64,000 bases of DNA from Minisyncoccota bacterium (GTDB lineage: Bacteria; Patescibacteriota; Minisyncoccia; Phycocordibacterales; WO2-35-19). Where the stretch lies: positions 14,568-78,567 of the forward strand of contig DATDXE010000015.1 in NCBI GenBank assembly GCA_036517255.1. The letters run 5' to 3'. The notes under the pieces were generated by a model, which saw only the letters and a list, made by a program, of their open reading frames with translations, was not told where the DNA came from and ran no database searches. Below are positions 1-64,000 of the stretch, in pieces; positions within the stretch are counted from its first letter, which is position 1, and each line of letters begins with the position of its first letter. A program made the position numbers and the translations under genes.

Positions 1-102
1 AAGAACTATCAAAAGCCCCACAATCAGGGCAGGTATGATGACAAACCAATGATTTTTTATTACCCCTTTTGCCCAATTTAAAATTGACATAAAAACAAAA
101 TG

Positions 103-834
103 CTAGAGTAAATTTAACCTCAACATTATCATGTCCTTTATAGTGTTCAGAACTACTTTTGGTTTTGTACCACCTGCAATCCCGCTTCTCCTCTCATAAT
201 GGACCACCGGAAACTGTGCAATTTTATACCCCAATTTTTTGGCTTTTAGAATTAGCTCAGCATCTATAAAACCTCCTTTAGAACTACTGCATATATCTAT
301 CGAATCTAAAACACTTTTTTTAAAAATTTTCATGGAGCAATTAATGTCTTTAAAATTAACAAAAAATAAAATGTTTATTAAAAAGTTATGAAGATTAGAT
401 TGAAATACACGAAACTTTGATACTGCTTTTTTAATAGCGTATCCGGCTATAACATCGTTTGTCTTGAGTAAATTTAAATAAGGCTCAAAATCCCAAATAT
501 TATATTGATTATCACCATCTGTATACATAACATATTCATATCTTGCAGTATTAAATCCTTCTTTCATGGTAGCTGTGATTCCTTGATTTTTATTGTGATG
601 AACAACTCTGATATGAGGAAATTTTGTCGCCAAGTCGTCTGCGACTTGTCCCGTACTGTCTGGACTACAATCTTCTATTATCACAATCTCAAATTTTTCC
701 GTATTTTTTTCTAAAAAATTAAAAACTTGTGGAATCAATTCTGGTAGATTAAGTTCATCATGATAAGCTGGACAAAAAAATGATACTGACTTTAGCTTTT
801 CATTTTTTTTAGAAGCTTGTTCCATATAATTCAA
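103..834 (-). CDS. Glycosyltransferase family 2 (DPM/GtrB-like, soluble)
   Basis: N-terminal GT2 signature FFCPAYHDE...IVIIEDCSPDST and a DxD-like region; 243 aa. Confidence 0.6.
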   Translation of the reverse strand: MNYMEQASKKNEKLKSVSFFCPAYHDELNLPELIPQVFNFLEKNTEKFEIVIIEDCSPDSTGQVADDLATKFPHIRVVHHNKNQGITATMKEGFNTARYEYVMYTDGDNQYNIWDFEPYLNLLKTNDVIAGYAIKKAVSKFRVFQSNLHNFLINILFFVNFKDINCSMKIFKKSVLDSIDICSSSKGGFIDAELILKAKKLGYKIAQFPVVHYERRSGIAGGTKPKVVLNTIKDMIMLRLNLL

Positions 835-843
835 AAGAGTGTG

Positions 844-1524
844 CTAACTGTTATTTATTTTCAAAAGATCCTTGTAATAAGCTTCCCCTTCCCATTCTTT
901 GACCTTTTTCTCCGGATATTTGTATTCAGCATTATTTTCGCAAACAAAATAAAGATGCGGCGCAAGCCTAGCAATGATTCTATCTAGCAAAGGAGATTTG
1001 AAGATGTAAGGCCGAGCAAATTTTACCTTCCAGCCAGCTCTTTCGATAGTTAATTTCAAACTGTGGTAATTAAAAAAATTTATGTGGTTGGAAGCAAGCA
1101 TTCCCCTCCAAAATTTAAGATGGGTAAGAAAATAAAACATCGGGATCACCGGCACTCCAAGTATTAGACTAGTGTTTGAGCTCGACAGAGTTTTTAATTT
1201 AACTAAAAAAGCATGGGGCGAAAGTAGATGTTCAAACAAATTATTGGCCCAAACGACATCAAATTTAGTTTCTATATTTAGTTTAACTATTTCTTCAGCG
1301 TTACCTTTTATTATATTAAGCTGATTCCTAGAGCCAAAAGAAACTTCCTCAGAAGTAGAAGTGACACCCATACTACCCGGGCCAAAATGTCGCAGATACT
1401 GCCCGAAACCGCAACCTATATCTAAAACCTGCTTTTGCCTTAAATTATGCTGATTTAAAATATTACCAAAAGTTATCGAGCCTTTAACTGTATCGAACAT
1501 TGCTTTGATTGAGTCGCTTTCCAT
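844..1524 (-). CDS. Class I SAM-dependent methyltransferase
   Basis: Motif I VLDIGCGFGQY; Rossmann-like methyltransferase length. Confidence 0.5.
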   Translation of the reverse strand: MESDSIKAMFDTVKGSITFGNILNQHNLRQKQVLDIGCGFGQYLRHFGPGSMGVTSTSEEVSFGSRNQLNIIKGNAEEIVKLNIETKFDVVWANNLFEHLLSPHAFLVKLKTLSSSNTSLILGVPVIPMFYFLTHLKFWRGMLASNHINFFNYHSLKLTIERAGWKVKFARPYIFKSPLLDRIIARLAPHLYFVCENNAEYKYPEKKVKEWEGEAYYKDLLKINNS

Positions 1525-1533
1525 AATTTAAAG

Positions 1534-2148
1534 TTATTTGATCAAAAAAATATTGTAACCGCTGACCTGATTACTCTTGGACTTACCTGTTAGCTTATCG
1601 ACCAAGCGTGCCAACTTCAGAAAAATATCATATTTACAGAGTGGCGACAATTTGATCCACGTTTCCACTGCCCCCCGAAGAGGCTCGATTTCTATTGTTT
1701 GAAAACCTTTAAACATGAACCTAATGGCATCTTTGGTAAATCGCCAATAATCACCGTAGTTACCCTCTTCAATATGATAGTAGTAAAGAAAAGGCACGTA
1801 GACGAAGGCATAGCCGCCAGGCTTCAAAACTCTTTTTATTTCAATAGCAGCTTGTATCGGATTTTCCACGTGCTCAAGCACTGCGGCACAAATAATAGCG
1901 TCAAAGGAAACATCAGCAAAAGGCATTTTATGAATATCGCCGACAATATCAGGATTATATTTGGCGACATAATCCATTATTTTATAATCGACATTTTTTA
2001 AGTAAGGAATGATCCACGCTCTATCCGGATCAAACCGATTGTTCCTTTTTAGATCAATCCGCAAACCACCTCCAATATCAAGAATAGTCTTTTTTTCGGT
2101 AAAAATTTTGGTGATTTTTTCTTTAAAAAAGAGGTCCCACTTGGTCAT
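1534..2148 (-). CDS. Class I SAM-dependent methyltransferase (Methyltransf_11-like)
   Basis: ILDIGGG motif I; conserved acidic loop; 204 aa. Confidence 0.5.
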   Translation of the reverse strand: MTKWDLFFKEKITKIFTEKKTILDIGGGLRIDLKRNNRFDPDRAWIIPYLKNVDYKIMDYVAKYNPDIVGDIHKMPFADVSFDAIICAAVLEHVENPIQAAIEIKRVLKPGGYAFVYVPFLYYYHIEEGNYGDYWRFTKDAIRFMFKGFQTIEIEPLRGAVETWIKLSPLCKYDIFLKLARLVDKLTGKSKSNQVSGYNIFLIK

Positions 2149-3308
2149 TCGGCTAGTATATCATGTCTTGTAGACTGGGATATATTAGATATCTCTTGCA
2201 AAATATTCTGAGCTCTTTTAGTCCAAGAGTATTTTTGGACGTCTTGAAAAGCTTTTTCAACCGCTTTTACGCTTAATTCCGAATTCTCTATTACTTTTTT
2301 TATAACTTCAGCAAAAGACTCTGGATTGTCAGCTTCCGCAAAAAAACAATTTTTTTCATTCAACACTTCTCGCATCGATGGTAAGTCAGAAACAATAATC
2401 GGCTTCTTACTTGCCATGTATTCAAACAATTTGAGCGGAGAAGTGTAAGAAGAAGAAATGTTTGAATATTGAGAATTTGGTATTACTACTACATCAGCGG
2501 CTGCATTGTACAGAGGCATCATATTCCTTTCTTGGAAAGGGTGAATCACTATATTGGAATAACTACCAAAATTTTTTTTGAATTCGTCAATCTGTGGAGA
2601 AACTCCACCGACAAAAACAAAAGTGTATTCTGGTAATTTTTTAGCCGCCTCTGCTAAAGTGCCAACTCCCTTCCACTTATATAAGTGCCCGGTATAAACA
2701 ATGGTCTTCTTGTCTAGTTGTAAACCGAGTTTGGTCCTCGCTTCCTCTTGAGTTAAAGCAATTTTAAATTCATTCAGATCGACCCCACTTGGAGCAATAT
2801 GAATTTTCTCTGTCGGGACCCCGAAACCAATAAGAATATTTTTTATATTTTGGTTTAATACGAAAAAGAGCTTTGGTTTTTTGATGAGAAATTTGAATAA
2901 GAATTTGGAAGTGGGTATTTCGTGTAACTCCAAACAAACAAAATTTTTCCTAGAAAAAATAGTGGGAATCAAAAAATCACGTGTATATACTATATATCCC
3001 TCGACAACGATTTTGCGAAAAAAAAGAGAACATAAGAAAGAAATTATATCTACCCAGTAAAATAACTTGCCAAAAACAAAGAACGGACCTAAAAGATCAA
3101 TGCTTTTTACTCTATTTATCCTAAATTTTTCCTCTATTTTATAATACTTGAAAGGGTCTTCTCTTATCTCACTATGTTTTCGCTCTGGAATGATAAGTTC
3201 CACATCCGCGCTCGCTCGCCCGAACTCCTCGCACATTTTCATGATGGCATAAGCTTGAGCTCTGGGAGAAGGAATCCTTACATTAGTTATGTATTTTATT
3301 TTTAGCAT
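2145..3308 (-). CDS. Glycosyltransferase family 4 (GT-B, Glycos_transf_1 C-domain)
   Basis: C-terminal region matches the GT4 E-x7-E region (FEYMASKKPIIVSDLPSMREV). Confidence 0.55.
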   Translation of the reverse strand: MLKIKYITNVRIPSPRAQAYAIMKMCEEFGRASADVELIIPERKHSEIREDPFKYYKIEEKFRINRVKSIDLLGPFFVFGKLFYWVDIISFLCSLFFRKIVVEGYIVYTRDFLIPTIFSRKNFVCLELHEIPTSKFLFKFLIKKPKLFFVLNQNIKNILIGFGVPTEKIHIAPSGVDLNEFKIALTQEEARTKLGLQLDKKTIVYTGHLYKWKGVGTLAEAAKKLPEYTFVFVGGVSPQIDEFKKNFGSYSNIVIHPFQERNMMPLYNAAADVVVIPNSQYSNISSSYTSPLKLFEYMASKKPIIVSDLPSMREVLNEKNCFFAEADNPESFAEVIKKVIENSELSVKAVEKAFQDVQKYSWTKRAQNILQEISNISQSTRHDILAE

Positions 3309-4128
3309 TTACATTTTTATAATACTCCTCGATCACATCTAGACCTTTCTCTTCTTCTTTGGTATTTGATTTTTCTGTTTTGTGGATATATCCGCGCTCT
3401 CCTTCCAAGCAGTACTTACTCATACGATAATATGGAGACATTCCTTTGATTCTTGGCTGGAGCCCTTTTTCATCAATAAGACGCTGTAAAGGAAAAATAA
3501 CAGAATTCCATTCACTTAAGTCTGCTAAAGAATCAAAACTACTAGTCTCTCCCACTCTCGTCATTTTAGTTTCAGACAAATCAAATTTTCCACCCATATA
3601 ATCTAGCATTTCTCGAGTATAAAATTCGAATGACCCACGCAGTGAGAGTTTTTTAGGTAAATGAAGCCATTGTCGGAGTCGCCTTTGAGCATTGCCAGTC
3701 GTATTTGTAATAATTAACCAATCATTTTGTGGCAAAATATCCATATATACCTCATTTGTCAAAATAAAATTGTCGTCGTGAGTAAAGAGAAATTTATCGT
3801 ATTTTTTATAATCATACTTTTCAAGCCATTGATTTGAACACCCTAAATCACCTATCGTATTCGGATGAAGTTCATATTTCCAACCCAAAGCCTCGATTTC
3901 AGGCACAGTAGCGACCTTTCGATACATCAGGCGGTCATACAATTCTCGCCGACTAAATCCTAAATTTTTGAGGAGTTCTATTTTTTCTTTCTCTGAATAA
4001 GAGGGGTCTCTGTGAGAAATGACAAAGAGATCTACCTCCCAACCTTCAGGAATTTTCTGCTCTGCTATTTGTTCATAAAATGTTACAGGAAAATGCCAAC
4101 CACTAGCAACTACCGCTAATCTTTTCAT
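3283..4128 (-). CDS. Hypothetical protein inside glycan locus
   Basis: 281-aa ORF with no recognisable motif. It is translationally coupled to its neighbours by overlapping stop/start codons. Confidence 0.3.
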   Translation of the reverse strand: MKRLAVVASGWHFPVTFYEQIAEQKIPEGWEVDLFVISHRDPSYSEKEKIELLKNLGFSRRELYDRLMYRKVATVPEIEALGWKYELHPNTIGDLGCSNQWLEKYDYKKYDKFLFTHDDNFILTNEVYMDILPQNDWLIITNTTGNAQRRLRQWLHLPKKLSLRGSFEFYTREMLDYMGGKFDLSETKMTRVGETSSFDSLADLSEWNSVIFPLQRLIDEKGLQPRIKGMSPYYRMSKYCLEGERGYIHKTEKSNTKEEEKGLDVIEEYYKNVNAKNKIHN

Positions 4129-4688
4129 ACTTTTTTAATCATTGACAATGAGGGGAACTTTTCATCTATTACTTCGTAGGGCACTTTTGTATCAGTTATT
4201 TTCGGAAAACCATATTTTACCATCCATGGGATTTCATTCCGTTCTCCTCCCGCCCCTCCTTCAAAAAGGACAATCGCGCCAAGATCAACACGATCTTTCA
4301 CTGCCTCGTACAAACTTTCTATAGTGTCGCCATGGTTTGATACATCCACATGAAGAAGGTCAAAATCTTCCGGCTGTTTCAACCACTCCTTAAAATCCTT
4401 TTTTGATAAAGTAATATAACTTGAAAGACCGTAGCGATCTATATTTGCTTGTGTTTCAGGGATCGTCGAGTGATTGTAGGGGTAATCTTCAAAAAGATCG
4501 TTAGCATAAATATGTCCTTCACCGATCTCGTCGAGTGCCATGGCCATGGCTATAGAAGAATAACCATAAAGGACACCGAACTCGACGATTTTTTTGGGTT
4601 TGTATTTCAAAACCAAATCATAAAAAGTGTGCCCAATATCGTTTTCTCTGTACGAGGATTTTACGTCAACTGGATTTTTGTATTGCAT
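4125..4688 (-). CDS. Class I SAM methyltransferase, TylF/CmcI-like O-methyltransferase family (putative sugar O-MT)
   Basis: KKIVEFGVLYGYSSIAMAMAL...GHIYANDLFE resembles the macrocin-O-MT fold. Confidence 0.4.
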   Translation of the reverse strand: MQYKNPVDVKSSYRENDIGHTFYDLVLKYKPKKIVEFGVLYGYSSIAMAMALDEIGEGHIYANDLFEDYPYNHSTIPETQANIDRYGLSSYITLSKKDFKEWLKQPEDFDLLHVDVSNHGDTIESLYEAVKDRVDLGAIVLFEGGAGGERNEIPWMVKYGFPKITDTKVPYEVIDEKFPSLSMIKKV

Positions 4689-4697
4689 TTGATTTTA

Positions 4698-5753
4698 TTA
4701 AAACATAGAACTTACAAATCCACAAATCTTTCTCACATCTTCCACTGTCACACCATGATGTAACGGTAGAAAAAGATACTCATTCTCAAGCCTATCCATA
4801 TTAGGTAAATCAGCTTTGCCTCCAAAGACAGTATATTTATCATTCCTATAATGATGCGTACCAGAGCTTACACCATTTTCTTTTAGAAACTTTATAAGCT
4901 CATCTCTTTTCTTTGAATACACTGTGGCAAGCCAAATGTGAGCCTGGATGCCATTTTTTCTATACTCTTCTACAAGTTTTTTGCGATGATGAATTATTCT
5001 ATCTATTGATTGTAAATTACCTCTACCTATGGAGGCCGTTATATCACTCATATGGTATTTATAACCAGCTTCTACAATATCAGTATCGCCAATTTTTTGT
5101 TTCAGCTCTCTATTATAACCAAACCAACGTAATCGCTTGGCTTTATCACACAAATTTTTATCCTTACAAACTAAAAAACCTCCGTCGCCTGAAGTAAGTG
5201 TTTTTATAGCTTGCAAAGAAACACAGGTAAAATCGGCCTTACCCCAAAAATCGGAACCTACAGCCTGCGCCGCATCTTCTATTAAAATTAAATTCTTCTC
5301 TTTGGCAAGTTCTACTAGTTCTTTGAGTCCCCTATTGTTACCACCAAAATGTACGAAAACTATGGCTTTGGTTTTAGAAGTTATTTTACTCCTGACATCA
5401 TCAACACTCATATTCAAATCATCTCCAACATCAGCAAAAACAATTTTCGCCTTACGATGGAGGAGAGGTAAATTGGTAGCAACAGCTGTCATGACTGGAG
5501 TAACGACTTCATCCCCCTCTCCTATATCCGCAAGCTCGTAAGCGAGCTCTAAAGCTGAAGTGCCAGAATTGAGAGCAACAATATTTTCACAATTTAATTG
5601 ATCTGCAAACTTTTCTCCAAACTCTTTTTCAAAAGCTTTCACTTGTGGCCCCTCACCGATATATGCTCCATGATTAGATTTGAAGAGTAAAATACAAACA
5701 TTCCAAATGGAACGGAGTGAGATATATGATTTAAACAGACCTATTTTTCTCAT
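4698..5753 (-). CDS. DegT/DnrJ/EryC1/StrS family PLP-dependent sugar aminotransferase
   Basis: GPQVKAFEKEF...NSGTSALELA; a conserved Lys region (SLQAIKTLTSGDGG) near residue 185. Confidence 0.7.
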   Translation of the reverse strand: MRKIGLFKSYISLRSIWNVCILLFKSNHGAYIGEGPQVKAFEKEFGEKFADQLNCENIVALNSGTSALELAYELADIGEGDEVVTPVMTAVATNLPLLHRKAKIVFADVGDDLNMSVDDVRSKITSKTKAIVFVHFGGNNRGLKELVELAKEKNLILIEDAAQAVGSDFWGKADFTCVSLQAIKTLTSGDGGFLVCKDKNLCDKAKRLRWFGYNRELKQKIGDTDIVEAGYKYHMSDITASIGRGNLQSIDRIIHHRKKLVEEYRKNGIQAHIWLATVYSKKRDELIKFLKENGVSSGTHHYRNDKYTVFGGKADLPNMDRLENEYLFLPLHHGVTVEDVRKICGFVSSMF

Positions 5754-7025
5754 CTACTTAATAATTTTGAATTCTGGGAGAGGCACTATGAACTTTGATT
5801 TCAGACCCTTTGCCTTCCAATTCTTTATAATATAGTCCGCGAAATGCCAAGCGAGGATAAGCACATAATCGGGCTGCTCTTTGAGTAAGATTTCATTGCT
5901 CACAATTGGATTATGCGTCCCAGGCATGTATTTCCCCACTTTTTCAGTTCCTGGTAATTGAGCGATGTAAGGCAAAAGCGTTTTATCAAGACCAAAATAA
6001 TTTACAACTACCACCCCTCTCGTCGGGCAGGAGTCGGCCACAATTTTCTTACCTTCTTTTTTGGACTTGATAGCCAGTTCAAGAAACTGATGTTTGCTTT
6101 TATTTACTTTTTCTCTAAATTTTGCCCAAGCTTTCGGGTTAAATAACCCTGCTTTTTCTTCAGCTTGAAGTAGTTTTTTCACATTCGGGCTAATTTTGTG
6201 TTTGCCTTTAAATCCAGCATAAACCTTGATGCTGCCTTCGCGAGTCTTCACTCTCCTAGCATCGAAAACTTCCATTCCATAATATGGGAAGAGCTTTACT
6301 AAAGATTTAAGGCTATAAATGCGAACATGTTCATGATATATCTGATCAAATTGATTACCCTCAAACACATCGAGAAGATACTGGCTCTCAGTAACGACCG
6401 CGCCATCCTTATGAAGAAGAGCTTTCAGTCCCCGCATTACTCCACCTAGGCTCGCAACATGAGCAAAGACATTGGTAAATGTAATAATTTCCGCTCGCCC
6501 ATATTTTTTCACCACATCTTTAGCAACTGCTTCATTAAAAAAAGCTTGAATTGTATTAATTTTATTTTCCTTTCGAGCTGTCTTCGCCATATTAGTAGGC
6601 TCAATTCCTAATGTTTTCATCCCTTGCTCGCGAAAATTAGTAAGGAGTGTCCCATCGTTCGACCCTACATCGACACAGAAAGAGCCTTTCTTTAATTTAA
6701 GGTCTTTTGTAATGTCTTCAGTGAGAAGCTTTAAATGCTCACAGAGCGGCTTAGATATGCCAGTTCGATATACATAGTTAGTAGTAGAGAAAAGAAGTTT
6801 AGGATGAACAACATGGTCGAGCTGTCCCAGGCCTGATTCTGGACATATCATGAGACGCAGAGAATACATAGTTTCCGGTTGATTAAGACCTTCGTCAGTT
6901 AACAAAGCTCCGGCACTAGGCTGAAAACCAAGATCGATTGCCTCAAAAAGATTTTTTGACCCGCTGATCTGACAACGGTCCAGTTTACCCACGATAACAT
7001 CGTGATTTGGCTTTTTCATGCCCAA
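5754..7025 (-). CDS. NDP-hexose C-methyltransferase family (TylC3/NovU-like; N-terminal Zn-ribbon-like domain, class I MTase domain, C-terminal C-MT domain)
   Basis: CQISGS...; VDVGSNDGTLL motif I; C-terminal ...GVVVVNYFGLDKT... region typical of sugar C-MTs. It abuts the DegT stop codon. Confidence 0.55.
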   Translation of the reverse strand: MGMKKPNHDVIVGKLDRCQISGSKNLFEAIDLGFQPSAGALLTDEGLNQPETMYSLRLMICPESGLGQLDHVVHPKLLFSTTNYVYRTGISKPLCEHLKLLTEDITKDLKLKKGSFCVDVGSNDGTLLTNFREQGMKTLGIEPTNMAKTARKENKINTIQAFFNEAVAKDVVKKYGRAEIITFTNVFAHVASLGGVMRGLKALLHKDGAVVTESQYLLDVFEGNQFDQIYHEHVRIYSLKSLVKLFPYYGMEVFDARRVKTREGSIKVYAGFKGKHKISPNVKKLLQAEEKAGLFNPKAWAKFREKVNKSKHQFLELAIKSKKEGKKIVADSCPTRGVVVVNYFGLDKTLLPYIAQLPGTEKVGKYMPGTHNPIVSNEILLKEQPDYVLILAWHFADYIIKNWKAKGLKSKFIVPLPEFKIIK

Positions 7026-7088
7026 TATTTATAGCAGGAATTTAGGCTTAGGGCAAGATATAAAAGAAAAGAGAATTTTTTCAGTATT

Positions 7089-8147
7089 CTATTTCATCAA
7101 GGATTTTAATGGAGTCAACACCAGTCGAAACAGGCGATTTAATACTCTGCCTTCGGGGTAGAAGTGAGCATCATTTTCTTTCTTTCTTTCTTGGAGGCCA
7201 GTGAGAGTGCCCTTGATTACCTCTTCCAAACTTACTTTGGGGGAAAAGCCTATAGATTTGATTTTATCACTATTGATAGTATAGACTTGTTGATTAATTG
7301 TGTTTTCTTTATTTATTTTAACCCGAGCTTTCAGCCCATTCTTTTCAATCTCTTCAACTACATCTTCAAGATTGGTATTAAAAGAAGTTAAGTTGTAAGC
7401 CTGTCCTTTCATTTTACTAATATTTTCCATGGCAAAAATAATCGCGGCCGCTTCATCATTGAGAGCTAAATATGTTTTTGGATTTTTTAAAGCACTTTCA
7501 AAAAGAGTAGTGGTAATGCCATAAATAGATCGGATGCAGAGCATATTAATGATTGTTTCGTAGCGAAAGGCAGGGTTATATCCTACGAGAGTCGCAGAGC
7601 GCAAAGCGCAAGTATTAAAATTCTCGTCATCAAGCTGGAGGATAGCCTTCTCCGCTTCGTATTTCGATATGCCGTAAGTCGAGAGAGGTTCTTTTGGAGC
7701 ATCTTCTTTTAAATCTTCTCCTCTGCTATACATACTGACTGTTGATTGATAAATAAAAGTTTTGACCCCATGCTTTTTACAAACTTCCGCAATCTTAATT
7801 GCTGCAGTTTGATTTACTATAGTACACTCTATATCTTTCCCTTCTCTGTTAGTGGAAAAGGCATCTACTATCGCGGCTAAGTGAATTACCACATCAGGTT
7901 TATATTCAACGAGTACTTTTTCAAATTTTTCATAATCCCTTATATCAGCACTCTCCCAGGCAGTCATCTCCACATTGGGGAATAAATTTAGGAGAGGAGT
8001 GACATTCTCCAATTTACTTTTGGAGAGGTTGTCGTGTATTATTATTTTCGATTGGGGATATTTCCTAGCGAGCATCTTGACCGCGCTATATCCTACATAC
8101 CCCGCCCCACCAGTTACTAATATATTCATACAAGATAATAGTAACAT
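7089..8147 (-). CDS. NAD-dependent epimerase/dehydratase (SDR, sugar-nucleotide modifying)
   Basis: NILVTGGAGYVGYS Rossmann motif; YxxxK (YGISKYEAEK). Confidence 0.65.
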   Translation of the reverse strand: MLLLSCMNILVTGGAGYVGYSAVKMLARKYPQSKIIIHDNLSKSKLENVTPLLNLFPNVEMTAWESADIRDYEKFEKVLVEYKPDVVIHLAAIVDAFSTNREGKDIECTIVNQTAAIKIAEVCKKHGVKTFIYQSTVSMYSRGEDLKEDAPKEPLSTYGISKYEAEKAILQLDDENFNTCALRSATLVGYNPAFRYETIINMLCIRSIYGITTTLFESALKNPKTYLALNDEAAAIIFAMENISKMKGQAYNLTSFNTNLEDVVEEIEKNGLKARVKINKENTINQQVYTINSDKIKSIGFSPKVSLEEVIKGTLTGLQERKKENDAHFYPEGRVLNRLFRLVLTPLKSLMK

Positions 8148-8180
8148 AAATATACCATTAAAACTATAAAATACGCTGGT

Positions 8181-8215
8181 GTTTGTTGTATTGACAATGT
8201 AATTACATCATATAT
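8181..8215 (+). promoter_or_regulatory. Putative TA promoter with operator palindrome
   Basis: TTGACA-17 nt-ATACTT; the perfect palindrome ATGTAATTACAT overlaps the spacer. Confidence 0.35.
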
Positions 8216-8247
8216 ACTTGAGTTCATTAGCATTTTACACAAAACAA

Positions 8248-8520
8248 ATGAACTCCACTTTAAGCATTAGGATTAATAAAAAAATAAAAAAAGAGGCTAT
8301 GAATGTTTTCAGTAAACTTGGCCTTGATATTTCTTCTGGAGTAAAAATATTTCTTAATCAGGTAATTAACACTCGTTCTATCCCCTTCGAACCCAAAATG
8401 CATTATACGATGACTCCAAAACAAGAAAGATGGGTGATCAGACAAGTGAAAGAAGCAAAGAAGAATAGTAAAAGATACACAAGTATAGAAGAGTTACATA
8501 GAGATATTTTGGGTGAATAA
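8248..8520 (+). CDS. dinJ: RelB/DinJ family antitoxin
   Basis: LSIRINKKIKKEAMNVFSKLGLDISSGVKIFLNQVI...IPFEP matches the DinJ ribbon-helix-helix architecture. The start is more likely the internal ATG at 8248 than 8218. Confidence 0.6.
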   Translation: MNSTLSIRINKKIKKEAMNVFSKLGLDISSGVKIFLNQVINTRSIPFEPKMHYTMTPKQERWVIRQVKEAKKNSKRYTSIEELHRDILGE

Positions 8521-8799
8521 ATGCTTAGTGTATTTAGAACAAAAGCATATAGAAAAGCTATCAAAAAATATTCTGGATCTGGGAATTTTAATATTGAAAA
8601 AGTCGAATCTGTAATTAAAACTATTCAAAAAGGAGAAAAATTAGACAAAAAATACAGGAACCATGATTTAACAGGAAAGTACAGAGGAATAATGGAATGT
8701 CATATCAAACCAGATCTATTACTTCTTTATAAAATTGAGAAAGAAAATCTAATATTAATTTTGTTGAACTTAGGCAGTCACTCTGATTTGTTTGGGTAG
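8521..8799 (+). CDS. yafQ: YafQ/RelE family type II toxin (mRNA interferase)
   Basis: KYRNHDLTGKYRGIMECHIKPDLLLLYKI...LGSHSDLF is the YafQ C-terminal consensus. Its ATG immediately follows the antitoxin TAA. Confidence 0.7.
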   Translation: MLSVFRTKAYRKAIKKYSGSGNFNIEKVESVIKTIQKGEKLDKKYRNHDLTGKYRGIMECHIKPDLLLLYKIEKENLILILLNLGSHSDLFG

Positions 8800-8833
8800 T
8801 AGAGCCATATTTCATTAAGTAAATGCCTGGGCT

Positions 8834-8862
8834 TGACTTTTATACATAAAGTATGCTATAAT
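8834..8862 (+). promoter_or_regulatory. Near-consensus sigma70 promoter (TTGACT-17-TGcTATAAT, extended -10)
   Basis: -35 TTGACT 8834-8839; TG 8854-8855; TATAAT 8857-8862. The SD AAGGAGG 8867-8873 follows. Confidence 0.5.
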
Positions 8863-8880
8863 AACCAAGGAGGTAGCCCA

Positions 8881-9201
8881 ATGATATTGCGTGTTGGAAG
8901 TGTAGTGAAGTTCGTCTACAATCCAAGGAACGGCGAGCGGATCACCGACGTCCACTTGGACGGGGAAAATGTGGAGCTGTCATACGGCACCCAGCTTCAT
9001 TTTCACAATGGTTTGGATGTGAGACAGCCTGGGGTAGGTAGCAGTAAGATGTGGGTGCCAATCCCCGAAAACCTGAGGAAGGTGACCTATACGAAAAAAG
9101 ATGACCAAGTCGGCTTCATACCGATCGAGGAACCGGGGACATTCTTTCCGGTTCTGAAAATCGCCGGCGGACTAGCCACGATCATCTCCCTTCCTGAATA
9201 A
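8881..9201 (+). CDS. GC-rich small hypothetical protein (106 aa), foreign codon usage
   Basis: Perfect SD 8 nt upstream of ATG 8881. GC-rich third codon positions contrast with AT-rich neighbours. No recognisable family. Confidence 0.5.
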   Translation: MILRVGSVVKFVYNPRNGERITDVHLDGENVELSYGTQLHFHNGLDVRQPGVGSSKMWVPIPENLRKVTYTKKDDQVGFIPIEEPGTFFPVLKIAGGLATIISLPE

Positions 9202-9212
9202 CACTCAACACG

Positions 9213-9245
9213 GGCCGGTCCTTCGGGACCGGTCTATTCTTTTAT
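9213..9245 (+). terminator. GC hairpin (UUCG tetraloop) followed by a T-rich tract
   Basis: CCGGTCC-TTCG-GGACCGG, then TCTATTCTTTT. Confidence 0.45.
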
Positions 9246-9270
9246 ACATATGTTATGATAATAAAAAATT

Positions 9271-11184
9271 ATGTGTGGCATTGCTGGATATATTGGAAAT
9301 GGAGGCAATAAAGACAAACTAAAGGCAATGGCCAAAGCGTTAGAGAGGCGTGGGCCAGATGATGAGGGGTTTTATGAGACAAGTAGTGAAGGAAAAAAGG
9401 TAGGCTTCGCTTTCAGACGACTTTCTATAATAGATGTAGCAGGAGGTCACCAGCCTATTTCAAACGAAAATGGTGATGTGTGGGTGATGTTAAATGGTGA
9501 AATTTATGACTTCAAGCCTCTGCGAGAAAAACTATTAAATTTGGGGCACCAATTTAAAACTCAATCAGACACAGAAGTTATCGTTCACGCTTACGAAGAG
9601 TGGAGTGAAGAATGTTTTAAAAAATTGGACGGGATGTTCGCCATCGCTATTTGGGACTCGAAAAAGCAAAAGTTGACTCTAGCTCGCGATAGGCTTGGTA
9701 AAAAACCTCTTTATTACACTATTCAAAAAAATACCGGGGAAAGTACAATGTGGTTTGCTTCTGAACTAAAAGCCCTGATTGCGGTGGGTGCTTTCAAAAA
9801 AGAAATTGATCCTGAGTCTTTGAATTTATATTTCAGGACTGAAGCCGTGCCGACCCCTAAAACCATCTTTAAAGAAGTTTATAAATTAGAGCCAGCCACC
9901 TCTCTTTCTTTTGTTGATGGGAAAATAACGAAAAATAAATTCTGGAACTACCCGACAGAAACCATAGAAAACTTAGGCGCAGAAAATGTAGTAGAAGAAT
10001 TAGGAAAAAGGATAGATGAAAGTGTAAGAAAAAGATTGGTTTCTGACGTACCTCTAGGGCTTTTCCTTTCAGGAGGGCTTGATTCAGCGATAGTGGCAGA
10101 AAGCGCAAGTAGACAACACCCAGGGCTAGAAGCTTTCACCCTAGGATTTGAAGACAAAACTTATGACGAAACAGAGAATGCCAAAATAATAGCAAAAACT
10201 TTGGGTCTCAAACATCATATTGAGATTCTTTCAGAAGAAAAAGCTCTGGCCGTTTTAGAAGACGCAATAAATTTACTTGATGAGCCACTCGCTGACCCAT
10301 CTATTTTACCCCAACTTCTACTTTCAAAATTTACTAGAGAAAATGTGACTGTCGCTCTCTCTGGAGATGGAGGCGACGAACTACTCCTCGGTTACCAACA
10401 CATCCCCGCTCATATATGGAGAGAGAGATTGGATTTTCTGCCAGGAGCTTTTTGGAATATGAGTAAGAAAATTTTAAACACAGTGCCATCGGGAAGTGGC
10501 TATTTTAGTTTGGGGTTCAAAACTCAAAGACTTGCTCGCGGGCTTGATTTGGAAAACCGTCTTGAAAGAGATGCGACATGGCGAGGCGCATTTGATCAAG
10601 AAACTTTACAAAAGTTACTAAAGATGACCTTTGGGCTACCGCACCAAGGGTCATCTTTAGTAACTAACGAAGCTGAAAATATTTTAAAAGCTTACGCATC
10701 TGAAACTTCAAATCCTGAGAGTTGGTCAGCATGGAGCTGGGCATATTTAAGAACATTCCTCATGGACGACGTATTGGTGAAAGTAGATAGAGCAACCATG
10801 TGGCACTCTCTCGAAGCCCGCGCCCCACTCTTGGATACGAATGTTGTATCTTTTCTTTTGAGTTTACCCGATGAATACAAATTAGGAAAATACAGAGACA
10901 AAAGATTATTTAAAGAAATACTAAAGAAAAGATTGCCTGAATCTATTTTGAACGCCTCCAAACATGGCTTCGGTGTCCCTATTTCTAAATGGCTAAATGG
11001 GGTTCTAAAAAATAAATTGCTAGAAGTTTCTGACCCAGAATTTCTAAAAAAACAAAATTTATTTGATTCTTCAGCAATAGCAAAATTAATAAAAGAGCAT
11101 GCCGCAGGTGGTAAAGATCGCCGCAAAGAACTTTGGGCCTTTTTATGTTTCCAAATGTGGTACATTAGATGGCACATAAAATAA
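9271..11184 (+). CDS. asnB: Asparagine synthase (glutamine-hydrolysing) family amidotransferase
   Basis: MCGIAGYIG N-terminal Cys nucleophile; SGGLDSA PP-loop; 637 aa. Confidence 0.75.
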   Translation: MCGIAGYIGNGGNKDKLKAMAKALERRGPDDEGFYETSSEGKKVGFAFRRLSIIDVAGGHQPISNENGDVWVMLNGEIYDFKPLREKLLNLGHQFKTQSDTEVIVHAYEEWSEECFKKLDGMFAIAIWDSKKQKLTLARDRLGKKPLYYTIQKNTGESTMWFASELKALIAVGAFKKEIDPESLNLYFRTEAVPTPKTIFKEVYKLEPATSLSFVDGKITKNKFWNYPTETIENLGAENVVEELGKRIDESVRKRLVSDVPLGLFLSGGLDSAIVAESASRQHPGLEAFTLGFEDKTYDETENAKIIAKTLGLKHHIEILSEEKALAVLEDAINLLDEPLADPSILPQLLLSKFTRENVTVALSGDGGDELLLGYQHIPAHIWRERLDFLPGAFWNMSKKILNTVPSGSGYFSLGFKTQRLARGLDLENRLERDATWRGAFDQETLQKLLKMTFGLPHQGSSLVTNEAENILKAYASETSNPESWSAWSWAYLRTFLMDDVLVKVDRATMWHSLEARAPLLDTNVVSFLLSLPDEYKLGKYRDKRLFKEILKKRLPESILNASKHGFGVPISKWLNGVLKNKLLEVSDPEFLKKQNLFDSSAIAKLIKEHAAGGKDRRKELWAFLCFQMWYIRWHIK

Positions 11185-11195
11185 AAAGATAAAAA

Positions 11196-12530
11196 ATGAG
11201 GTACAAAACATTCCTAATACCAGCTTTCATTGCCTTCCTCCTCGCCAGCTTTTATATAGTAAAAAGTCCTGGAGTAATAGAAAGTGACGCCAAAGAGTAC
11301 GATGATTTGGCCATTTCCATTTTAGATGGCAAATTTGAACTAGCTGGCGAGGTCAGTATGGAAAGAGAACCGGCCTACCCCCTTTTCCGCGCTATCCTAA
11401 AAATTATAAAAGATAGTCCAGGTTTTATACTCTGGGTCCAAGCTATCATATATTTCTTCAGCATCTTTTTAATCGGCCTGACTATGAGCAAAATTGATCC
11501 TGAAAAGGGACACTTCGCTGCCTGGGGAGCAGCTCTCGCTTACGGACTAGCCTTCTACCCTTCGGTTCACATTTCTGAAACATTAGTCGCTTTCCTCCTC
11601 GCGCTCATAGGTTATAACCTTATGGAGGGGATAGAAAAACATTCTTGGGTCTATTTCGTAAATATAGCTATATTTTCTTCTTTCTTACTCCTCACTCGTT
11701 ACACATATATCCTAGTGCCTATCGCAGCATTTTTTATTTTATTGAAATACACCAAAGAGAAACTAAAAGTTTATATGGGTTTTCTGATAATTTTATGCCT
11801 TGTTACTCCTTGGGTGGTGAGAAATTATAAACAGTTTGGTGAATTTAATATGGCCGGTCGCTCTGGCGGCATACTTTATGCAAGAGCTTTGAGAGCTGAC
11901 GCTTCCTGGCGAAGCTTAGGCGATAGTTACCTCTCTGCTTTAGTAGGTCGGGGTATATTATTTACAATCTATCCGAATAATCAATCCATCTGGCTTGAAC
12001 AGTGGGGAGATTGGTGGAGAGACAAAGAAACCATAAGAGAAATGTGGGGTGAAGGCCGTATTGAAATAGATAGGAATAGAAAAGAGGCCGCTTTCGATAT
12101 TATTTTTAAAGATTTTAATACTTTTGCAAAGTTTGTAGCTTGGACTGGAGTCGACGAATTACGCTTGCTCCAATTACCAAACCCCATCTTTCAAGCAGGA
12201 GGTTCACCTATCGAAGGTACTTATGGGGTCGAGGCTCAAAATACCAACCTCTCTGGTTTAAAATTGGGAGCTCTCGGTATCACTCATCTAATCCAATTAA
12301 TTTGGTTTATAGTCGTTATATTTAGTACATGGATTGGATTTAAAAAATACGGACTGAAATTCCTACCAGGAATTTTCCTGATTTGTGTACTCCTACCTCA
12401 CAGTATCGCCGACAATATCGCTAGGTACGGAGCTCCATTGCAACCATGGCTCCTTTCTGGTATTTTTATGACGCTTTTATACCCACTAAAAACACATGTC
12501 TTTAAGCGTCATAATACCAGCCTTCAATGA
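11196..12530 (+). CDS. Polytopic membrane protein, GT-C-like (ArnT/PMT-type) glycosyltransferase candidate
   Basis: Ten or more predicted TM helices. An acidic motif (ESDAKEYDD) sits in the first extracytoplasmic loop. It is adjacent to a polyprenyl-P sugar synthase gene. Confidence 0.4.
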   Translation: MRYKTFLIPAFIAFLLASFYIVKSPGVIESDAKEYDDLAISILDGKFELAGEVSMEREPAYPLFRAILKIIKDSPGFILWVQAIIYFFSIFLIGLTMSKIDPEKGHFAAWGAALAYGLAFYPSVHISETLVAFLLALIGYNLMEGIEKHSWVYFVNIAIFSSFLLLTRYTYILVPIAAFFILLKYTKEKLKVYMGFLIILCLVTPWVVRNYKQFGEFNMAGRSGGILYARALRADASWRSLGDSYLSALVGRGILFTIYPNNQSIWLEQWGDWWRDKETIREMWGEGRIEIDRNRKEAAFDIIFKDFNTFAKFVAWTGVDELRLLQLPNPIFQAGGSPIEGTYGVEAQNTNLSGLKLGALGITHLIQLIWFIVVIFSTWIGFKKYGLKFLPGIFLICVLLPHSIADNIARYGAPLQPWLLSGIFMTLLYPLKTHVFKRHNTSLQ

Positions 12531-13365
12531 AGAGAACGCTATCGCCGATACTATTAAGCGTATCCAAAATCTAGGAAGGAAAGAAAATAGAGAAATAGAA
12601 ATCATAGTGGTTAACGATGGTAGTAGCGACACAACAGCGGAAATCGCTAGAAGCTCTGGGGCTAAAGTGATAGATCACCCAGAAAATGGGGGCTATGGCC
12701 TCTCAATTCAACATGGCATAGAAGTTGCTTCTCACTCCCTCATAGGCATTACCGATGCAGATGGCACCTACCCAATAGAAGAATTCCCCAAGTTAATTCA
12801 AATGGTCGAGGTGCAAGGCTTCGATATGGCAGTAGGAGCAAGGACAGGGAGTGAACACAAAAAAGGGTTATTTAAATATCCGGCCAGGATAATGTTTCGC
12901 CTCCTTGCCGAATATGTTTCCGGTCGACGAATTCCAGATATAAATTCCGGGCTTCGAGTGATGAAGAAGGATAAACTTTTGATGCATTACGAAAGAACTT
13001 GTCTTGGTTTTTCCTTCACTACCTCTATCACCCTCATTTTTATGCTCAAGGGATATTTCGTGGGCTATACTCCGATTCCATATGCTAAAAGAGTAGGTAA
13101 CTCGAAAATCCGTCACTTCAGGGACACATTACGCACTGCTCAAATCATGATCTCTGTCATTGCACACCACAATCCCCTGAAACTTTTTTTGCTTCTCTCC
13201 ATGATGAGCACTCTATTTTCCTTGGTATGTTTTGCCATTGGCACCACAACCACATTTTATTTGTTTTCAGTGATCGGCTCTGTCCTCATCGGCGGCGTGC
13301 CCATCATCCTCGCCCTCGGCTGCCTTGCCGAACTCTTTCGCCTTAGTAGCGACAAAGGTATCTAA
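12496..13365 (+). CDS. GT2 polyprenyl-phosphate sugar synthase (DPM1/ArnC/GtrB-like) with C-terminal TM helices
   Basis: LSVIIPAFNEE...IIVVNDGSSDTT...ITDADGTYP; two C-terminal TM segments. Confidence 0.65.
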   Translation: MSLSVIIPAFNEENAIADTIKRIQNLGRKENREIEIIVVNDGSSDTTAEIARSSGAKVIDHPENGGYGLSIQHGIEVASHSLIGITDADGTYPIEEFPKLIQMVEVQGFDMAVGARTGSEHKKGLFKYPARIMFRLLAEYVSGRRIPDINSGLRVMKKDKLLMHYERTCLGFSFTTSITLIFMLKGYFVGYTPIPYAKRVGNSKIRHFRDTLRTAQIMISVIAHHNPLKLFLLLSMMSTLFSLVCFAIGTTTTFYLFSVIGSVLIGGVPIILALGCLAELFRLSSDKGI

Positions 13366-13370
13366 AAATT

Positions 13371-14369
13371 CTATTCTTTTTGATATTCAAAAGTAATTTT
13401 GGAAATATCACCAATAATTTTCTCCAGATTTTTAAAATCGGAACCTTTGGTCATGATACAAATAAAATAAGGTTTTTTGGGTAAATAAACTATGCCGCAA
13501 TCGTGCAATTCATGGTAATTCCATGCGCCATCTTTATAAAGACCACTCTCACCAAATTTGTGAGCTATCACTACATCTTCCGGCACCCCCTGCCTTAAAC
13601 CTTTATCGAAATTGGTGTAAGTGAGTAATTGAAGAGCTTGCTCCGAAATCGATCTAGGCAAATAGGTGCCATTGTATAAGACTCTAAATATACGGGAATA
13701 GAGTTTGGCAGACAAAAAATCTTCACCCAGTTTAGCCGTTTCAGGCAAACGCAAATGTTTATAGAAATCTAATATTTCATTCGAATGTCCTTTAACTAAA
13801 AGTGGAGCTATGACATTATCGGAATTTACTATCATTTGCTTGATAAGATCAGAAGCACTGTAAAGACCATCAGGAAAAGTTTTGGATTTATAAAACTGCC
13901 CAGGATAATCTTCCTGTTTATAATAGAATTTCTGATTTAAGATACTTGGATCGTCTTTGGCTAGTTTGAGATACACCACCATTATGGCCACTTTCAACAT
14001 ACTGGCGGGAGCATATAGTTCATCTTCGTTCACACCGGTCCACTTACTAGTATTCATGTCTCTAAAATAAAAAGATGTTTTCTCTGCCTCTCCCTTCTCC
14101 ATAGCCTCATCTATGTATTTAGAGACTTGGTTTTTCAGAGGATCAAGTTCTGGAAAATCTTCTTCAGCATTGTCTAGAAATAGAAAAGGATTTATATATT
14201 TATATTCTGTTGAATCCTCTCTTACCGGTATAGACGATGCTTCTCCGATAACCCCCCTCTGCTCTAAATAAATATTCCCGAACCAACCAAAAAGAACGAG
14301 TAAGCTACCGAGGAACATATTTTTATAATTTAATATCTGGTGCATTTTGGCAATCATAAATAAAAGCAT
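13371..14369 (-). CDS. Serine hydrolase, class A beta-lactamase / DD-peptidase-like, membrane anchored
   Basis: SxxK (SMLK) and SDN motifs; N-terminal TM helix. Confidence 0.45.
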   Translation of the reverse strand: MLLFMIAKMHQILNYKNMFLGSLLVLFGWFGNIYLEQRGVIGEASSIPVREDSTEYKYINPFLFLDNAEEDFPELDPLKNQVSKYIDEAMEKGEAEKTSFYFRDMNTSKWTGVNEDELYAPASMLKVAIMVVYLKLAKDDPSILNQKFYYKQEDYPGQFYKSKTFPDGLYSASDLIKQMIVNSDNVIAPLLVKGHSNEILDFYKHLRLPETAKLGEDFLSAKLYSRIFRVLYNGTYLPRSISEQALQLLTYTNFDKGLRQGVPEDVVIAHKFGESGLYKDGAWNYHELHDCGIVYLPKKPYFICIMTKGSDFKNLEKIIGDISKITFEYQKE

Positions 14370-16047
14370 TCATATAACGATCGCGAGCTTCATATATTTT
14401 TTTACACGAATCAAAATACTTTCGATAAATACTATTCGGATCGACAGGAGGAGCATCGATTTCGAGGTAGTGGCCGGAGAAATTATTGATAGTTTCTATT
14501 TTTTGATTCTGATCAAAAATTGGCGAAGTATAAAGGCGTTTTTGATATTTACCAGTTTGCATTATTTCCCTGCCACCATTGTCATTGTAAACGACCACTT
14601 TTTTTATATCAGAATTATTTTTAATAAATTCCGCTGCATCACGCACAAGAGCTGGAGCATATCCGTTTATTTTACCGAATGTATATTCTTCAATAAATAC
14701 AGCGTTATAAAATAGCCCTAGAATCAAGAAGGCAACCCAAATTTCTTTTTGCAAATTCTTCTTCCATAAATACAACCCCGTGAACACTGCCCCCAAAATC
14801 CAAGATAGGGCAATAAAAATAAAAGAAACATAGAAAGTAAGAGGCCCAGAGCCACCGCTAAATGGATACAGGAAATTCCAGTTGAAAGAAAGTATCCTGT
14901 CTATCCACTCTGCCTTAGGGTGCAATGCTGGGACATATTGGTCTAGAAATTGAGTAAGGAAAACGAAGAAAACACAAAGCAGAAAAATTATTTTGCTAGC
15001 GTGCCTTCGTAGGAGCGACGGCGACGAAGAGAGAAAATTTTCAGCAGAAAATACTCCAGCAATAATACAAAGTGGCACAATCATGAATTGGAAGTAACGA
15101 TCCAGAGCTCCAGCTGAAAAATCGAAAAGAATGAGATAGAAAATTAATCCAAGTGCTAAGAAGAGATGAAATAATTTTAAGTCTTTACTATACGGCGATC
15201 CCACTTCGCTAAAGCTTCGCGGGACAAGCAAGGAAATAAGAAAAGATAAAACTAAAAATGGAGACAGATAAAATAGAGCTTTCACAAACTGGATACCGCT
15301 TTGGAAGAAATTCCTGCTGCCGAAGCCTTTCATAAAAGTTTCAGAGTAAGCTATTATTTTTTGCAAATCGAAACCTGGGAAAAGTTTTTGGGCTACAAAC
15401 ATAAGTAAGGCAACTAAAACAGCAAAAGAGATTAACCCACTTAAAGCATATAAAATGTTTTTACGATTAAGTTTTTCTTTATGATTCCAAACAAAATCGA
15501 GAATTAAGGCTCCAATAACAAGAGCAAAACTAAACTTAACCAACATTCCTAAGATGAGAGCGGCCACGAGCAAGCCACCAAATAAAAACTTTTTATTGCC
15601 AGTAGAAGAACTAAAATAATCATAAAACAAAATAGAAAGAAGAAAGAAGAAAGGTAGCACTGCCCCATCAGTATCTATCATAAGCGAAGCTAGAACTGAG
15701 AAAAATGAAAGAGCAAAAAATAGAGAAGACCAAAGAGCCGCCCCTACCCCGTACCGACGACGCACAATAATATAAATTAAAGTCAGGTTAATAAGAGAGA
15801 ATATAAGTGGCGTAACTCTAAAATTCTCATCTCCAAAAAAGTTCCGAGTAGCCCTATAGATGGCTTCACTAAGTGGAGGGTGTGGAATAACCCCCGGTTC
15901 AGTCAGTTCCGGATTTACAATTATCGGCCACTTGTATTCATCTTGGTGATATGGAGCGTGGATAGCAGGTAACCTTAAAGCAAAAAACAAAATAATGATA
16001 CCGAAGAACAACAGATATTCCTTTTTATTAGAAACAAAAGCCTGCAT
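14323..16047 (-). CDS. GT-C family membrane glycosyltransferase (ArnT / PMT_2-like, GT39/83)
   Basis: 574 aa and heavily polytopic. First-loop DE motif (HQDEYKW) is typical of ArnT/PMT enzymes. Confidence 0.5.
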   Translation of the reverse strand: MQAFVSNKKEYLLFFGIIILFFALRLPAIHAPYHQDEYKWPIIVNPELTEPGVIPHPPLSEAIYRATRNFFGDENFRVTPLIFSLINLTLIYIIVRRRYGVGAALWSSLFFALSFFSVLASLMIDTDGAVLPFFFLLSILFYDYFSSSTGNKKFLFGGLLVAALILGMLVKFSFALVIGALILDFVWNHKEKLNRKNILYALSGLISFAVLVALLMFVAQKLFPGFDLQKIIAYSETFMKGFGSRNFFQSGIQFVKALFYLSPFLVLSFLISLLVPRSFSEVGSPYSKDLKLFHLFLALGLIFYLILFDFSAGALDRYFQFMIVPLCIIAGVFSAENFLSSSPSLLRRHASKIIFLLCVFFVFLTQFLDQYVPALHPKAEWIDRILSFNWNFLYPFSGGSGPLTFYVSFIFIALSWILGAVFTGLYLWKKNLQKEIWVAFLILGLFYNAVFIEEYTFGKINGYAPALVRDAAEFIKNNSDIKKVVVYNDNGGREIMQTGKYQKRLYTSPIFDQNQKIETINNFSGHYLEIDAPPVDPNSIYRKYFDSCKKIYEARDRYMNAFIYDCQNAPDIKL

Positions 16048-16099
16048 TTACAATCACATAATACCAAATCTGCCCTCCAAATGAAGTCTCTCCTCTCCC

Positions 16100-16128
16100 T
16101 TGCAAAATAAGCTGTATTATGCTATAAT
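16100..16128 (+). promoter_or_regulatory. Near-consensus sigma70 promoter (TTGCAA-17-TGcTATAAT)
   Basis: It shares the 13-mer TATGCTATAATAA with the promoter at 8834-8862. The SD AAGGAG lies at 16172-16177. Confidence 0.5.
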
Positions 16129-16188
16129 AATGACTAGATTCTTAAAAATTCGTCCCAATACTGGGACAATACACAAGGAGAAGTATCC

Positions 16189-16593
16189 ATGGAAAATAAA
16201 GACCCGTATATGAACCGGCTAAAGTTGATAGGACCCCGAAAGGTAAAGAGGGGGGACAGGCTCATCGTCCAGACGAGGGGGGGAGGTAGTTTCAGTGGTG
16301 AACGGATCATCACGCTCCTCAAGAACCAAGAGCGGCGAGTCTACCCTCGCATCGGAACAGTGATCAGCTTTGCTGGTCCTGTAGAAGTGATCGGCTCGCG
16401 CGGCAGTGCTGCCGGCGGGGCAAGATCGCCTGGCGGCGTCATCGATGAAAGAATCGCGCGTATCACTAGCCGACAGGTACCTGACAACCCTAAGGAGTCA
16501 GCCCCTTGCCTGGAATTTCTGGGAAGTGGGCTGACACTGTTTCTCCACTTCATCCATCCGGGACAAGTAGCCCGCGTGTTGAAGGCTTCCTAG
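16189..16593 (+). CDS. GC-rich small hypothetical protein (134 aa), Gly/Arg/Ser-rich
   Basis: The ORF spans exactly the GC-rich block. It has an SD, GC-rich wobble positions, and a hairpin terminator downstream. Confidence 0.45.
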   Translation: MENKDPYMNRLKLIGPRKVKRGDRLIVQTRGGGSFSGERIITLLKNQERRVYPRIGTVISFAGPVEVIGSRGSAAGGARSPGGVIDERIARITSRQVPDNPKESAPCLEFLGSGLTLFLHFIHPGQVARVLKAS

Positions 16594-16613
16594 AGCCTCG
16601 CAGTTCCCTCCCC

Positions 16614-16652
16614 GGCCGTGCACACTTCGTGGTGCACGGCCATTTGTTTTGG
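16614..16652 (+). terminator. Intrinsic terminator (10-bp GC palindrome GGCCGTGCAC/GTGCACGGCC plus T-tract)
   Basis: Seen directly in sequence. The loop contains CTTCG. Confidence 0.5.
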
Positions 16653-16667
16653 TATTTTAGATGAGGT

Positions 16668-17312
16668 TTATTTCTGACTTACAAACAGCATCTGCCCTGC
16701 AAAAGGTTTCCAAGGAGAATTTATATAGAATCGGACAATAAATTTAAGTAAGGAATTTGGAATGATGGAAGAATTGGAACGCATAGAGAAAGGCAAAAAA
16801 CACGGCATCTTAAGAATTATTTTCATATCATGAGAGAGTAAGAAGCTTTCCAAAGCGGCATCACTAAAAACTTTTTTATGAGTCGGATCGTCAAAATAAT
16901 TAGCGGGCTGCAAACGGTAATTTGGTTGCATCAAAATTAACTTGCCTCCATTTTTCAAAACCCTCTTCACTTCCCCCATCACTTTCCCTAACTCCTCATC
17001 TGTAAAATGCTCAAATAAGTTACTGGCATGCACTACATCAACCGAAGCCTCCGGAATCAAAGCTAGATCCCAAGCCGGTGCCTTGATCAAGGTAATACCT
17101 GGGGCAGCGTAATTTGAAAGCTCAGGCGAAGTATCAATCGCGTATTTTTTGCTGGCTTTTATATTATTTATAAAATCACAATAACCTGCGCCCAAATCAA
17201 CCACCGTCGCCTCTTCTGGAATGTATTCTGATTCAAACTTAGTAATTTCCTTCCAAACAATGGAACGCCTGGCATCGAAAGTGTACCTGGATTCATAATA
17301 TTTATCTGTCAT
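16668..17312 (-). CDS. Class I SAM-dependent methyltransferase
   Basis: VVDLGAGYCDF motif I. Confidence 0.5.
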   Translation of the reverse strand: MTDKYYESRYTFDARRSIVWKEITKFESEYIPEEATVVDLGAGYCDFINNIKASKKYAIDTSPELSNYAAPGITLIKAPAWDLALIPEASVDVVHASNLFEHFTDEELGKVMGEVKRVLKNGGKLILMQPNYRLQPANYFDDPTHKKVFSDAALESFLLSHDMKIILKMPCFLPFSMRSNSSIIPNSLLKFIVRFYINSPWKPFAGQMLFVSQK

Positions 17313-17314
17313 GT

Positions 17315-18028
17315 TTATATTTTTTTAAAGAAGTATCTGATAATAACAGGAATCATCTTTATTCCCAATTTAGCCGCTTTCCATACACTCCCAGTATAAG
17401 TAGAACGGCCTATTCTTTCTTTATATATAATGGGTACTTCAATTACTTTGAGGTTGCGGCGCAAAATCCATATCATAAGCTCGGGAGAAAAAGTGCCGTC
17501 CCCTTTTGATAAAGGGAACAGGTCTTTTATTTTTTCCAAAGCTCCCCTATTTAGCAATTTATAAGTACAGCCAACATCGGTTAGTACTGGGCCATTGAAA
17601 AGAACTTCAATAAATTTAGCCCAGAGCCAGTTGGCGAAGCGTACCGGGAAAGGCATGAAGGCTCCCGACCAAATGGCAGCGCGCGAAGTACGAGTGCCGA
17701 AAACAACATCGAATTCATCGCTATAGGCTAGCAATTTTTCTATATCCTTCGGCTGGAAAGTGCCATCAACCTCAGTCAAAACGATAAGATCCCCTGTTGC
17801 CTCTTGCATTGCTCGCATATAAGCATGGCCATAACCCTGCTTAGACTCACGTATTTGGACGGCTTTGGTTTTAGCAATTTCTTCCTCAGTATTACCAAGG
17901 GCATTGTTATTCACAGCAATAACTTCATCCACTATGCTAGTAGCAAAATATTGATCAATAATGGCGCGAATACTCTCCGCTTCATTATAAGTACCAAAAG
18001 CCACACTTACTTTTTTGCCTTTATACAT
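17315..18028 (-). CDS. Glycosyltransferase family 2 (DPM1-like)
   Basis: VSVAFGTYNEAESI...; DGT (EVDGTF) motif. Confidence 0.6.
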   Translation of the reverse strand: MYKGKKVSVAFGTYNEAESIRAIIDQYFATSIVDEVIAVNNNALGNTEEEIAKTKAVQIRESKQGYGHAYMRAMQEATGDLIVLTEVDGTFQPKDIEKLLAYSDEFDVVFGTRTSRAAIWSGAFMPFPVRFANWLWAKFIEVLFNGPVLTDVGCTYKLLNRGALEKIKDLFPLSKGDGTFSPELMIWILRRNLKVIEVPIIYKERIGRSTYTGSVWKAAKLGIKMIPVIIRYFFKKI

Positions 18029-19047
18029 GTTTCTAGTTTCCCTATTAAAGCATTTAAACTGTGATTTTGGAATACATAATCTCTCAATTTTTGAGAAACT
18101 TCTCTCTTCATATTTTCATCAGCTTTGAGCCAGAATTCTATTTTTTCTGCTATTTTATTTGGTTCTAACTCTATTATTAAATCTTTGAATGCCTCAGCGC
18201 CAGATAAAGAAGTGTTAACAATAATGGGTAATGAGCCACAAGCTGCGGCTTCTAAAATGGTTTTGTCGAACGAGCCAGAAGGGGTAAGATTTAAGAAAAT
18301 CTCATATTTAGAATAAATTTCGGGAGTCTCATAATTTGGAACACTTGGATAAAAATTGACCAGTCCGTCTCCTGTTAAATCCTTGTTCTCCTCTACTAAT
18401 TTTTTCTTATAATCCACATCTCCCAGATTAGCTGGGTCACCCACGATATCCAAGACAAAATTTACCCCCCTCTCTCTCAAAATCCTAGCAGCTGCAATAA
18501 TTATATGTAAATTTTTAACCAGCGAAATCCTTCCGAGAGATAAGATCGAATTTTTTCTTCTTTCCATCTTTCCATCTTTAAATAAATCAGTATCAATCCC
18601 CACCGGCATCAGAACAGTCTTCTTAAATTTAGCAGTATAAGAATCTCTAGAAGTACAGAATACTTTTTCTGAAAGTAAAACTGCAATACGAGTGAGCAAA
18701 TTACCTTTTTTATGGTTTCTCCAAAGATATATTTTTTTACTCAAAATTTTCCAAAACAATCCACCAAGCAAAATATATTCCTGATTCATATGGACGAAAA
18801 CAGAAGAATAATTTAAAGAAAAGAAGCAAAGATGGAAAAATTTAAAAATGTATTTAAGTTTGTTTCCACCATGTTCTTTGCCAAGAGAGTAAACTTGGAC
18901 GTTAGAAGGTAAGTCATAAACACCCTTCTGTAAACAGATTACGGATACAGATTCAAATTTCTCTGCGAACTTGGCGAGCCAACCATGAAAAAAACCAAGC
19001 ACAGGATCGTCCCTATCGACTTTTTGAGTAATTATAAGTAGCTTCAT
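18007..19047 (-). CDS. Glycosyltransferase family 4
   Basis: C-terminal GT-B Glycos_transf_1 pattern (ILEAAACGSLPIIVN). Confidence 0.55.
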   Translation of the reverse strand: MKLLIITQKVDRDDPVLGFFHGWLAKFAEKFESVSVICLQKGVYDLPSNVQVYSLGKEHGGNKLKYIFKFFHLCFFSLNYSSVFVHMNQEYILLGGLFWKILSKKIYLWRNHKKGNLLTRIAVLLSEKVFCTSRDSYTAKFKKTVLMPVGIDTDLFKDGKMERRKNSILSLGRISLVKNLHIIIAAARILRERGVNFVLDIVGDPANLGDVDYKKKLVEENKDLTGDGLVNFYPSVPNYETPEIYSKYEIFLNLTPSGSFDKTILEAAACGSLPIIVNTSLSGAEAFKDLIIELEPNKIAEKIEFWLKADENMKREVSQKLRDYVFQNHSLNALIGKLETCIKAKK

Positions 19048-20549
19048 TTTTTGTGGAAAATAAATTTACGATAGACAAAGAAATTGAAAATAGCGACGAT
19101 CACACCACAAACTATTTGAGCCAAAATATACCAAAGCAACAAAAGGCTGACAAAAATATACATGACGAGGGTGTTGAGCCCGATACCGATGAGACCAACC
19201 AGAATATACTTCATAAACTGCACATGAGTACCCTTAATCTCTGTGTTCTGAAATACCCAAAGTTTCTGCATAAGGAAACTGACAACAAAAGCGATGCAGA
19301 AAGAAACTATAGATGAAAGAAGATACCAAATACCTAACAGATCGGTAAAAATATAAAGAAAAAATATCTGAGTAAAAGCTGCTGTGCCCCCCCCAACAAG
19401 AAAACGCAGAATTTTATTACCTTCAAAAATAGCTCTGATAAAATTTTTCTTGTCTCCTTCAAGAGCTTTTATTACCGCTTCTTTATAACGAGCTAGGTAC
19501 TGATCCTGGGATATAATATGGCCGAGGGACCAATTCCTCGCCTCCCCCCCTACTTCTGATCTTAATTGTTCATCTCCAATTAATCTCTCTAAGTTTTTAG
19601 CAAAACACTCCACATTTTTAGGATTACAAACGAAAGCTCCTGCAATCTCTCTAGCTACCCCCGCATCAGATAAGACTAAAGCCAAGCCAGTAGAAGCAGC
19701 TTCTACAATAGACATCCCGTAACCCTCAAAAAGCGAGGTAGAAATATAAATATCAGCGCTAGCGTACAAACTAGGTAAATCTTTCACCCAACCAATAAAT
19801 TTTACTTTATCTTTTATATTCAAATCGACACATATTTTTTCCAAATTTTCGCGCTCACTACCTTCGCCAGCAATAGTAAAAACGGCTTCTGGATATTTTG
19901 CTGAAACTATTTTAAAAGCTTTCAGAGCTGTCTCCAAATCTTTCTCCTTCTCCAATCTACAAACAGTCAAAATATTTCTCCCCGTCTTTTCTAAATCTTT
20001 CCATCTTTCCTTATTTACTTCTTTCCTTTCTATCCTGATCGGCAACACCTCTACATTCTCATTAAAATCCTTCACACTCTCCCTCACCCTCTCGGAAACT
20101 ACCCGCACACTATCCGCATAAGGCAACACGATATGCGCCAAGAAAAATCTGATAAAATTCAAAGGCGAGGAAAGTAGAAAATATTTATTATTAAAATCGG
20201 TATGTAGCTGAACTTGAAGTGGAATTTTGTATTTGAATTTTAACAAAACACCCACGATACCGATTTCAAATGGATCTTGGGTAGTGAGTACACAATTTGT
20301 AGTTTGTAATTTGTAATTTGTAATTAATTTTCGAATTATTCTGAATGTATCAAACAAAGACGATGCTGAATAAGCATAAACATTTTCCGAAATATTTCTC
20401 TCAAAAGATTTTTCTCTGCGATTTATAATTACTAGATCTAACTTATCAAAAAGACGCCCGTATTCAACTTGCCTGTTTCTAACAGCTGAGCCTTCTTCAA
20501 ATATTTTACTATCCGTACCTATAGATATGACTTTTATATTTTTTGTCAT
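19044..20549 (-). CDS. GT4 glycosyltransferase fused to C-terminal GtrA-like 4-TM domain
   Basis: GT4 core (EGYGMSIVEAASTGLALVLSD), then FLVGGGTAAFTQ...VVSFLMQKLWVFQ, typical of GtrA-family flippase-like domains. Confidence 0.5.
   Translation of the reverse strand: MTKNIKVISIGTDSKIFEEGSAVRNRQVEYGRLFDKLDLVIINRREKSFERNISENVYAYSASSLFDTFRIIRKLITNYKLQTTNCVLTTQDPFEIGIVGVLLKFKYKIPLQVQLHTDFNNKYFLLSSPLNFIRFFLAHIVLPYADSVRVVSERVRESVKDFNENVEVLPIRIERKEVNKERWKDLEKTGRNILTVCRLEKEKDLETALKAFKIVSAKYPEAVFTIAGEGSERENLEKICVDLNIKDKVKFIGWVKDLPSLYASADIYISTSLFEGYGMSIVEAASTGLALVLSDAGVAREIAGAFVCNPKNVECFAKNLERLIGDEQLRSEVGGEARNWSLGHIISQDQYLARYKEAVIKALEGDKKNFIRAIFEGNKILRFLVGGGTAAFTQIFFLYIFTDLLGIWYLLSSIVSFCIAFVVSFLMQKLWVFQNTEIKGTHVQFMKYILVGLIGIGLNTLVMYIFVSLLLLWYILAQIVCGVIVAIFNFFVYRKFIFHKK
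20295..20324. repeat. Heptanucleotide tandem repeat (TTTGTAA/TTTGTAG) x4 inside the GT4-GtrA CDS
   Basis: tttgtag tttgtaa tttgtaa tttgtaa; the unit length is not a multiple of 3. Confidence 0.6.
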
Positions 20550-21547
20550 ATTTTTTGGTAAGTAGCCAAGAACTCTACTGCTATCTCATCCCAAGTATGT
20601 ACGAAATTAAAATTCCTGACTTTTTCTTTGGCTCTCTTATATCCTTCTTCTGTTAGCATTTCACGGATAGCTCCCTCTATCTCCTCCTCATTGTCCGGAT
20701 CGATAAAAACACCTGCTTCTTTGATCCTCTCATAAATCCCAACCTCCCTAGTACAAATGAAGGGCCTATTATGCCTTATGCTGTCCAAAATCATATTGGG
20801 GCTGATATCACCAAGAGAAACTAGAATTACGGCATAAGCACTTTTCATTTTTTGCATTAAATCTTTGAAGGGCAAACTATCCATAAAAAGTTGTGCCTCT
20901 GGTATTTTATTAAATATTTTCTTCAATATATCTAAGTTTTTCCAAATCAACTTCCTAGTTGAAGCGACAAACTCTCTCGAACTTGGCTCCAAATCCCCTT
21001 CTTTGGGCCCATAAAAATTCTCCACAATAGAAGTTTTGCTCCTATCCATACCGTAAGCTTTTACAAAAATATCTCTCTGCCAATCAGTAGAAAATATAGT
21101 ATGAGTGACATTTTGCAGTGTCCACCTAGTCAAACTAAAAACTATTTTTTCTTTAGCAGAGAAAAACGATTTTTCAGTGTCGTAGAATTTTCTAAGCAAT
21201 ACTTTTTTAGATGTTCTTTCCACATAACCCTCCCAAAGGAAATCTCCACCGGTCCTTATCATTGATTTTTTACCAAAAATTTTACAGGCGAGAACGGCAG
21301 GTAATCCGACACTGAAAGTGTCTAGTACAAAAATCATATCAGACGATAAGACTGCTGGAATAATTTTAAATAAAAAAAATAAATGTCTCACCCCAGACGG
21401 TAAATAATCTTCTACCCCATAAGTTTTTACGATAACCTCATGCCCCAATTTCTCAAAAGAATCCTTCAAATTCTTGGCATACTGGGCAGGACCACCGACT
21501 TTCGGTGGATAAATGCCTGTAGCGATGAGAATTTTAGAGCTTGCCAT
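20546..21547 (-). CDS. GT4-like glycosyltransferase
   Basis: N-terminal ILIATGIYPPKVGGPAQYAKNL, typical of the GT-B N-domain. Confidence 0.5.
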   Translation of the reverse strand: MASSKILIATGIYPPKVGGPAQYAKNLKDSFEKLGHEVIVKTYGVEDYLPSGVRHLFFLFKIIPAVLSSDMIFVLDTFSVGLPAVLACKIFGKKSMIRTGGDFLWEGYVERTSKKVLLRKFYDTEKSFFSAKEKIVFSLTRWTLQNVTHTIFSTDWQRDIFVKAYGMDRSKTSIVENFYGPKEGDLEPSSREFVASTRKLIWKNLDILKKIFNKIPEAQLFMDSLPFKDLMQKMKSAYAVILVSLGDISPNMILDSIRHNRPFICTREVGIYERIKEAGVFIDPDNEEEIEGAIREMLTEEGYKRAKEKVRNFNFVHTWDEIAVEFLATYQKI

Positions 21548-22490
21548 GAATTTTCTCTTTATACCATTCTACTTCTTTCTTCAGCCCCTCTGCTAAAGAA
21601 ATCTTCGGATTATAACCAAGCAAATCCTTTGCCTTCGTGATATTGGCTGCTGTCTCAAGTTGGTCACCAGGCCTTTTTGGTAACATATTAAACTTAGCCT
21701 TTTTACCAAAAATCTCTTCTATAATAAGAATCCCCTCTCCAGTAGTGTTAGTTGTATCATTGCCAAGATTTATAATCTCACCTTTAACTTTTTCAAAATT
21801 TTGAAGAACTAGAATACAACCGTCCACGATATCTCCAACATAAGTGTAACTCCTCACATGGTCTTTTGCTCCCTCATATAAAGTGAATTCTTTATCCTCA
21901 CACATTGCCTTCGTGAGCTTGTGGAATAATTTCTCCGGTCTTTCTCTTTCTCCATAAACAGAAAAAAAACGTAAAGAAACTGCCGGAAAACCTTTTTCTC
22001 TAGCAAGAGCTAAAACTATTTGTTCAGATGCGAGTTTAGTCACTCCATAATGGGAAGTTGGCTTAGGCTCTGACTTCTCGTCACCTTGAGCATGCTTACC
22101 ATAAACAGAAGAAGTGGAAGCATAGATGAAACCTTTCAGGGTGGGAATGTTTCTAGCGTGTTCAAGAAGTTTGTGAGTAGCAATAATATTATTATTCAAA
22201 TAATCTTCAAATGGAGTGGTAGCCGAAATACCAGGTTGGGCGGCCAAGTGGAAAATAAAATCTGTACCTGTGAGTAGATGGCTTATATCATCCACGGCTA
22301 GATCCAAGAAATGCACCCTGCCTCCAGCAAGCTCCACATCTGCCACATTGATCCTTTTGATAGCGGGGTCGTAATAGGAGGTTAATGCATCCACCCCCAC
22401 CACCTCATGCTCCAAAGCCAAAATCCTCTCGCATAAATGCGACCCAATCGCCCCCGCCGCCCCTGTGACTATGATCTTCATCCTCCTCAT
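21534..22490 (-). CDS. NAD-dependent epimerase/dehydratase (UDP-sugar 4-epimerase / decarboxylase-like SDR)
   Basis: IIVTGAAGAIGSHL; STSSVYG...YxxxK (YGVTKLASE). Confidence 0.7.
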   Translation of the reverse strand: MRRMKIIVTGAAGAIGSHLCERILALEHEVVGVDALTSYYDPAIKRINVADVELAGGRVHFLDLAVDDISHLLTGTDFIFHLAAQPGISATTPFEDYLNNNIIATHKLLEHARNIPTLKGFIYASTSSVYGKHAQGDEKSEPKPTSHYGVTKLASEQIVLALAREKGFPAVSLRFFSVYGERERPEKLFHKLTKAMCEDKEFTLYEGAKDHVRSYTYVGDIVDGCILVLQNFEKVKGEIINLGNDTTNTTGEGILIIEEIFGKKAKFNMLPKRPGDQLETAANITKAKDLLGYNPKISLAEGLKKEVEWYKEKIHGKL

Positions 22491-22564
22491 AATGCCACAC
22501 TTTCCTCTTATTTTTTACTTGACAAAGGATATATTACATGATAATCTGATCACGGAGGTGCAAA

Positions 22565-23167
22565 TTGGACAGACCAATCATCGTTTTTGCATGTGACCTC
22601 ACTGAAGGGGGTTGCGAGTTAGGTCCAGAAACCAAAGCTCGTTGCGACGTCGCGACCCAACGAGTTCAAGAGTACAAAAATCGAAGGGAAAAGGGATTTT
22701 TAATCGTCAGTGCTGGCATGAGTGACAAAAGAAAGTACCCTCAACAAGAAAAACTTATGTCAGTCATGATGAGAGACTACCTTGTCTCAATCGGCGTTCC
22801 GTCTGAACAAGTTATCCTCGGTAAACCCGTGTGGGGAAGCCGGGGAGAACTCCAGGAAGCCCTGCGAATAATCCTGGGACGACAAATGTACATTTTCCAT
22901 CCAGCTATCATTTGGAAAGATGGGCGAGGTATAGTGAGAGATGGAGAAGATTTTTGTTTAGGAAGTTGGAGCGAATACCATATAGACATGGTATCTGGCT
23001 GGTACCACAAATGGAGACTCATCTATCTATCAAGAAAAGTCAGAAAGATGATACCTCTATCTCGTCGTAAAGATAAATGGCATATCCAATTCCTAGCAAC
23101 CAAAGGAAGTTTCAAGAGTTTTCTATGGGAACTAATCAAGCTTCCTACGGCTTTAGTTAGAAGATGA
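22565..23167 (+). CDS. DUF218 (YdcF/SanA-like) domain protein; TTG start
   Basis: QEKLMSVMMRDYLVSIGVPSEQVIL...S(R)GE..EA matches the DUF218 core. A TTGACA-17-TAATCT promoter and GGAGG SD lie upstream. Its GC content is moderately elevated. Confidence 0.4.
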   Translation: MDRPIIVFACDLTEGGCELGPETKARCDVATQRVQEYKNRREKGFLIVSAGMSDKRKYPQQEKLMSVMMRDYLVSIGVPSEQVILGKPVWGSRGELQEALRIILGRQMYIFHPAIIWKDGRGIVRDGEDFCLGSWSEYHIDMVSGWYHKWRLIYLSRKVRKMIPLSRRKDKWHIQFLATKGSFKSFLWELIKLPTALVRR

Positions 23168-23204
23168 TCTCTCCCGTTTTACCAGACGCGCTCGTAAGAG
23201 CGCG

Positions 23205-24827
23205 TCATTTTTTTACCACCAAAACCAAATAGCCGGAGAATTTTTGGTGCCAGGGTTTGATGGAGAGAATATTGTCCAGGTTTTCGATTTTGTGGGCGAA
23301 CCATTGGCCAAATTTGGGAGAGATTTTGTAAGCTAGTCTGGTAGAAGCAAATAAGACGCCTCCGGTATGAATATTATTGTTATTTATATTTAATTTTGAT
23401 GTGAAAAATTTCCTAATAGAATCAGGGGTCCTGAAATCGCAATAGTTGGGCAATTCTTTGATACCAAGTTTCTCTAGCAAAGCAAAAAACTTGTATTTAA
23501 TATAAAAACCATCGAGAGCATATTTATTGACGAGAGTGACTACCAACTTCCCTCCCGGCTTCAAAACTCGCAAACACTCCCGATAGCCTTGTATTTGCTC
23601 CTCTAAATTCAGGTATCTGAAAACTTCGATAGCAAAAACTGTATCGAAAGAATTGTCGGCAAAGGGCAAGCTACTCAAACTGGCATTTTGAAAATTAATA
23701 CCCGGATAATTATTTTGGGAATACTCTCGCATACCTTCTGCTGGCTCTACAGCTGAAACAGCAAAACTTTTTTGCTCAAGTAAATTAGAAAAATAACCGG
23801 TACCCGAACCGACATCCAACACCTTATCCCCCACCTTCAAATTCTTATCTATAAAAGAAAGAAGAAATTCAAAAAGCTTCTTCCTGTCGTAAGTGAAAGC
23901 GCTAGCATAAGGATTCTTTTCATATACCTTATAACGATCAGCAAAAACAGAGGCATTGTCATGATGCGAGGAGACCGCTTTATTTTCCCCCTTTTCGCTT
24001 TCTTTAAATTCAGTAGCTATTTCATTCATCGTCATAATTTTAATATTTAGTGATTTGGCTGTCTTTAGTATTTCTTCTAAAATCCTAAACTGGTTATCAG
24101 TATCATAGGCAAAATTGGAAGGATGGAACCAGAGGTGAAATATTTTTTTATTTTTTTCTGCTGATTTTAATGAGTTCTTAGCTTTCTTGATAATAAAATT
24201 CGAAGGAATCAGTTTCCTTAAGCCATTACGCCCAATAAGTAACATGCCCCCAGGGATAGACATTAAACCAGATGAGTGTACCTCCGGCAACCCAGAAACT
24301 GCCCCAAGCCAAAAGTAAGAAAGGAAGTGTGTAAGCCTAGAAGGGTGCTCGTTGTGCCTAAAAGATGTGATGCCTGCTTCCCGGAGCTCTCTGTAATACC
24401 CTTCCGAATTACGCGGGAATACAAAAGATTTGAAAGTTAGGTTATTTCTTTGATGTATTTCTTGAGCTTTAGTTATATCCTCCCTCACAACCTCCTCACT
24501 ATTTTCACCATAAATTATGTGTGAATATGAGTGGCTACCTATTTCATGACCTGCTTTGGAATTTTTAATAAGAGGTATTAAATTTTCCGTATCGTGCCAC
24601 AATAAGTCATCACCAGGTTCCAAAAGTTTACCCACGATAGCCCAAGTCACCGGGACATCATACTTCTCAAACAAATTAATTAACTTCCTCGTAATTTCTA
24701 CTTCTTTTTTAATATCTTCTTTTTGGCTTGCAGAAATATCCTTATCGACATAGCCCCAAGCAAATTCAAAGTCAATGCTGATAGTAAATATGCCCTCTTT
24801 CATAATCATTTTATTATATCTTTGCAA
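23205..24827 (-). CDS. Fusion: polysaccharide deacetylase (CE4) N-domain + class I SAM methyltransferase C-domain
   Basis: N-terminal FTISIDFEFAWGY...HSYSH (CE4 His motifs); C-terminal VLDVGSGTGYFS MTase motif I. Confidence 0.5.
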   Translation of the reverse strand: MQRYNKMIMKEGIFTISIDFEFAWGYVDKDISASQKEDIKKEVEITRKLINLFEKYDVPVTWAIVGKLLEPGDDLLWHDTENLIPLIKNSKAGHEIGSHSYSHIIYGENSEEVVREDITKAQEIHQRNNLTFKSFVFPRNSEGYYRELREAGITSFRHNEHPSRLTHFLSYFWLGAVSGLPEVHSSGLMSIPGGMLLIGRNGLRKLIPSNFIIKKAKNSLKSAEKNKKIFHLWFHPSNFAYDTDNQFRILEEILKTAKSLNIKIMTMNEIATEFKESEKGENKAVSSHHDNASVFADRYKVYEKNPYASAFTYDRKKLFEFLLSFIDKNLKVGDKVLDVGSGTGYFSNLLEQKSFAVSAVEPAEGMREYSQNNYPGINFQNASLSSLPFADNSFDTVFAIEVFRYLNLEEQIQGYRECLRVLKPGGKLVVTLVNKYALDGFYIKYKFFALLEKLGIKELPNYCDFRTPDSIRKFFTSKLNINNNNIHTGGVLFASTRLAYKISPKFGQWFAHKIENLDNILSIKPWHQKFSGYLVLVVKK

Positions 24828-26013
24828 AAATCTTCTGCCCCATATCTACCGCGATATTATTCCAATCATATTTTTCTACCACCATTTTGTAAGCATTCTC
24901 TATAACTTGGTTTTTATTCGGATCGGAAACACAGCGATTGACTGCTACAACTATACTCTCTGGATCTTCTGGTTTACAAAAGTATCCAGTCTCCCCATCT
25001 CTCAAAAAATCCACGATCCCCCCTACTGGCGTAGCAATAACTGGCAACCTTGCCGCCATAGCCTCTAGAAATGAGTTGCCCATACCCTCTGAAAGAGAAG
25101 GACGAATGAAAATATCGGAGGCTTTCAAATACCCAGGCAAATCATCATGGCTGACAAAACCCATAAATTTAACTCTGGATTCCAAATTTAATTTCTGCAC
25201 TAATTTTTTCAATTCATTCTCCAATTCTCCAATACCAAAAATAATAAACTTAATATTATCGGAAAGGTTGGCCAAAGCTTTTATTACATCCACCACTCCA
25301 TTCTTCACATTCAACCTCGAGCTTGTAATTAAAACCACATCATCTTCTTTGAATCCCCAATCTTTTCTTATTTTAATCTTTCCATCTTTCCATATTTCCA
25401 TATCAAATTTTCCCAAATCTACCCCATTTGGAATTAAATATGCTTCTCCTCTAAAGCCAAAAGTCTTAGCTCTATCTAATAAGTAATTACTGATAGCTAC
25501 TAAAAAATCAGCTTTTTTTAGAGTCAATCTCCATGATAAATCAATAAGCCCTGCCCATTTATATTTCAAATGCTCTTCTGAATCGCCTTCTTGCAAAGAA
25601 AGAATAAAGGACACTCTAGGATTAAAAATTTTAAAGAAATAAGCAGAGTAGCCAGCATAATTGGCCATAAGAGACCAAGTAGCATGAAAAGAATATTTTT
25701 TATGTAGGGAGTTAGCCTTAAAGAAGGCCGAGACAGGATAAAGTAGTTTATTTATAAACAAAACAAATCTATGGTAACTTACCACGTCTTGTTTAAAGAT
25801 AGGAAAACCGATCCTATGCAATACGACATTGCCAAATTTTTCCTCTTTTTTATCGAGAGATGAACGAGAAAGAGTAATCATATGGAACTCGGTAACTTCA
25901 GGATTTATACGGTCAGCAATTTCTTTCACGGCAGCCTCAGCCCCACCTACATAATGAGGATAATAGACGAGTGAAAATATGAGTATTTTTCGAGTGTTTG
26001 GCACAAGAAACAT
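24814..26013 (-). CDS. Glycosyltransferase family 4
   Basis: GT-B; C-terminal SLSEGMGNSFLEAMAARLPVIATPVGG. Confidence 0.6.
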   Translation of the reverse strand: MFLVPNTRKILIFSLVYYPHYVGGAEAAVKEIADRINPEVTEFHMITLSRSSLDKKEEKFGNVVLHRIGFPIFKQDVVSYHRFVLFINKLLYPVSAFFKANSLHKKYSFHATWSLMANYAGYSAYFFKIFNPRVSFILSLQEGDSEEHLKYKWAGLIDLSWRLTLKKADFLVAISNYLLDRAKTFGFRGEAYLIPNGVDLGKFDMEIWKDGKIKIRKDWGFKEDDVVLITSSRLNVKNGVVDVIKALANLSDNIKFIIFGIGELENELKKLVQKLNLESRVKFMGFVSHDDLPGYLKASDIFIRPSLSEGMGNSFLEAMAARLPVIATPVGGIVDFLRDGETGYFCKPEDPESIVVAVNRCVSDPNKNQVIENAYKMVVEKYDWNNIAVDMGQKIFAKI

Positions 26014-26022
26014 CCTAACAAA

Positions 26023-27759
26023 TTATGAGCCCCTGAGCACCCCCCTCAAAACATCTTCTGGGACTTCATTTACTTTTGGTTTTGGTGGAGAAGGAAGTGG
26101 TATCTCTTTTTTCTGTTCTAGCGGCTTAACAAAATTTGCTGTGTTTATCGCTGTATTTTTTGGAACAACCTGAAGTTTAGAGAGGGCCTCTTTCAGAGCG
26201 TTCATATTTTTCTCCGTAGGCCCCTTATCTTTTCTTCTATTGTCTTGATTTAATGTATTAAGAGAAATTGTTTCTTTTTTGGGCTCTACTTTTGCTTCGA
26301 CCTTTATTTGTGGTCGTGGGATTTCAATTCTTGGTTCTATTTTTACATTTCTATATTCCTGCCTTCTTCCTTCATTTTCCTTCCTGACTCCCGCCTTACC
26401 GTCGGATAAATCGGGTTTCGGGTTTCTAGCTTCCTCCTTTACTGGGGCATACCATTCATTAATCACTCTTTCCACTTCTTCCTTCGGATGAGCATACGTC
26501 GCTCGTGATTCTGCCACCACTTCTTTCCTGTACGAAATCTCCGGCTTTGGAATAGGAGCCATACCTAAAGCAGAAAAAGGTTGGGAAGGCACTCCGTCGA
26601 TCATAAGCTTCAGGTACATTTGGTACTTTCCAAGATTGACCATGTCCTCAGCGATAAACACAGGAGCAAATTCCTTTTCCAAAACATCGGCATCAAAAGA
26701 GCCGACTCTGAAAGCAATCATAGTGCCTACGTTACCGAACACAGCAGCCCTCACTTCCTCGGCCATTTGTTCGATATATTGGTGAGCTATATTAAGAGCG
26801 AGTTTATATTTACGCGCCTCGGAAAGAATGTCGGCAAAACTTTTGTTAGCAAAGGATTGAAATTCATCCACATACAAATAAAAATTCGGAAGCTTCCCAA
26901 GCTCGGCTTCCGTAACATCGGAACGCGACATAGCAGAGAGATAAATTTTAGTCACCAACATCGAACCGAGCAAGTTAGCGTTACTTTCTCCGACCAAGCC
27001 CTTCGATAAGTTGACGATCAGGATTTTCTTTTCGTCCATGATTTTACGCATATCAAACGAAGATTTCGGTTGACCAATGATATTCCTGATCAAGGGATTG
27101 GAGGTAAATTGACCAATTTTGTTTTGGATCGCAGGAGTAGCTTCCGCGGCAAAACGTTCGGTATACGAAGCAAATTCCTTGGTCCAATATGTTTTTACTG
27201 AAGAATCGGTAACATTATCGACCACTTTCTGTCGATAGACTTTTTCGGTAAGCATCCTGTTGATACCAAGCATGGTAGCACCTGGATACTCAAGCAGAGC
27301 GAGGATGGTATTTTGCAAAATATATTGCATTCGGTCCGAAAAACTTTCTTCACCGAAAAGTTTTTCAAAGGCACTCATAAGGCCAGAAAGTACTAAGTGC
27401 CTTCGCATTGGCCCCACGTCCTCCATTACGTTAAAAGATATGGGGTATTCGGTATCAAACGGCGCAAAATAAATTACATCTTTTATTCGGTGTTCGGGAA
27501 TGTAGTCGAGTAAAAGATCAGCCGTCTTGCCGTGAGGATCGATAAAAGCCACCCCTTCCCCATTCTGAATGTCTTGAATAACCAAATTCTCGAGAAGGGT
27601 CGATTTACCCATGCCTGTTTTACCAATGGTATATAAGTGGCGCAGTCTATCTTTCGATTTTATACCGAAAGCCAGGCGTTTGTTGCGCGAATCCGTCTCA
27701 GCAAAATAAGTAACTTTGTCATCAGGAGGCATAATACAATTATACAATCTGACGACCAA
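26023..27759 (-). CDS. VirD4/TraG/TrwB-like (type IV coupling protein family) ATPase, soluble, with K/P/E-rich low-complexity C-tail
   Basis: Walker A GKTGMGKST; Walker B YLYVDEFQSF; IAHQ motif. No N-terminal TM helices are visible. Confidence 0.5.
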   Translation of the reverse strand: MVVRLYNCIMPPDDKVTYFAETDSRNKRLAFGIKSKDRLRHLYTIGKTGMGKSTLLENLVIQDIQNGEGVAFIDPHGKTADLLLDYIPEHRIKDVIYFAPFDTEYPISFNVMEDVGPMRRHLVLSGLMSAFEKLFGEESFSDRMQYILQNTILALLEYPGATMLGINRMLTEKVYRQKVVDNVTDSSVKTYWTKEFASYTERFAAEATPAIQNKIGQFTSNPLIRNIIGQPKSSFDMRKIMDEKKILIVNLSKGLVGESNANLLGSMLVTKIYLSAMSRSDVTEAELGKLPNFYLYVDEFQSFANKSFADILSEARKYKLALNIAHQYIEQMAEEVRAAVFGNVGTMIAFRVGSFDADVLEKEFAPVFIAEDMVNLGKYQMYLKLMIDGVPSQPFSALGMAPIPKPEISYRKEVVAESRATYAHPKEEVERVINEWYAPVKEEARNPKPDLSDGKAGVRKENEGRRQEYRNVKIEPRIEIPRPQIKVEAKVEPKKETISLNTLNQDNRRKDKGPTEKNMNALKEALSKLQVVPKNTAINTANFVKPLEQKKEIPLPSPPKPKVNEVPEDVLRGVLRGS

Positions 27760-27780
27760 TTATTCTAATTTCTAATTACC

Positions 27781-28923
27781 CTAATTTTTCAATAACGCAG
27801 CTTCTGTATATTTGTTCGCCGGATCCCACAGCATCCAAGAGGTAAGACCGGCATCGTAAGTGCCTTGAATTTGAGCCCGCACCATTTCGGCAGTGTAAGG
27901 AATCGGATAATCATTGTCCTGGAGCCATGGACGAAGCTGTTCTTTTTTTATATTAAAATTTTGAGTAGTGGAGGCTAGGAGTTCAGTTTTTGTAACAGCA
28001 CTCTGCATGACATACTTTATAAGTTCATAAGGTACTTTGTTTGGGTCAGGCCAGCCATTAAAGTGAGCTGGGTAATGTGAAGGATAGACCATGGGAGAAA
28101 TGTAATCGAAATAAGGCAGAGCATTTTCAAGTACCTGACCTATGCCCAAATCATCACTGTTTGTAGTCACCATCCCAAATAAATCTACTGAAGTTTTTAT
28201 CTCAACACCTTCCAGACTTTTATCTAAATGTTGGAAAAATTGTTTAAGCATCAAAGGCTTGGTAGTACTACCAGTATGAGTGAACGCAATATCGTTCATG
28301 TTACCGTCGGAAGGAAAACGAATGTAGTCAAAATTTATTTCATCAAAACCAATTTTTTCCGATTCTTTGGAAATTTCAACAATATAATTCCAATACTCTT
28401 TCGCTCCAACATCGATAAAAGAGAGTCCTTTCCTATCCTTCCACACCCCACCATCACTTTTCCTTTTGACTGCAAGTTCGGGATGCAACTTAGCATAAAG
28501 AGGATCCTGGAAAACTGCCACCCTACCGATGACATATATTCCTCTATCGTGTAAATCTTGAATAAATTCAAGCATGTCAGAAACCCTACAGCCCTCCCCT
28601 TTAGGCCCCAGATCACCAAAAGAAACAGTGCCCGTGTAATCCTTGATGTCGACTACCACAGAATTGAGTTCCGTCACATCTATCAAATCAGCTATTTTGT
28701 TTCGCCAATCACGAAGGCTGGCTACACAAGATGTCATGTAGATTGCCTTGAGTGGCTCCGGTGTGGAAATGTGAATTATCTTAGGAACAGTTTGGCCTGT
28801 AGAAAGAGTCGTAGAACTATCGCTACTTGAATATTTCACCGGGAGAGATAAACCAAAAACAGCAACAAAAAAAGCTAAAATTATGGCTCCTAGAAAAATG
28901 TAGGAGAAAAATTTCCTCTTCAT
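27781..28923 (-). CDS. Secreted/membrane-anchored hypothetical protein, possible TIM-barrel glycoside-hydrolase-like
   Basis: N-terminal TM/signal; composition and length resemble the DUF4015/GHL family. Weak call. Confidence 0.3.
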   Translation of the reverse strand: MKRKFFSYIFLGAIILAFFVAVFGLSLPVKYSSSDSSTTLSTGQTVPKIIHISTPEPLKAIYMTSCVASLRDWRNKIADLIDVTELNSVVVDIKDYTGTVSFGDLGPKGEGCRVSDMLEFIQDLHDRGIYVIGRVAVFQDPLYAKLHPELAVKRKSDGGVWKDRKGLSFIDVGAKEYWNYIVEISKESEKIGFDEINFDYIRFPSDGNMNDIAFTHTGSTTKPLMLKQFFQHLDKSLEGVEIKTSVDLFGMVTTNSDDLGIGQVLENALPYFDYISPMVYPSHYPAHFNGWPDPNKVPYELIKYVMQSAVTKTELLASTTQNFNIKKEQLRPWLQDNDYPIPYTAEMVRAQIQGTYDAGLTSWMLWDPANKYTEAALLKN

Positions 28924-29139
28924 TTAACTTTTGTCCTCTGAATAATTTTCTCCGATATTTCGGGCCACATAGAGCGCACTAAAATAGCGAGGCCTAAGAG
29001 AGACACGACAATGTGACGCATATTTCCAGGTATACCAAGGAATGGAATAACAAAGATAAGCAGGCCAGTTATAGGGTAAAACCTTTTCATTGCACACAGT
29101 ATAATTTCTAAATGACAAAAGGTAAAGCTTTTAAAGTTG

Positions 29140-29167
29140 TTGACTTAAAGAACTACGGCATTATAGT
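29140..29167 (+). promoter_or_regulatory. Sigma70-like promoter TTGACT-16-TATAGT
   Basis: Located inside the longer ORF alternative. It fits a start at ATG 29211, which has an AAAGGA SD. Confidence 0.35.
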
Positions 29168-29210
29168 ACAGAAAGAACGATTACACATTCTAGAGAAAGG
29201 AATAGGTCGA

Positions 29211-29735
29211 ATGGAGCAAGTACCACGCGTAGAAAAGACCAAAGATGGACTTCTGGTCATCCGGCTCCATGAAGTGCTGGTAGACCGAAGTCTTAGTTTC
29301 GAGGAAGCTGTGAGGCTCGGAGCTCCTGGCACAGGAGAGAACTCCTTCGTCTTCTTGTGCGAAGGCCAGTATTCACGAATGAATCAGAGTGAAATCAGGG
29401 AAGCCAGTTTTAGCGATATTTCCCTGCTGTCATTTAGAAGACGTTGGAAAAATAGTGAAGGCATCGAACACCTTGAATCAATCGGGCACAAAGGTGCTTC
29501 GCCCCAAGAAGTTTTGGCCATCGGGGGAAATTTCCCTCGATTAAACCAGAGCATGAGTAATTACGCTCCCCCATCGATGTATGTGACCAGTGTACGTGGT
29601 TGCTTCATCGGTATTCGGAGATGTTTTTTCTGTCTTGCATTCGGAGCAGAGCAGCCGATAGCAGGTCTGACTTCTTCATACGCCGGATGGCATCGAGCCG
29701 ACGAATGGCTCGCAGTCATTGGTAACGTAGAATAG
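29211..29735 (+). CDS. GC-rich hypothetical protein (about 174 aa; 207 aa if it starts at 29112)
   Basis: The GC-rich codon block starts near 29190. No recognisable family; Cys-rich C-terminus. Confidence 0.4.
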   Translation: MEQVPRVEKTKDGLLVIRLHEVLVDRSLSFEEAVRLGAPGTGENSFVFLCEGQYSRMNQSEIREASFSDISLLSFRRRWKNSEGIEHLESIGHKGASPQEVLAIGGNFPRLNQSMSNYAPPSMYVTSVRGCFIGIRRCFFCLAFGAEQPIAGLTSSYAGWHRADEWLAVIGNVE

Positions 29736-29736
29736 C

Positions 29737-29794
29737 CTCCGCTTCTTGGTAAATTCCTTCTGGGAAATACAAGAAGCGGAGCGTTTGTTTATTT
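29737..29794 (+). terminator. Intrinsic terminator (12-bp stem CTCCGCTTCTTG/CAAGAAGCGGAG plus T-tract)
   Basis: Seen directly in sequence. Confidence 0.5.
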
Positions 29795-30052
29795 AATATT
29801 TTTATTAAAATACTCCTTCAGCATCATCTTTAAAGACGATTTTCCTTTATCTGTTTTGAAATATTTTTCCCTTCTTTTAGCGTCAGTTATATTTTTGTAA
29901 GCCTCGTAAAAAATTAGATCAAGAGGTCTTCGTGGCTTAGTAGAAGGAACCTCTCCTTTTTCATGTTCTTCAAATCTTCTTTTCAAATTCTCTGAATAGC
30001 CTATGTATAACTTTTTATCTTTTAGACTTCGTAAAATATAGACGTAGTACAT
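29789..30052 (-). CDS. GIY-YIG nuclease family protein (YhbQ/UPF0213-like)
   Basis: YYVYILRS...LYIGYSENLKRRFEEH matches the GIY-YIG motif; about 88 aa. Confidence 0.6.
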   Translation of the reverse strand: MYYVYILRSLKDKKLYIGYSENLKRRFEEHEKGEVPSTKPRRPLDLIFYEAYKNITDAKRREKYFKTDKGKSSLKMMLKEYFNKNIK

Positions 30053-30137
30053 GTGGTGCACATGCACCATGTGAGGTGCATGGCTACCATAAACCTACTT
30101 CGGTTTTCTGGCAAAGCCATAAACCCTACGTGGTTTA

Positions 30138-30213
30138 TGGTGCGCGCACTAGGATTTGAACCTAGGACCTTTCCAGTATCAGTGGAATGCTCTACCAACT
30201 GAGCTATACGCGC
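30138..30213 (-). tRNA. tRNA-Ile (anticodon GAU)
   Basis: 76-nt cloverleaf folded by hand. Acceptor GCGCGUA/UGCGCGC, D-arm GCUC/GAGC, anticodon stem UUCCA/UGGAA with loop CUGAUAC, T-arm CUAGG-UUCAAAU-CCUAG. The 3' CCA is encoded. Confidence 0.85.
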
Positions 30214-30413
30214 GAATTTTTCCCAAGAGCGAAGCGATTGGTTGAAAAATTCAGCGTCCAGTTGTATTCAACTGGGAAGAATTTTCCGCTTTTGGTGGGC
30301 TTAAAAAATCTAACATAAAATTTTATAAAAGTTAAATCCCGTGAGAGAGGCTTGTAAGCCTACATCTCACGGGACGAGTGTCATCCCTAATAACCCCCCA
30401 AGGATGGGCACTC

Positions 30414-30740
30414 TTATCGGATACTGCGTGCGGCAGGCTTCTTGCCCGCAAGAGCCCGGCTCACCGCAGCCATACTTCTGTCGAAATTGGGGGGCTTTGG
30501 AGCATACTCAAACGCTCCATAAACTGGCGGTTTCGCCCTGGGCGTCTTCATAGCCAGCTCGTACTTCTTAGCTGACCTGAAGTCAGCTTTGATAGTAGGC
30601 CCAGCGACAAAAGCAACCAAAGCAACCACAACCGCCAAAGTCCCTAACGAAACCAGGCCGCTCACGGTGGGCGTGGCATCAAACATAGCCACAACCAACA
30701 CAAGAAAAACCATAGCAAGAATTCTAAGAAATTTTCCCAT
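30414..30740 (-). CDS. GC-rich small membrane protein (108 aa, 2 TM, basic C-tail)
   Basis: GGAGG SD; two hydrophobic helices; foreign GC-rich codon usage. Confidence 0.4.
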   Translation of the reverse strand: MGKFLRILAMVFLVLVVAMFDATPTVSGLVSLGTLAVVVALVAFVAGPTIKADFRSAKKYELAMKTPRAKPPVYGAFEYAPKPPNFDRSMAAVSRALAGKKPAARSIR

Positions 30741-30764
30741 AGCGAGAAAATCCTCCTGCCCTGT

Positions 30765-30793
30765 ATTATATCATAATCTACTATTAAATGCAA
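30765..30793 (-). promoter_or_regulatory. Consensus-like sigma70 promoter TTGCAT-17-TATAAT (minus strand)
   Basis: Reverse complement of 30765-30793. Confidence 0.45.
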
Positions 30794-30810
30794 GTAAAAA
30801 TTTAGACAGC

Positions 30811-30839
30811 AAAAAAGCCCTTATTTTAAGGGCTTTTTT
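30811..30839. terminator. Bidirectional intrinsic terminator (AAAAAAGCCCTTA-TTT-TAAGGGCTTTTTT)
   Basis: A-tract/stem/T-tract symmetry. It ends the 16S transcript on the minus strand. Confidence 0.6.
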
Positions 30840-31188
30840 GCTCGCCGGTTGGCGAAATAATATTCTTTGTTTTGTTCCGTCCTACTATTTAGTTTTCTGC
30901 TGTCTTTCCAGCTGCCACCCGCCTGTAACGCTATGCTTAGCATTGCGGGCAGGTACCATTTTAAGTTGTGATCAAACTATTGCGCACTCGATCGAGTTGC
31001 ACAATATCGACTGTCATTCCTTTCCTCCGACATAAGTCAGAGAAGAGGAAATTTTCACCTTGAAATATTCCACGAGCAGCTTCCGCTACCCGTGCCTTGT
31101 TACGACTTACTCCCTGTCATTGAGCTTACCTTAGTCCCACTTGCGTGAGCCTTTGGGTACTCCCAACTCCCTTGAGTTGACGGGCGGA

Positions 31189-32075
31189 TTGTGATTTTCT
31201 CACATCCCCTGAAGTATTTAATATAAATACTTCACCATACTGCTTCCCATCATTTCACAGTTTTGGACGTAGCGAGCAGATTTCCTGCACTACGCGAGCC
31301 CGATAGTTTTCAAATTCATTTTTGCTTTTAGCTTCCTGATTCTCTCTAAACCATCTTTAGTAAGATGATCTTTTGATTGAACTAGTTTGGCTACTTTACA
31401 AAATAATTCAAAATTTTTCTGTTTAGAAAAACTCTGAAGAGGATATTGTTTGAAAAATGGGATCAATATTTTAAGAACATCTGAATATGAACTTATGCTG
31501 TATCTATAGCATTGAGCATGGTTAACTCTCTGCTCTTTTTGAAAATACACAGCTCCACATTTCAGAGTATTCTTAACTTTTTCCAGAAGGAATCTATCTT
31601 TCTCCTGCATTTTTATATGAAAATGCAATTGAACATTAAACCCCATTCTGTAGAGAGAAGATTTTCTTACATTTACGTAAAAACATCCTTCTCCATCCGT
31701 TAATCCTACAATATACTCATTTGAAACTATCGGTTTTGTCCTTTCCACACATATTTAATATTATTGTTTTAATTATAACATTAAGTTGACGCATGGTACT
31801 ACGACTCAGCTGACTCCCAGCACTAATTTAGTGCTGGGTCTCCCAGGGTCATTTATAACTCCTTTCCAAACATCCCAACGAAGATTTTTGTTCGTGCTTC
31901 CTTCAGACTCACCGCAGAAGTCGCACATCTCTTTTTTGATCGGGCTACCTTTCGCTACTAGGATCCTTCGGTCCTCACATTACTGTAGGGGACCTACCCG
32001 TTCGCTAAATTGCTTTCGCAACTATCAGACTTTAACTGATTGGATTTATAAACTGCCTGGCGCCTTTAATTTTGA
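31189..32075 (-). mobile_element. Intervening sequence / intron-like insertion in 16S near E. coli position about 1390-1400, carrying a homing endonuclease ORF
   Basis: The conserved TGTACACACCGCCCGT block is split: GTACAAG sits at 32076-32082 and GACGGGCGG at 31180-31188. Confidence 0.65.
31290..31748 (-). CDS. LAGLIDADG homing endonuclease (single-motif)
   Basis: IVGLTDGEGCF dodecapeptide motif; 152 aa; same orientation as the rRNA. Confidence 0.7.
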   Translation of the reverse strand: MERTKPIVSNEYIVGLTDGEGCFYVNVRKSSLYRMGFNVQLHFHIKMQEKDRFLLEKVKNTLKCGAVYFQKEQRVNHAQCYRYSISSYSDVLKILIPFFKQYPLQSFSKQKNFELFCKVAKLVQSKDHLTKDGLERIRKLKAKMNLKTIGLA

Positions 32076-32298
32076 GTACAAGACTTGAGAACGTATTCAC
32101 CGCGGTATAGCTGACCCGCGATTACTAGCGATTCCAACTTCATGGGGTCGAGTTTCAGCCCCCAATCCGAACTGGCGCCACTTTTCTTAGGATTAGCTCA
32201 GTCTTGCGACGTCGCGACCCGTTGTAGTGGCGATTGTATTATGCGTGTAGCCCAAGGCGTCAGAGGGACATGCTGACCTGGCGTCATCCTCGCTTCCT

Positions 32299-32441
32299 CC
32301 CAGCACGAAGTGAACGAAGTTCACTTCAAGTAAAAAGTTCATAAAGTTATAAAGTTTTTAAAGTAAGGAAAATTCTTACTTTATAACTTTACAAACTTTC
32401 AACTCCTTAACTCGAAGTGCGTTCACGCACTTTGTGCTGGG
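32299..32441 (-). other. 16S expansion segment of about 120 nt (V7 region), AT-rich nested palindrome
   Basis: The interval between the GGAGGAAG...GACGTC block and CATGCATCACCTG is about twice the canonical length. Outer stem CCCAGCACGAAGTG/CACTTTGTGCTGGG; inner AAGTTATAAAGT/ACTTTATAACTT. Confidence 0.5.
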
Positions 32442-33792
32442 CAGTCTCGGCTGACACTTGTAACAGCCAACGAGGGTTGCGTTCGTTACCCCACTTAAGG
32501 GAACAACTCAAATCACGAACTGACGACGGCCATGCATCACCTGTTCAAGTGTTCTTGCGAACGTTTACATTTCTGTATTCTTCACTTGAATTTCTAGCCT
32601 TGGTAAGGTTTTTCGTTTGTTGTCGAATTGAACCGCATAATCCACCGCTTGTGCAAGTCCCCGTCTATTCCTTTGAGTTTTAAGCTTGCGCTCGTACTAC
32701 CCAGGCGCCTCTCTTAACGCGTTAGCTTCGCCTCCCAGAGGGTCGATACTCCGGAAAGCTAGAGAGGAACGTTTAGGGCGTAGACTACGCGGGTATCTAA
32801 TCCGCTTCGCTACCTACGCTTTCGTGTTTCAGTGTCAGGAGTGCGCCAGTGAATTGCCTTCGCTTTTGGTGTTCCCCATGATATCAACGGATTTCACCCC
32901 TACTCCATGAGTTCCATTCACCCCTCGCATCCTCAAGCTCTGCCGTTTCTTTCGCATTTCTCCAATTAGGTCGGAGTCTTTAACGAAAGACTAACAGTGC
33001 CACCTACACACCCTTTACGCCCAGTGATTCCGGATAACGCTTGGGGCCTCTGTATTACCGCTCCTGCTGGCACAGAGTTTGGAGCCCCTTATTCATGAGG
33101 TACTATCGTCCCGAAGGATTTCTCCCTCATAAAAGACCTTTACGTCCCGAAGGACTTCATCAGTCACGCGGCGTCGCTCGATCAGGCTTTCGCCCATTGT
33201 CGAATATTCTCGGCTGCAGCCACCCGTAGGTGTATGGACCGTTTCTCAGTTCCATCGGTGGGGGTCAGCCTCTCAGCTCCCCTAAGCGTCATAGCCTTGG
33301 TAAGCCATTACCTTACCAACTAGCTGATACTCCGCAGGCTCTTCCTTAAGCGTCTTGCGACTTTACTCTTACGAGACTATTTGGGATTACCTCCTCTTTC
33401 GAGAAGCTATACCAAACTTAAGGGAAGATACCTACGTGTTACTACCTCGTCTGCCGGTACCTCGGTCTTGCGACCTCGGCCCCTTGACTTGCATGCCTTA
33501 TCCACGCCGCCAGCGTTCATCCTGAGCTAGGATCAAACTCTAAATATAATTAGACGGAACAAAACGAAGAATACTATATCCTGTCATTTCATATTTTCTA
33601 ATTTTTCAGTTTGATCTTCTAACTCAAAAAATCATTGTTTGTGTGTACTTATTTTATTACTCAAAGAAATATAGACTAGGACTTACATCTCAATCTTATA
33701 TATTTCTTATTTCAAGTATGAAAATGTCAAAGACCAATCAAAACTCCCCACGAAGGAGAGCAGGGTAAAGTATAAGGATAAAAATAGGCCTG

Positions 33793-34395
33793 TCAAATAG
33801 TGATTCCAGCCCTCCCTCTCGAGAGAGCCCTGTATACAAATATGGAAGAAAACGTGGTAACCGGCACCGATACGAGTAGGCCAATCCCTAATGCTAAGAA
33901 ACCTAGGAAGTTAAGTACCCCAACTACGATCCAAAACAAAAGAAGACTCCAGAAATTACCCTCGGTGATAGCCCAACTCTCTTTCATAGAAGCAATTATG
34001 CCCATATTTGTATCGACAAGGATAAGAGGAGCAAAAGAAAACCTTACAGCCCACAAAATACCCGGCAAGATAAGAAGTAAGAGGCCAACAAAAACTATGA
34101 CCGGAAAAAGAATAGAGATTCCTAGATATTTCCAAAATAAAGGATAGCTCCTGAAAATATCACTGAATTTAGGTTTGTCATTGTCAGTTATACGGAGAAA
34201 AATTTTGCTATAACCGATGCGTATCACGATTAAAAGTATCGCCGCTAAAATTCCGAAGAGTGATTTGAAAAGCCCTTTCCCTCCTCCAGAAACAGCTCCT
34301 ACTGCTAGCATAAGCAAAGTGGAGAGAACAGAAAGATGCATATTCTCTTTCATCCTTGCCCAACCATATTTGACAGACTCAGAAATCGAAAACAT
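33793..34395 (-). CDS. Polytopic membrane protein, unknown function
   Basis: About 200 aa with 5-6 TM helices. The likely start is the internal Met. Confidence 0.35.
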   Translation of the reverse strand: MFSISESVKYGWARMKENMHLSVLSTLLMLAVGAVSGGGKGLFKSLFGILAAILLIVIRIGYSKIFLRITDNDKPKFSDIFRSYPLFWKYLGISILFPVIVFVGLLLLILPGILWAVRFSFAPLILVDTNMGIIASMKESWAITEGNFWSLLLFWIVVGVLNFLGFLALGIGLLVSVPVTTFSSIFVYRALSRGRAGITI

Positions 34396-34402
34396 GAGTT
34401 TA

Positions 34403-35308
34403 TTATACTTTATTCCTCCACTTCTGAATAGTAACAAGTAATGGTGAACCGAAAAAGATGGATGAGTAGGTACCGGCGATGATACCGATGCCCATAGTAA
34501 GAGCAAAATGCTTGGTAGCTTCAGGTCCAAAGAAATAGAGAACAACAATAGCAAGAAGGGTGGTAACGGAGGTATTTATAGAGCGAGTGAATGTTTCCGA
34601 AATACTTCTGCCTACAATTGCTTCAAACTCTTCCTTACCTCCCCTATCATTACTTATTTTCAAATTTTCCCTAACCCGATCAAATACTACGATAGTATCG
34701 TGAATAGAAAAGCCTAGGATAACAAGAAGGGCTGTCACGAAAAGAGTATCGACTTCGAACCCTTGAAAGTGGCCTAAAATGGCGAATATCCCTGTAGGAA
34801 TAATGACATCGTGAGCGAGAGCGACTAGTGCCACTCCTCCATAAACCCAAGAGCTGATCGGTTTGGAAACCTTCCTGAAGGCAAAAGTGATAAATAAGAT
34901 AATAGCCACTAAAACCAATATGATGGATAGGTAAGATTTGTTGATAGCTTCTATACCGAGAACTGGCCCGACCGTATTAAATTCTTTCTCGATAGGCACA
35001 TACTTACCTTCAATGCTAAGAAGTGCCATGACACCAGCTTTTCTGGACTGATCGATTTCCTTTGTTCTGATGATAAAGGAGTCATCACCAGCATTCCTCA
35101 CAGAAATACCTCCAAGGTCAAGTACAGAAAGGGCATCATTCACTTCTCCCACAGTGGGGGTGGCTCCTTCGTAAGAAACGTTGAGCAAACTACCACCAGT
35201 AAAATCAATACCGGGCTTTAATCCATAAGCTGAAATAGCCCAAATTGAAATAGCGAAAAGTAAGGCCGAGAAACAATAAAATATTTTTCTATATTTGATG
35301 ATTTTCAT
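34403..35308 (-). CDS. secF: Protein translocase subunit SecF
   Basis: SecD/F family TM architecture. Its ATGA overlaps the secD stop. Confidence 0.7.
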   Translation of the reverse strand: MKIIKYRKIFYCFSALLFAISIWAISAYGLKPGIDFTGGSLLNVSYEGATPTVGEVNDALSVLDLGGISVRNAGDDSFIIRTKEIDQSRKAGVMALLSIEGKYVPIEKEFNTVGPVLGIEAINKSYLSIILVLVAIILFITFAFRKVSKPISSWVYGGVALVALAHDVIIPTGIFAILGHFQGFEVDTLFVTALLVILGFSIHDTIVVFDRVRENLKISNDRGGKEEFEAIVGRSISETFTRSINTSVTTLLAIVVLYFFGPEATKHFALTMGIGIIAGTYSSIFFGSPLLVTIQKWRNKV

Positions 35309-35309
35309 A

Positions 35310-36581
35310 TTATTTTTTATCTGATTGCATGGCGAACAATATGGTGCGTGAAGCTGTAATAGCGGAGAACATAGAAACAAGGACGCCTATGAGAAATACT
35401 AAAGCAAAGCCTTTCACGACTGGCGTAGAGGCTAGGTAGAAAAGAATAAGAGCCGTTATTATACTCGAAAGATTCGAATCACGAATCGATGTCCAAGCTC
35501 TTTTAAAACCTTCACTCAAGGCATCAACTTTATTTTTACCTTTTTTAAACTCCTCTTTTGTTCTTTCAAATATTAGAATATTGGCATCGACCGCCATTCC
35601 GATTGATAATATAAAGCCAGCAATACCGGCAGCAGTCAAAGTAACCGACATCAATTTGAACAAGGCCAGGTTGATAACGGTATAGATAATGAGAGCAACG
35701 ACAGACACAAGTCCCGGACCTCTATACCAACCTATGAGGAAAATGGCGATAATAATAAAGGAATACAGTCCGGCCTTTAAGCTGTCAGCCACGGCTTGCT
35801 GACCCAAAGTAGCTCCTATTGACTGAGTACTTATAAGTTCGACAGGCACAGGTAATGCACCGTAGTTCAAATCACGCACTACCTGTTTCGCTTCCTCAGC
35901 AGTAAAGTCACCAGTTATCACTGCTTCGCCTGAAGGTATTTCTTCACGGATATAAGGGGCTTGAATCAACAGCCCATCCAGGAAAATGCCCATGATGCGA
36001 CCAATATTATTTTTTGTTATTTCTGCAAAAAGATTTTTACCTTCAGTATTAAATTGTAAGCCAATAATCGGTTGGGTTGGAAAATTTGGATCAAACTGAA
36101 TGGTGGCTTTCTGCAATTTACCACCATCGAGACCTGTAGCGATGAAAACATCCTCAGGGACTACGCCATCACCTACCGAAGACAGATCAAAATCAGGCTT
36201 CATGAGCATAAACTCCAGTGTGGGAGTTTTGCCGATTTGGTCTATAGCTTCTTGCACATTAGTAACCCCGGGCAATTCAACAATAAGCCTATTCTGCCCC
36301 TCTCCCCCAATGCCACTAGTTTCTACTTGTACTAGAGGCTCTGACACGCCAAAAAGGTTCACCCTTCTCTCAATAGCATTCCTTAGAGCTTCCATAGAAT
36401 CATCGATTTCACCGGAAGCAACTTTAGAAGTATCAGCTCGATATATAAGCTGTGTCCCTCCGGACAAATCTAGCCCAAGTTTAAATTTATTTTCACCAGT
36501 CTTCTCGCCATTCCAAATCCAAAGCCCCATGACGATCGAAGCGAAAATTATGAGTATTGCCCAAAATCTGTATTTAGCCAT
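35310..36581 (-). CDS. secD: Protein translocase subunit SecD
   Basis: LDLSGGTQL...; GLDLKGG-like motifs; C-terminal 6 TM helices. Confidence 0.7.
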   Translation of the reverse strand: MAKYRFWAILIIFASIVMGLWIWNGEKTGENKFKLGLDLSGGTQLIYRADTSKVASGEIDDSMEALRNAIERRVNLFGVSEPLVQVETSGIGGEGQNRLIVELPGVTNVQEAIDQIGKTPTLEFMLMKPDFDLSSVGDGVVPEDVFIATGLDGGKLQKATIQFDPNFPTQPIIGLQFNTEGKNLFAEITKNNIGRIMGIFLDGLLIQAPYIREEIPSGEAVITGDFTAEEAKQVVRDLNYGALPVPVELISTQSIGATLGQQAVADSLKAGLYSFIIIAIFLIGWYRGPGLVSVVALIIYTVINLALFKLMSVTLTAAGIAGFILSIGMAVDANILIFERTKEEFKKGKNKVDALSEGFKRAWTSIRDSNLSSIITALILFYLASTPVVKGFALVFLIGVLVSMFSAITASRTILFAMQSDKK

Positions 36582-36591
36582 TTATTTATAT

Positions 36592-37950
36592 TTAGACTCC
36601 ACTTCTGGATAGTATCACTTTTAGAGTCTTTAGTGCAATTTTGAGGTCGAGCATGAGGGAACGGTTTTTGATGTAATAGAGGTCGTAGGAAAGCTTGCGA
36701 CGAGTCTTAAAAGCGTCGGCAACAACCTTGGGCGGATCGCGATGATATAGCTGAGCCCAACCGGAAAGGCCTGGTTTTATAAGATGACGAACATTGTAGT
36801 AAGGGATTTCATTTTCGTAATTTCTAACTAGAGATACTATCTCGGCTCTCGGACCAATAACTGACATGTCACCTTTTAAAACATTCCAAAATTGAGGCCA
36901 TTCGTCAATTCTAACTGATCTGATAAATTTACCGACTTTGGTGATATGCTGGGCTTCATTCCGCGCCTCGCTACGCACCTCGCTTGCGAGACGGGCGGGC
37001 GACATACTTCTAAATTTCCAGATTTTTATTACCTTATTATTTTTGCCTATCATTTCTTGGGTGAAGAAAATTTTACCTCCATCCTCGATCTTGATCGCAA
37101 GGCCAACCACTATACAGAAAACGATGTTCAGAGAACCGACAATAATACTTATAATTATATCCATAATCCTCTTCAGGGCATCGTAAGCCACATGTGAAGA
37201 AGTGGAAACATTTTCTAAAAACCAATTGTATTTCAGAAGCGAGAGGGGCACTCGATCAAAAATATCTTCATAAATTTTATACATATCGATAAACTTCACA
37301 TCAGCAAAAATTAAATTATATAGATTCGGAAGTATCGGTTCCACCTTTTCATTATGTAGGTCAATAGCGATGATCTGCACCCCTTCGGAATAAACCCGAG
37401 ATATTATTTCGTCTTTGAAATTAAGTGACTCTATTTCGCTCACATCAATCGATGATATGAACTCCAAACCGTAGCGAGGATTGTTATTTACTTCCTCAAT
37501 CAACTCCCTCATTTCTTCCCCCTGACCTACGATGATTCCTTTCTGAACTGTAGCTGGCCTCAAAAGACGCACCCCATAAAGCCTCCAAGCCAGGATAAGA
37601 GCGAAGGAGATAAGGAGGTGTATAAAGAGGATGGTTTTGGGTGCAATTTTGAAATAAGGTATGGAATAAAAGAAAAGAACAGCAAGGAAAGTATTACTAA
37701 TTTGAGCATTGAAAATGGTGCTCGGTAAACGTGTTTTGAGGAGAAGTGTATGCTTTTCATATAAGCCAGTAATGAAGAAGGTTACTATCCATACAGCAGA
37801 AAGGATGGAAAAAGGGAAAGCATGCTGAACAAAGGCTTCCCCAGCAGGAAAAGTGAAATACCTAAAAGCCAAGGCTAAATACAAGGAAAAATAGAAAATG
37901 ACGATATCGCCCAAAAAAAGAAGTAAAGCCTCTTTTCTATTTTGAAACAT
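36592..37950 (-). CDS. Exopolysaccharide-type polyprenyl glycosylphosphotransferase (Bac_transf/WbaP-EpsL family)
   Basis: C-terminal KRIMDIIISII...KFRSM...DEWPQFWNVLKGDMSVIGPR is the sugar-transferase signature. N-terminal TM helices. Confidence 0.65.
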   Translation of the reverse strand: MFQNRKEALLLFLGDIVIFYFSLYLALAFRYFTFPAGEAFVQHAFPFSILSAVWIVTFFITGLYEKHTLLLKTRLPSTIFNAQISNTFLAVLFFYSIPYFKIAPKTILFIHLLISFALILAWRLYGVRLLRPATVQKGIIVGQGEEMRELIEEVNNNPRYGLEFISSIDVSEIESLNFKDEIISRVYSEGVQIIAIDLHNEKVEPILPNLYNLIFADVKFIDMYKIYEDIFDRVPLSLLKYNWFLENVSTSSHVAYDALKRIMDIIISIIVGSLNIVFCIVVGLAIKIEDGGKIFFTQEMIGKNNKVIKIWKFRSMSPARLASEVRSEARNEAQHITKVGKFIRSVRIDEWPQFWNVLKGDMSVIGPRAEIVSLVRNYENEIPYYNVRHLIKPGLSGWAQLYHRDPPKVVADAFKTRRKLSYDLYYIKNRSLMLDLKIALKTLKVILSRSGV

Positions 37951-37998
37951 ATATATATTATAACTCCAACTAATTTTTTCTCCTCCTACTCTTCCCTT

Positions 37999-38559
37999 CT
38001 ATTTTTTAAATGGGAAACCAACTGATTTTAAGAAAGCTAAAGTTTTTTCTTTGGAGTTAAGATTGGTGACGATAGTCACTGCAAAACCAAATACATCTTT
38101 CAGCTCTTCATCAGCAGTTTCAGGAAATACCACATGTTCTTTTATGCCTAAAGTATAGTTGCCCATCTCATCGACTCCACCATCCGACAAGCCACGAAAA
38201 TCTTTGGTCCTAGGTAGAGCTATATTTATAAGTTTATCCAGGAAACTCCACATCCTTTCTCCTCGAAGAGTGATTTGGATTCCTACTGTATCCCCCTCAC
38301 GCACCTTGAAAGAAGCCACTGATTGCTTGGCCCCTTTCTTAACCGGACGCTGTCCTGTGATTTTTGAAAGCCTATCAAAAGCTAATTCAATTTTCTTTTT
38401 ATCGGAAAAAGAACCTACTCCAGCATTAATCACCGCTTTCTCTATTCTAGGAGCTTGCATAACATTAACCATCTTAAGTGGTTCTTTGAGTTCCTTGAAC
38501 GAATTTTTTGTTTTTTCTTTAAGAGTTTTCATAATTTTTCCATCTTTACTTCTTTCCAT
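37999..38559 (-). CDS. rplE: 50S ribosomal protein L5
   Basis: NVMQAPRIEKAVINAGVG. Confidence 0.8.
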   Translation of the reverse strand: MERSKDGKIMKTLKEKTKNSFKELKEPLKMVNVMQAPRIEKAVINAGVGSFSDKKKIELAFDRLSKITGQRPVKKGAKQSVASFKVREGDTVGIQITLRGERMWSFLDKLINIALPRTKDFRGLSDGGVDEMGNYTLGIKEHVVFPETADEELKDVFGFAVTIVTNLNSKEKTLAFLKSVGFPFKK

Positions 38560-38561
38560 CT

Positions 38562-38777
38562 TTAAATCTTCTTAACATTGCTTACATGTATTGGAAAGGC
38601 CTGATCGACAAGTTGACCCTTCTGCCCTTGCTTCTTAGCTCTGATATGTTTTTTGTGGACATTTACTCCATCCAAAATCACTTTATCAATTTGAGGAAAT
38701 GCTTTCACCACAGAGCCCTGTTTGCCCTTATCTTTTCCCGTTATAACTTGAACCTTGTCGCCTTTTTTGATTTTCAT
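38562..38777 (-). CDS. rplX: 50S ribosomal protein L24
   Basis: KIKKGDKVQVITGKDKGKQG KOW motif. Confidence 0.8.
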   Translation of the reverse strand: MKIKKGDKVQVITGKDKGKQGSVVKAFPQIDKVILDGVNVHKKHIRAKKQGQKGQLVDQAFPIHVSNVKKI

Positions 38778-38785
38778 ATTTTTAT

Positions 38786-39163
38786 TTATATCACCTCCGG
38801 AGCCATGGAAACAATAGCCTGGTGGCCGGCTTCGGCTATTTCACGAGGGATAGGACCAAAAATACGGTTGGCTCTAGGAACAAGCTCACCCTTCTTTTTA
38901 TCGACGATGATAACAGCGTTCTCGTCAAAGCGAATATACGAACCATCCTTACGACGAAGCGGAGCTTTTTGACGCACTACTAGAGCGGTGAGCACCGCCT
39001 TCTTCTTTATTTCTTTTCTTGGTTCAGCTTTCTGCACCGAGAGAATAACTAGTTCACCAATACCAGCGTATCTTTTCTTGGCGCTACCAAGCACTTTGAA
39101 TATGCGCCCGATTTTAGCTCCAGAGTTGTCAGCTATTTTTACTATTGATCGTGGTTGAATCAT
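38786..39163 (-). CDS. rplN: 50S ribosomal protein L14
   Basis: MIQPRSIVKIADNSGAK. Confidence 0.85.
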   Translation of the reverse strand: MIQPRSIVKIADNSGAKIGRIFKVLGSAKKRYAGIGELVILSVQKAEPRKEIKKKAVLTALVVRQKAPLRRKDGSYIRFDENAVIIVDKKKGELVPRANRIFGPIPREIAEAGHQAIVSMAPEVI

Positions 39164-39204
39164 GGTAGTTAATTTAAAGATGAAAAGAAGGAAAAATGGA
39201 AAGA

Positions 39205-39465
39205 TTAAATTACGGTGAAATGCTTGTCTTTAGAAATAGGTTTGGTTTCTTTTATATCGACTTTATCACCTATTTTTTTTGTATTGCCTGCATCGTGAGC
39301 CTTAAATTTTTTAGCTACCTTGTGATATTTCTTATATTTTTCATGCTTCACAAAACGAGTAACTTCGACGACGATAGTATCCTTCATTTTGTCGGAAACG
39401 ACAACACCAGAGAAAATTCTGCCTCCTTTTTTTATGATATTCTGTTTTGTTTCTGTACTATTCAT
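39205..39465 (-). CDS. rpsQ: 30S ribosomal protein S17
   Basis: GVVVSDKMKDTIVVEV. Confidence 0.8.
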   Translation of the reverse strand: MNSTETKQNIIKKGGRIFSGVVVSDKMKDTIVVEVTRFVKHEKYKKYHKVAKKFKAHDAGNTKKIGDKVDIKETKPISKDKHFTVI

Positions 39466-39469
39466 ATCT

Positions 39470-39667
39470 TTATTTCTTGCTTCTTAACTCTGTTTTTACT
39501 CGAGCGATATCTCTTTTTAAACCTCTGCCCTCTTTGATATTCCTCGACTTACTACCAGCCAAACCAAACCTAAAATCACGTAGAGCCACCTTTTTTTGAG
39601 CAAGCAGGTCATTAAGCTCCGTCGCGCTTTTTCCTTTGATATTCTTCTTTATATCCTTAGTCTTCAT
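39470..39667 (-). CDS. rpmC: 50S ribosomal protein L29
   Basis: Position and sequence pattern ELNDLLAQKKVALRDFRF. Confidence 0.75.
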   Translation of the reverse strand: MKTKDIKKNIKGKSATELNDLLAQKKVALRDFRFGLAGSKSRNIKEGRGLKRDIARVKTELRSKK

Positions 39668-39677
39668 TAAAGTAAAG

Positions 39678-40097
39678 TTACACTCGTTCTACTATCTTCC
39701 CTTTCACTGGTAATTTAGTGCCCGCCTTACGCAAAGCCTCTCGAGCCACAGCGGGAGTGACGCCGTCGACTTCAAAAAGAACTTGGCCGGGCTTTACTCT
39801 GGTGTGATAGCCCTCTATCTCTCCCTTGCCCTTACCCATTTTTACTTCCGCCGGCTTTTTAGTAAAAGGCATATCAGGAAAAAGCCTGACCCACATTCGA
39901 CCAGTTTTACCTAGAGTTCTTGAAATTACTTTTCTAGCTGATTCGATTTGATTCGAAGTAACACGACCCGCCGCTATAGATTTGAAACCATGCGACCCGA
40001 AAGAGACATTTAAGTTGCGACTAGCCACTCCGATTTTATCCGGATGTTCCCTGAAAGTATGCCACTTCCTATATTTAACTTTCTTTGGAAAAAGCAT
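39678..40097 (-). CDS. rplP: 50S ribosomal protein L16
   Basis: MLFPKKVKYRKWH. Confidence 0.85.
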   Translation of the reverse strand: MLFPKKVKYRKWHTFREHPDKIGVASRNLNVSFGSHGFKSIAAGRVTSNQIESARKVISRTLGKTGRMWVRLFPDMPFTKKPAEVKMGKGKGEIEGYHTRVKPGQVLFEVDGVTPAVAREALRKAGTKLPVKGKIVERV

Positions 40098-40102
40098 GAT
40101 AA

Positions 40103-40768
40103 TTATTTTTTATCCTTATTAAAAATCTCCCCCTTATATATCCATACTTTTATACCTATTTTTCCGAGGGGCAAAAGAGCTTCATAAAATGCGTAGTCGA
40201 TATCAGCTCTAAAAGTTTGTAGAGGAATGCGCCCAAGTTTTTTTGATTCAACTCTAGCCATATTTGAGCCACCCATGATACCGGAAAGAGTTATTTTTAT
40301 TCCTTGAACATCACGGTTGGCAAAAGCTTTTTCAGCCATCTGCTTCATTACTCTACGGAAAGGCATTCTCTTTTCCAAGCTTTCAGTTATCATCTGCGCC
40401 ACGATCATGGCATTCGACTCAGGGGACTTCACTTCTTTTATATCTATCTTCATTTCTTGCTTAGAAGAAATTTTTCTCCTAGTCATAAACTTCACTACTT
40501 CGGCCCGAAGTTTTTCCATACCTTCACCTTGCCTACCGATGATCATGCCCGGCCGACTTGTTTCGATGATAAGGCGAAATATTTTTTCACTTCTCTCGAT
40601 TTCAATTGAGCTTACAAAAAAGCCTCTCATACGCTTTTTCAAAAATTCCACTATCAAAACATCGGCCCGAAGATTTTCCTTAAATTTATCTTTCGCTCCA
40701 AACCAGCGACTTTTCCAGTCTCTGGTGATGCCTAGCCTATGTGAATATGGGTGTACAGTGTGGGACAT
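40103..40768 (-). CDS. rpsC: 30S ribosomal protein S3
   Basis: KH domain; GHPYSHRLGI N-terminus. Confidence 0.85.
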   Translation of the reverse strand: MSHTVHPYSHRLGITRDWKSRWFGAKDKFKENLRADVLIVEFLKKRMRGFFVSSIEIERSEKIFRLIIETSRPGMIIGRQGEGMEKLRAEVVKFMTRRKISSKQEMKIDIKEVKSPESNAMIVAQMITESLEKRMPFRRVMKQMAEKAFANRDVQGIKITLSGIMGGSNMARVESKKLGRIPLQTFRADIDYAFYEALLPLGKIGIKVWIYKGEIFNKDKK

Positions 40769-40769
40769 A

Positions 40770-41138
40770 TTAATTTAATTTTTCCTTCTTTCCATCTTTA
40801 CTTTTTATACTTTCTCCAAGAATAATTTCGATATGGGAAGTACGCTTGCGGACAGGGTGCGCCGCACCATGAGAAACGGGTCGGCGACGATACAAAATGG
40901 CCCCGACATCGACGCTGATTGCTTTCACAACTAAATTACTTTCATTCAAACCTTTGTTTTTCGCATTGGCTATAGCTGAATCAAGAAGTTTGTGCAAAGG
41001 GCCAGTTGCTTTCTTGGTAAGAAAAGTAAGGACTTGTTTTGCTTCTACTATTTTCTTACCCCTGACAGAATCGGCAACCACACGCACCTTCCTTGGAGAT
41101 TGTCTGTAACTATTAAGTTGTGCTGTTGCTGTTTCCAT
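40770..41138 (-). CDS. rplV: 50S ribosomal protein L22
   Basis: YRQSPRKVRVVADSVRGK. Confidence 0.8.
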   Translation of the reverse strand: METATAQLNSYRQSPRKVRVVADSVRGKKIVEAKQVLTFLTKKATGPLHKLLDSAIANAKNKGLNESNLVVKAISVDVGAILYRRRPVSHGAAHPVRKRTSHIEIILGESIKSKDGKKEKLN

Positions 41139-41151
41139 TTAATTACTCGAA

Positions 41152-41493
41152 CTATTTTTTAGTTTCAGTGGTTGATTTAGCGGCTTGAGCGGCGGAAATT
41201 TCAGCTTCCTTCTTTTTAGCTTCGAGTTCTTTCTGCATTTTACCTCCATGCCTTACGAATTTGCGAGTAGGAGAAAATTCACCCAAACGATGACCTACCA
41301 TATCTTCAGAAATCAAAACTTCTACGTGAACCTTGCCATTGTGAACACCGAAAATGAAACCTACCATTTCAGGAGCGATGACGCAGGCTCGCGACCATGT
41401 TTTAATAACCCCAGTTTCTACAGGTTTCTTGCCCTCGATCTTTTTCAAGACTCGAGGATCAACATATGGGCCTTTTTTCAGTGATCGCGACAT
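41152..41493 (-). CDS. rpsS: 30S ribosomal protein S19 (with K/A/E-rich C-terminal extension)
   Basis: [11 protein letters not shown]... Confidence 0.85.
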
Positions 41494-41588
41494 ACAAAAA
41501 ACGCGTGAGCGTTGTTTGGGATATTAACATAAGGTTTTGACACACGCAAACCTTAAATAGGGCAAGATGACTCTTTTTAGATTAGGGC

Positions 41589-41616
41589 TTGACATTTAGT
41601 TAAATATGAGTAGGGT
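41589..41616 (+). promoter_or_regulatory. Conserved promoter-like element TTGACA-16-TAGGGT (copy 1 of 3)
   Basis: TTGACA 41589-41594; TAGGGT 41611-41616. The shared block TATGAGTAGGGT also occurs in copy 2. Confidence 0.4.
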
Positions 41617-41672
41617 GAGCACCAGAGCCCGTCTCAATAGAAGAGGCGGGACGATCGAAGGAGAGAAAGAAA

Positions 41673-42254
41673 ATGAAAAATACGCGCTGGGCCATTCTGG
41701 CCCTGATTGCGCTGATTTCGCTCACGGTTTCGCCCGTGAGCGCCCTGCCGGTACTTAGTGTGGAGGTCGGCTTCAGCAACCTGCCGCTCGAAGGAGTTGT
41801 GGCGCCGGTGTCACCGGGAGCAACGGGCATCGATTTTTCGAGCCTGATGCAGTCGGCGCCGGGATGCGCCGGGGCCAACATGGCCCTATGCGGCATGGGA
41901 TCGGTCGTTTTCTCAAGCACCGACTTCGACAGTGGCGTCGCGTTCAGCATGATTCTGGGGCCAAGCCTCACGTATACCACAAGCGGACCGTGGAGCGCGG
42001 CCGGCGGACCGGGAGGAAGCTTCAGCATTAGCACGCTCGGGACATACACCGCTGCAGGGTATGACCCCACGGCCGGAAGCATGAACCTGACGTTTCAACC
42101 CCCGCCAGTAGCAGGCAACTATTCGTTTTCGGCAAGCGGCGCCACATCGCCGGTGCCCGAACCGAGTTCAATCATCTTGATGAGCGGCGGCCTCATCGGC
42201 TTCTACTTCATCAACCGGCGTCACCAGTTCCGGCAACACCAGCGGAAAACCTAG
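41673..42254 (+). CDS. Secreted PEP-CTERM domain protein 1 (GC-rich)
   Basis: Sec signal MKNTRWAILALIALISLTVSPVSA. C-terminus PVPEPSSIILMSGGLIGFYFINRRHQ has the PEP motif, a TM helix and an Arg cluster. A GGAG SD is present. Confidence 0.7.
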   Translation: MKNTRWAILALIALISLTVSPVSALPVLSVEVGFSNLPLEGVVAPVSPGATGIDFSSLMQSAPGCAGANMALCGMGSVVFSSTDFDSGVAFSMILGPSLTYTTSGPWSAAGGPGGSFSISTLGTYTAAGYDPTAGSMNLTFQPPPVAGNYSFSASGATSPVPEPSSIILMSGGLIGFYFINRRHQFRQHQRKT

Positions 42255-42283
42255 CGACTTGCGGCAACGCCGGTCGCACAACC

Positions 42284-42318
42284 ATCGGCCCCGAGCAATC
42301 GGGGCTGATTTCTTTTAT
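42284..42318 (+). terminator. Hairpin (GNRA loop GCAA) plus T-tract; near-identical to the one after the second PEP-CTERM gene
   Basis: GCCCCGA-GCAA-TCGGGGC, then TGATTTCTTTT. Confidence 0.5.
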
Positions 42319-42341
42319 AAAAATAAAACTGTTTATAACGT

Positions 42342-42369
42342 TTGACATTGAAGCAAATGTGAGTAGGGT
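42342..42369 (+). promoter_or_regulatory. Conserved promoter-like element TTGACA-16-TAGGGT (copy 2)
   Basis: TTGACATT...TGTGAGTAGGGTAAG. Confidence 0.4.
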
Positions 42370-42432
42370 AAGTTTCAGAGTCGGGCCAATTTATAGGATC
42401 CGACCAAGAACCAAGCAAGGAGAGAGTTAACG

Positions 42433-43077
42433 ATGAAGAAAAATGTTTGTTGGGCCATTCTGGCCCTGATTGCGCTGATCACGCTCACGGTTTCGCCCGT
42501 GAGCGCAACAACGGTGATCGATTTCACCAGCCCAATTTACTCCGGAGCCACCGGAAACACGACCTTCGCCGTCGTCGATCAGGGGATTTTCAACAACCTG
42601 ACGGCAAGCGGCGGGGTCCTGAACTGGACACCCGGGGGCGGACTCGGAATCAACGGGCCAACTTCGCTCGACGATCCGAGCGAAATCGGACTCCTGGAAG
42701 TGCTGGGAGATGGATTGGTTCCACCGCTCATGACCCTTTATGACATCTACCTAGGGGACATCTACACCAGCGAATTTCTGACCGGCACCGAGCAGGCGCA
42801 GTATCGCATCAACGGTGGGGCGTGGATTACCGTGAGCGCAGTCACTCCCACTTCCGGGTCGGGCCTGCTCACGATTTCAGTGAACTTGGACAACGTCTCC
42901 CAGATCGACTTCCGGGCGACGAAGTTGGGTTCCGACTTCAGCGTCCGCGGCTACAGCGCCGAAGTCGTGCCCGAGATGAGTACCATCTTCCTTTCGGGAA
43001 CTGGTCTACTCGGCCTGGGATTGTGGGCTCAGATCAACATCCGGCGCAGGCGGCAACGGGAACAGCAGAAAACCTGA
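42433..43077 (+). CDS. Secreted PEP-CTERM domain protein 2 (GC-rich)
   Basis: Signal MKKNVCWAILALIALITLTVSPVSA is nearly identical to that of protein 1. C-terminus VVPEMSTIFLSGTGLLGLGLWAQINIRRRRQ. Confidence 0.7.
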   Translation: MKKNVCWAILALIALITLTVSPVSATTVIDFTSPIYSGATGNTTFAVVDQGIFNNLTASGGVLNWTPGGGLGINGPTSLDDPSEIGLLEVLGDGLVPPLMTLYDIYLGDIYTSEFLTGTEQAQYRINGGAWITVSAVTPTSGSGLLTISVNLDNVSQIDFRATKLGSDFSVRGYSAEVVPEMSTIFLSGTGLLGLGLWAQINIRRRRQREQQKT

Positions 43078-43107
43078 ACCTTTGCGGCTTGCAAATGCCG
43101 CACAACC

Positions 43108-43141
43108 ATCAGCCCCGAGAAATCGGGGCTGATTTATTTTT
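43108..43141 (+). terminator. Hairpin (GAAA tetraloop) plus T-tract
   Basis: GCCCCGA-GAAA-TCGGGGC, then TGATTTATTTT. Confidence 0.5.
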
Positions 43142-43164
43142 AATCCGCCAGCTGGCGGAACCCC

Positions 43165-43193
43165 TTTACATTTTAAAAAGTTTATGCTAGGGT
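43165..43193 (+). promoter_or_regulatory. Conserved promoter-like element TTTACA-17-TAGGGT (copy 3)
   Basis: TTTACATT...TTATGCTAGGGTCACC. Confidence 0.35.
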
Positions 43194-43239
43194 CACCTCG
43201 GCCATGAAGTTTGTGGTACTTTGAGAATGAGGTAAAGAA

Positions 43240-43893
43240 ATGCTACATCGGAGGCTGTGCCTAGTTGTTTTGATTTTCACTTTACTGGCTGCAGCGGCGA
43301 CTGCAGGACCAATGGTCTATTTCGAAAAGGAAGAGTGGAAGGAAGCGCTAGGGAACAACGCCTCCTATGTGAGCGATAGCCTCAAGGGCGGCCCAAGCGA
43401 GATCTTCGATCTCGAGAGCGGCTGGGAGCTCTCCGGCTATAAGGAGAACGGTTTTTACGACCAGGTGTCGATCAAGAAAGACAACGAGAGTAGCTACTCG
43501 TTGCTCTCCGGAGCTCCTATGTACGCCTGGGGAGCGAATTTCGACACGGCGCCCATGGATCAGGGCAACGGCTTCTGCTTTTCCTTCCAGTACGTCGGAG
43601 GAAGCAGTGATTCGGCCGAATGCTTCAACCGCGATCCCTTTATCCAAGGGTTCGTCGGATTCGTGTTCAGTACCGGAGTCGAGAGCATCGTGCTCCAGAC
43701 TAGTACTGGACCTCACTCCCCGCTCCAGGAAACGTACCTGGTATGGGATATGATCGCAGTGACGAGCATGGGAGGTGGAGGAGGAGGCCCCGGCCCACCA
43801 TCTCCAAGCGAGGTACCGGAACCAGGAAGTCTCGGCCTAATCGGCCTGGGACTGGTTTATTTCGGAATCATGACCCGTCGGAGACAGGAATAA
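43240..43893 (+). CDS. Secreted PEP-CTERM domain protein 3 (GC-rich; Gly/Pro linker)
   Basis: Signal peptide; GGGGGGPGPPSPSE linker; C-terminus VPEPGSLGLIGLGLVYFGIMTRRRQE. Confidence 0.7.
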   Translation: MLHRRLCLVVLIFTLLAAAATAGPMVYFEKEEWKEALGNNASYVSDSLKGGPSEIFDLESGWELSGYKENGFYDQVSIKKDNESSYSLLSGAPMYAWGANFDTAPMDQGNGFCFSFQYVGGSSDSAECFNRDPFIQGFVGFVFSTGVESIVLQTSTGPHSPLQETYLVWDMIAVTSMGGGGGGPGPPSPSEVPEPGSLGLIGLGLVYFGIMTRRRQE

Positions 43894-43918
43894 CGAGTAC
43901 CTTGCGGCAACGCCGCGA

Positions 43919-43955
43919 CGGCCCCCCACCAGTTTGGTAGGGGGCCGTTATATAT
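43919..43955. terminator. Strong GC hairpin between convergent PEP-CTERM gene 3 and rplB
   Basis: CGGCCCCCCACC-AGTTT-GGTAGGGGGCCG. A/T-rich on the plus side. Confidence 0.5.
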
Positions 43956-43969
43956 TATGATTTTATTAT

Positions 43970-44824
43970 TTAGCCTTTCCTCTGCTTACCTACTTTCCTA
44001 CGAGACACAATAAATTTATTTGAATATTTTTTGACTCGGCGTGATTTTTGGCCTTTGCCAGTCGGTTTGCCCCACATAGAAACAGCTCGCCTGCGGCCCC
44101 TACCTTGACGGCCTTCACCTCCTCCGTGTGGGTGATCCACAGGGTTCATAGCGGTACCACGAACAGTAGGTCTAATGCCCTTCCACCTACTCCTACCTGC
44201 TTTACCATAATTTTCCAACCTTTTTTCTTCATTAGAAACTTCACCGACTGACGCCCAAGCATTTTCACTTACTTTTCGCACTTCAGTCGAAGGCATTTTC
44301 AAATCCACCATCCCCGCATCCTTAGCTAAAACTTGTATAAACACTCCAGCAGAACGACCCAGCTTCGCTCCACTCTTCGGTTTAATTTCTGCATTGTAAA
44401 CAAAAGTACCAATAGGGATATTCTTGAGTTGTAAACGATTTCCTTGTTTCAGTGGAGCGCCTTCTGCAGTTACAAGCTCTTCCCCCACCTTCACTCCTCG
44501 AGGCAATAATACATATCGCTTTTCACCATCTTTATACACGGCGAGGCCGATAAGACCGGTGCGATTTGGATCGTATTCGACAGAAGCTATCTTATAAGGC
44601 ACTCCGATTTTGTCATACTTAAAATCAATCTCTCGCCAAAGCCTTTTTACTCCTGCTCCTTTATGTCTAGTCGTGACTCGACCAAAAGCATTGCGACCAA
44701 CCTTTCTGTGATGACCAGAAGTAAGCGATTTTTCTGGATTGCTTGTAGTGGTAACACCCTTATAGGCGACAACGCTCATGTGCCTGCGTGATTTCGATGT
44801 TGGTTTGTAAGTTTTTATTGCCAT
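43970..44824 (-). CDS. rplB: 50S ribosomal protein L2
   Basis: TRHKGAGVKR...NPVDHPHGGGEG. Confidence 0.85.
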   Translation of the reverse strand: MAIKTYKPTSKSRRHMSVVAYKGVTTTSNPEKSLTSGHHRKVGRNAFGRVTTRHKGAGVKRLWREIDFKYDKIGVPYKIASVEYDPNRTGLIGLAVYKDGEKRYVLLPRGVKVGEELVTAEGAPLKQGNRLQLKNIPIGTFVYNAEIKPKSGAKLGRSAGVFIQVLAKDAGMVDLKMPSTEVRKVSENAWASVGEVSNEEKRLENYGKAGRSRWKGIRPTVRGTAMNPVDHPHGGGEGRQGRGRRRAVSMWGKPTGKGQKSRRVKKYSNKFIVSRRKVGKQRKG

Positions 44825-44825
44825 T

Positions 44826-45113
44826 TTATTCTATTTTATCGCCCTTTTTAAGATAGACGTAAGCTTTTTTTACTCCAGATTTTACTCCTCGCTTTCCTCT
44901 CACCACCACATTTTTAGATGGGTTTAATACTATTCTTACTTTGATCGGAGTAACATCAAAATATGCTTTGATCGCTTTGGCTACAGATATTTTGTTAGCC
45001 TCAGGAGCTATTTCAAAAACATAAACTCCTTTTTCCGAAAGAGCAGTCGCCTTCTCTGTAATCCTAGGGCGCAAAATGACATTCGAGTATTTTGTTTTAA
45101 GATCGGTTGCCAT
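44826..45113 (-). CDS. rplW: 50S ribosomal protein L23
   Basis: Position plus YVFEIAPEANKISVAKAIKAYFDV. Confidence 0.75.
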   Translation of the reverse strand: MATDLKTKYSNVILRPRITEKATALSEKGVYVFEIAPEANKISVAKAIKAYFDVTPIKVRIVLNPSKNVVVRGKRGVKSGVKKAYVYLKKGDKIE

Positions 45114-45114
45114 G

Positions 45115-45777
45115 TTATTTGGAAAGTTTAGCGGAAAGAAGACCTAATGATTTCTCAGGATTTTCTACTATTAAATACTTATATTTCAAAATATCGAGAG
45201 GGTTAAGATTCCTCACTTCCCCTACTTCCAAATTACCAAAATTTTGAAAACTCTTCAGTGTAGGAATTTTCTTATTTTCGAGGGCGAGATAGGCGGCGTT
45301 CCTATTGCGAGTAAGCCCGCCAAAACCTTTTATTTTTGAAAGAGAAGATATTATTGTTTTTGCTTCTCTAGTTTTTGGCCCTGGCACGATAAGAGAGTCG
45401 ACAAAAAGTATTTCCCCTTCTTTATTTTTTCTCGAAAGAATAGTGAACAGGGCTTTGACCTTCATCTTTTTGTTTACCTTTCTGGAGTAATCCTTCTCAT
45501 TCCTTGGGCCGTGAGTGACTCCTCCTCCTACCCATAAAGGAGAACGGCGCGAACCATGCCTGGCTCTACCAGTACCTTTTTGTTTCCAAGGCTTCTTGCC
45601 AGTACCAGCCACTTCGCCACGATTTTTAGTATGAGCTACAGGAGTACGGAGGTTACCCATCATGGAAACAGCAACCTGATGCACAAGAGTTTCATTCCAC
45701 TTCAAACCAAAAACGTCCCCAGGAAGTTTGATTGTTCCCACTTCTTTTCCTGTTTGATTGTAAATTTTTGAATCCAT
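45115..45777 (-). CDS. rplD: 50S ribosomal protein L4
   Basis: RTPVAHTKNRGEVAGTGKKPWKQKGTGRAR. Confidence 0.8.
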   Translation of the reverse strand: MDSKIYNQTGKEVGTIKLPGDVFGLKWNETLVHQVAVSMMGNLRTPVAHTKNRGEVAGTGKKPWKQKGTGRARHGSRRSPLWVGGGVTHGPRNEKDYSRKVNKKMKVKALFTILSRKNKEGEILFVDSLIVPGPKTREAKTIISSLSKIKGFGGLTRNRNAAYLALENKKIPTLKSFQNFGNLEVGEVRNLNPLDILKYKYLIVENPEKSLGLLSAKLSK

Positions 45778-45781
45778 ATTC

Positions 45782-46417
45782 TTAATTCATACTCCTTAAT
45801 TCTACTAAAGTTCCCTTCCTGCCTGGGACTGCACCAGAAACTAAAATAGTATTATTTCCAGGATCGACAGCTACAATTTTCAACCCTTTTATAGTTATCC
45901 TGTCGCCACCCATTCTGCCGGCCATTCTCATACCCTTAGCCACACGACCTCCATCTCTGCCACCACCACCAATAGAGCCTGGTTCTCTTTCAGAATGCTT
46001 CTGGCCATGACTCCTCGGGCCTCCATGGAAGCCGTGCCTTTTCACCACCCCTTGAAAACCTTTTCCCTTAGAAATAGAGCTGACCTGCACCTTATCCCCA
46101 ACAGAAAAAATTTCCAAACTTACTTTATCGCCCCTCTTAATCTCGCCCGGGATCTCTCCTCGATACTCCCTCAAATATTCAAAACCTGTTTTCTCTGGTA
46201 ACCCCAAATCTTTTAACTGACCCAAAACTGACTTTGATATATTTTTAGCACGACGGCTACCTGTGCCTACCTGAATAGCAGTATATCCATCCTTATCGAC
46301 TGATTTTACTTGAGTGACAGTAGCCGGGGTAGCACTAAGCATAGTGACAGCCGAAACACGACCGTTTTCGTCAAACACTTGGGTCATATTCACCTTTTTG
46401 GCCAATAGAAATTTCAT
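45782..46417 (-). CDS. rplC: 50S ribosomal protein L3
   Basis: FQGVVKRHGFHGGPRSHGQ. Confidence 0.8.
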   Translation of the reverse strand: MKFLLAKKVNMTQVFDENGRVSAVTMLSATPATVTQVKSVDKDGYTAIQVGTGSRRAKNISKSVLGQLKDLGLPEKTGFEYLREYRGEIPGEIKRGDKVSLEIFSVGDKVQVSSISKGKGFQGVVKRHGFHGGPRSHGQKHSEREPGSIGGGGRDGGRVAKGMRMAGRMGGDRITIKGLKIVAVDPGNNTILVSGAVPGRKGTLVELRSMN

Positions 46418-46443
46418 AAAAAAATGCCCTCGGGCGTGACAAA

Positions 46444-46512
46444 CAGATTAACAGATTAACAATTTTAATTCAAGCCCAAATCAAAAAGCGCTCCATGGAG
46501 CGCTTTTTGATT
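46444..46512 (-). promoter_or_regulatory. Hairpin plus U-tract with adjacent direct repeat between rpsJ and rplC (possible attenuator/terminator)
   Basis: AAAAAGCGCTCCATGGAGCGCTTTTTGATTT at 46477-46507; direct repeat AGATTAACAGATTAACA at 46444-46461. Confidence 0.35.
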
Positions 46513-46535
46513 TTTGGTAATCTTTTGAAACAAAA

Positions 46536-46922
46536 TTACATTATCTTCACGTCTATATTAACACCGGAAGGCAAGGAGAGGTTAGTCAGGGCTTCCATTA
46601 CTTTGGGTGATGGGTTGATGACGTCGATCACTCTCTTATGCACCCTCATCTCAAACTGCTCACGAGCATTTTTGTAGACGAAGGGAGAACGATTGACAGT
46701 ATATTTCTTAATTTCAGTCGGCATAGGCATCGGACCGACTACTTTGGCATCATAGCGCAAAGCAGTGTCGATGATTTGCTTTACCGAAATATCGAGAATT
46801 TTATACTCATAAGCTCTCACCCGTATGCGCAACTTCGAAATAGCTTCCTCTTTTTTCACTCTCTTCAGAACAGGGGTTTTCTTCTTTACTGTTGTTTTCT
46901 TTTTTGAAGTTGCTTCTACCAT
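46536..46922 (-). CDS. rpsJ: 30S ribosomal protein S10 (N-terminal K/T-rich extension)
   Basis: IRVRAYEYKILDISVKQII... Confidence 0.75.
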   Translation of the reverse strand: MVEATSKKKTTVKKKTPVLKRVKKEEAISKLRIRVRAYEYKILDISVKQIIDTALRYDAKVVGPMPMPTEIKKYTVNRSPFVYKNAREQFEMRVHKRVIDVINPSPKVMEALTNLSLPSGVNIDVKIM

Positions 46923-46939
46923 TTTCTTGAAAGAAGAAA

Positions 46940-48142
46940 TTATGCAACAATCTTTGTTACGGCACCGGCTCCTACAGTTTTACCTCCTTCGCGAATAGCA
47001 AACCTCTGTTTATCCTCGAGAGCAATAGGAGCAACCAACTTTACTTTGAATGTGGCTGTGTCTCCCGGCATTACCATTTCTACACCTTCTTTCAAAGTAA
47101 CTTCTCCAGTCACATCTGTCGTTCTGATATAGAACTGCGGCTTATAGCCAGTAAAGAATGGAGTATGGCGACCACCTTCTTCTTTCTTCAAGATATACAC
47201 TTCAGCTTCAAATTCAGTATGAGGATTGACCGATCCTGGCTTTGCCAAAACCTGACCTCGATGTACATCTTCCTTCTTCAAGCCTCGGAGCAAGATTCCG
47301 GCGTTGTCCCCCGCTTGAGCTTCTTGTAATTGCTTGTTAAACATTTCAACTCCAGTAATAGTAGTTTTTTGAGCATCTTTGAGACCTATAACTTCTACTT
47401 CTTCACCCACCTTAGCCATACCTCTTTCTACTTTTCCAGTAACCACTGTACCACGGCCTTCGATTGAGAATATATCTTCGATCGGCATTAGGAATGGCTT
47501 ATCGGTTTCCCTTACTGGCATTGGGATGAAAGTATCAAGAGTGTTTATGAGTTCCAATACTTTCATAGCCCATTCATCGGAAGCGTCCTTAGCATCAAGA
47601 GCCTTAAGGCCAGAACCACGGATGATAGGAGTAGCGGCGCCATCATAGCCGTTCTTGGTAAGAAGTTCGCGCACCTCTTCCTCCACAAGATCAATAAGGT
47701 CCTTATCAGGCACCATATCGCATTTGTTCAAGAACACTACAATTTTAGGTACACCAACTTGTTTTGCGAGCAAAATGTGCTCACGGGTTTGAGGCATCAC
47801 ACCATCAGTAGCAGCGACTACAAGCACCGCGCCATCCATTTGAGCGGCACCAGTAATCATGTTTTTAATGTAGTCAGCGTGACCTGGGGCATCAATGTGA
47901 GCGTAGTGACGAGCCGCTGTCCAATATTCAGAGTGGTGAAGGGCGATGGTGATGCCTCTAGCCTTTTCTTCAGGAGCATTGTCAATGCCATTTACATCTT
48001 CTACCCTAGCACCGTAACCCTTATCTTTATTCATATCAAGCACCTTCAATATAGACGCTGTAAGAGTCGTTTTGCCGTGGTCGACGTGGCCAATTGTACC
48101 TACGTTGATGTGCGGCTTGCTTCGATCAAAAGTATCTGCCAT
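46940..48142 (-). CDS. tuf: Elongation factor Tu
   Basis: [21 protein letters not shown]; 400 aa. Confidence 0.9.
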
Positions 48143-48305
48143 GTTTTTAAATATTAACTAATTAATTATAAATTTGACTAAACCTTAAACTGGCGACCTA
48201 AACTAACACGCACAAGGCCGCACTATTTTTAGAGTAGTTACAATTCTAACAAAAGAAATAAAATGATGCAAGAGCTGGCAAGAATTAGTATAGACGGCAA
48301 TTCTA

Positions 48306-48605
48306 CTAAGTCATAAGGAGGCTAGTCATTTTCTTCAAGCGACCAAGTTCTTCAGAAACTATGGTCGGGAATTGAGGCACTCGTTCCTGGAAAAAGCCCA
48401 TTATTTTTTGATAGTCAGCTCCAGCAGCACCAAGCATCTTCTCATATTCATCAAGGTCTTTCTCAACAAGAGAATCAAAGGAGCGCTCAAGTACCGACTC
48501 AAAAAGCATATTACCCACTTTCTCTATCATTCGCTCCTGTTCAAGCGGCGACAGGCCAGCAAAACCGAAATCGTGAGCTATTTTTGATTTAATATCTGGA
48601 TTCAT
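48306..48605 (-). CDS. Small hypothetical protein (99 aa)
   Basis: ORF between tuf and the 881-aa gene; no recognisable motif. Confidence 0.3.
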   Translation of the reverse strand: MNPDIKSKIAHDFGFAGLSPLEQERMIEKVGNMLFESVLERSFDSLVEKDLDEYEKMLGAAGADYQKIMGFFQERVPQFPTIVSEELGRLKKMTSLLMT

Positions 48606-48632
48606 TTATTCATGTTAATTATAGCATCTGTG

Positions 48633-51278
48633 TTAGGCCACTTGTTGAAGTTGTGCAGAATTAAAATTGTTTCGATGGTTTGACAAGATAAACCCTCCCA
48701 ACCTTTTAACGTAAGTAGCCACATTTTCCCTGTCAGAAGGAACTACTTTACCCTCCGCCATTTTTACAAGTTCTGTCATGTGGTGAAGCATTTTCTGATG
48801 TGCTGGCACCTCTTTCAATTCCTGTTGTATATCAGAAGATAAATCACTTTCATTTGAATCCTCAGTATAAAATTCGAGAACTTTTTTAGCTGACAGAGTG
48901 CTCATAAACTTCCAATTTTCAGTCCTAATGCCAGGCACCTTACTAAGGCCAAACATGGCCTTTTCTGTGTATACAGAGTTAATATCATCCCTAAAGGCGA
49001 CTTCTATTTGTTGTGCAAAAGCCGGATCCAAACTTATATTGCTTGGCCTAGTAACTCCAATTTCCGGCTTTGATAAGTGGTCGGTATCGGCATAAACATT
49101 CCTGTCCAGTTTAGGTTTTGGAAGTTCAATTTCTGCCACTTCTGCCACTTCTTCTGAAATACTAATTTTATCTTTATTATTTAAAATTTCGGCGACAGAT
49201 TCATGATTTATTTCTGCATCAGGATGAGCTTCTACAAAAGCTTTCACAGAATTAGTGCTTCCTAATATAGAGTTCTTTTGAGAATCAGAAAGCTTTATGG
49301 CTTTTTCGATAAATTGATCGAGCTCTTGTTTGCTACCTATAACTTCACTTGCATTAATTTTTTGTCCGGCAAAAAGCATCGGCCCGGCACCTGGAGTTTT
49401 AGCTTCTGGCAATCCATAACTTGTCGGATCTTTCAAATCACGATTGGTAATGGCACTAATAACATAAGTTTTTTGAGCTTGATCGAGAGAACTGAACTTA
49501 GGGTGATCCTTCAACCCTTCTTCCGCTATTTTCCAAATAGAATTAACTTTTTTCGGAGTAAGCTCCACTATCCGCTCCGGCAAAAGAGATGAGGTCTCTG
49601 AAGTTGTAGGTTGCACAAGAGAAGGTTCTATCTCTGGTTCTGGTTTAAGCTCAGAAATAACAGAAGTTTCCTCAGGAGCATTGAATATAGGGGCATCAGG
49701 CCTAGGAGGAACGACGACTGGAGGTTCTGGAGTACTCTGACTTTCTGGAGTTATTTCTGTTTTACTTCCTCCTAAACCAAAATGACTATTGAGATCCATG
49801 GCACCAGAGAGAAAGCCTAACCCTGCCCCAGCACCAAAAGCGACAGCTGACTTGGCCAATATTCTTCTCTTTTTATCGGCCGCCGTTTCTTTTTCTATTT
49901 TTTCATAACTACCCATAGCTGATTTCAGATCGGTTTCATTATAAGAATATTTTAGCTTTTCTTTTTTATCTTCACCTTTAGCTTCAGCTTTCTCCGTAGA
50001 GAAAATCCTTTGAGCTCCAGCATTAACTGCGGCCATCACAGGCATCGCCGCAAGTCCTCTTAAGCCTCTAGCCCCCACATACCCAACAGCTGCGGTGGCA
50101 CCCAAGAAACCAGTGGTATATCCAGCAACCCCAAAGAGAAGTGTGCTTATGGCTAATCGTTTATATTTATTTTGACTTGCATACCACTGTAAGCTCTTAA
50201 ACATTGCTTCCTTAACTCTTTCTGCTAATACTGATTTTTCCCCTTCTCTAAGCCTTGCTCTCTCGACCATCATATTCTTATGTTCGACTACCACAACCTC
50301 ATCCATCACCCTTCTTTTCATCTCGTGATGAGCTCTCTCAAGTTGTATTGAGTGTACTTCTCCATGACCTTCGATTTCATGTTTCAAATAAACTTCGTCT
50401 CTTATTTTGAGTGACTCTTGATCCAGAGCTGCGTAGTAAGCACCTTCAGCCTCTTGGAGTTCAAGAGCTCCTGCGTTTTCTATGCCGCTTTTTTTATTTA
50501 TCCTCTCCTGCTCAAGCAGCCTTGCATAATTAGTACGCAAAATATCTAAAGAAACCCCAGCCTCTAAAACAGGCTCGGCCATTTGTATTCCACCAGCAGG
50601 TGCCACTGGTATTTCTTGAAGGGCCCCAGATTCTGGGTGTGTAATTTGTTCATTATCACTTAATGCAGAAGCTATTTCATTTGCTAATTTTTGTTTTTCT
50701 TGCTCTTCAATATCATCCACTTTAGGTGCGGCTTCGACTACAGGTTCAGTTTTAGGCTCAACATTCTGTCCTGGAACTACCTCTACTTTCGGCAAAACAT
50801 CGATAACCTCATTAGCTGTTACTCCTATACCTATAACTATCTGATCTCCATGAGGAAACACTCCTCTTTGATTATCTAAAATAATTATTTTTGGAAGAGA
50901 GATTAAAACCTCTCCAGACTTTACTTTTTCTATAACTTCACACAAAGAATACAAAGTGCCTTCTATCCCTTGAAGTTGTTCCGCTTTAAGATTTTCTGGC
51001 TTAAGAGCGGGCGATAATTTTATTTCGATACCTAGACCACTTTCGTTTACAAGCTTATTAGTTTCATCAAGCTTTTCGACAAGACTAGCCAAATCTTCTG
51101 TATTGTCTGGCAATTTCTCTAGAGCCTGTGGAGCTAAAGATTTTTTTATATTTGCATCTCGGTACTTATTGGCAGTACTACGATCAAATTGACTCATAAA
51201 ATCTTTCACCTGCTCTCTTGAAAGACCTTTTTTCTCTCCCATTCTCTCTCCTGGTTCAAAATTGGAAGCTGTAGCCAT
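48633..51278 (-). CDS. Large hypothetical protein (881 aa); E/K-rich coiled-coil-like regions and two Gly/Ala-rich hydrophobic segments
   Basis: Uninterrupted ORF with host-like AT-rich codon usage; no recognisable catalytic motif. Confidence 0.45.
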   Translation of the reverse strand: MATASNFEPGERMGEKKGLSREQVKDFMSQFDRSTANKYRDANIKKSLAPQALEKLPDNTEDLASLVEKLDETNKLVNESGLGIEIKLSPALKPENLKAEQLQGIEGTLYSLCEVIEKVKSGEVLISLPKIIILDNQRGVFPHGDQIVIGIGVTANEVIDVLPKVEVVPGQNVEPKTEPVVEAAPKVDDIEEQEKQKLANEIASALSDNEQITHPESGALQEIPVAPAGGIQMAEPVLEAGVSLDILRTNYARLLEQERINKKSGIENAGALELQEAEGAYYAALDQESLKIRDEVYLKHEIEGHGEVHSIQLERAHHEMKRRVMDEVVVVEHKNMMVERARLREGEKSVLAERVKEAMFKSLQWYASQNKYKRLAISTLLFGVAGYTTGFLGATAAVGYVGARGLRGLAAMPVMAAVNAGAQRIFSTEKAEAKGEDKKEKLKYSYNETDLKSAMGSYEKIEKETAADKKRRILAKSAVAFGAGAGLGFLSGAMDLNSHFGLGGSKTEITPESQSTPEPPVVVPPRPDAPIFNAPEETSVISELKPEPEIEPSLVQPTTSETSSLLPERIVELTPKKVNSIWKIAEEGLKDHPKFSSLDQAQKTYVISAITNRDLKDPTSYGLPEAKTPGAGPMLFAGQKINASEVIGSKQELDQFIEKAIKLSDSQKNSILGSTNSVKAFVEAHPDAEINHESVAEILNNKDKISISEEVAEVAEIELPKPKLDRNVYADTDHLSKPEIGVTRPSNISLDPAFAQQIEVAFRDDINSVYTEKAMFGLSKVPGIRTENWKFMSTLSAKKVLEFYTEDSNESDLSSDIQQELKEVPAHQKMLHHMTELVKMAEGKVVPSDRENVATYVKRLGGFILSNHRNNFNSAQLQQVA

Positions 51279-51370
51279 AAAATAATAATAACACCGTAAA
51301 CAAAAATCACCAGTCTCTTCTGACGATTCTTGACTTTCAACTTTATAAACTTATGAACTTTTTGACTAAA

Positions 51371-53530
51371 CTACTTATTCCTAGACTCAGCAATAGCATT
51401 CGCTACGTTCGGCGGGACAATAGCATAATGATCAAATTCCATGTTGGCACTGCCTCGGCCTTCTGTCATAGAACGCAAAGTAGTAACGAAGCCGAAAAGC
51501 TCAGCTAGAGGCACTTTAGCTCTTACTAATTTCAAACCAAAACGATCCTCCATCGCCTCCACAGCACCTCGTTTGGAAGAAAGGTAACCGGTGATATCGC
51601 CCATAAACTTTTCAGGCACTACCACCTCGATTTTCATAATAGGTTCGAGAATGACTGGTTTTGCTTTCTTCGCGGCTTCCTGGAAGGCTTGCGAAGCGGC
51701 TATTTTGTAGGCAATTTCAGAAGAGTCAACATCGTGGTAGGAACCAAATGTCAGTTCGCAAGAAATATCGGTCATCTTATAACCAGCTACCACTCCGCGC
51801 TCCATCGATTCTTTCACTCCTTTTTCAACGGCAGGAATAAATTCTTGTGGAATAACTCCTCCCTTAATGGAATCGATAAACTCAAAACCTTCATCACGAT
51901 GAACATTTTTAGGTAATTTTTTCTCTGGATCGGCTAAAGGCTGGAGAGGTTTAATTTTAATTTTAACGTGACCGTATTGACCCTTACCACCAGTTTGTTT
52001 GATATATTTATTTTCCACTTCCGCTTCTCCAGTAATAGTTTCCTTGTAGGCTACCTGAGGGGCGCCGACATTGGCTTCCACGCTAAACTCCCTCTTCATA
52101 CGATCGACAATAATTTCAAGATGCAACTCACCCATACCCATGATAACTGTTTCTCCGGTATCGGTATCGCTCTTTATTCTAAATGTCGGATCTTCATCGG
52201 CAAGACGGTGCAAAGCCATACCCATTTTTTCTTGATCGGCTTTGGTTTTTGGTTCAATACGGAGTGAAATAACAGGCTCTGGAAATACTATCTGATCAAG
52301 CATAATAGGGTTACTCTCGTCACAGAAAGTGTGTGAAGTTTTAGCTGTTTTCAAGCCTACGGCGGCAGCAATTTCTCCAGCAAAAACTTTTTTTACCTCT
52401 TCCCTTTGATTGGCTTGCAAACGAACGATACGACCAAGGCGCTCCTTATCACCAGTAGTCACATTATAGATATAACTTCCAGCCTCGATAGTACCTGAGT
52501 AAACACGGAAGAATGTCAGTTGACCCACAAAAGGATCAGCCTGTAATTTGAAAGCTAGAGCAGAGAAAGGTTCAGTATCAGAAGCATGCCTAGTGACCTC
52601 CTCGCCAGTTAAAGGATTGAGTCCTTTCACAGGAGGAATGTCGAGAGGACTAGGAAGATAATCTACCACAGCGTCAAGCACTAACTGAACTCCTTTATTT
52701 TTAAGAGCAGAACCAGTAAGGACTGGGAAAATTTTGTTCTCGATAACAGCCTTACGAAGAGTTTCTTTGAGAAGCGGCAGGGAGACTTCAACCCCCTCTA
52801 GATACTTAGTCATCAAAGCTTCATCGTTCTCTACTATTCTTTCAACTAGTTCGCCACGATATTTTTCAGCCTCAGCTCTTAAGCTTTCTGGAAAAGTCAC
52901 TTCTACTACTTCGTTTCCAAGCTGACCTATAAATCCATAGGCCTTCATAGTAAGAAGGTCGATCACTCCCTCATGTTTGTCCTCTTCTCCAATCGGTATT
53001 TGCATACGCACGGCTTTTTTCGAAAGTCTATCGAGAATCGATTTGTATGATCGTTCAAAGGAAGCCCCTGTTCTATCGAGTTTGTTGATAAAACAGATGC
53101 GAGGTACGTTTGCCTCCTCAGCATAACGCCAATTAGTTTCAGACTGAGGCTCTACACCAGCCACACCGTCGAATACTACTACGGCTCCGTCGAGTACTCT
53201 TAGAGATCTTTTTACTTCTACGGTGAAATCGATGTGGCCAGGAGTATCAATGATGTTAAACCTATATTTGTTGGCAGAATTGGTACGGTCTTCTACTGAA
53301 AGATGGGTAGGGCCCCAGAAGCAAGTAATAGCAGCGGCAGTAATAGTGATGCCCCTCTCTCTTTCCTGCTCCATCCAATCGGTAGTAGTTTCTCCCTCAT
53401 GCACTTCGCCGATTTTATGTTGCGCTCCAGTATAAAACAAAATGCGTTCCGACACCGTCGTCTTCCCTGCATCAATATGAGCGATGATTCCGAAATTCCT
53501 AACTCTTTCTAAAGGATAATCTCTGTTCAT
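51371..53530 (-). CDS. fusA: Elongation factor G
   Basis: NFGIIAHIDAGKTTVSERIL; 719 aa. Confidence 0.9.
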   Translation of the reverse strand: MNRDYPLERVRNFGIIAHIDAGKTTVSERILFYTGAQHKIGEVHEGETTTDWMEQERERGITITAAAITCFWGPTHLSVEDRTNSANKYRFNIIDTPGHIDFTVEVKRSLRVLDGAVVVFDGVAGVEPQSETNWRYAEEANVPRICFINKLDRTGASFERSYKSILDRLSKKAVRMQIPIGEEDKHEGVIDLLTMKAYGFIGQLGNEVVEVTFPESLRAEAEKYRGELVERIVENDEALMTKYLEGVEVSLPLLKETLRKAVIENKIFPVLTGSALKNKGVQLVLDAVVDYLPSPLDIPPVKGLNPLTGEEVTRHASDTEPFSALAFKLQADPFVGQLTFFRVYSGTIEAGSYIYNVTTGDKERLGRIVRLQANQREEVKKVFAGEIAAAVGLKTAKTSHTFCDESNPIMLDQIVFPEPVISLRIEPKTKADQEKMGMALHRLADEDPTFRIKSDTDTGETVIMGMGELHLEIIVDRMKREFSVEANVGAPQVAYKETITGEAEVENKYIKQTGGKGQYGHVKIKIKPLQPLADPEKKLPKNVHRDEGFEFIDSIKGGVIPQEFIPAVEKGVKESMERGVVAGYKMTDISCELTFGSYHDVDSSEIAYKIAASQAFQEAAKKAKPVILEPIMKIEVVVPEKFMGDITGYLSSKRGAVEAMEDRFGLKLVRAKVPLAELFGFVTTLRSMTEGRGSANMEFDHYAIVPPNVANAIAESRNK

Positions 53531-53593
53531 TTTTTAAATTTAAAATTTATTTAACTTCTCGACTTACTCGGAGTAATTTTTGCGAAGCAAAAA

Positions 53594-54064
53594 TTACCAG
53601 GCAAAATGAGCAAAAGCTTTGTTTGCTTCAGCCATTTTATGAGTGTTCTCACGTTTTCTGATAGCTTCACCCTCATTTTTAGAAGCCAAGATTATCTCTT
53701 CAGCCAACTTTTCTGCCATTGGCTTACCCTTCTTGGCTTTAGCGGCCTCTATAACCCACTTCATACCGAGGTATAGGCGACGCTCAGGCCTTACTTCTCT
53801 CGGAACTTGATAATTAGCACCTCCCACTCGGCGAGAACGTACCTCCATTGTTGGGCCAGTGTTATTCAAAGCTGTTTCAAATATAACTATCGGATCTTCC
53901 ACCTTCTCCTTCTCTTTTATCAAATCAAAAGATGTATACACTATTTTACGAGCAGTATTTTTTTTCCCCTCCTGCATAACATAATTGATAAACTTCTCGA
54001 TTTTGGTCGAATTAAATTGAATATCAGGCTTTACTATATTTCTATTTTTAACTTTTCTTCTCAT
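53594..54064 (-). CDS. rpsG: 30S ribosomal protein S7
   Basis: Position plus S7 pattern. Confidence 0.8.
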   Translation of the reverse strand: MRRKVKNRNIVKPDIQFNSTKIEKFINYVMQEGKKNTARKIVYTSFDLIKEKEKVEDPIVIFETALNNTGPTMEVRSRRVGGANYQVPREVRPERRLYLGMKWVIEAAKAKKGKPMAEKLAEEIILASKNEGEAIRKRENTHKMAEANKAFAHFAW

Positions 54065-54067
54065 CTT

Positions 54068-54478
54068 TTATTTTTTCGGCCTCTTAGCTCCATAAGTAGA
54101 ACGTGAAGTCATGCGTTTTTCCACACCTCCAGCATCGAGCTTGCCACGTACGATGGTATAACGGACACCGATATCCTTCACTCGGCCTCCTCGAAGCACT
54201 ACCATCGAGTGCTCCTGTAAGTTGTGGCCAATACCAGGGATATAAGCGGTGACTTCCATACCATTAGTAAGACGGACCCTGGCTATTTTACGGATAGCAG
54301 AGTTAGGTTTGCGAGGAGTTTTAGTAGTAACCTTTGTACATACGCCTCTTTTAAAAGGTGAAGCATAGTATACCGGCCTATTTTTCAAAGTATTGAAACC
54401 GCGAGCTAAAGCTACCGCTTTTGACTTAGCATGCATTTTTTTCCTCTTCTTTTTTACTAACTGATTGATGGTCGACAT
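54068..54478 (-). CDS. rpsL: 30S ribosomal protein S12
   Basis: [13 protein letters not shown]...KPNSAIRK...LRGGRVKD. The start is taken at the internal Met. Confidence 0.8.
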
Positions 54479-54576
54479 ATAAAAATCCCCGACCGACCAA
54501 GCTTCGCTAGTTCGAAGCGGGCGGGCCTTCCGGGACAACTGACATAATTTAATACAAACCCTCCTAAAAAGCAAAT

Positions 54577-55191
54577 TTAGAAAAATGAAGAACCGACAAG
54601 GAGTTTAAAGAGGACGGAAGCGGCTGGAGAAAGAAAGGGCCAGAGGACAAAAACAAAGAGGAAAACTAGTGGAAGACCCCAGCGTTCGACACTAGTCCGA
54701 AGATGCTGCAGGTGGTAAGGCAAAATAGCAAAAAGTATTTTTGAGCCATCGAGAGGAGGAATAGGAATGAGGTTGAAAAGAGCCAATACTATATTTATAA
54801 AAACCAAGTAGCCCGATAAGAAAAAGAATCCTTCTGACGTTACCCCATACGCCGCCGCTCCTCTTATAATAAGAGCGAAGACTATAGCCATGATTATATT
54901 TGAAAGCGGCCCAGCTAAAGCCACTATGGCTTCGCCCCACTTTTTATTACTTAGGTTATATGGATTGAAAGGAACAGGCTTGGCCCAACCGATAATCACG
55001 CCCCCGACAAAAAAACCTATTAAAGGTACTAATATAGAGCCAACAGGATCAATGTGTGAAATAGGATTTAAAGTGAGCCTACCTTCATACTTAGCGGTCG
55101 GGTCGCCAAGCCACAAAGCAGCATAGCCGTGGGATACTTCGTGAATCACGACCGAAAAAAGAAGTATTAGGATAATAAAAATAAATTCCAT
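54577..55191 (-). CDS. Site-2 protease family (M50) membrane metalloprotease
   Basis: HEVSHG HExxH motif within a TM helix; polytopic. Confidence 0.55.
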
Positions 55192-55230
55192 TTTGCTTAT
55201 ATTAGACTTTATGCTAACATAGTCAGCACT

Positions 55231-55473
55231 ATGGCTAAAGTATGCGCGATTACAAATAAGAGCTCACAAGTTGGAGGACGCTACTCCAACAGGACTCGTG
55301 CTCTCCAATTCAACCCTTGCGGTGATGTAAGGCGCTATGCCAACATGCAAAAAAAACGCATCTTCGTACCTGAGCTCAATAAAACCATCACTCTCACCCT
55401 TTCCGCTCGGGGTATCAAAACTATTCAAAAGAAAGGCGCTTTTGCTACTCTAAAAGAAGCCGGGATAATTTAA
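55231..55473 (+). CDS. rpmB: 50S ribosomal protein L28
   Basis: MAKVCAITNK...QKKRIFVPEL. Confidence 0.6.
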   Translation: MAKVCAITNKSSQVGGRYSNRTRALQFNPCGDVRRYANMQKKRIFVPELNKTITLTLSARGIKTIQKKGAFATLKEAGII

Positions 55474-55488
55474 CCCCACCCTCAGGTG

Positions 55489-56358
55489 TTATTTCAATTT
55501 CAAGTTCGCGCCATCACTCCCAAAGACAATTCTTCCTTCTGTATCAGTACGCAGGATTTTGACATTATTGTTTTCTAAAATTTTCAAAACTTCAAGAGTA
55601 GGGTGACCATATCTATTTTCTTTCCCAGATGAAATAACTGCGTACTCTGGAGCTACGGCTTTTACAAACAAGTCAGATGTAGAAGTTTTTGAACCATGAT
55701 GCCCTACTTTTAAAATATCAGCATTCAAGTTACTCCCTAAATATATAAGTGCGTTTTCGGTTTTTATAGGAGCATCCCCAGTGAGTAAAAATTCTGTCTC
55801 ACCATATACTAGCCGAGCTACAATAGAAGCGTCGTTGGTTTCCCAATTTGTAACATCACCCACTGGAAAAATAATTTCTAAATTTACTCCAGCACCAAGT
55901 TCCACTACCATTCCCCTCCTAGCTTCTATAAGTGTAGTCGAAGCAATTTTTCTTTTTAGTTCTAAATAGACATTGGTGTCAGTATCGACTCCCGGCTCCA
56001 TAAATAAACTAATTTTATATCTATCAAAAACATCATTAAGTCCTCCCACGTGATCAGCATCGGGATGAGTGGCGATGACAACATCGATAGAACGATCGTA
56101 AAAAGGCATCATTGCGCCAATTTCCCGCAGAATAGATCGCCCCGGCCCACCATCAATAAGCACCTGATTACCGTTAGGTGCCTCGATAAAAATAGCGTCT
56201 CCTTGGCCTATATTCAGAAAAGCTACGGTCAAAATCTTGCTTCTTATTTCTGTCACATATATATAAACAGAAATAACACAAACAAAGAGTAGAAGGGTAA
56301 ATAGAGCTAAACGAATTTTTAATCTGCGGTTCATGTCGTTATGATACAATATCATCAT
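55489..56358 (-). CDS. MBL-fold metallo-hydrolase, ComEC C-terminal (lactamase_B) domain as a separate gene
   Basis: HPDADHVGG metal-binding motif; N-terminal TM. Confidence 0.5.
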   Translation of the reverse strand: MMILYHNDMNRRLKIRLALFTLLLFVCVISVYIYVTEIRSKILTVAFLNIGQGDAIFIEAPNGNQVLIDGGPGRSILREIGAMMPFYDRSIDVVIATHPDADHVGGLNDVFDRYKISLFMEPGVDTDTNVYLELKRKIASTTLIEARRGMVVELGAGVNLEIIFPVGDVTNWETNDASIVARLVYGETEFLLTGDAPIKTENALIYLGSNLNADILKVGHHGSKTSTSDLFVKAVAPEYAVISSGKENRYGHPTLEVLKILENNNVKILRTDTEGRIVFGSDGANLKLK

Positions 56359-56391
56359 CTATTCCTTAATTTATTCGTTATTTTCTATACC

Positions 56392-56988
56392 ATGACAAAG
56401 TTCGAAGCAAAAAAGTTTAATATTCCAGAATTGAAAGGTATTTCAGCTAAAAGCATAGAGGAACATATCAAACTTTATGAGGGCTATGTGAAGAACGCTA
56501 ACTTAATTTTGGAGCATATAGACGAATTAGGAAAAGACAGCGAGAAATATGCCTACGAGCTCGGAGAAATAAATAGGCGGTTTTCATTCGAATTCAACGG
56601 CATGCGCAATCATGAAATATATTTTGCATCTCTGGAAGGCGGCGGTTCGTCTTGTGTAGATGGTCATCTTCTACACAAAGAGATTGAGAAAACTTGGGGG
56701 TCGTTCGATCTGTTTTTAAATAGATTTAAAGCTATAGCTCTAACTCGTGGAGTCGGTTGGGCGATATTATATTATGATCCACAAACAAAACAATTACTGA
56801 CAGCTTGGATTGACGAGCAACATCTAGGCCAACTCTCTGGCTGCTCGGCTATCCTTGCTCTAGATATGTGGGAACACTCATTCGTATTCGATTACCAACC
56901 TTCAGGAAAGAAAAATTATATAGAAGATTTTTTTGCTAATTTAAATTGGGGTGTGATTGAAAATAATTTCGCTCTCGCCATAGAATAG
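56392..56988 (+). CDS. Fe/Mn superoxide dismutase family protein (divergent)
   Basis: C-terminal DMWEHSF(VF)DYQ motif. The N-terminal HHxxHH is reduced to HIKLY. Confidence 0.5.
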   Translation: MTKFEAKKFNIPELKGISAKSIEEHIKLYEGYVKNANLILEHIDELGKDSEKYAYELGEINRRFSFEFNGMRNHEIYFASLEGGGSSCVDGHLLHKEIEKTWGSFDLFLNRFKAIALTRGVGWAILYYDPQTKQLLTAWIDEQHLGQLSGCSAILALDMWEHSFVFDYQPSGKKNYIEDFFANLNWGVIENNFALAIE

Positions 56989-58312
56989 TGAGGTAGATTA
57001 TATAAACTAGAAACACTACCCACAAAGAAACTGTGGATACAGAAACTGCGGCCAAAGGAACAGCAGAAGCAAGTTCCGAAATTTTGATTATAAATTCAAG
57101 AATAAAGTAGGCCGGAAAAGCTAAGATTTTTGAAATAAAGGGAATAAATCCAAAGATCCCTGAAACCCCGGTAAACAACATAGCAAGAGGCACAAGAGGG
57201 AGCACTAAAAGGTTGACCGGCAAAGAAATAATGGAAAATTGACCAGTCATGTAAATGAGAGCCGGCAAGACAAAAATCTGGGTAGAAACGGTAGCTAAAA
57301 ATATTTCCTTAAAAACTTGCTTCCACTTAAGACTAGTTACCTGTATGTGTGAAAGGAAGCTAAATTTACGTTCGATTATGGGTGAAACGACAATAAGTCC
57401 GAATGTGGCCAAGAAAGAAAGTTGGAACGAGGGGTCATAAAAAAGAATCATCGGGTTCCAAAAAACCATGGCGATACCAGCCACAAACAGAGTACGCAGA
57501 GCGAGAACTGGCCGACCCAGGAATCGAGCAAGTATGGCAAGGAGAGCCATTATGGTAGCCCTCAAAACAGTAGCCGAGAAACCCACGATCAGCGCAAAAG
57601 AAAGCATAAGTATGACTGCAATCAAAAGAGAAATTCCTCTCTTGAGATTAGGAAATTTGCCAAGCGAATATAAAACACCGACCAAGATAATAGTCATGTT
57701 ATATCCAGAAAGAACTACGATGTGAATAATGCCCACTCTTCTAAAGATATCGAGTAGCTCATCGCCAAGCGACTGCTTCACACCTATGGTGATACCGAGA
57801 GCCAAAGAGGCGGAAGGTTCGGGTAAAGCATTTTGAATGTTTTTTATAAAACTGTTTTTTATTTTATACAAAAAAGACAAAAATATATTCCCCTCCCCTC
57901 TCGCCAACACTTCGATCAGTGGTCGGAAAGAAACATAACGAATATCATCTTTGGCTAGATAATTTTCATAATCGAACTCTCTTCCTAAATCACTTTCAAA
58001 ATTTTTTGGAAATTCTATTTTGCCTTTAAATTCAATTGCATCGCCATAATTAAACTCAGGAAATCTTTCTGCCGTGATCAAAATTTTATACTCGCCGAAT
58101 CCTTCTTCGGGCTGAAATATATAACGAGTAGTGGTGTCCCGTACATCTGGTTCTGAAACTATTTTCCCCCTGAGTTCAACCTCACTCGCTACGTACTGAT
58201 CGCTTTCCAAATACAGTGGAGGCAAGGAAAAATAATAGCGAACGATAAAAGCAGTGAGGAGAAGTAAGCTAAATAAAATATTTTTCCTTTGAGCCATCGT
58301 AAAGTTGTACAT
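56936..58312 (-). CDS. comEC: ComEC/Rec2 competence channel domain (DUF4131 + Competence domains)
   Basis: Polytopic; GDELLDIFRRVGIIHIVVLSGYNM conserved region. Its 3' end overlaps the SOD-like gene on the opposite strand. Confidence 0.55.
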   Translation of the reverse strand: MYNFTMAQRKNILFSLLLLTAFIVRYYFSLPPLYLESDQYVASEVELRGKIVSEPDVRDTTTRYIFQPEEGFGEYKILITAERFPEFNYGDAIEFKGKIEFPKNFESDLGREFDYENYLAKDDIRYVSFRPLIEVLARGEGNIFLSFLYKIKNSFIKNIQNALPEPSASLALGITIGVKQSLGDELLDIFRRVGIIHIVVLSGYNMTIILVGVLYSLGKFPNLKRGISLLIAVILMLSFALIVGFSATVLRATIMALLAILARFLGRPVLALRTLFVAGIAMVFWNPMILFYDPSFQLSFLATFGLIVVSPIIERKFSFLSHIQVTSLKWKQVFKEIFLATVSTQIFVLPALIYMTGQFSIISLPVNLLVLPLVPLAMLFTGVSGIFGFIPFISKILAFPAYFILEFIIKISELASAVPLAAVSVSTVSLWVVFLVYIIYLTILWRERNYFQSHPNLN

Positions 58313-58853
58313 TTATTCCATCCGCAAAATCGGTAGCGATTTTGTCGCATCTATTATTTAACTCATTATCAGCATGGCCCCTGACATGATGCCATTCTAC
58401 TTTTCTTTTTTCCGTTTGTTCTAGAAGTTCCTGCCATAAATCTTTATTCAAAACATCTTTCTTAGCTTTAGTTCTCCAACTATTCTTTAGCCAACCTGAG
58501 ATCCACAAGGTAATACCTTTGATTAAATACTCTGAATCAGAGTGGATTTCTATCTCACCTCGCTCGACATTTTCTGATCCAGAAAGTGCTCGAAGAGCCT
58601 CGATCGCCGCCCGGAGTTCCATCCTGTTATTCGTTGTATGGAGATCCCTTCCTCCTATTTCTTTCACTTTTCCAGCTTCAAAAATAATTGCCGCATATCC
58701 CCCCGGCCCAGGGTTTCCCTTCGACGACCCGTCAGTATAAATAGTGATTTTTTCTATTTTTATTTTTTTATTAGGAAAAATTTCAGCGTATCCAGTTCCT
58801 CTAGAACCAGTGAGCTGTCCATTAAGTCTTTTTTGTCTTTCCTCGTCATTCAT
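58269..58853 (-). CDS. rnhA: Ribonuclease HI (with N-terminal extension of about 40 aa)
   Basis: IYTDGSSKGNPGPGGYAAI...TNNRMEL...SDSEY...GH.DNE..D. Confidence 0.7.
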   Translation of the reverse strand: MNDEERQKRLNGQLTGSRGTGYAEIFPNKKIKIEKITIYTDGSSKGNPGPGGYAAIIFEAGKVKEIGGRDLHTTNNRMELRAAIEALRALSGSENVERGEIEIHSDSEYLIKGITLWISGWLKNSWRTKAKKDVLNKDLWQELLEQTEKRKVEWHHVRGHADNELNNRCDKIATDFADGINVQLYDGSKEKYFI

Positions 58854-58874
58854 AAAATAATTTTATCACATGTA

Positions 58875-58970
58875 AAATAACACCCCCTAGCCCCCTCTTA
58901 ATATAAGAGGGGGTAACCGAGCTCTAGAGTATCGCGCCCCTCTCTTAGAGTAAGAGAGGGGTTGGGTGAG
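58875..58970. repeat. Two tandem, related GC hairpins (CCCCTCT..AGAGGGG) between recJ and rnhA
   Basis: cccctcttaatataagaggggg and cccctctcttagagtaagagagggg. Confidence 0.45.
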
Positions 58971-58977
58971 TTATTTA

Positions 58978-60696
58978 TTATTGAAAAAAATCGACAATAC
59001 GTAGGCGGGTTTCAGTGCGGCCGCCGAAGAAGGATTTTTCGAGGTTGGCAACCAAATTTGTAGCTCGGCCCTCTTGAAGACTGCCGCCATATGAATCGGG
59101 AGTAGAGAAGAAGCTTATGGCCCGCGCGGTGTAAGATCTATCACGCAATAAAACCTCGGTATGTTCTTTAGCTTTACCAAAACTAGAGACTTTTTCAGCG
59201 ACAACATTATTAAAAATGAAAACTGGTTTTTCGTTGCCTATTCCAAAAGGAGCAAGCTTATTTATTTTATCCGCTACTCCGCTATTCACGTCTTTTATTT
59301 TCAATTCCATGTCAACAAAAACTTCTGCGCCTGAAATACTGCGATTGATCGCAGTATTCAAACTAGCGTTTATAATCGCTTCTTCAAGAGTGTGGATCAT
59401 TTCATTACTGACCGAAAAGCCTCCCGACATTTTATGGCCGCCAAACTCGAGAAAATGGCTGCCGACCCGTTCCATCAAAGCGACAAGATCGGTCACTCCT
59501 TCGGAACGACATGACCCTTTTATTTCATCGCTTCCCCCTCGTCCCCAAAGGAAAACTGGCCTATTGTATTCTTCGACTATGGAATTAGCCGCTAGACCAA
59601 GGAGGGAAGGCCGCCACTCGGGGTTACCAAGCACAATCACCGGCTTCTCTCCATAACTCTCAAATCTATGGGCAATATGTTTTTTGGCTTCTTTTACAAT
59701 GCCGGCTACGACACCTTTACGTTCATTATTTATTGAATCGAGATGTTTTGCTATCGCTTCAGCTCTACCTTCATCGCTCTCTACTAAAAGTTCGAAGGCA
59801 TCACGAGGTTTACCCATCCTCGAAGCGGCATTGATACGAGGGGTTATCATAAAAGAAATATCATCTTCAGAAAGGGTAGCTCCGTTCATCCTCAAAATAG
59901 AATACAGTTTTTGCAAGCCTGGGCGACGAGTCTTACGAAGGACTTGTAAGCCGTAATACGATAAGACTCTATTCTCCCCCATAAGAGGCACCATGTCAGA
60001 GAGAGTAGCTAGGCCTACCAAATCAAGCAGCCATTTCTCCTGGCCCGCTTTTAGTAAACTCCTTTTCTTAATTAGAATTGCTTCTATCAATTTCCAAATA
60101 ACGCCAGAGCCACAGAGCACCCGCTCTGGATATTTAGAATCTTTCAATTTTGGGTTTATGATCGCGAATGCATCGGGCAATTCTGAACCTGGCTTGCCCG
60201 ACGAAGCTTTAGCGGAGGCGGGCTCATGGTGATCTGTAATTATCACCTCCATGCCCAACTCTTTAGCCATTGCAACTTCCTTCAAATTCCTAATTCCACA
60301 ATCAACTGTAATTATTAAATTAATGCTTTCTTCTTTAAATCTTTCCATACCTTCTATATTCAAGCCGTATCCTTCGTCATGTCTGTCGGGAATATAATTT
60401 ATAAAATTGCTGAAACCTATTAACTTAAAAAAGTCGTGGAGAAGTGCTCCTCCGGGTATACCATCGGCATCATAATCGCTCCATATAGCTACCTTTTCAC
60501 CTTTATTTATCGCTCTCAATATCCTCTCTACCGCTTTTTCCATATCAGGCAAAAGAAATGGATCGTGCATATGTGCCTCAAAATCAGGCTTTAGGAATTT
60601 CTCCTTTTCTTCTTTGTCCAATATGCCCCTATTATGTAAAAGTTGTTCCACCAAATCATCTGAAACCTTTTCTTTCACGGTATACTTTTTCTGCAT
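58978..60696 (-). CDS. recJ: Single-stranded-DNA-specific exonuclease RecJ (DHH/DHHA1)
   Basis: DYDADGI; ITDHH motifs. Confidence 0.7.
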   Translation of the reverse strand: MQKKYTVKEKVSDDLVEQLLHNRGILDKEEKEKFLKPDFEAHMHDPFLLPDMEKAVERILRAINKGEKVAIWSDYDADGIPGGALLHDFFKLIGFSNFINYIPDRHDEGYGLNIEGMERFKEESINLIITVDCGIRNLKEVAMAKELGMEVIITDHHEPASAKASSGKPGSELPDAFAIINPKLKDSKYPERVLCGSGVIWKLIEAILIKKRSLLKAGQEKWLLDLVGLATLSDMVPLMGENRVLSYYGLQVLRKTRRPGLQKLYSILRMNGATLSEDDISFMITPRINAASRMGKPRDAFELLVESDEGRAEAIAKHLDSINNERKGVVAGIVKEAKKHIAHRFESYGEKPVIVLGNPEWRPSLLGLAANSIVEEYNRPVFLWGRGGSDEIKGSCRSEGVTDLVALMERVGSHFLEFGGHKMSGGFSVSNEMIHTLEEAIINASLNTAINRSISGAEVFVDMELKIKDVNSGVADKINKLAPFGIGNEKPVFIFNNVVAEKVSSFGKAKEHTEVLLRDRSYTARAISFFSTPDSYGGSLQEGRATNLVANLEKSFFGGRTETRLRIVDFFQ

Positions 60697-60768
60697 TTCA
60701 GTATCATAGCATTTGTTTTCCTCCCCCTGCTAAGGGGGAGGTGCCGAAGGCGGAGGGGGTGTTATAAT

Positions 60769-61140
60769 TTGACCATGCAAGACTGTATTTTCTGCAAGAT
60801 AGTAAAAAGTGAATTACCTTCATACAAAGTATATGAGGATAATGATTTTTTGGCTTTTTTAGATATTAATCCCCTTTCCCCAGGCCACTGTCAAATAATA
60901 CCAAAAGAACATTGCCGCTGGGTTTGGGATTATCCTGAAGCAGGAAAATATTTTGAGATTGTAAAAAAAATCGCTCTCGCAGAGCAAAAAGCTTTTCAAA
61001 CAGAATCAATATTAGTAAAAATAGACGGGCAAGATGTTCACCACGCTCATATCTGGGTCTACCCCCACCAATCTACCCCAGGAGATGCGAAAGATTTTAA
61101 ACAGAATTTAGAGCTTCTATCCCAGGCAATGTCCCAGTAG
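60769..61140 (+). CDS. HIT family (histidine triad) protein
   Basis: HHAHIWV histidine triad. Confidence 0.65.
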   Translation: MTMQDCIFCKIVKSELPSYKVYEDNDFLAFLDINPLSPGHCQIIPKEHCRWVWDYPEAGKYFEIVKKIALAEQKAFQTESILVKIDGQDVHHAHIWVYPHQSTPGDAKDFKQNLELLSQAMSQ

Positions 61141-62107
61141 CTAGAAAGTCGAGCATGGCACCCCCAGAGGAGGAGACGAAAGTAAATTTATCTTTAATAC
61201 CCAGCTCTTTTATGACAGCCAAAGTATCGCCTCCCCCCACTACTACTTCGGCTTGACCCGAAGCACAAATTTCAGAAAGCATCAGTGCTAATTTTTTAGT
61301 TCCCTCTGTAAGCCCTTCCTCATATTTACCAAGTGGCCCGTTCCAGAGAATAAATTTTGAATTTGTAATTTTTAAGTTTAAAACTTCAAGAGTTTCTTGA
61401 TTGGCATCAAGAGCAGCCACGTCGCCAACAGGCAAATTAATTTTGGGGTTATTTACGAGCTCAGTTTCTGAAGCAGGTTTAGCAATAGCCCCAAGTACAA
61501 AAACCTGATCAGCTACTTTCAAAAATTTTTCAATCAAAGGTATTTTGGTTTCAAATTTTGCCCCTCCCAATATAAATATGAACGGATGCGCTGGACTCAA
61601 AGCTTTTGAAAGATTTTGATACTCCTCCATAAAATAGATACCAGCATACGAAGGCAATAATTTAGGGACACCTATTATAGAAGCGTAGGCTCTGTGTGAC
61701 TCCGAAAAAGCATCATTCACATACAACTCCGCTTTGCTGGCCAATTTTTCAGCAAAATCTTCCTCATTCTTTTTTTCGCCCTCCCATTTTCTTATATTTT
61801 CTAAAACTACAAGTTTTGCCTCTGGAATAGCCTCAAGATCATCACAAAAAACTGCTGGTACTTTACTCCCAAAGTATTCGAAAGCCGGTTTTAAGGACTC
61901 TCCCTCCTTTGTAATATGACTTACGATTAAAATTTTGCCTCCTCTATCTAGAATATAATTTATGGTCGCAAGCGAATTATCTATCCTCTCTGGATCGAGT
62001 ACCTCTCCATCTCGGACTGGCACATTCCAATCGACCCTCAAAAGTACTCTTTTCCCTTCAAAATTTTGTATTTCGGTAATTGATTTCATTGATTTTAAAT
62101 ACCTCAC
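61097..62107 (-). CDS. pgk: Phosphoglycerate kinase (short form; the start may be Met at 62089)
   Basis: KRVLLRVDWNVP N-terminus; GGGDT-like C-terminal region. Confidence 0.7.
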   Translation of the reverse strand: MRYLKSMKSITEIQNFEGKRVLLRVDWNVPVRDGEVLDPERIDNSLATINYILDRGGKILIVSHITKEGESLKPAFEYFGSKVPAVFCDDLEAIPEAKLVVLENIRKWEGEKKNEEDFAEKLASKAELYVNDAFSESHRAYASIIGVPKLLPSYAGIYFMEEYQNLSKALSPAHPFIFILGGAKFETKIPLIEKFLKVADQVFVLGAIAKPASETELVNNPKINLPVGDVAALDANQETLEVLNLKITNSKFILWNGPLGKYEEGLTEGTKKLALMLSEICASGQAEVVVGGGDTLAVIKELGIKDKFTFVSSSGGAMLDFLATGTLPGIEALNSV

Positions 62108-62116
62108 CCCAGAACC

Positions 62117-62941
62117 TTACCTTCTTTTCTTTATTTTCAGTTTCTTTTCTTTTTTCTCCTCATCAACAATATTTAAAATTCTGGAAAATTCTTCTACCTC
62201 GAGAGAAGCATGCCCGACGAGAAAACCGACGACATCCCCCTTTTCTATAATATCCCTGGCATTTTCATCCTCCACTGAACCACCATAAATGATACGCGCT
62301 CCCCAACCAAAATCTTTACCGAAAATTTCAGAAAGAGTTTTTCTGATAAAAAGAGCCATCTCATGCATATCAGTACCTGAGAGAGAGTCCTTATAGGAGT
62401 GCCCGATAGCCCATACTGGTTCGTAACAAATGATACAATCCATGATAAATTTCTTTTGCAATCCGGAAAAAGTATTTATGAGTTGAGTTCTTATTTTATT
62501 TAAATAAGCTCCTTCGATATCCCTCTCCTCTTCGCCTATGCAAACAATGGGAGTAATGCCATGGCGCAATGAGTTTTGGATCTTCTCCTTCACTATTTCA
62601 TCCGATTCTCCCATTTCACGCCTCTCCGAATGACCGAGAATAACGTACCTAGTTTTATATTGTTTCAAAGCAAGAGCTGAAACTTCTCCAGTAAACGGAC
62701 CTGAATCCTTTTCATGCGCATTTTGGGCCCCCAAAAACAGGTTTTTGGAAGGTAATAATTTTGATAAGAAGGGAATGTGTATAAAAGAAGGAGCTACTAC
62801 TACTTCCGTTCGCTTCAACTTTTTTGTTTTCCTTTTTATCTTCTGGAAAAGATCCCTCGCCTCTTCCAAACTAGTAGGGTTCATCTTCCAGTTAGCGATA
62901 ATAATATTGCGCTTCTTTATCATACCCTCATGATAGCGCAA
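62117..62941 (-). CDS. tpiA: Triose-phosphate isomerase
   Basis: IIANWKMN; YEPVWAIG; GGS motifs. Confidence 0.7.
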   Translation of the reverse strand: MRYHEGMIKKRNIIIANWKMNPTSLEEARDLFQKIKRKTKKLKRTEVVVAPSFIHIPFLSKLLPSKNLFLGAQNAHEKDSGPFTGEVSALALKQYKTRYVILGHSERREMGESDEIVKEKIQNSLRHGITPIVCIGEEERDIEGAYLNKIRTQLINTFSGLQKKFIMDCIICYEPVWAIGHSYKDSLSGTDMHEMALFIRKTLSEIFGKDFGWGARIIYGGSVEDENARDIIEKGDVVGFLVGHASLEVEEFSRILNIVDEEKKEKKLKIKKRR

Positions 62942-62994
62942 TAATTTTCAATTACCAATTTTGAAAATTATAAATTGAAAATTGAAAATTCTGG

Positions 62995-64000
62995 TCATAT
63001 TTCTTTCCAACTCAATATTTCATACTGATCAGAGGTGAGGGGGAAAGAAGGTGGTGGACCATAAAGAAGATTGGCATCATAATTGATATTTCTAGTTCCA
63101 TATCCAGTACTATCAGTGTAAGCAAATCCATAACGCTGATATGTCGCTATCATTCCATAAAGAGTAATGGTGCTTCTGACATAATTTGAGCCGCAACTAC
63201 TATTGTAGTAATACCTGCCCACTCGACCATTCTGCGACACTATAGCCGCATCAATTATTAAATCATTTTCCGAAACTAGCCCCACATTAAAATTGCCTTG
63301 GGCAATAAGAGCGATAACATCACTACCATTATAGTTAGTATATTTTAAATCATTATTTACTGTAAATTGTGGCCTGTTTGAAGGGTTATCGGGAAACCTG
63401 CCATTTGCGATAGTCGCTCTTGCCGTATTTATCGTCCCTTCAACCCATACATTATCTTCTATGAAAATCAGTCCGTTAGCTGGTATTGCATAGTTACCGA
63501 CAAGTGTTTTGTTATTGATACTCCAAGTGCCCCAGCCAGTTTGAGTAGAACTGCAACCACTTTGAGGATTTATTTGCGAAGTTACAGTGTAAAGATCGAA
63601 AGTGTCATTGGTTTTTAAAATAATTTGATAACCCTGACTACCTGATGCGGCAAAATATCGACCGCTAGCTTGCGCATTTGCTTTTATAGTCGACAGGTCA
63701 CTCGTCAGCCCCACAAAATCGACAGCTGGTACCGGAAACTGTCTGCCTGCTTCGAAGATGTCAGCCCTAGTCGGCACGGGCGTAGTCGGTGGCGCTTCAT
63801 TAGAACGAAAAGTGTCGTTTACTCCACTTCCTGGAGGAGCGTTCACATGGGTATGGACACCAAATTCATTATTACCCGTATGATCAGGATCATCCATGCT
63901 TTGCACTGCTGCAGTCACTGCGTTGTGAGCCAAACCATCGAAACGAAGTCCTTGGTTTACATGTATTGGCCCAAAAACTTCCGTACCCTGACCAAAACGC
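62995..64000 (-). CDS. Partial (C-terminal part) secreted Thr/Asn/Gly-rich protein; the ORF continues past the window end
   Basis: Open frame runs to the edge; no motif recognised. Confidence 0.3.
   Translation of the reverse strand, partial: RFGQGTEVFGPIHVNQGLRFDGLAHNAVTAAVQSMDDPDHTGNNEFGVHTHVNAPPGSGVNDTFRSNEAPPTTPVPTRADIFEAGRQFPVPAVDFVGLTSDLSTIKANAQASGRYFAASGSQGYQIILKTNDTFDLYTVTSQINPQSGCSSTQTGWGTWSINNKTLVGNYAIPANGLIFIEDNVWVEGTINTARATIANGRFPDNPSNRPQFTVNNDLKYTNYNGSDVIALIAQGNFNVGLVSENDLIIDAAIVSQNGRVGRYYYNSSCGSNYVRSTITLYGMIATYQRYGFAYTDSTGYGTRNINYDANLLYGPPPSFPLTSDQYEILSWKEI

Follow-up and report, generated by a model that had tools for sequence, protein, structure and literature searches.

Group IIB1 introns with LAGLIDADG homing endonuclease (LHE) genes and 5'-terminal insertions were reportedly described in fungal and algal mitochondrial rRNA genes by Li, Costa, Bassi, Lai and Michel in 2011 and by Mullineux et al. 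in 2010. The rns-1396 introns of Thiomargarita are likewise said to go back to Salman et al. (PNAS, 2012). The insert considered here lies in the 16S rRNA gene of a DNA stretch of 64,000 nucleotides, called the window throughout. The mitochondrial introns resemble it in encoding an LHE and not a reverse transcriptase (RT), in having nucleotides between the 5' exon and GUGYG, in the loss of EBS2, apparent here as well, and in residing in rRNA genes, but they differ in their subclass, IIB1, and in their mostly double-motif LHEs. Moreover, the mitochondrial introns are reported to combine the 5' linker with loss of the branch-point A, whereas the family of the window combines it with an invariant A at position -8.

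Two bacterial systems are closer. In bacteria of the candidate phyla radiation (CPR), position 1400 of the 16S rRNA is given as the sole site of group-II-like insertions, most of which encode LAGLIDADG_1 proteins (Tsurumaki et al. 2024, J Bacteriol, PMC11270868, accessible part). According to the same part of the article, these insertions, designated 16IS9, were classed by Rfam matches alone and called 'reminiscent of group II', and it contains no description of a domain map, an EBS1 guide, a 5' linker, a one-nucleotide-shifted subfamily or an insertion in domain V. As far as this part of the article describes them, the window insert agrees with these insertions in host group, rRNA site, protein family (one LAGLIDADG_1 domain) and the weakness of its Rfam group II signal, and it belongs to this CPR family. 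The second system is the IIC-LHE family at rns-1396 (Thiomargarita; Liu et al. 2026 GBE, PMC13190283), in which all members possess a 5' linker, EBS2 is absent, a single-motif LHE is encoded in domain IV, and the exons are recognized by IBS1 and a 3'-exon contact. Its hosts are four Thiotrichaceae genera only (PMC13190283), while those of the window family are Patescibacteria. Compared by description only, the two families are alike in the LHE in domain IV, the 5' linker and a compact domain I, and the features defining the rns-1396 architecture are also found in the window family. The 16S sites lie within 2-3 nt of each other; in the numbering used here, the window family maps to 1398/1399 (1399/1400 in a subfamily) and not to 1396. 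The insert may be related to the Thiotrichaceae family, and the window element adds a copy to an element type that earlier work had reported from CPR as well as from giant sulfur bacteria.

A third point of reference is the IIC intron O.i.I1 of Oceanobacillus iheyensis. According to general background on group IIC introns and PMC4748821, it shares with the window intron the CGC triad, the small domain I and, as far as seen here, the lack of EBS2, and it splices hydrolytically in vitro despite a branch A. In contrast to the window intron, O.i.I1 has no 5' linker, its domain V is uninterrupted, and it encodes or once encoded an RT. It targets terminator hairpins, whereas the window intron sits in rRNA.

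The split 16S rRNA gene

A single bacterial SSU rRNA gene was detected in the window with RF00177 (1223 bits). It is located on the minus strand, as are all features described below, and extends from its 5' end at 33548 to approximately 31043, including the insert and an expanded helix 40. The RF00177 alignment does not bridge the insert and misplaces the 3' end of the gene into it; the 3' exon was therefore read directly. Minus-strand reading places the end of the 5' exon, GUCUUGUACUCA, at 32073 and the beginning of the 3' exon, CCGCCCGUCAAC, at 31187, so that the insert comprises 32072..31188, exactly 885 nt. The conserved block that is split reads UUGUACUCA|CCGCCCGU in this lineage, with U replacing A at E. 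coli position 1396. With the numbering of the block, which we take to be E. coli 1392-1406, the insertion site is therefore between A1398 and C1399 in the decoding centre, and CCGCCCGU at 31180..31187 corresponds to C1399-U1406.

This junction is independently confirmed at the sequence level by intron-less alleles showing exactly the predicted join. The ligated sequence GTCTTGTACTCACCGCCCGTCAAC is present unbroken in at least 120 metagenome contigs. When the window was spliced in silico and compared with the intron-less 16S gene of locus L090, one HSP ran across the junction with 91.7% identity over 360 nt, and scaffold L077 carries an intron-less copy as well. The preliminary description had reported an interruption of about 0.9 kb at the decoding centre, which agrees with these data, but the boundaries given there, 31189 and 32075, deviate by 1 nt and 3 nt, respectively.

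Sequences encoding relatives of the insert's open reading frame (ORF) were collected. Candidates were found in 141 stretches in genome_contigs, and 80 loci were kept. The ORF was located between the same 16S flanks in 70 of these 80 loci, 71 with the window.

Predicted ribozyme domains and exon recognition

The structure of the RNA was drawn from a set of about 80 homologues inserted at this 16S position, and 65 distinct sequences were used for counts in domains V and VI (DV, DVI). From these comparisons, the insert is very probably a compact group II-type self-splicing intron at 16S 1398/1399 that encodes a single-motif LHE instead of the usual reverse transcriptase. The six-domain layout is present: domain I (D1) with its basal stem, D2, D3, D4 with the ORF, DV and DVI. 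In the window itself, the strands of all helices in D1-D3, DV and DVI are complementary, and minimum free energy (MFE) folds of the 5' and 3' parts of its intron gave the same helices.

D1 (31843..32060), defined by an Alifold consensus and pair counts, consists of I(i) with CCAGG/CCUGG, I(ii), IA, IB, IC, tipped by GUAA, and ID, which bears the EBS1 stem-loop. It is followed by the D2 hairpin CCCAGCAC..GUGCUGGG at 31816..31838, which was also defined by pair counts and lies inside the match to RF01998. For D1 and D2 together there are 68 consensus pairs, 93% of them canonical and 57 with double changes, compared to about 40% canonical pairs in slid controls. The J2/3 region AGUCAGCUGA (31806..31815; family consensus AGAAGUCAGCUGC) is a conserved block aligning to the RF01998 consensus AGAAgUCAGCAGA. 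Covariation also defines D3 (31738..31805), composed of a basal GUC/GAC helix, an internal loop GUAGUA/AAAG and an inner stem. The basal pairs are formed in 58 of 58 sequences, with GCC/GGC and AUC/GAU as variants, and the inner stem covaries.

Rfam models gave a divided answer. RF01998 (group-II-D1D4-1) matched exactly D2-J2/3-D3 of the window with 22.2 bits, below the cut-off of 35 bits. One relative, L073, scored above this cut-off (38.0 bits); L060, L036 and L012 reached 33.9, 32.2 and 28.2 bits. At E<=10, the DV-DVI model RF00029 matched neither the window nor L012, a relative without the insertion in DV described below. RF00028, the group I model, also produced no match at E<=10 in 1.3 kb around the insert, yet it does recognise other group I introns, at 57-76 bits, among the related loci. 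In the preliminary description, the group II option was merely touched on by proposing a search with group I and group II models. Of that search, the group I side came out negative, and the group II side is mixed, with the sub-cut-off RF01998 match in favour and the silence of RF00029 against; a group II-type fold is now indicated by the comparative data.

DV (31207..31298) reads CUCGCGUAGU-GCAG-GAAAU-CUGC-UC-GCUACGU...GGG. The CGC triad (31296-31294), the G.U wobble and a bulge of 2 nt are present, and a 57-nt insertion interrupts the domain. All 14 pairs of DV are formed in 62 to 65 of the 65 sequences despite changes from CG to UA, GC to AU, CG or UA, UA to GC, and AU to GC; the G.U wobble in the triad occurs in 62 of 65. 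The window's DV was recovered by an unconstrained MFE fold. It deviates in having a GAAAN loop of 5 nt and an upper helix of 4 bp, compared with a GNRA tetraloop on 5 bp. DVI (31190..31204), assigned by comparative alignment, is a minimal hairpin of 5 bp, UGUGA-GAAAA-UCACA. The A at -8 (31195 in the window) is found in 65 of 65 sequences, and the basal 4 bp covary. This A is bulged where the distal stem is formed (49-55 of 61), in about 80% of the relatives, whereas in the window it is the last nucleotide of the loop. The intron ends with AAU, which is the most frequent end among the 65 sequences (AAU in 54, AUU in 9, GAU and CAU in one each), and the 3'-terminal AY of group II introns is therefore present.

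Recognition of the 5' exon can be assigned to the terminal loop of D1. Its sequence GGUGAGU (31907..31913; EBS1 with a 5' GG, defined from the aligned loci) pairs with IBS1, ACUCA, the last five nucleotides of the 5' exon (32073..32077; E. coli 1394-1398), and pairing can be extended to the CC with which the 3' exon begins. The loop is thus complementary to ACUCA|CC and spans the ligated junction. EBS1 and IBS1 covary across loci: the exon ACACA is accompanied by GGUGUGU in six of six loci, and ACUCA by GGUG(A/G)G. In a subfamily inserted one nucleotide over, at 1399/1400, the EBS1 loop is changed to match. No EBS2 candidate was noticed in the window; IIC introns and group II introns with an LHE typically lack EBS2 (PMC13190283).

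The 5' end is unusual. The canonical GUGYG is absent from the splice site in the window, and the intron begins with the linker AAAUUAA (32066..32072), followed at intron nucleotides 8-12 (32061..32065) by AGGCG as a vestigial 5' consensus. The linker is variable in sequence; 62 of 69 loci have one of 7 nt, while that of L073 measures 41 nt. Across the family the motif keeps no more than GYG constant and reads AUGCG in 21 cases, AGGCG in 10, AUGUG and CUGUG in 9 each, and GUGCG in 3, besides others. Departures from GUGYG are likewise known in LHE-group II families (PMC13190283). The string GUGCGAC at about 31926 was considered as a canonical 5' end and discarded, being the 5' strand of the EBS1 stem.

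The DV insertion (31210..31266) forms two hairpins in the 3' strand, with the G.U of the triad helix on one side and the last basal pairs on the other, and would make DV a four-way junction in the model. It is present, with about 50-57 nt, in the window and 12 fetched loci (L007, L027, L035, L038, L040, L054, L058, L001, L201-L206; L201-L204 are four and L205-L206 two identical copies). Among its carriers are relatives whose endonucleases are 78-90% identical, and the stems of the insertion show compensatory changes. In the window, hairpin 1 has a GUGAAAUGAUGGGAAG loop and a motif like that of a tetraloop receptor, CCAAAA/UAUGG. This arrangement is common to eight loci (L001, L027, L035, L038, L058, L201-L206), in which CCAAA(A/G)...UAUGG resembles the 11-nt GAAA-tetraloop receptor and a loop of the GUGAAAUGAUGGGAAG type is invariant, while L007, L040 and L054 have other sequences at the same site. 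Between a GAAA tetraloop in D1 and the receptor-like motif no clear association was seen. Because the clade has kept both intact ORFs and the branch, the latter with compensatory changes, the branch is taken to be a tolerated or stabilising peripheral module. The two-hairpin module of this subclade may be a new feature, no branched-DV group II ribozyme having been found described in the accessible papers. Tentatively, and with some doubt, these introns could represent a naturally occurring group II ribozyme whose DV is branched, provided that they still splice, and the branch might be a new tertiary-anchoring or protein-binding module compensating for the displaced 5' end.

Splicing, fragmentation or decay

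Removal of the insert by splicing was weighed against other possibilities. The preliminary description had considered an unspliced insertion, either excised or left in the rRNA. One version of this idea, an intervening sequence (IVS) removed by host RNases without ligation, would leave a 16S rRNA fragmented at 1398/1399 and a fold that is a relic or capable of cleavage only. Fragmenting IVSs exist in bacterial rRNA and have been suspected in CPR as well (PMC11270868, accessible part), and the 5' linker together with the broken DV of the window copy could signal that full splicing was lost. However, no RNase III-type terminal stem was found between the insert ends; on average, shuffled sequences gave a stronger duplex than the best one here. 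The ORF is flanked by ribozyme domains that are conserved and covary, and an unstructured insertion is not supported either. Furthermore, the EBS1 loop bridges the ligated junction and covaries with the exon. DV, DVI, the A at -8 and the 3' AU are kept across 65 distinct sequences, a degree of conservation to be expected only where both steps of splicing count. Lying between h28 and h44, a nick would also fall in the mRNA/P-site path of the ribosome. Fragmentation is therefore regarded as unlikely.

Alternatively, the window could contain a decaying copy that does not splice, or does so only with a host or trans factor, with the 16S rRNA compromised or the assembly chimeric. The GTG start codon, compared to ATG in the relatives, and the departure of the split DV, interrupted by 57 nt beside the triad helix, and of the minimal DVI from the family consensus would fit decay. 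But all helices from D1 to D3 and in DV and DVI are complementary, EBS1 matches its own exon, the ORF is full length and its protein occurs identically on nine contigs, the DV insertion recurs with compensatory stem changes in relatives with endonucleases 78-90% identical, and the interrupted SSU gene is the only one in the window. Decay is considered very unlikely. A group I intron with the LAGLIDADG ORF in a peripheral loop and splicing by guanosine attack, the option that the preliminary description named first, is hardly credible: group I introns are the usual carriers of such ORFs and abound in CPR rRNA genes (PMC11270868, accessible part), and the strings UCAGCUGAGUCGUAGU and GCUACGUCC resembled R/S of P7 by eye, but the relatives assign these strands to the loop of D3 and the stem of DV, where each has a covarying partner of its own, RF00028 recognises no P1-P9 core, the 5' exon ends with A, the intron with U and not the terminal G, whose lack had been noted before, and the exon guide is a terminal loop of D1 and not an IGS at the intron 5' end.

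For the group II-type intron, the following route is proposed. After transcription of the pre-16S rRNA, the ribozyme would cut A32073|A32072, positioned by EBS1-IBS1. This first step would probably be hydrolysis and not branching, because the 7-nt linker displaces GUGYG and the A at -8 lies in a hairpin loop instead of a bulge; the analogy to mitochondrial rRNA group IIB1-LHE introns points in the same direction. The freed 3'-OH would then attack after U31188, yielding UCA|CCG and an intact decoding centre. Either the excised RNA or the precursor may serve as endonuclease message. Translation and ribozyme folding probably compete, because the start of the ORF is buried in D3 and its stop in DV.

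The endonuclease and the intron family

The ORF in domain IV (31290..31748) starts with GTG inside the 3' strand of D3 and extends to a stop codon in the 5' strand of DV. It specifies a protein of 152 aa with a single LAGLIDADG motif, matching Pfam LAGLIDADG_1 with E 7.8e-25 and 88.2 bits; the motif IVGLTDGEGCF includes the acidic residue. The LAGLIDADG ORF of this length and motif, in rRNA orientation, had been recognised before and is borne out by the Pfam match. Among 633 homologues, those with an organism name derive from CPR/Patescibacteria metagenome-assembled genomes, including a 100% identical protein named Candidatus Paceibacterota, which fits the CPR host assumed earlier. The closest solved structures belong to the I-OnuI family (I-OnuI, I-SmaMI, I-AabMI, I-LtrI; PDB 4lq0, 4yit, 3qqy, others) with E values of about 1e-47 to 1e-40, the family match being at E 6e-47. 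These are monomeric two-domain enzymes encoded in group I introns or rps3 genes of fungal mitochondria, and each of their halves matches the whole 152-aa protein. Unlike them, the latter consists of one domain and is predicted to work as a homodimer. It would cut intron-less 16S rDNA at GTCTTGTACTCA|CCGCCCGTCAAC, and repair would result in homing at the DNA level. The half-sites of this site match in only 4 of 24 positions when examined for palindromy. I-ShaI, the only characterised CPR LHE, was rejected as a family member since it stems from a 23S group I intron.

The basic picture of homing-endonuclease introns in CPR rRNA genes is unchanged by these findings. For the window itself, the exact intron map 32072..31188 is needed to obtain the true rRNA, because the 16S gene spans 2.5 kb and covariance models truncate it. 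For the family, the comparative set maps the CPR group II-LHE introns across all their domains and takes in the subfamily shifted by one nucleotide with its matching EBS1 loop and the subclade with branched DV. The 5' linker occurring together with an invariant putative branch-point A departs from the mitochondrial precedent. Because the survey of LHE-bearing group II introns names Thiotrichaceae alone (PMC13190283), Patescibacteria may be the main reservoir of the bacterial group II-LHE family.

The junction in the 16S rRNA gene

According to its Rfam match, the bacterial SSU rRNA gene starts at 33548 on the minus strand. The Rfam model was unable to span the insert and its last 140 positions were forced onto unrelated sequence, so that the gene appears to software to be about 1.5 kb long. 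The junctions, for which alignment to a 16S covariance model had been suggested in the preliminary description, were fixed instead by direct reading and by intron-less alleles. On the minus strand, the 5' exon (..GAAUACGUUCUCAAGUCUUGUACUCA) ends at 32073 and the 3' exon starts at 31187, resuming with CCGCCCGUCAACUCAAGGGAG..GUCGUAACAAGG, and the insert between them comprises 885 nt (32072..31188). The intron starts with A and the 3' exon with C, and the intron ends in U where the 5' exon ends in A, so that the boundaries can be placed in only one way; those proposed initially, 31189-32075, were correct to within 1-3 nt. In E. coli numbering, with the 1392-1406 block as GYACACACCGCCCGU, the insertion point lies between A1398 and C1399; position 1396 is a U in the window's lineage.

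Three independent checks concur on the position of the junction. An uninterrupted copy (CCTTGTACTCACCGCCCGTCA) follows a run of N on L077, a MAG scaffold carrying a related locus; at least 120 metagenome contigs contain, without interruption, the 24-mer GTCTTGTACTCACCGCCCGTCAAC, the predicted ligated sequence of the window exons; and the in-silico-spliced window sequence gave a single HSP across the junction against intron-less 16S genes, the best being locus L090 (91.7% over 360 nt). The minus-strand reading and the intron-less alleles with the predicted junction thus confirm that the gene is interrupted at the decoding-centre block. On L077 (2040-2400), an intron-containing 3' junction, the run of N, and the intron-less junction are found on one scaffold with identical exon flanks. 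The intron may be present in some members of the population and absent from others, or the arrangement may come from faulty scaffolding; both junctions on a single scaffold hint at presence/absence polymorphism, as homing predicts.

Other parts of the gene are also unusual. In place of the 15-nt hairpin of helix 40 (E. coli 1161-1175) there is a branched, AU-rich hairpin of 141 nt at 32300-32440 (-), CCAGCAC...GUGCUGG, with an MFE of -62.4 kcal/mol (z = -8.9 against shuffles) and neither ORF nor intron signal; an expansion segment and an RNase III-type IVS are both possible. Past helix 45 (31043-31075, -), the 3' tail reads GUGGAAUAUUUCAAGGUGAAAAUUUCCUCUUCU in place of GGAUCACCUCCUUA. The canonical CCUCC anti-Shine-Dalgarno is absent from its usual register, with only UUCCUCUU about 20 nt beyond, and the tail of L077 is likewise non-canonical (GUGGAUUAAUUCC...). 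Downstream of the gene, a strong intrinsic-terminator-like hairpin (AAAAAAGCCCUUAAAAUAAGGGCUUUUUUG; 30800-30850, -) is followed by one tRNA (30141-30213, -). No 23S rRNA gene was found within the window, and the rRNA operon appears to be unlinked.

The predicted ribozyme, its guide and the endonuclease ORF

The 152-aa ORF with the motif IVGLTDGEGCF noted earlier (31290..31748, -) was verified by a Pfam LAGLIDADG_1 match at 7.8e-25. It has 633 homologues at E<=1e-5; all those with an organism name are labelled as CPR/Patescibacteria MAGs, one 100% identical protein being labelled Candidatus Paceibacterota. The protein has a single domain, to which either half of I-OnuI-type enzymes can be matched at about 1e-47. 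Scanning one genome per species revealed 141 stretches encoding a relative, from which 80 loci were kept. In 70 of these 80 the ORF lies between the same 16S flanks, giving 71 copies with the window included. An unspliced insertion had been considered initially; the covarying fold, the guide, and the junction point to a group II-type LHE intron.

For the region 5' of the ORF, RNAalifold of 70 distinct sequences gave a closed D1, consisting of I(i) CCAGG/CCUGG, I(ii), IA, IB, IC with a GNRA-loop tip, and ID, followed by a D2 hairpin. D1 and D2 comprise 68 pairs, 93% canonical and 57 with double changes, while the same pairs slid by 1-3 columns were about 40% canonical. A conserved AGAAGUCAGCUGC stretch forms J2/3 between D2 and D3, and D3 has a basal stem GUC/GAC (variants GCC/GGC, AUC/GAU), a conserved (G/A)UAGUA/GAAG internal loop, and a covarying inner stem. 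This D2-J2/3-D3 block is the part recognised by Rfam RF01998 (group-II-D1D4-1), with 22.2 bits in the window, below the 35-bit cut-off, and 38.0, 33.9, 32.2, and 28.2 bits in relatives. The group II canon places GUGYG at the splice site, whereas the window's intron starts otherwise: between the splice site and a vestigial nnGYG lies a linker. The vestigial motif is AGGCG in the window, most commonly AUGCG, and GUGCG proper in three loci. Of 69 loci, 62 have a 7-nt linker, variable in sequence; that of locus L073 measures 41 nt and contains a hairpin. In locus L001 the D2 loop is enlarged by an insertion of about 200 nt (2200-2420); both the linker and the D2 tip evidently tolerate growth in relatives.

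In every copy the 5' strand of DV overlaps the stop codon in perfect register (CUCGCGUAGU-GCGG-GAAAU-CCGC-UC-GCUACGU-GGG). DV has a lower helix of 10 bp and an upper helix of 4 bp capped by a GAAAN loop, with a 2-nt bulge between the helices on the 3' strand. With the bulge as reference, C-G, G.U, and C-G occupy the group II catalytic-triad positions, giving DV a CGC triad with the conserved wobble, as in IIC introns. All 14 pairs are formed in 62-65 of 65 distinct sequences, with compensatory changes at seven, in the upper helix (e.g. GC/AU 41/24 and 52/12) and in the lower (GC to AU/CG/UA, UA to GC, CG to UA). The U.G pair beside the bulge is U-A in locus L054 and C.A in L070, possibly an A+.C wobble isostere. 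RF00029, the Rfam DV/DVI model, matched neither the window nor a relative with uninterrupted DV, and the assignment consequently relies on shape, position, and covariation. Two nucleotides past DV follows a hairpin with apparent domain VI geometry, whose basal 4 bp covary, and then (A/U)U, the intron 3' end. Its A at -8 is invariant (65/65 sequences) and bulged wherever the distal 3-bp stem forms (49-55 of 61). The window's DVI is minimal, UGUGA-GAAAA-UCACA, with this A as last loop base, not a bulge.

The terminal loop of the last D1 stem, GGUGAGU (31913..31907), is EBS1. It is complementary to the last five exon nucleotides, ACUCA, and then to CC, the first two of the 3' exon, so that it spans the ligated junction. 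Loci with exon ACACA have GGUGUGU (6/6), those with ACUCA have GGUGAGU or GGUGGGU; this is a textbook case of EBS1-IBS1 covariation, fixing the 5' splice site at the rRNA boundary. No EBS2 was noticed. About a dozen loci (L004, L022, L023, L026, L036, L043, L044, L046, L050, L065, L207, L208) have the intron displaced by one nucleotide in the 3' direction, so that it lies between C1399 and C1400 (..UCAC | intron ..CAUU | CGCCCG). Precisely these loci have an EBS1 loop shortened to GGUGAG, abutting the stem, and lack the U pairing with A1394, a coherent shift in which guide and site moved together.

The ORF extends past the D4 loop into ribozyme helices on either side. Its opening codons (M-G-R-T, AUGGGAAGGAC; 31738-31748, -) lie in the 3' strand of D3, where they contribute to the inner stem, the internal loop, and the basal stem; the 5' strand of DV is made up of the closing codons and the stop (CUC GCG UAG; 31290-31298, -). 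The invariant GRTKP at the start of the protein and GLA at its end would follow from this overlap. Translation starts at GTG in the window and at ATG in most relatives.

A predicted branched domain V

In the window, DV is interrupted after GCUACGU by 57 nt (31266..31210) before the closing GGG. In the unconstrained MFE fold of the 3' region, a four-way junction joins CUC/GGG, the remainder of DV, and the two hairpins of the insertion. The same arrangement is present in loci L007, L027, L035, L038, L040, L054, and L058, and in the closest relatives by protein identity, L001 (89%), L201-L204 (90%), and L205-L206 (78%); L201-L204 are four identical copies and L205-L206 two, adding two distinct sequences. 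In the window's subgroup, hairpin 1 keeps a CCAAA(A/G).../...(U/C)AUGG internal loop and a GUGAAAUGAUGGGAAG loop, while its stem varies (CUG/CAG, UCG/CGA, CCG/CGG). We take the internal loop to resemble the 11-nt GAAA-tetraloop receptor CCUAAG/UAUGG; no clear association of the insertion with a partner GAAA tetraloop in D1 was found. Hairpin 2 differs in sequence in every lineage, its pairing always being kept. ORFs are intact in the copies with the insertion, which we read as a maintained module, not decay. A dead copy of the intron is unlikely: neither the ORF nor any helix is damaged, and a whole clade shares the odd features.

Proposed splicing and relationship to known introns

With fold, guide, and junction traced in the sequences, we infer excision and ligation: the ribozyme would cut itself out of pre-16S rRNA and join UCA to CCG. 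Because the mRNA/P-site path is lined by 16S nucleotides 1396-1400 and the window shows a single SSU gene, removal with ligation would be the sole arrangement fitting a working ribosome. An IVS with rRNA fragmentation is unlikely, since the insert ends form no terminal stem and the second-step elements are conserved. A group I intron, also proposed initially, was rejected: the insert lacks a terminal G and any group I model match, though the same model finds such introns in related loci, and the supposed P7 strands each pair with other covarying partners. Those group I introns (RF00028, 33-76 bits) lie shortly downstream of the 16S 3' exon in L040 (1995-2296), L047 (1027-1334), and L027 (1382-1666 and 1986-2188), and in L207 and L208 the first LAGLIDADG ORF is followed by another about 200 nt on; the window has neither.

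For the group II-type intron, hydrolysis rather than branching is favoured as first step, because the 5' linker takes G1 away from the splice site and because hydrolytic or linear precedents exist in mitochondrial LHE group II introns and IIC introns. In work by Li and colleagues from 2011, mitochondrial LHE-bearing group II introns with 5' insertions reportedly gave linear products only. For IIC introns, hydrolytic splicing in vitro is described in PMC4748821. Branching may nevertheless occur in the family, at least in relatives with a bulged A, given the invariant A at -8. The putative single-domain endonuclease would act as a homodimer on the intron-less allele; palindromy of half-sites was not found at this target (4/24 matches).

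This kind of element is already known. In Tsurumaki et al. 2024 (PMC11270868), 380 CPR 16S genes were surveyed and group-II-like insertions reported only at position 1400 (site 16IS9), with LAGLIDADG ORFs in 39 of 53 and RT in none; the window's element belongs to these insertions. Liu et al. 2026 (PMC13190283) described a bacterial family of IIC-LHE introns, rns-1396, which was initially observed in Thiomargarita (Salman 2012) and is reported by them only from Thiotrichaceae. All its members have a 5' linker, EBS2 is absent, and the LHE in DIV is of the single-motif type. In architecture, all the traits listed are common to this and the CPR family. What is added here is the exact mapping of the window's 16S gene, a structure of the CPR family supported by covariation, and the variant with a branch in DV, a structural variant deserving a bench test.

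Follow-up and report, generated by a model that had tools for sequence, protein, structure and literature searches.

A GC-rich island of three genes for PEP-CTERM-type proteins between rplB and rpsS in a Paceibacteria population

Three tandem genes of foreign composition within the S10 cluster

The 64,000-nucleotide stretch of DNA analyzed here (the window) carries three tandem open reading frames (ORFs) on its forward strand, which encode P1 (41673-42254; 193 aa; HEY4516128.1), P2 (42433-43077; 214 aa; HEY4516129.1, 'hypothetical protein') and P3 (43240-43893; 217 aa). They make up an island of ~2.4 kb that lies antisense between rplB and rpsS, within the S10 ribosomal-protein cluster. The host gene on the left is rpsS, for ribosomal protein S19 (an ORF at 41152-41493, reverse strand, matching PF00203), and the host gene on the right is rplB, for ribosomal protein L2 (43970-44824, reverse strand; HEY4516131.1). 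This ribosomal setting is absent from the initial annotation of the DNA.

The island departs strongly from its surroundings in composition. Its GC content is 0.562 (41589-43948), compared with 0.398 for the remainder of the window, and stretches of the same size elsewhere in the window have a standard deviation of 0.023 and a maximum of 0.457, which places the island ~7 standard deviations above them. GC3 is 0.64-0.73 in the three island genes versus 0.24-0.46 in host genes (overall, 0.70 versus 0.35 for the rest), and codon choice is strongly divergent, with CTG at 0.38 in the island versus 0.07 in the host and ATA at 0.00 versus 0.34. The initial annotation had described three tandem forward-strand ORFs, which we find at the same positions, and GC-rich genes in AT-rich surroundings, a contrast that GC, GC3 and codon choice all confirm. 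Its further proposal of horizontal acquisition accounts best for these deviations.

Several features of a genomic island are present, namely deviating composition and codon usage, relatives in other phyla and absence from the same site in relatives of the host. The mobility signatures of such islands (integrase or transposase, direct repeats, tRNA) are lacking. Neither the window ORFs nor the repeat analysis revealed an integrase, transposase, att-like direct repeat or phage gene flanking the island, and no tRNA target lies in or beside it. Where P3 and rplB converge, a GC-rich hairpin (inverted repeat I7, 43918-43948) is the predicted terminator of P3 and the predicted right edge of the island.

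The host is a Paceibacteria (CPR) population from Rifle aquifer groundwater. NCBI labels the proteins of the island locus 'Candidatus Paceibacterota bacterium', and the nearest L2 proteins are those of Zambryskii-, Taylor- and Kaiserbacteria, which bears out the earlier impression of a CPR-like host. Identical junctions are present in at least seven assemblies from several samples and different pipelines, including JGI 3300002502, Logan SRR2090153, one NCBI MAG, and the ENA (MEGAHIT) assemblies ERZ27254767, ERZ4903055, ERZ4903072, ERZ27254763 and ERZ27254836. Because the same junctions recur in at least seven assemblies, matching across JGI, ENA/MEGAHIT, Logan and NCBI, the misassembly that had been named as the finding that could overturn the observation is very unlikely. 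All assemblies of the locus represent one population (≥99.87% identity), and every assembly of this population that we found carries the island; no empty-site strain occurs among these assemblies, all from that one population.

A variable-cargo site between rplB and rpsS

In 14 close Paceibacteria relatives, the spacer that separates rplB from rpsS measures 145-4880 nt (median 836), and in two further relatives S19 lies >5 kb away. In 60 other bacteria, the spacer measures 3-198 nt (median 38). Its cargo in the relatives includes genes for Big_7/PG-binding and PKD/CARDB surface proteins, an IS200-like transposase, a DNA methylase, pyrimidine and purine genes, and a diacylglycerol kinase; no PEP-CTERM gene occupies this site in 18 relatives. 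The rplB-rpsS junction is a variable-cargo site across this sub-clade. Without the island, the host spacer would comprise ~95 + 20 nt; in L014 and L026, two relatives with an 'empty' spacer, the lengths are 145 and 180 nt.

Host DNA to the left of the island contains a predicted rpsS promoter on the reverse strand (41500-41549), read from the sequence as a -35 box TTGCGT (41544-41549) and a -10 box TAATAT (41521-41526). It leads into a predicted leader hairpin with a U-run (41500-41513, reverse strand; a listed hairpin that was then folded). The same order of promoter, hairpin and U-run is found 5′ of rpsS in L014, L018, L021, L023, L027, L028 and L030. Because rpsS is predicted to have its own promoter and leader hairpin, the genes from rpsS to rplE appear to form a separate transcription unit.

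Cassette structure and predicted regulatory elements

The candidate promoter of cassette 1 (41589-41616, forward strand) consists of TTGACA (41589-41594), a 16-nt spacer and TAGGGT (41611-41616); it was recognized by eye and is conserved in cassette 2 by alignment (repeat D4). Downstream are a predicted 8-bp hairpin in the 5′UTR (41628-41650, forward strand; -16.4 kcal/mol, z = -2.8), an element that is well supported for cassette 1 only, and then the Shine-Dalgarno sequence GGAGAG. A small post-stop hairpin motif, CTTGCGGCAACGCCG, lies 5′ of the predicted intrinsic terminator of this cassette (42284-42309, forward strand; 11-bp stem plus T-run; repeats D2, D5 and D6). Cassette 2 has a candidate promoter (42342-42369, forward strand; TTGACA at 42342-42347, 16-nt spacer, TAGGGT at 42364-42369; D4) and a predicted intrinsic terminator (43108-43133, forward strand; D2) that matches its cassette 1 counterpart at 93% identity. 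For cassette 3, a candidate promoter was likewise picked out by eye (43165-43193, forward strand; TTTACA at 43165-43170, 17-nt spacer, TAGGGT at 43188-43193). The -10 box TAGGGT of these promoters is atypical.

DNA identity between cassettes 1 and 2 is 84% in the signal peptide, 90-93% in the terminator and 76-77% in the promoter, versus ~63% in the mature parts, and the two are also alike in the tail. Cassette 3 has in common with them only the promoter hexamers and the post-stop CTTGCGGCAACGCCG motif. The cassette-like arrangement that had been proposed thus applies to cassettes 1 and 2, through their promoter, signal-peptide DNA and terminator, but extends to cassette 3 only in these two small elements. 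PEP-CTERM regions are far more similar within a species than between species (Haft 2006, PMC1569441). Given this pattern, the frame shared by cassettes 1 and 2 points to one probable donor genome.

Signal peptides, tags and relatives of the encoded proteins

The three proteins begin with predicted signal peptides, read as MKNTRWAILALIALISLTVSPVSA before LP in P1, MKKNVCWAILALIALITLTVSPVSA before TT in P2 and MLHRRLCLVVLIFTLLAAAATA before GP in P3. Inspection reveals n-, h- and c-regions in each, as had been claimed for all three (ending in VSA, VSA and ATA, respectively), and the models contain an N-terminal helix. The NCBI entry for P3 (HEY4516130.1) starts at Met25 and therefore lacks the signal peptide.

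Each C terminus carries a tripartite tail, with VPEP...RR in P1 (VPEPSSIILMSGGLIGFYFINRRHQFRQHQRKT), a variant VPEM...RRRR in P2 (VPEMSTIFLSGTGLLGLGLWAQINIRRRRQREQQKT) and a canonical VPEP...RRR in P3 (VPEPGSLGLIGLGLVYFGIMTRRRQE). Two of the three proteins pass the PEP-CTERM cut-offs: P1 and P3 score 26.5 and 24.1 with TIGR02595 (cut-off 16), and 24.1 and 24.7 with PF07589 (cut-off 20.7). P2, with its VPEM, is listed by neither model. The initial annotation had called all three tags unmistakable, which is true of P1 and P3, but P2 keeps the architecture while failing both models. Relative to the family consensus, P1 and P2 also have an unusually long stretch after the basic cluster. We scanned 1,440 stop-to-stop ORFs for a motif, transmembrane (TM) segment and basic tail, drawing on the window, the other assemblies of the locus, 20 CPR relative loci and the non-CPR loci L095, L096 and L098. 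The window and CPR sequences yielded P1-P3 only, and the six further flagged ORFs all lie on the three non-CPR loci. The tag architecture of P1-P3 is not a product of chance.

P1 combines its signal peptide and tail with a small beta-barrel domain in an AlphaFold2 model (pLDDT 91.6) that places a helix at residues 164-192. Its mature domain is not an orphan but belongs to a family of ~100 representative sequences. This unnamed PEP-CTERM protein family (~185 aa) supplies 101 representative homologs of P1, which are co-linear with it and 170-200 aa long; the best is 52% identical, and no near-identical donor sequence was found among them. The named members are mostly from Acidobacteriota, together with Korobacteraceae, Pseudomonadota and Desulfatiglandales, and P1 is the sole member named as Paceibacterota. 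P1 retains the conserved residues of the family (a Cys pair, Trp107 and PEP). Both P1 and its family match NF038129 and NF033554 (PepA) over the mature domain and tail. NF038129 matches 27 of the 29 family members tested, weakly (best E 6e-12), and P1 itself scores 34.5 bits against a cut-off of 65, which places it outside NF038129 proper.

Two relatives of P1 illustrate the settings in which such genes occur. The P1-homolog locus L098 has a GC content of 0.605 and four PEP-CTERM genes. The homolog P0012 is 50% identical to P1 and resembles it in composition (GC 0.61, GC3 0.73); it lies on a 4.4-kb contig on which four of the six neighbors tested match phage families (RuvC-like resolvase, HNH endonuclease, phrog_11227 and phrog_1588). 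Scans of IMG/VR gave no viral relative.

The signal peptide of P2 is near-identical to that of P1, and a single-sequence AlphaFold2 model of P2 is unusable (pLDDT 43). In P3, an unassigned domain is joined to the tail by a Gly/Pro linker, and a word-indexed search gave no P3 homolog. The complete divergence of the mature domains, noted at the outset, holds.

Search for an exosortase and associated genes

No gene in ~83 kb (the window plus ~10 kb on each side) matches an exosortase model (PF09721 or the NCBIfam models), judging from precomputed Pfam matches and from NCBIfam and Pfam searches of polytopic or unassigned proteins. The earlier statement that the window shows no exosortase is therefore correct and extends ~10 kb to either side. 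PrsK/PrsR/PrsT or EpsI-like genes were likewise not seen over ~83 kb. A TPR protein hits the PrsT model at 31.7 (cut-off 312), and a GT4 protein fails the TIGR03088 model.

The glycosylphosphotransferase encoded at 36592-37950 had been assigned to the EpsL class that is linked to PEP-CTERM systems. That assignment fails, with a score of 263.1 against the cut-off of 393.35 for TIGR03013, the XrtA/PEP-CTERM-system subfamily. The protein does pass TIGR03025, the generic EPS priming transferase model (303.9; cut-off 295.55), and hence does not speak for an exosortase system.

The locus is rich in EPS-type glycan genes. A very large glycan-biosynthesis region in the window and left flank contains >10 glycosyltransferases and methyltransferases, PMT_2 proteins, a Polysacc_synt flippase, a Wzy_C + TPR protein and the TIGR03025 priming transferase. 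Just left of the window are genes for two polytopic membrane proteins (573 aa with 11 predicted TM segments; 514 aa with 7) that have no family match. CPR bacteria are generally described as having no outer membrane, and nothing in the literature searched connects exosortase or PEP-CTERM with them.

Origin of the island and fate of its proteins

We consider it likely that the three self-contained cassettes of the island were acquired recently and horizontally from a diderm bacterium, and that the encoded proteins are exported by Sec and held by their tails. Inter-phylum transfers into Patescibacteria are rare but documented (PMC12455944). Each cassette would have brought a promoter, 5′UTR, Shine-Dalgarno sequence, Sec signal peptide, small secreted domain, PEP-CTERM-type tail and terminator, and could be expressed from these elements in its new Paceibacteria (CPR) host. 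The donor would be a higher-GC bacterium that uses PEP-CTERM/exosortase, with an Acidobacteriota-like organism as the best guess, and the vehicle might have been a phage. It is composition that suggests a recent date.

The insertion would have gone into the spacer that runs from the end of rplB to the rpsS promoter and that, in this sub-clade, separates two independent transcription units. Because this spacer separates independent units and repeatedly hosts unrelated cargo, the insertion would leave ribosomal-protein expression undisturbed. The most likely course for P1-P3 is Sec export and cleavage by signal peptidase I, after which the C-terminal helix and the Arg cluster would keep them at the cell surface as type-I membrane proteins. 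Should the genome encode an exosortase elsewhere, cleavage at PEP and onward transfer would occur instead.

Alternative explanations start from this last possibility. A complete PEP-CTERM/exosortase system might operate in the CPR host, with an exosortase (maybe very divergent) encoded elsewhere or in the glycan cluster and with P1-P3 cleaved at PE(P/M) and joined to a glycan or lipid that the large glycosylation locus produces. The size of that locus, the two polytopic proteins without any family match and the three intact tagged genes, each with the expected signal peptide, would fit such a system. Exosortase and archaeosortase homologs function in single-membrane cells (XrtG, ArtA), which also favors it. 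Nevertheless, we regard it as unlikely, with a modest chance of being correct, given the lack of exosortase matches and of Prs or EpsI-like genes over ~83 kb, the failure of the priming transferase and GT4 protein in the system-specific models, and the silence of the literature searched. Moreover, constraint on the tag may be relaxed, to judge from the PEM of P2 and from the long stretches beyond the Arg cluster in P1 and P2. A more specific proposal, to which we assign a small chance, is that the CPR cell uses PEP-CTERM sorting through a cryptic, divergent exosortase-like enzyme and that the proteins, placed on the cell's own surface glycan, aid adhesion to a partner. Either unassigned polytopic protein of the glycan cluster, or a gene elsewhere, could be the enzyme.

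It is improbable that the island is a decaying, unexpressed transfer remnant, neutral and functionless in its permissive spacer. Composition without any amelioration, the atypical -10 boxes, the degeneration of the P2 tag to below model thresholds and the tolerance of arbitrary cargo by this spacer in relatives are all compatible with that idea. However, all three ORFs are intact in start codon, Shine-Dalgarno sequence, signal peptide and tail, P1 keeps its conserved residues and is modeled with high confidence, and the island persists in every population assembly found across several samples. CPR genomes are streamlined and rapidly lose useless DNA, which also counts against a remnant. A chimera, in which a GC-rich segment of another organism was wrongly joined to a CPR contig, might seem to be indicated by the sharp composition boundaries and the non-CPR relatives of the genes. 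We judge it very improbable since rplB and rpsS are consecutive same-strand operon genes, such that entry and exit at one spot would be required, and the junctions are identical across pipelines and samples. The island-free host spacer is also near, if slightly under, the lengths of the empty spacers in L014 and L026. Scarcely conceivable is a scheme in which an episymbiont exports tagged proteins and the exosortase of its host bacterium processes them, even though CPR bacteria are often episymbionts and the diderm lineage from which the genes seemingly come could be that host. The data give no hint of it, and we know of no mechanism for presenting the tag to the inner membrane of another cell. 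In the model of Haft 2006 (PMC1569441), the membrane-embedded helix must meet exosortase in the same membrane.

Implications and comparison with known systems

Under the favored reading of recent transfer, the island would be a clean, well-bounded case of genes from diderms, or from their phages, entering a streamlined CPR genome. Its cargo consists of surface proteins, the class likeliest to matter for attachment to partner cells, and the Acidobacteriota relatives of the P1 family offer a testable hint at the organisms that live with this CPR population. The locus might also serve as a natural experiment on the role of a sorting tag in a cell that possibly has no matching sorting enzyme. The S10 cluster is among the most conserved bacterial gene orders, and its clade-specific break between rplB and rpsS is a site of variable cargo. 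This break is relevant to binning and phylogenomic pipelines, which presume contiguity of these 16 ribosomal proteins, and it bears on the regulation of ribosomal-protein operons in CPR bacteria. If PEP-CTERM sorting in a CPR cell proved true, exosortase-type sorting would extend to CPR bacteria, and the rplB-rpsS junction would be a lineage-specific 'cargo bay' for host-interaction genes.

The island is an unusual but explainable gene transfer rather than a new type of system. Like PEP-CTERM/exosortase systems (EpsH/Xrt; PMC1569441), it combines a signal peptide, a mature domain that varies and is poorly conserved, and PEP + TM + basic cluster, and it includes several paralogs with a common signal peptide and tail, of which P1 and P3 pass the models. 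It differs from them in its host, a CPR bacterium and as such commonly regarded as single-membraned, whereas Haft 2006 (PMC1569441) found the tag only in outer-membrane bacteria. It differs further in that exosortase, PrsK/R/T and a system-specific transferase were not found in ~83 kb, and in that the three tagged genes known here all lie in one foreign island, one of them with PEM and failing the models. The P1 family has the same size and layout as NF038129 and the Zoogloea flocculation protein PepA (NF033554; ~190 aa).

Phage 'morons' and single-gene cassettes resemble the island in the predicted promoter and intrinsic terminator of each gene, in deviant composition and in the position of P0012 on a phage-like contig, but the island has neither adjoining phage genes nor an IMG/VR relative. 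In comparison with core-gene integration hotspots, the rplB-rpsS site is distinct in lying inside the almost invariant S10 cluster and in lacking a tRNA, integrase and att repeats. It nonetheless shares with such hotspots a fixed junction that holds unrelated cargo across a clade, including a transposase in one relative.

Three genes with PEP-CTERM-type tails

Three intact, foreign genes occupy a permissive spacer in this genome (41589-43948), each encoding a signal peptide and a PEP-CTERM-type tail and each equipped with its own promoter and terminator. All three lie on the + strand: P1 (41673-42254, 193 aa), P2 (42433-43077, 214 aa), and P3 (43240-43893, 217 aa). Every predicted protein begins with a typical Sec signal peptide and ends in PE(P/M), followed by a Gly/Leu-rich hydrophobic stretch and then an Arg cluster. 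P1 and P3 pass the cut-offs of both TIGR02595 (26.5 and 24.1, cut-off 16) and PF07589 (24.1 and 24.7, cut-off 20.7), and the NCBI pipeline already names these two PEP-CTERM proteins. P2, whose motif is VPEM, is absent from the match lists of both models. We also scanned 1,440 stop-to-stop ORFs for the combination of motif, transmembrane segment, and basic tail; they were drawn from the window, from further assemblies of the locus, from CPR relatives (20 loci), and from three loci outside the CPR. P1, P2, and P3 were the only ORFs flagged in the window and CPR sequences; as expected, the six further flagged ORFs all reside on L095, L096, and L098, the three loci from outside the CPR. A single-sequence structure model of P2 was unusable (pLDDT 43).

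The predicted promoters, read from sequence, are sigma-70-like and share an unusual -10 box, TAGGGT. Cassettes 1 and 2 carry TTGACA-16-TAGGGT (41589-41616 and 42342-42369, +), and cassette 3 carries TTTACA-17-TAGGGT (43165-43193, +). A purine-rich Shine-Dalgarno site precedes each gene. A 5′ UTR hairpin is well supported in cassette 1 alone (folding versus shuffles, z = -2.8), whereas the leaders of cassettes 2 and 3 fold no better than shuffles (z = -1.3 and -0.2). Strong 11-bp terminators close cassettes 1 (42284-42309) and 2 (43108-43133), and a GC-rich hairpin follows P3 (43918-43948). At the DNA level, cassettes 1 and 2 are 84% identical in the signal peptide, 90-93% in the terminator, 76-77% in the promoter, and 73% in the tail; their mature parts are at background level (about 63%). 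What cassette 3 has in common with the others is the promoter hexamers and a post-stop motif, CTTGCGGCAACGCCG. Because PEP-CTERM regions are far more alike within than between species (Haft et al. 2006, PMC1569441), this shared frame is expected for paralogs from a single donor genome.

The signal-peptide DNA of P1 and P2 (41716-41742 and 42482-42508) additionally contains a near-perfect 9-bp palindrome, CGCTCACGG TTTCG CCCGTGAGCG. Searches of the island and of the relatives' spacers against Rfam, at both gathering and E-value thresholds, returned terminator-like noise alone, and a riboswitch or ncRNA was rejected. We also looked for sister cassettes with a wobble-degenerate DNA pattern for WAILALIALI, from the shared signal peptide, in two collections that apparently lack this organism, which makes the search a weak test. 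The pattern had no matches in genome_contigs and two in metagenome_contigs, both in unrelated small phage-like ORFs.

An island within the S10 ribosomal protein cluster

The organism is a CPR bacterium. NCBI titles for HEY4516128.1 to HEY4516131.1 read 'MAG TPA ... [Candidatus Paceibacterota bacterium]', and the L2 protein (HEY4516131.1) has its nearest counterparts among GTDB species representatives in Zambryskiibacteriota (73%), Paceibacterota, Taylorbacteria, and Kaiserbacteria. One matching scaffold derives from the Rifle aquifer data set. On the - strand the gene order is S10-L3-L4-L23-L2, the island, and then S19-L22-S3-L16-L29-S17-L14-L24-L5, with the island genes on the opposite strand. 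This position was overlooked in the initial annotation.

The same three genes lie between the same two ribosomal genes in JGI 3300002502, Logan SRR2090153, and the NCBI MAG, and the arrangement recurs in ENA ERZ27254767, ERZ4903055, ERZ4903072, ERZ27254763, and ERZ27254836. These identical junction genes in several independent assemblies make an assembly artefact very unlikely. Identity to the window is 99.87% or more for every assembly (99.99-100% for most); they therefore represent one population and offer neither an empty-site strain nor a dN/dS test. The sole contig with a variant L2 likewise has the island.

Within 33793-38559 (-), the usual ribosomal order breaks a second time: the cluster ends with rplE (L5, 37999-38559), and what comes next is a glycosylphosphotransferase gene, then secD, secF, and a gene for a DUF975-like membrane protein, instead of S14/S8/L6. 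In 29790-33548 (-), the 16S rRNA gene (32034-33548) has no insertion and is followed downstream by a free-standing LAGLIDADG ORF (31290-31748), tRNA-Ile (30138-30213), and a GIY-YIG ORF. With no 23S rRNA gene farther along in the window, the rRNA genes appear to be unlinked. A reverse transcriptase gene (RVT_1; 7278-8375 of locus L012), about 0.6-1.7 kb beyond the right end of the window, adjoins type IV pilus genes and genes for secreted proteins of no assigned family. Diversity-generating retroelements are common in CPR bacteria, and this locus could be one.

The rplB-rpsS junction as a variable cargo site

Members of the sub-clade (L013-L031) all have an S10 cluster that is broken between rplB and rpsS. 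Among close relatives in Paceibacteria (58% or higher identity in L2), the spacer measures 145-4880 nt at 14 loci (median 836) and exceeds 5 kb at two more, where S19 is not found within that distance. By comparison, the spacer is 3-198 nt (median 38) at 60 loci from other bacteria, three of which belong to more distant CPR genomes. Examples of the split are found in L016 (5165-10045), L029 (5840-9889), L021 (5843-9385), and L022 (5849 onward). The cargo in such spacers includes a 1439-aa Big_7 and peptidoglycan-binding protein; a 1007-aa PKD/CARDB protein adjoining an IS200-like transposase; OMP decarboxylase, phosphoribosyltransferase, and dihydroorotate dehydrogenase; SAICAR synthetase; a DNA methylase; diacylglycerol kinase in two relatives; and several orphan ORFs. 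Within this sub-clade, the cargo at the rplB-rpsS junction is thus variable and heterogeneous. No relative has a PEP-CTERM gene in this spacer, and their spacer GC approximates that of the flanks.

A clear predicted promoter lies upstream of rpsS in the window and in most relatives. It forms part of a conserved leader (41494-41549, -) in which a sigma-70-like TTGACT/TTGACA-17-TAGTAT/TAATAT promoter precedes a short hairpin of approximate form GAGCUC-loop-GAGCU; the U-run after the hairpin stops 2-10 nt ahead of the start codon (ATG). This leader is present in L014, L018, L021, L023, L025, L027, L028, L029, and L030 and matches no Rfam family. Its role could be autoregulation by a ribosomal protein, or attenuation. 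Given this promoter and leader, the genes from rpsS to rplE constitute a separate transcription unit in this clade.

The island fits precisely into the stretch from the end of rplB to the rpsS promoter, which is why an insertion in a conserved cluster is tolerated. Its first promoter is back-to-back with that of rpsS, and P3 is convergent with rplB. Subtracting the island leaves about 95 + 20 nt of host spacer, slightly shorter than, but close to, the 'empty' spacers of L014 and L026 (145 and 180 nt).

Foreign composition and possible origins

The island DNA is foreign to its surroundings. Its GC content is 0.562, versus 0.398 in the rest of the window (sd 0.023, same-size windows), and the highest value for any other window of this size is 0.457, in one that contains the 16S gene. 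GC3 is 0.70 versus 0.35, and preferences among synonymous codons are nearly inverted. A second GC-rich segment (0.56; 16100-16645, +) lies between glycosyltransferase genes that are on the opposite strand. It has a predicted promoter (TTGCAA-17-TATAAT), a 134-aa orphan ORF (16189-16593) with no Pfam match, and a strong terminator hairpin. Nothing in Rfam corresponds to this segment, and its folding z-score is only -2.1. The segment may represent a further single-gene cassette of foreign origin, or perhaps an RNA of no known family.

Word-indexed homolog searches with P1 and P3 each recovered only their own cluster. This result reflects a limit of sensitivity, because P1, when searched exhaustively with HMMER, proved to have 101 representative relatives, 22 of them at E <= 1e-10. 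The relatives are co-linear with P1, 170-200 aa long, and at best 52% identical to it. They conserve a Cys pair, a YTT..W motif, TPG.LNFSFQ, and FSASG, as well as a canonical tail, VPEPGS.ALLGSGL.GLG..ARRR. The PEM motif of P2 departs from this consensus, as do the long stretches that follow the Arg cluster in P1 and P2, and these departures would fit a tag under relaxed constraint. Named members come from Acidobacteriota (several), Korobacteraceae, Pseudomonadota, and Desulfatiglandales, and P1 is the sole member named Paceibacterota. One homolog (P0015) lies on a contig of GC 0.605 with four PEP-CTERM genes, and another (P0013) on a non-CPR contig with GGDEF/EAL genes.

A third homolog bears on how the genes might have traveled. 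P0012 (L096, JGI Ga0467018_0009346, 1188-1736) is 50% identical to P1, resembles it in composition (GC 0.61, GC3 0.73), and has a canonical PEP-CTERM tail. On its 4.4-kb contig, four of six tested neighbors match phage families, and the neighbors include a RuvC-like resolvase, an HNH endonuclease, phrog_11227, and phrog_1588. This genomic setting suggests that phages carry small PEP-CTERM proteins, and a phage vehicle is possible given where P0012 sits. Phage and mobility genes are absent from the island itself, no flanking, att-like, or terminal inverted repeats surround it, and P1-P3 match no PHROG family. Nor did IMG/VR yield a relative when scanned with the terminator motif or with alignments of the three proteins and of the P1 family. 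Transfer between phyla into Patescibacteria is documented but rare (PMC12455944).

The search for a sorting enzyme

No PF09721 exosortase was found among the genes of the window plus about 10 kb on each side (about 83 kb in total), and none of the polytopic or unassigned proteins in this span has an exosortase match in NCBIfam or Pfam. We also considered a divergent exosortase among the unassigned polytopic proteins of this span, but they gave no family matches. Two polytopic proteins of a glycan cluster lie about 0-5 kb left of the window start, one of 573 aa with 11 predicted transmembrane segments and one of 514 aa with 7 (L010, 8260-9981 and 11428-12972). Neither matches anything in Pfam or NCBIfam even at E = 1, and beside them are a flippase and a protein that combines Wzy_C with TPR. 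The glycosylphosphotransferase at 36592-37950 had been proposed as an EpsL-class enzyme of PEP-CTERM systems. This assignment fails, as the protein scores 263.1 against the TIGR03013 cut-off of 393.35; it is a generic TIGR03025 priming enzyme (303.9 versus 295.55). No paper in the literature searched links PEP-CTERM or exosortase with CPR/Patescibacteria.

Proposed function and relationship to known systems

The most likely mechanism is that P1-P3 are exported by Sec, with cleavage following VSA or ATA. Where the matching exosortase is lacking, the C-terminal helix together with the Arg cluster would serve as a stop-transfer anchor, and small beta-rich domains would thus be displayed on the CPR cell surface. 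Adhesion to the matrix of a partner is a plausible role, by loose analogy with the flocculation protein PepA.

The more original outcome is a by-product of this analysis, namely the clade-wide cargo site at rplB-rpsS and the rpsS leader that goes with it. As for the proteins themselves, P1 and P3 are members, and P2 a near-member, of the known PEP-CTERM class, within which P1 is part of an unnamed family related to NF038129 and PepA, with scores well under the cut-offs for both. Against this background, the unusual aspects are the host phylum, the apparent absence of a nearby sorting enzyme, and the site within a ribosomal protein cluster.

Follow-up and report, generated by a model that had tools for sequence, protein, structure and literature searches.

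The vsp and vlp loci of Mycoplasma encode variable surface-protein families in which a conserved 5' region and signal peptide are followed by a divergent mature part. With regard to promoters, -10 elements of the TAnnnT type are common in high-GC bacteria. Strohl is said to have described in 1992 that sigma-70 promoters of the high-GC genera Streptomyces and Mycobacterium have a -10 of TAGRRT or TANNNT, and later maps of transcription start sites reportedly show the same. According to Haft et al. (2006; PMC1569441), proteins with a PEP-CTERM tail are confined to bacteria that possess an outer membrane. Their genes are habitually single-gene operons with upstream regions longer than 200 nt (PMC1569441). 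Two DNA motifs have been described in these regions: motif 1, a 17-nt enhancer site with TTTACA at its end, lies 32-92 nt upstream of motif 2, a sigma-54 element with GG at -24 and GC at -12 (Haft et al., 2006; PMC1569441). This combination of an enhancer and a -24/-12 promoter is known only from Proteobacteria that have PrsK, PrsR and PrsT (PMC1569441; PMC9850573).

We describe a locus that shares features with each of these systems. It lies in a 64-kb window, by which we mean the whole stretch of 64,000 nt analysed, from the metagenome-assembled genome (MAG) of a member of the Paceibacterota (candidate phyla radiation, CPR). Here a GC-rich island is inserted in the ribosomal-protein operon, antisense to the flanking rplB and rpsS. 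Like the known PEP-CTERM operons, including pepA of Aquincola (PMC1569441; PMC9850573), its genes encode small, predicted secreted proteins with a PEP-CTERM tail that is degenerate in protein 2, are monocistronic with long non-coding upstream regions, share a DNA motif among paralogues and are followed by a predicted stem-loop terminator. The upstream regions of genes 1, 2 and 3 (179, 178 and 162 nt) fall slightly under the reported length of more than 200 nt (PMC1569441). Unlike the proteobacterial element, the island motif is sigma-70-like and lacks GG-N10-GC, and it is carried by a member of the CPR, which falls outside the range of diderms reported for the PEP-CTERM system.

The reading we favor, and consider reasonably probable, is that these are three self-contained single-gene cassettes for secreted PEP-CTERM-tailed proteins on an acquired island of ~2.4 kb, and that recombination or gene conversion has made them modular (Table 1). 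Each cassette would start with a sigma-70-class promoter (TTGACA or TTTACA, a 16-17-nt spacer, TAGGGT). Its leader of 40-57 nt would contain a stem-loop and a ribosome-binding site of the GGAG type, and its open reading frame would code for a PEP-CTERM-tailed protein with a Sec signal peptide. The unit would then close with a Rho-independent terminator, preceded by a short GC hairpin that lies 4-8 nt past the stop. Such terminators would insulate the cassettes from one another and shield the convergent rplB from antisense read-through.

Table 1. Features of the island and its host flanks, in window coordinates.
Feature	Coordinates	Strand	Description
Host rpsS (S19), left neighbor	41152..41493	-
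Host rpsS promoter and leader	41500..41549	-	TTGCGT-17-TGtTAATAT; leader hairpin and U-run; divergent from promoter 1
GC-rich island, whole	41560..43950	+	~2.4 kb, 56% GC (coding 55-61%); approximate boundaries
Predicted promoter 1	41589..41616	+	TTGACA 41589-41594, 16-nt spacer, TAGGGT 41611-41616
5' leader hairpin, cassette 1	41628..41650	+	CCCGUCUC-loop-GAGGCGGG; z = -2.9, 0/200 shuffles fold as well
Shine-Dalgarno-like site, gene 1	41658..41665	+	AAGGAGAG, 7 nt before ATG
Gene 1	41673..42254	+	193 aa; signal peptide, beta-rich domain, PEP-CTERM tail
Signal-peptide block, 56 nt	41688..41743	+	96% identical to 42451-42506; two GC-rich hairpins
Post-stop hairpin 1	42254..42277	+	contains TTGCGGCAACGCCG
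Predicted intrinsic terminator 1	42284..42319	+	11-bp stem, GCAA loop, T-run
Predicted promoter 2	42342..42369	+	TTGACA 42342-42347, 16-nt spacer, TAGGGT 42364-42369
Shine-Dalgarno-like site, gene 2	42417..42424	+	AAGGAGAG, 8 nt before ATG
Gene 2	42433..43077	+	214 aa; signal peptide of gene 1, unrelated mature domain, degenerate VPEM-type PEP-CTERM tail
Post-stop hairpin 2	43083..43102	+	GCGGC-8 nt-GCCGC
Predicted intrinsic terminator 2	43108..43143	+	11-bp stem, GAAA loop, T-run
Predicted promoter 3	43165..43193	+	TTTACA 43165-43170, 17-nt spacer, TAGGGT 43188-43193
Shine-Dalgarno-like site, gene 3	43229..43233	+	GAGGT, 6 nt before ATG
Gene 3	43240..43893	+	217 aa; different signal peptide, unrelated mature domain, PEP-CTERM tail
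Post-stop hairpin 3	43904..43916	+	GCGGC-AAC-GCCGC
Terminator-like hairpin 3	43917..43949	+	between convergent gene 3 and rplB; z = -3.7
Host rplB (L2), right neighbor	43970..44824	-

The N-termini of the three proteins are hydrophobic and end in VSA or ATA, as in signal peptides. The tails of proteins 1 and 3 pass the cutoffs of both TIGR02595 (26.5 and 24.1 bits; cutoff 16) and PF07589 (24.1 and 24.7 bits; cutoff 20.7). The tail of protein 2, with VPEM instead of VPEP, has no HMM match above cutoff; in an alignment with the protein-1 family it matches the PEP-CTERM tail with 93% probability (E = 2.6e-7). A structural model of protein 1 (pLDDT 87.6) has a helix at 3-16 and then a beta domain; Foldseek found no significant match to it in the PDB (best E = 0.04). 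Word-indexed searches with all three proteins returned only self-matches, and no homologue of proteins 2 and 3 was found. However, an exhaustive HMMER search revealed ~100 distant relatives of protein 1 that the word-indexed search had missed, and proteins 2 and 3 should thus be called orphans only provisionally. The distant homologues of protein 1 lie on contigs of 55-56% GC, with one on a contig of 43% GC, and one of them stands alone as a single-gene unit, complete with a TTGCCA-17-TATAAT promoter, AGGAGG and terminator of its own. Two metagenome scans, one seeded on the shared signal peptide and the other on the protein-1 family, brought up no relative that could be confirmed, the variant P0002 was not placed on any contig, and Rfam returned nothing credible within the island. 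The window also encodes glycosyltransferases and an AsnB-like protein with its best match to the XrtA/PEP-CTERM amidotransferase model TIGR03108 (503 bits, below the cutoff of 817 bits). No exosortase model matched the window proteins scanned, which included five multi-TM proteins. We would expect the three proteins to be displayed on the cell surface. Given that PEP-CTERM has been reported only together with an outer membrane, they may be unprocessed or non-functional in a CPR host.

The island is foreign to this genome in composition. Its GC content is 56% vs 39-41% in the host, and GC3 is 0.73, 0.73 and 0.64 in genes 1, 2 and 3 vs 0.24-0.48 in 52 host genes. The 3' end of the host 16S rRNA reads ...GCUGCUCGUG-GAAUAUUUC, and CCUCC, the anti-Shine-Dalgarno, is absent. 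Because of this, the Shine-Dalgarno sequences of the island (AAGGAGAG twice, GAGGT once) are left with no pairing partner; among host genes, GGAG or GAGG occurs in ~10 of 52. Both observations agree with the suggestion in the first-pass annotation that this is an imported block. The island was thus probably acquired horizontally, with promoter, leader, Shine-Dalgarno sequence, open reading frame and terminator all lying on compositionally foreign DNA. The island had no BLASTN match among plasmids and phages, and neither its promoter nor its 3' element nor its signal-peptide block turned up when viral contigs were scanned for exact patterns. In close relatives the junction between rplB and rpsS is likewise expanded, with unrelated cargo. 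The rpsS leaders contain hairpins when folded one by one; these do not align in sequence, and RNAalifold gave no consensus structure for the leaders.

The island could be recent, silent cargo in which the promoters and terminators are inert relics of the donor and the shared motifs reflect common ancestry there. The un-ameliorated composition, Shine-Dalgarno sequences that are useless against the host 16S rRNA, the failure to find an exosortase among the window proteins scanned and the lack of detectable relatives for two of the three proteins would all fit. However, the three open reading frames are intact in every assembly, and allelic variants differ by substitutions only (1/193 and 10/217 residues), with no frameshifts or stops. 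In the promoters the hexamers are conserved and the sequence variation falls in the spacers, and the -35 matches the host consensus. We regard inert relics as unlikely.

The promoter motif reported in the first-pass annotation is indeed common to all three genes, as TTGACA-16-TAGGGT in two and TTTACA-17-TAGGGT in the third, where a TGn abuts TAGGGT on its 5' side. The leader length of 40-57 nt to the ATG assumes a start ~7 nt past the -10. TAGGGT by itself is not enriched in the 64-kb window (18 found vs 23.6 expected), and a perfect TTGACA-N16-18-TAnnnT occurs at only 6 sites, two of them in cassettes 1 and 2. ACATT-N10-22-TAGGGT occurs three times in the 64 kb, each time at an island promoter, vs 0.33 expected; one of 100 shuffles reached three. 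Promoters 1 and 2 are 77% identical across 39 nt. The -35 octamer TTGACATT and a 10-nt block around the -10, TGAGTAGGGT, are identical in the two, and five differences fall in the 14 nt that separate these blocks. Constant ends with variable positions between them are the pattern expected of a working promoter.

Each promoter has a -35 at or near TTGACA, a spacer within 17 +/- 1 nt (16, 16 and 17 nt) and a -10 of the form TAnnnT, with a GGG center that departs from TATAAT. The host rRNA promoter (TTGACA-16-TATACT at 33796, minus strand) has the same -35. TAGGGT is an exact fit to the TAGRRT of Streptomyces and Mycobacterium promoters, which also combine a TTGAC(R) -35 with a -10 that has T, A, last T and a G-rich middle, although the spacer there is ~18 nt vs 16-17 nt on the island. 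This likeness does not require an actinobacterial donor, and Actinobacteria lack PEP-CTERM (PMC1569441). From these sequence features, the island promoters are predicted to be ordinary housekeeping-type (sigma-70-class) promoters in high-GC dress, which the housekeeping RNA polymerase of the host would use. The GGG at the center of the -10 implies harder melting, and the polymerase of an AT-rich CPR bacterium may transcribe from them inefficiently. The first-pass annotation described the other strong promoters of the window as canonical TATAAT; this holds largely, with host -10 boxes of TATAAT, TATACT and TAATAT.

Alternatively, an alternative sigma factor or a regulator specific to this family could read the motif, with TGAGTAGGGT, beyond TAnnnT, as the determinant. 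The identity of this block in cassettes 1 and 2 is consistent with such a factor, as is the finding that no other promoter-like site in the window has TAGGGT, and a dedicated regulatory system is indeed known for PEP-CTERM genes in other bacteria (PMC1569441). Nevertheless, TAGGGT keeps the T, the A and the final T and is paired with a consensus -35 and a 16-17-nt spacer, so an extra factor is not required. Common descent explains the extended identity of cassettes 1 and 2, and cassette 3 shares only the hexamers and the ATG. No sigma or regulator gene adjoins the island, and the host genome is small. We consider this reading, which was the other half of the import suggestion above, rather improbable, and retain the prediction of sigma-70-class promoters.

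At the 3' ends, the near-identical GNRA-loop terminators described after genes 1 and 2 were confirmed, each as a 36-nt hairpin with a T-run. The underlying 36-nt element, GCACAACCATC(G/A)GCCCCGAG(C/A)AATCGGGGCTGATTT, lies at 42276-42311 and 43100-43135 (93% identical), and a scan of the window at <=3 mismatches found no further copies (0 expected). The G/A difference between the copies exchanges a G-U pair for an A-U pair and preserves the stem. Folding energies are -36.3 kcal/mol (z = -6.4) for the 3' UTR of gene 1 and -32.9 kcal/mol (z = -6.1) for that of gene 2. Like canonical Rho-independent terminators, these have a GC-rich 11-bp stem, a tetraloop and a U-run, and the hairpins would be expected to terminate transcription. 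They differ from the canonical form in that each is preceded by a conserved mini-hairpin right after the stop. This is the recurrent TTGCGGC..GCCG block of the earlier description, which does follow every stop, starting 4, 4 and 8 nt past it, and in every case folds into a small hairpin; genes 1 and 3 are followed by an identical copy of CTTGCGGCAACGCCG. The hairpin that follows gene 3 is unlike terminators 1 and 2 in sequence, has an interrupted T-run and was not called by the terminator scan.

The proposal that whole expression cassettes were recently duplicated in tandem did not hold. Cassettes 1 and 2 share only the promoter (77%), the 56-nt signal-peptide block (96%), the C-terminal tail and the 3' element (93%), and the mature domains have no similarity by BLASTN, BLASTP or hhalign with profiles included. 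The cassettes are thus mosaics. Relatives of protein 1 carry a different signal peptide (MKK..ALxAxSASAAP), which, together with similarity confined to the ends, indicates that the shared frame itself is mosaic and not the product of simple duplication. Judged from these alignments, the similarity of the frames probably arose by recombination or gene conversion between paralogous frames and not by duplication of whole units. In this respect the island is similar to Mycoplasma loci of the vsp/vlp type: tandem paralogues in one orientation combine near-identical promoter and signal-peptide DNA with mature domains that are highly divergent or unrelated, which implies that frames have recombined, and the carrier is host-dependent with a small genome. 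Unlike those loci, the island comprises only three genes and shows no phase-variation device (no homopolymer in the spacer, no invertase), and a C-terminal PEP-CTERM helix takes the place of the lipobox as anchor.

One could also envision that the hairpin-bearing ends, with a pair of hairpins in the signal-peptide block and another pair in the 3' UTR, are not expression signals but recombination sites of cassette exchange, of the integron attC or IS200/IS605-PATE type. Genes 1 and 2 have a single synonymous difference in the 56-nt block, which folds into hairpins with 6-bp and 9-bp GC stems (z = -3.6 and -4.6), and the DNA between two near-identical end blocks is unrelated. Yet there are only two copies, the 3' hairpin with its T-run is a textbook terminator, and no integrase, TnpA or other recombinase gene lies nearby. 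Integron cassettes were rejected: each open reading frame has its own promoter, RYYYAAC/GTTRRRY cores were not visible by eye in the 3' elements, and there is no integrase-like open reading frame in the vicinity. Recombination sites of this kind are very improbable.

We find it extremely unlikely that the motif is a variant of the proteobacterial PEP-CTERM box, in which TTTACA or TTGACA would be the 3' end of a PrsR enhancer with a sigma-54 promoter downstream. Motif 1 of Haft et al. (2006) does have a TTTACA end, and the genes are single-gene operons as described (PMC1569441); TTTACA or TTGACA is found in the island upstream regions, though with no motif 2 as a reference for distance. However, GG-N10-GC is absent from all three upstream regions, and the best match to TGGCACG-N4-TTGCW is 7-8/12. 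The distance from TTGACA to the ATG is only ~78 nt, hardly enough for a spacer of at least 32 nt, a 17-nt motif 2 and a leader of at least 23 nt. With no -24/-12 element upstream of any of the genes, we rejected the sigma-54 reading; no prsK, prsR, prsT or rpoN was seen among the proteins scanned in the 64-kb window.

The junctions of the island with host DNA are real and recur in no fewer than four separate assemblies. The whole island is spanned by contigs that were built with three different assemblers (JGI 3300002502, Logan SRR2090153 and the source of the window), an NCBI MAG with proteins HEY4516128-30 and locus tags VJH67_ encodes all three proteins, and contigs from JGI 3300025317 and ENA ERZ4903072 cross one junction each and end inside gene 3. 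An assembly chimera, in which DNA of a GC-rich organism was joined to a CPR contig, would account for the sharp GC step at each edge and for the two assemblies that break in gene 3 near 43376-43402, but those breaks coincide with the allelic diversity of gene 3, and the recurrence of the junctions led us to reject it as having next to no chance of being correct.

As signals of the sigma-70 and intrinsic-terminator type, the promoter and terminator motifs are ordinary; it is their context that matters. A compositionally raw foreign island lies inside the most conserved bacterial gene cluster of a tiny-genome lineage, its Shine-Dalgarno-dependent leaders have been brought into a host with no anti-Shine-Dalgarno in its 16S rRNA, and its PEP-CTERM proteins are encoded outside the diderm range described for the sorting system. 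A tentative and, in our view, rather doubtful scenario is that a CPR episymbiont recently captured ready-to-run cassettes from a GC-rich diderm neighbor, possibly its own host. It would have kept them intact in a clade-specific landing pad between rplB and rpsS, with mature domains swapped within a constant frame of promoter, signal peptide, anchor and terminator. The C-terminal helix could then serve as a plain membrane anchor or as the substrate of some sortase-like enzyme, in a cell where an exosortase system would not be expected at all. If the genes are expressed, the island would provide a handle on how CPR bacteria acquire and display surface proteins, with a bearing on host attachment, on how foreign expression signals function in translation that lacks Shine-Dalgarno pairing, and on why the rplB-rpsS junction is permissive in this clade.

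The three PEP-CTERM genes are each preceded by a probable promoter of the sigma-70 class, in a high-GC flavour. On a reading of 41000-44500, the TTGACA-16/17-TAGGGT motifs described in the first-pass annotation proved correct base for base (table). The form ACATT-N10-22-TAGGGT has three sites in the 64-kb window (0.33 expected; three copies attained in 1 of 100 shuffles), all at the island, the ~2.4-kb GC-rich region (41560-43950) that carries the three cassettes; TAGGGT by itself is not enriched in the window. Sigma-70 region 2 reads the three fixed positions of TAnnnT most strictly, and TAGGGT retains all of them, with a consensus -35 and a spacer of 16-17 nt. In cassette 3, TGn stands immediately 5' of TAGGGT. 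Cassettes 1 and 2 agree at every base of the -35 octamer and of a 10-nt -10 block but differ at 5 of the 14 positions that separate these blocks, as would be expected if selection acted on a promoter. Strong host promoters have the same -35 as the island and A/T-rich -10 boxes, and TTGACA-16-TATACT precedes the host 16S gene. Promoter 3 alone has a perfect palindrome of 14 nt, CCGCCAGCTGGCGG, placed 6 nt 5' of its -35 and missing from cassettes 1 and 2; an operator and an additional hairpin behind terminator 2 are two possible roles for it.

Positions of features in the window
Feature	Position	Strand	Detail
Promoter 1	TTGACA 41589-94; TAGGGT 41611-16	+	16-nt spacer
Gene 1	41673-42254	+	ORF
Promoter 2	TTGACA 42342-47; TAGGGT 42364-69	+	16-nt spacer
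Gene 2	42433-43077	+	ORF
Promoter 3	TTTACA 43165-70; TAGGGT 43188-93	+	17-nt spacer
Gene 3	43240-43893	+	ORF
Signal-peptide block	41688-41743; 42451-42506		Two copies
36-nt 3' element	42276-42311; 43100-43135		Two copies
Palindrome	43145-43158
Gene 3 terminal hairpin	43917-43949		Different, longer; T-run interrupted
rpsS	41152-41493
rpsS leader	41500-41549	-	Also in relatives L008, L012, L015, L017, L021, L022, L024
rplB	43970-44824
Host 16S gene	31060-33548	-	Intron with LAGLIDADG ORF (31290-31748)
Starts with TATAAT-like box (examples)	29112(+), 37950(-), 60696(-), 2148(-)

The 3' signals of the cassettes read as standard terminators. The near-identical element reported behind genes 1 and 2 is present as exactly two 36-nt copies in the 64-kb window (0 expected), each with an 11-bp stem, a tetraloop (GCAA or GAAA) and a T-run; the sole stem difference converts G-U to A-U, and the 3' UTR folding z-scores are -6.4 and -6.1. 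The recurring TTGCGGC block was likewise confirmed behind all three stop codons, beginning 4, 4 and 8 nt past those of genes 1, 2 and 3 and forming a mini-hairpin each time. A 15-mer, CTTGCGGCAACGCCG, is identical 3' of genes 1 and 3.

These likenesses had been taken to indicate recent tandem duplication of whole cassettes. BLASTN comparison of cassettes 1 and 2 finds a 39-nt promoter block (77% identity), a 56-nt block encoding WAILALIALI(S/T)LTVSPVSA (54/56 identical, with one synonymous and one non-synonymous difference), the final codons Q-R/Q-K-T-stop and a 42-nt 3' block (93%); the ~450 nt between the shared blocks have no DNA, protein or profile similarity. Cassette 3 has only promoter hexamers, the post-stop hairpin and a generic PEP-CTERM tail in common with the others. 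Since the likeness is limited to end modules, whole-cassette duplication is not supported, and the cassettes read as mosaics, not duplicates. Relatives of protein 1 have a signal peptide and basic tail unlike its own, which argues that the frame common to proteins 1 and 2 was grafted on by recombination or gene conversion. The signal-peptide block folds into two GC-rich hairpins (z = -3.6 and -4.6), GGGCCA-uuc-UGGCCC and a perfect 9-bp CGCUCACGG/CCGUGAGCG; recent gene conversion could account for its conservation at the DNA level, as could a role of the block as a nucleic-acid element.

Each protein is ~200 aa long and begins with a signal peptide; at the C-terminus come a PEP motif, a hydrophobic helix and a cluster of Arg residues. 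The curated TIGR02595 and PF07589 cutoffs are exceeded by proteins 1 and 3; protein 2, with VPEM instead of VPEP, falls below the HMM cutoffs, but its tail aligns, with a probability of 93%, to the protein-1 family's PEP-CTERM tail. Word-indexed searches with all three returned only self-matches. An exhaustive HMMER search showed protein 1 to have ~100 distant relatives, which make up a PEP-CTERM family whose members are 180-196 aa long and in which two cysteines are invariant; the best (52% identity) comes from sample ANAN16, a name that suggests origin in the Rifle aquifer study. AlphaFold, given the family alignment, predicts with confidence (pLDDT 87.6) a beta-rich domain flanked by a helix at each terminus, for which the PDB gave no significant match. 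A homologue of protein 1 with 50% identity (1188-1736 of locus L088) is surrounded by small, closely packed ORFs; the locus has 56% GC and a weak RuvC match, and may be a phage or other mobile element with a PEP-CTERM gene. Gene 3 has a variant allele, encoding P0002 (SRR3989344), with 10 substitutions and no indels at residues 127-204, all within the C-terminal 90 residues; microdiversity in this predicted surface protein is local.

The island is foreign in composition. Its GC content is 56% (55-61% in coding parts) against 39-41% in the surrounding window, and GC3 is 0.73, 0.73 and 0.64 in genes 1-3 against 0.24-0.48 in 52 host genes. GC3 is also raised in two small plus-strand ORFs elsewhere, 8833-9201 (0.57) and 16189-16593 (0.61), which match no family and may be further foreign fragments. 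Translation signals differ as well. The 3' exon of the host 16S gene fits the SSU model to position 1520 only and continues as GAAUAUUUC, where bacteria usually have GAUCACCUCCUU; its 3' end reads GGAAUAUUUC where GGAUCACCUCCUU would stand, with no CCUCC anti-Shine-Dalgarno (anti-SD). Any upstream GGAG or GAGG occurs in only ~10 of the 52 host genes, consistent with such a 16S, and a TATAAT-like box exactly 6 nt 5' of the start codon in 5 of 52 suggests leaderless mRNAs. Island leaders are 40-57 nt long with a stem-loop, and SD-like sites (AAGGAGAG, AAGGAGAG and GAGGT in genes 1-3) lie 6-8 nt 5' of ATG. Because these signals are unlike those of the host, it looks as if promoter and leader were imported together with SD, ORF and terminator, as a single package. 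The suggestion of an imported regulatory element is thereby supported.

An assembly artefact is ruled out, as several separate assemblies span the island or carry island-host junctions. Contigs that span it whole come from JGI 3300002502, from Logan SRR2090153 and from the window's source, and its three proteins are all encoded in one MAG, which NCBI names Candidatus Paceibacterota. In JGI 3300025317 and in ENA ERZ4903072 the contig has a single junction and stops within gene 3; breaks in two independent assemblies, at 43376-43402, coincide with the region of the 10-substitution allele. The island is stably present in the population.

It lies between rplB and rpsS, on the strand opposite to both, interrupting the cluster L3-L4-L23-L2 / S19-L22-S3-L16-L29-S17-L14 at the slash. 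The closest L2 among GTDB species representatives (73% identity) is from a Zambryskiibacteriota genome. In ~60 non-CPR genomes that a search with L2 recovered, L2 and S19 are 2-197 nt apart; in the 14 closest Paceibacterota-type relatives with both genes on the fetched stretch, the gap is 144-4879 nt (>560 nt in 12). Those gaps hold unrelated cargo in either orientation, including OMP decarboxylase (pyrF), SAICAR synthetase (purC), a dgkA-like diacylglycerol kinase, large Ig/PKD-domain proteins and unknown ORFs, with no PEP-CTERM gene among them. The junction (41494-43969; relatives' loci L007-L025) is permissive in the host clade and looks like a clade-specific S10-spc cluster break or landing site. 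Downstream of the break, rpsS has a promoter to itself: the window and seven relatives share a TTGACt-like -35 and a TA(G/A)TAT -10, followed directly by a hairpin of 4-8 bp whose sequence varies, a U-run and AUG; this leader, without an Rfam match, is a candidate undescribed attenuator or 5' stabiliser. In the literature searched, we found no report of PEP-CTERM proteins in Patescibacteria/CPR or of an interrupted rplB-rpsS junction.

PEP-CTERM regulation on record, in Proteobacteria with PrsK/PrsR/PrsT, combines an enhancer site ending in TTTACA with a sigma-54 -24/-12 promoter (PMC1569441; PMC9850573). We reject this device for the island, as GG-N10-GC is missing from all three upstream regions (0/3). 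Exosortase models matched none of the scanned window proteins. A large glycosyltransferase/EPS-like cluster (about 100-29000) includes an asparagine-synthase-like protein (9271-11184) whose best NCBIfam match is TIGR03108, the XrtA/PEP-CTERM system amidotransferase (503 bits, below the 817-bit cutoff).

The cassettes are three insulated, modularly related monocistronic units. Housekeeping holoenzyme would start transcription ~7 nt past each TAGGGT, leader stem-loops would stabilise the mRNAs, and terminators would halt transcription, shielding the next cassette and convergent rplB; the proteins would be exported via Sec, and the C-terminal helix would then hold them or be the place where they are processed. 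As in the known PEP-CTERM pattern, each gene forms an operon by itself, with a long upstream region and a terminator of its own, and the layout recurs in a distant homologue on a different contig (TTGCCA-17-TATAAT, AGGAGG, terminator). The shared motif is a variant of that single-gene operon with a common upstream motif and does not amount to a regulatory element of a new kind; what is unusual, and moderately interesting, is the island's context, its location and host.
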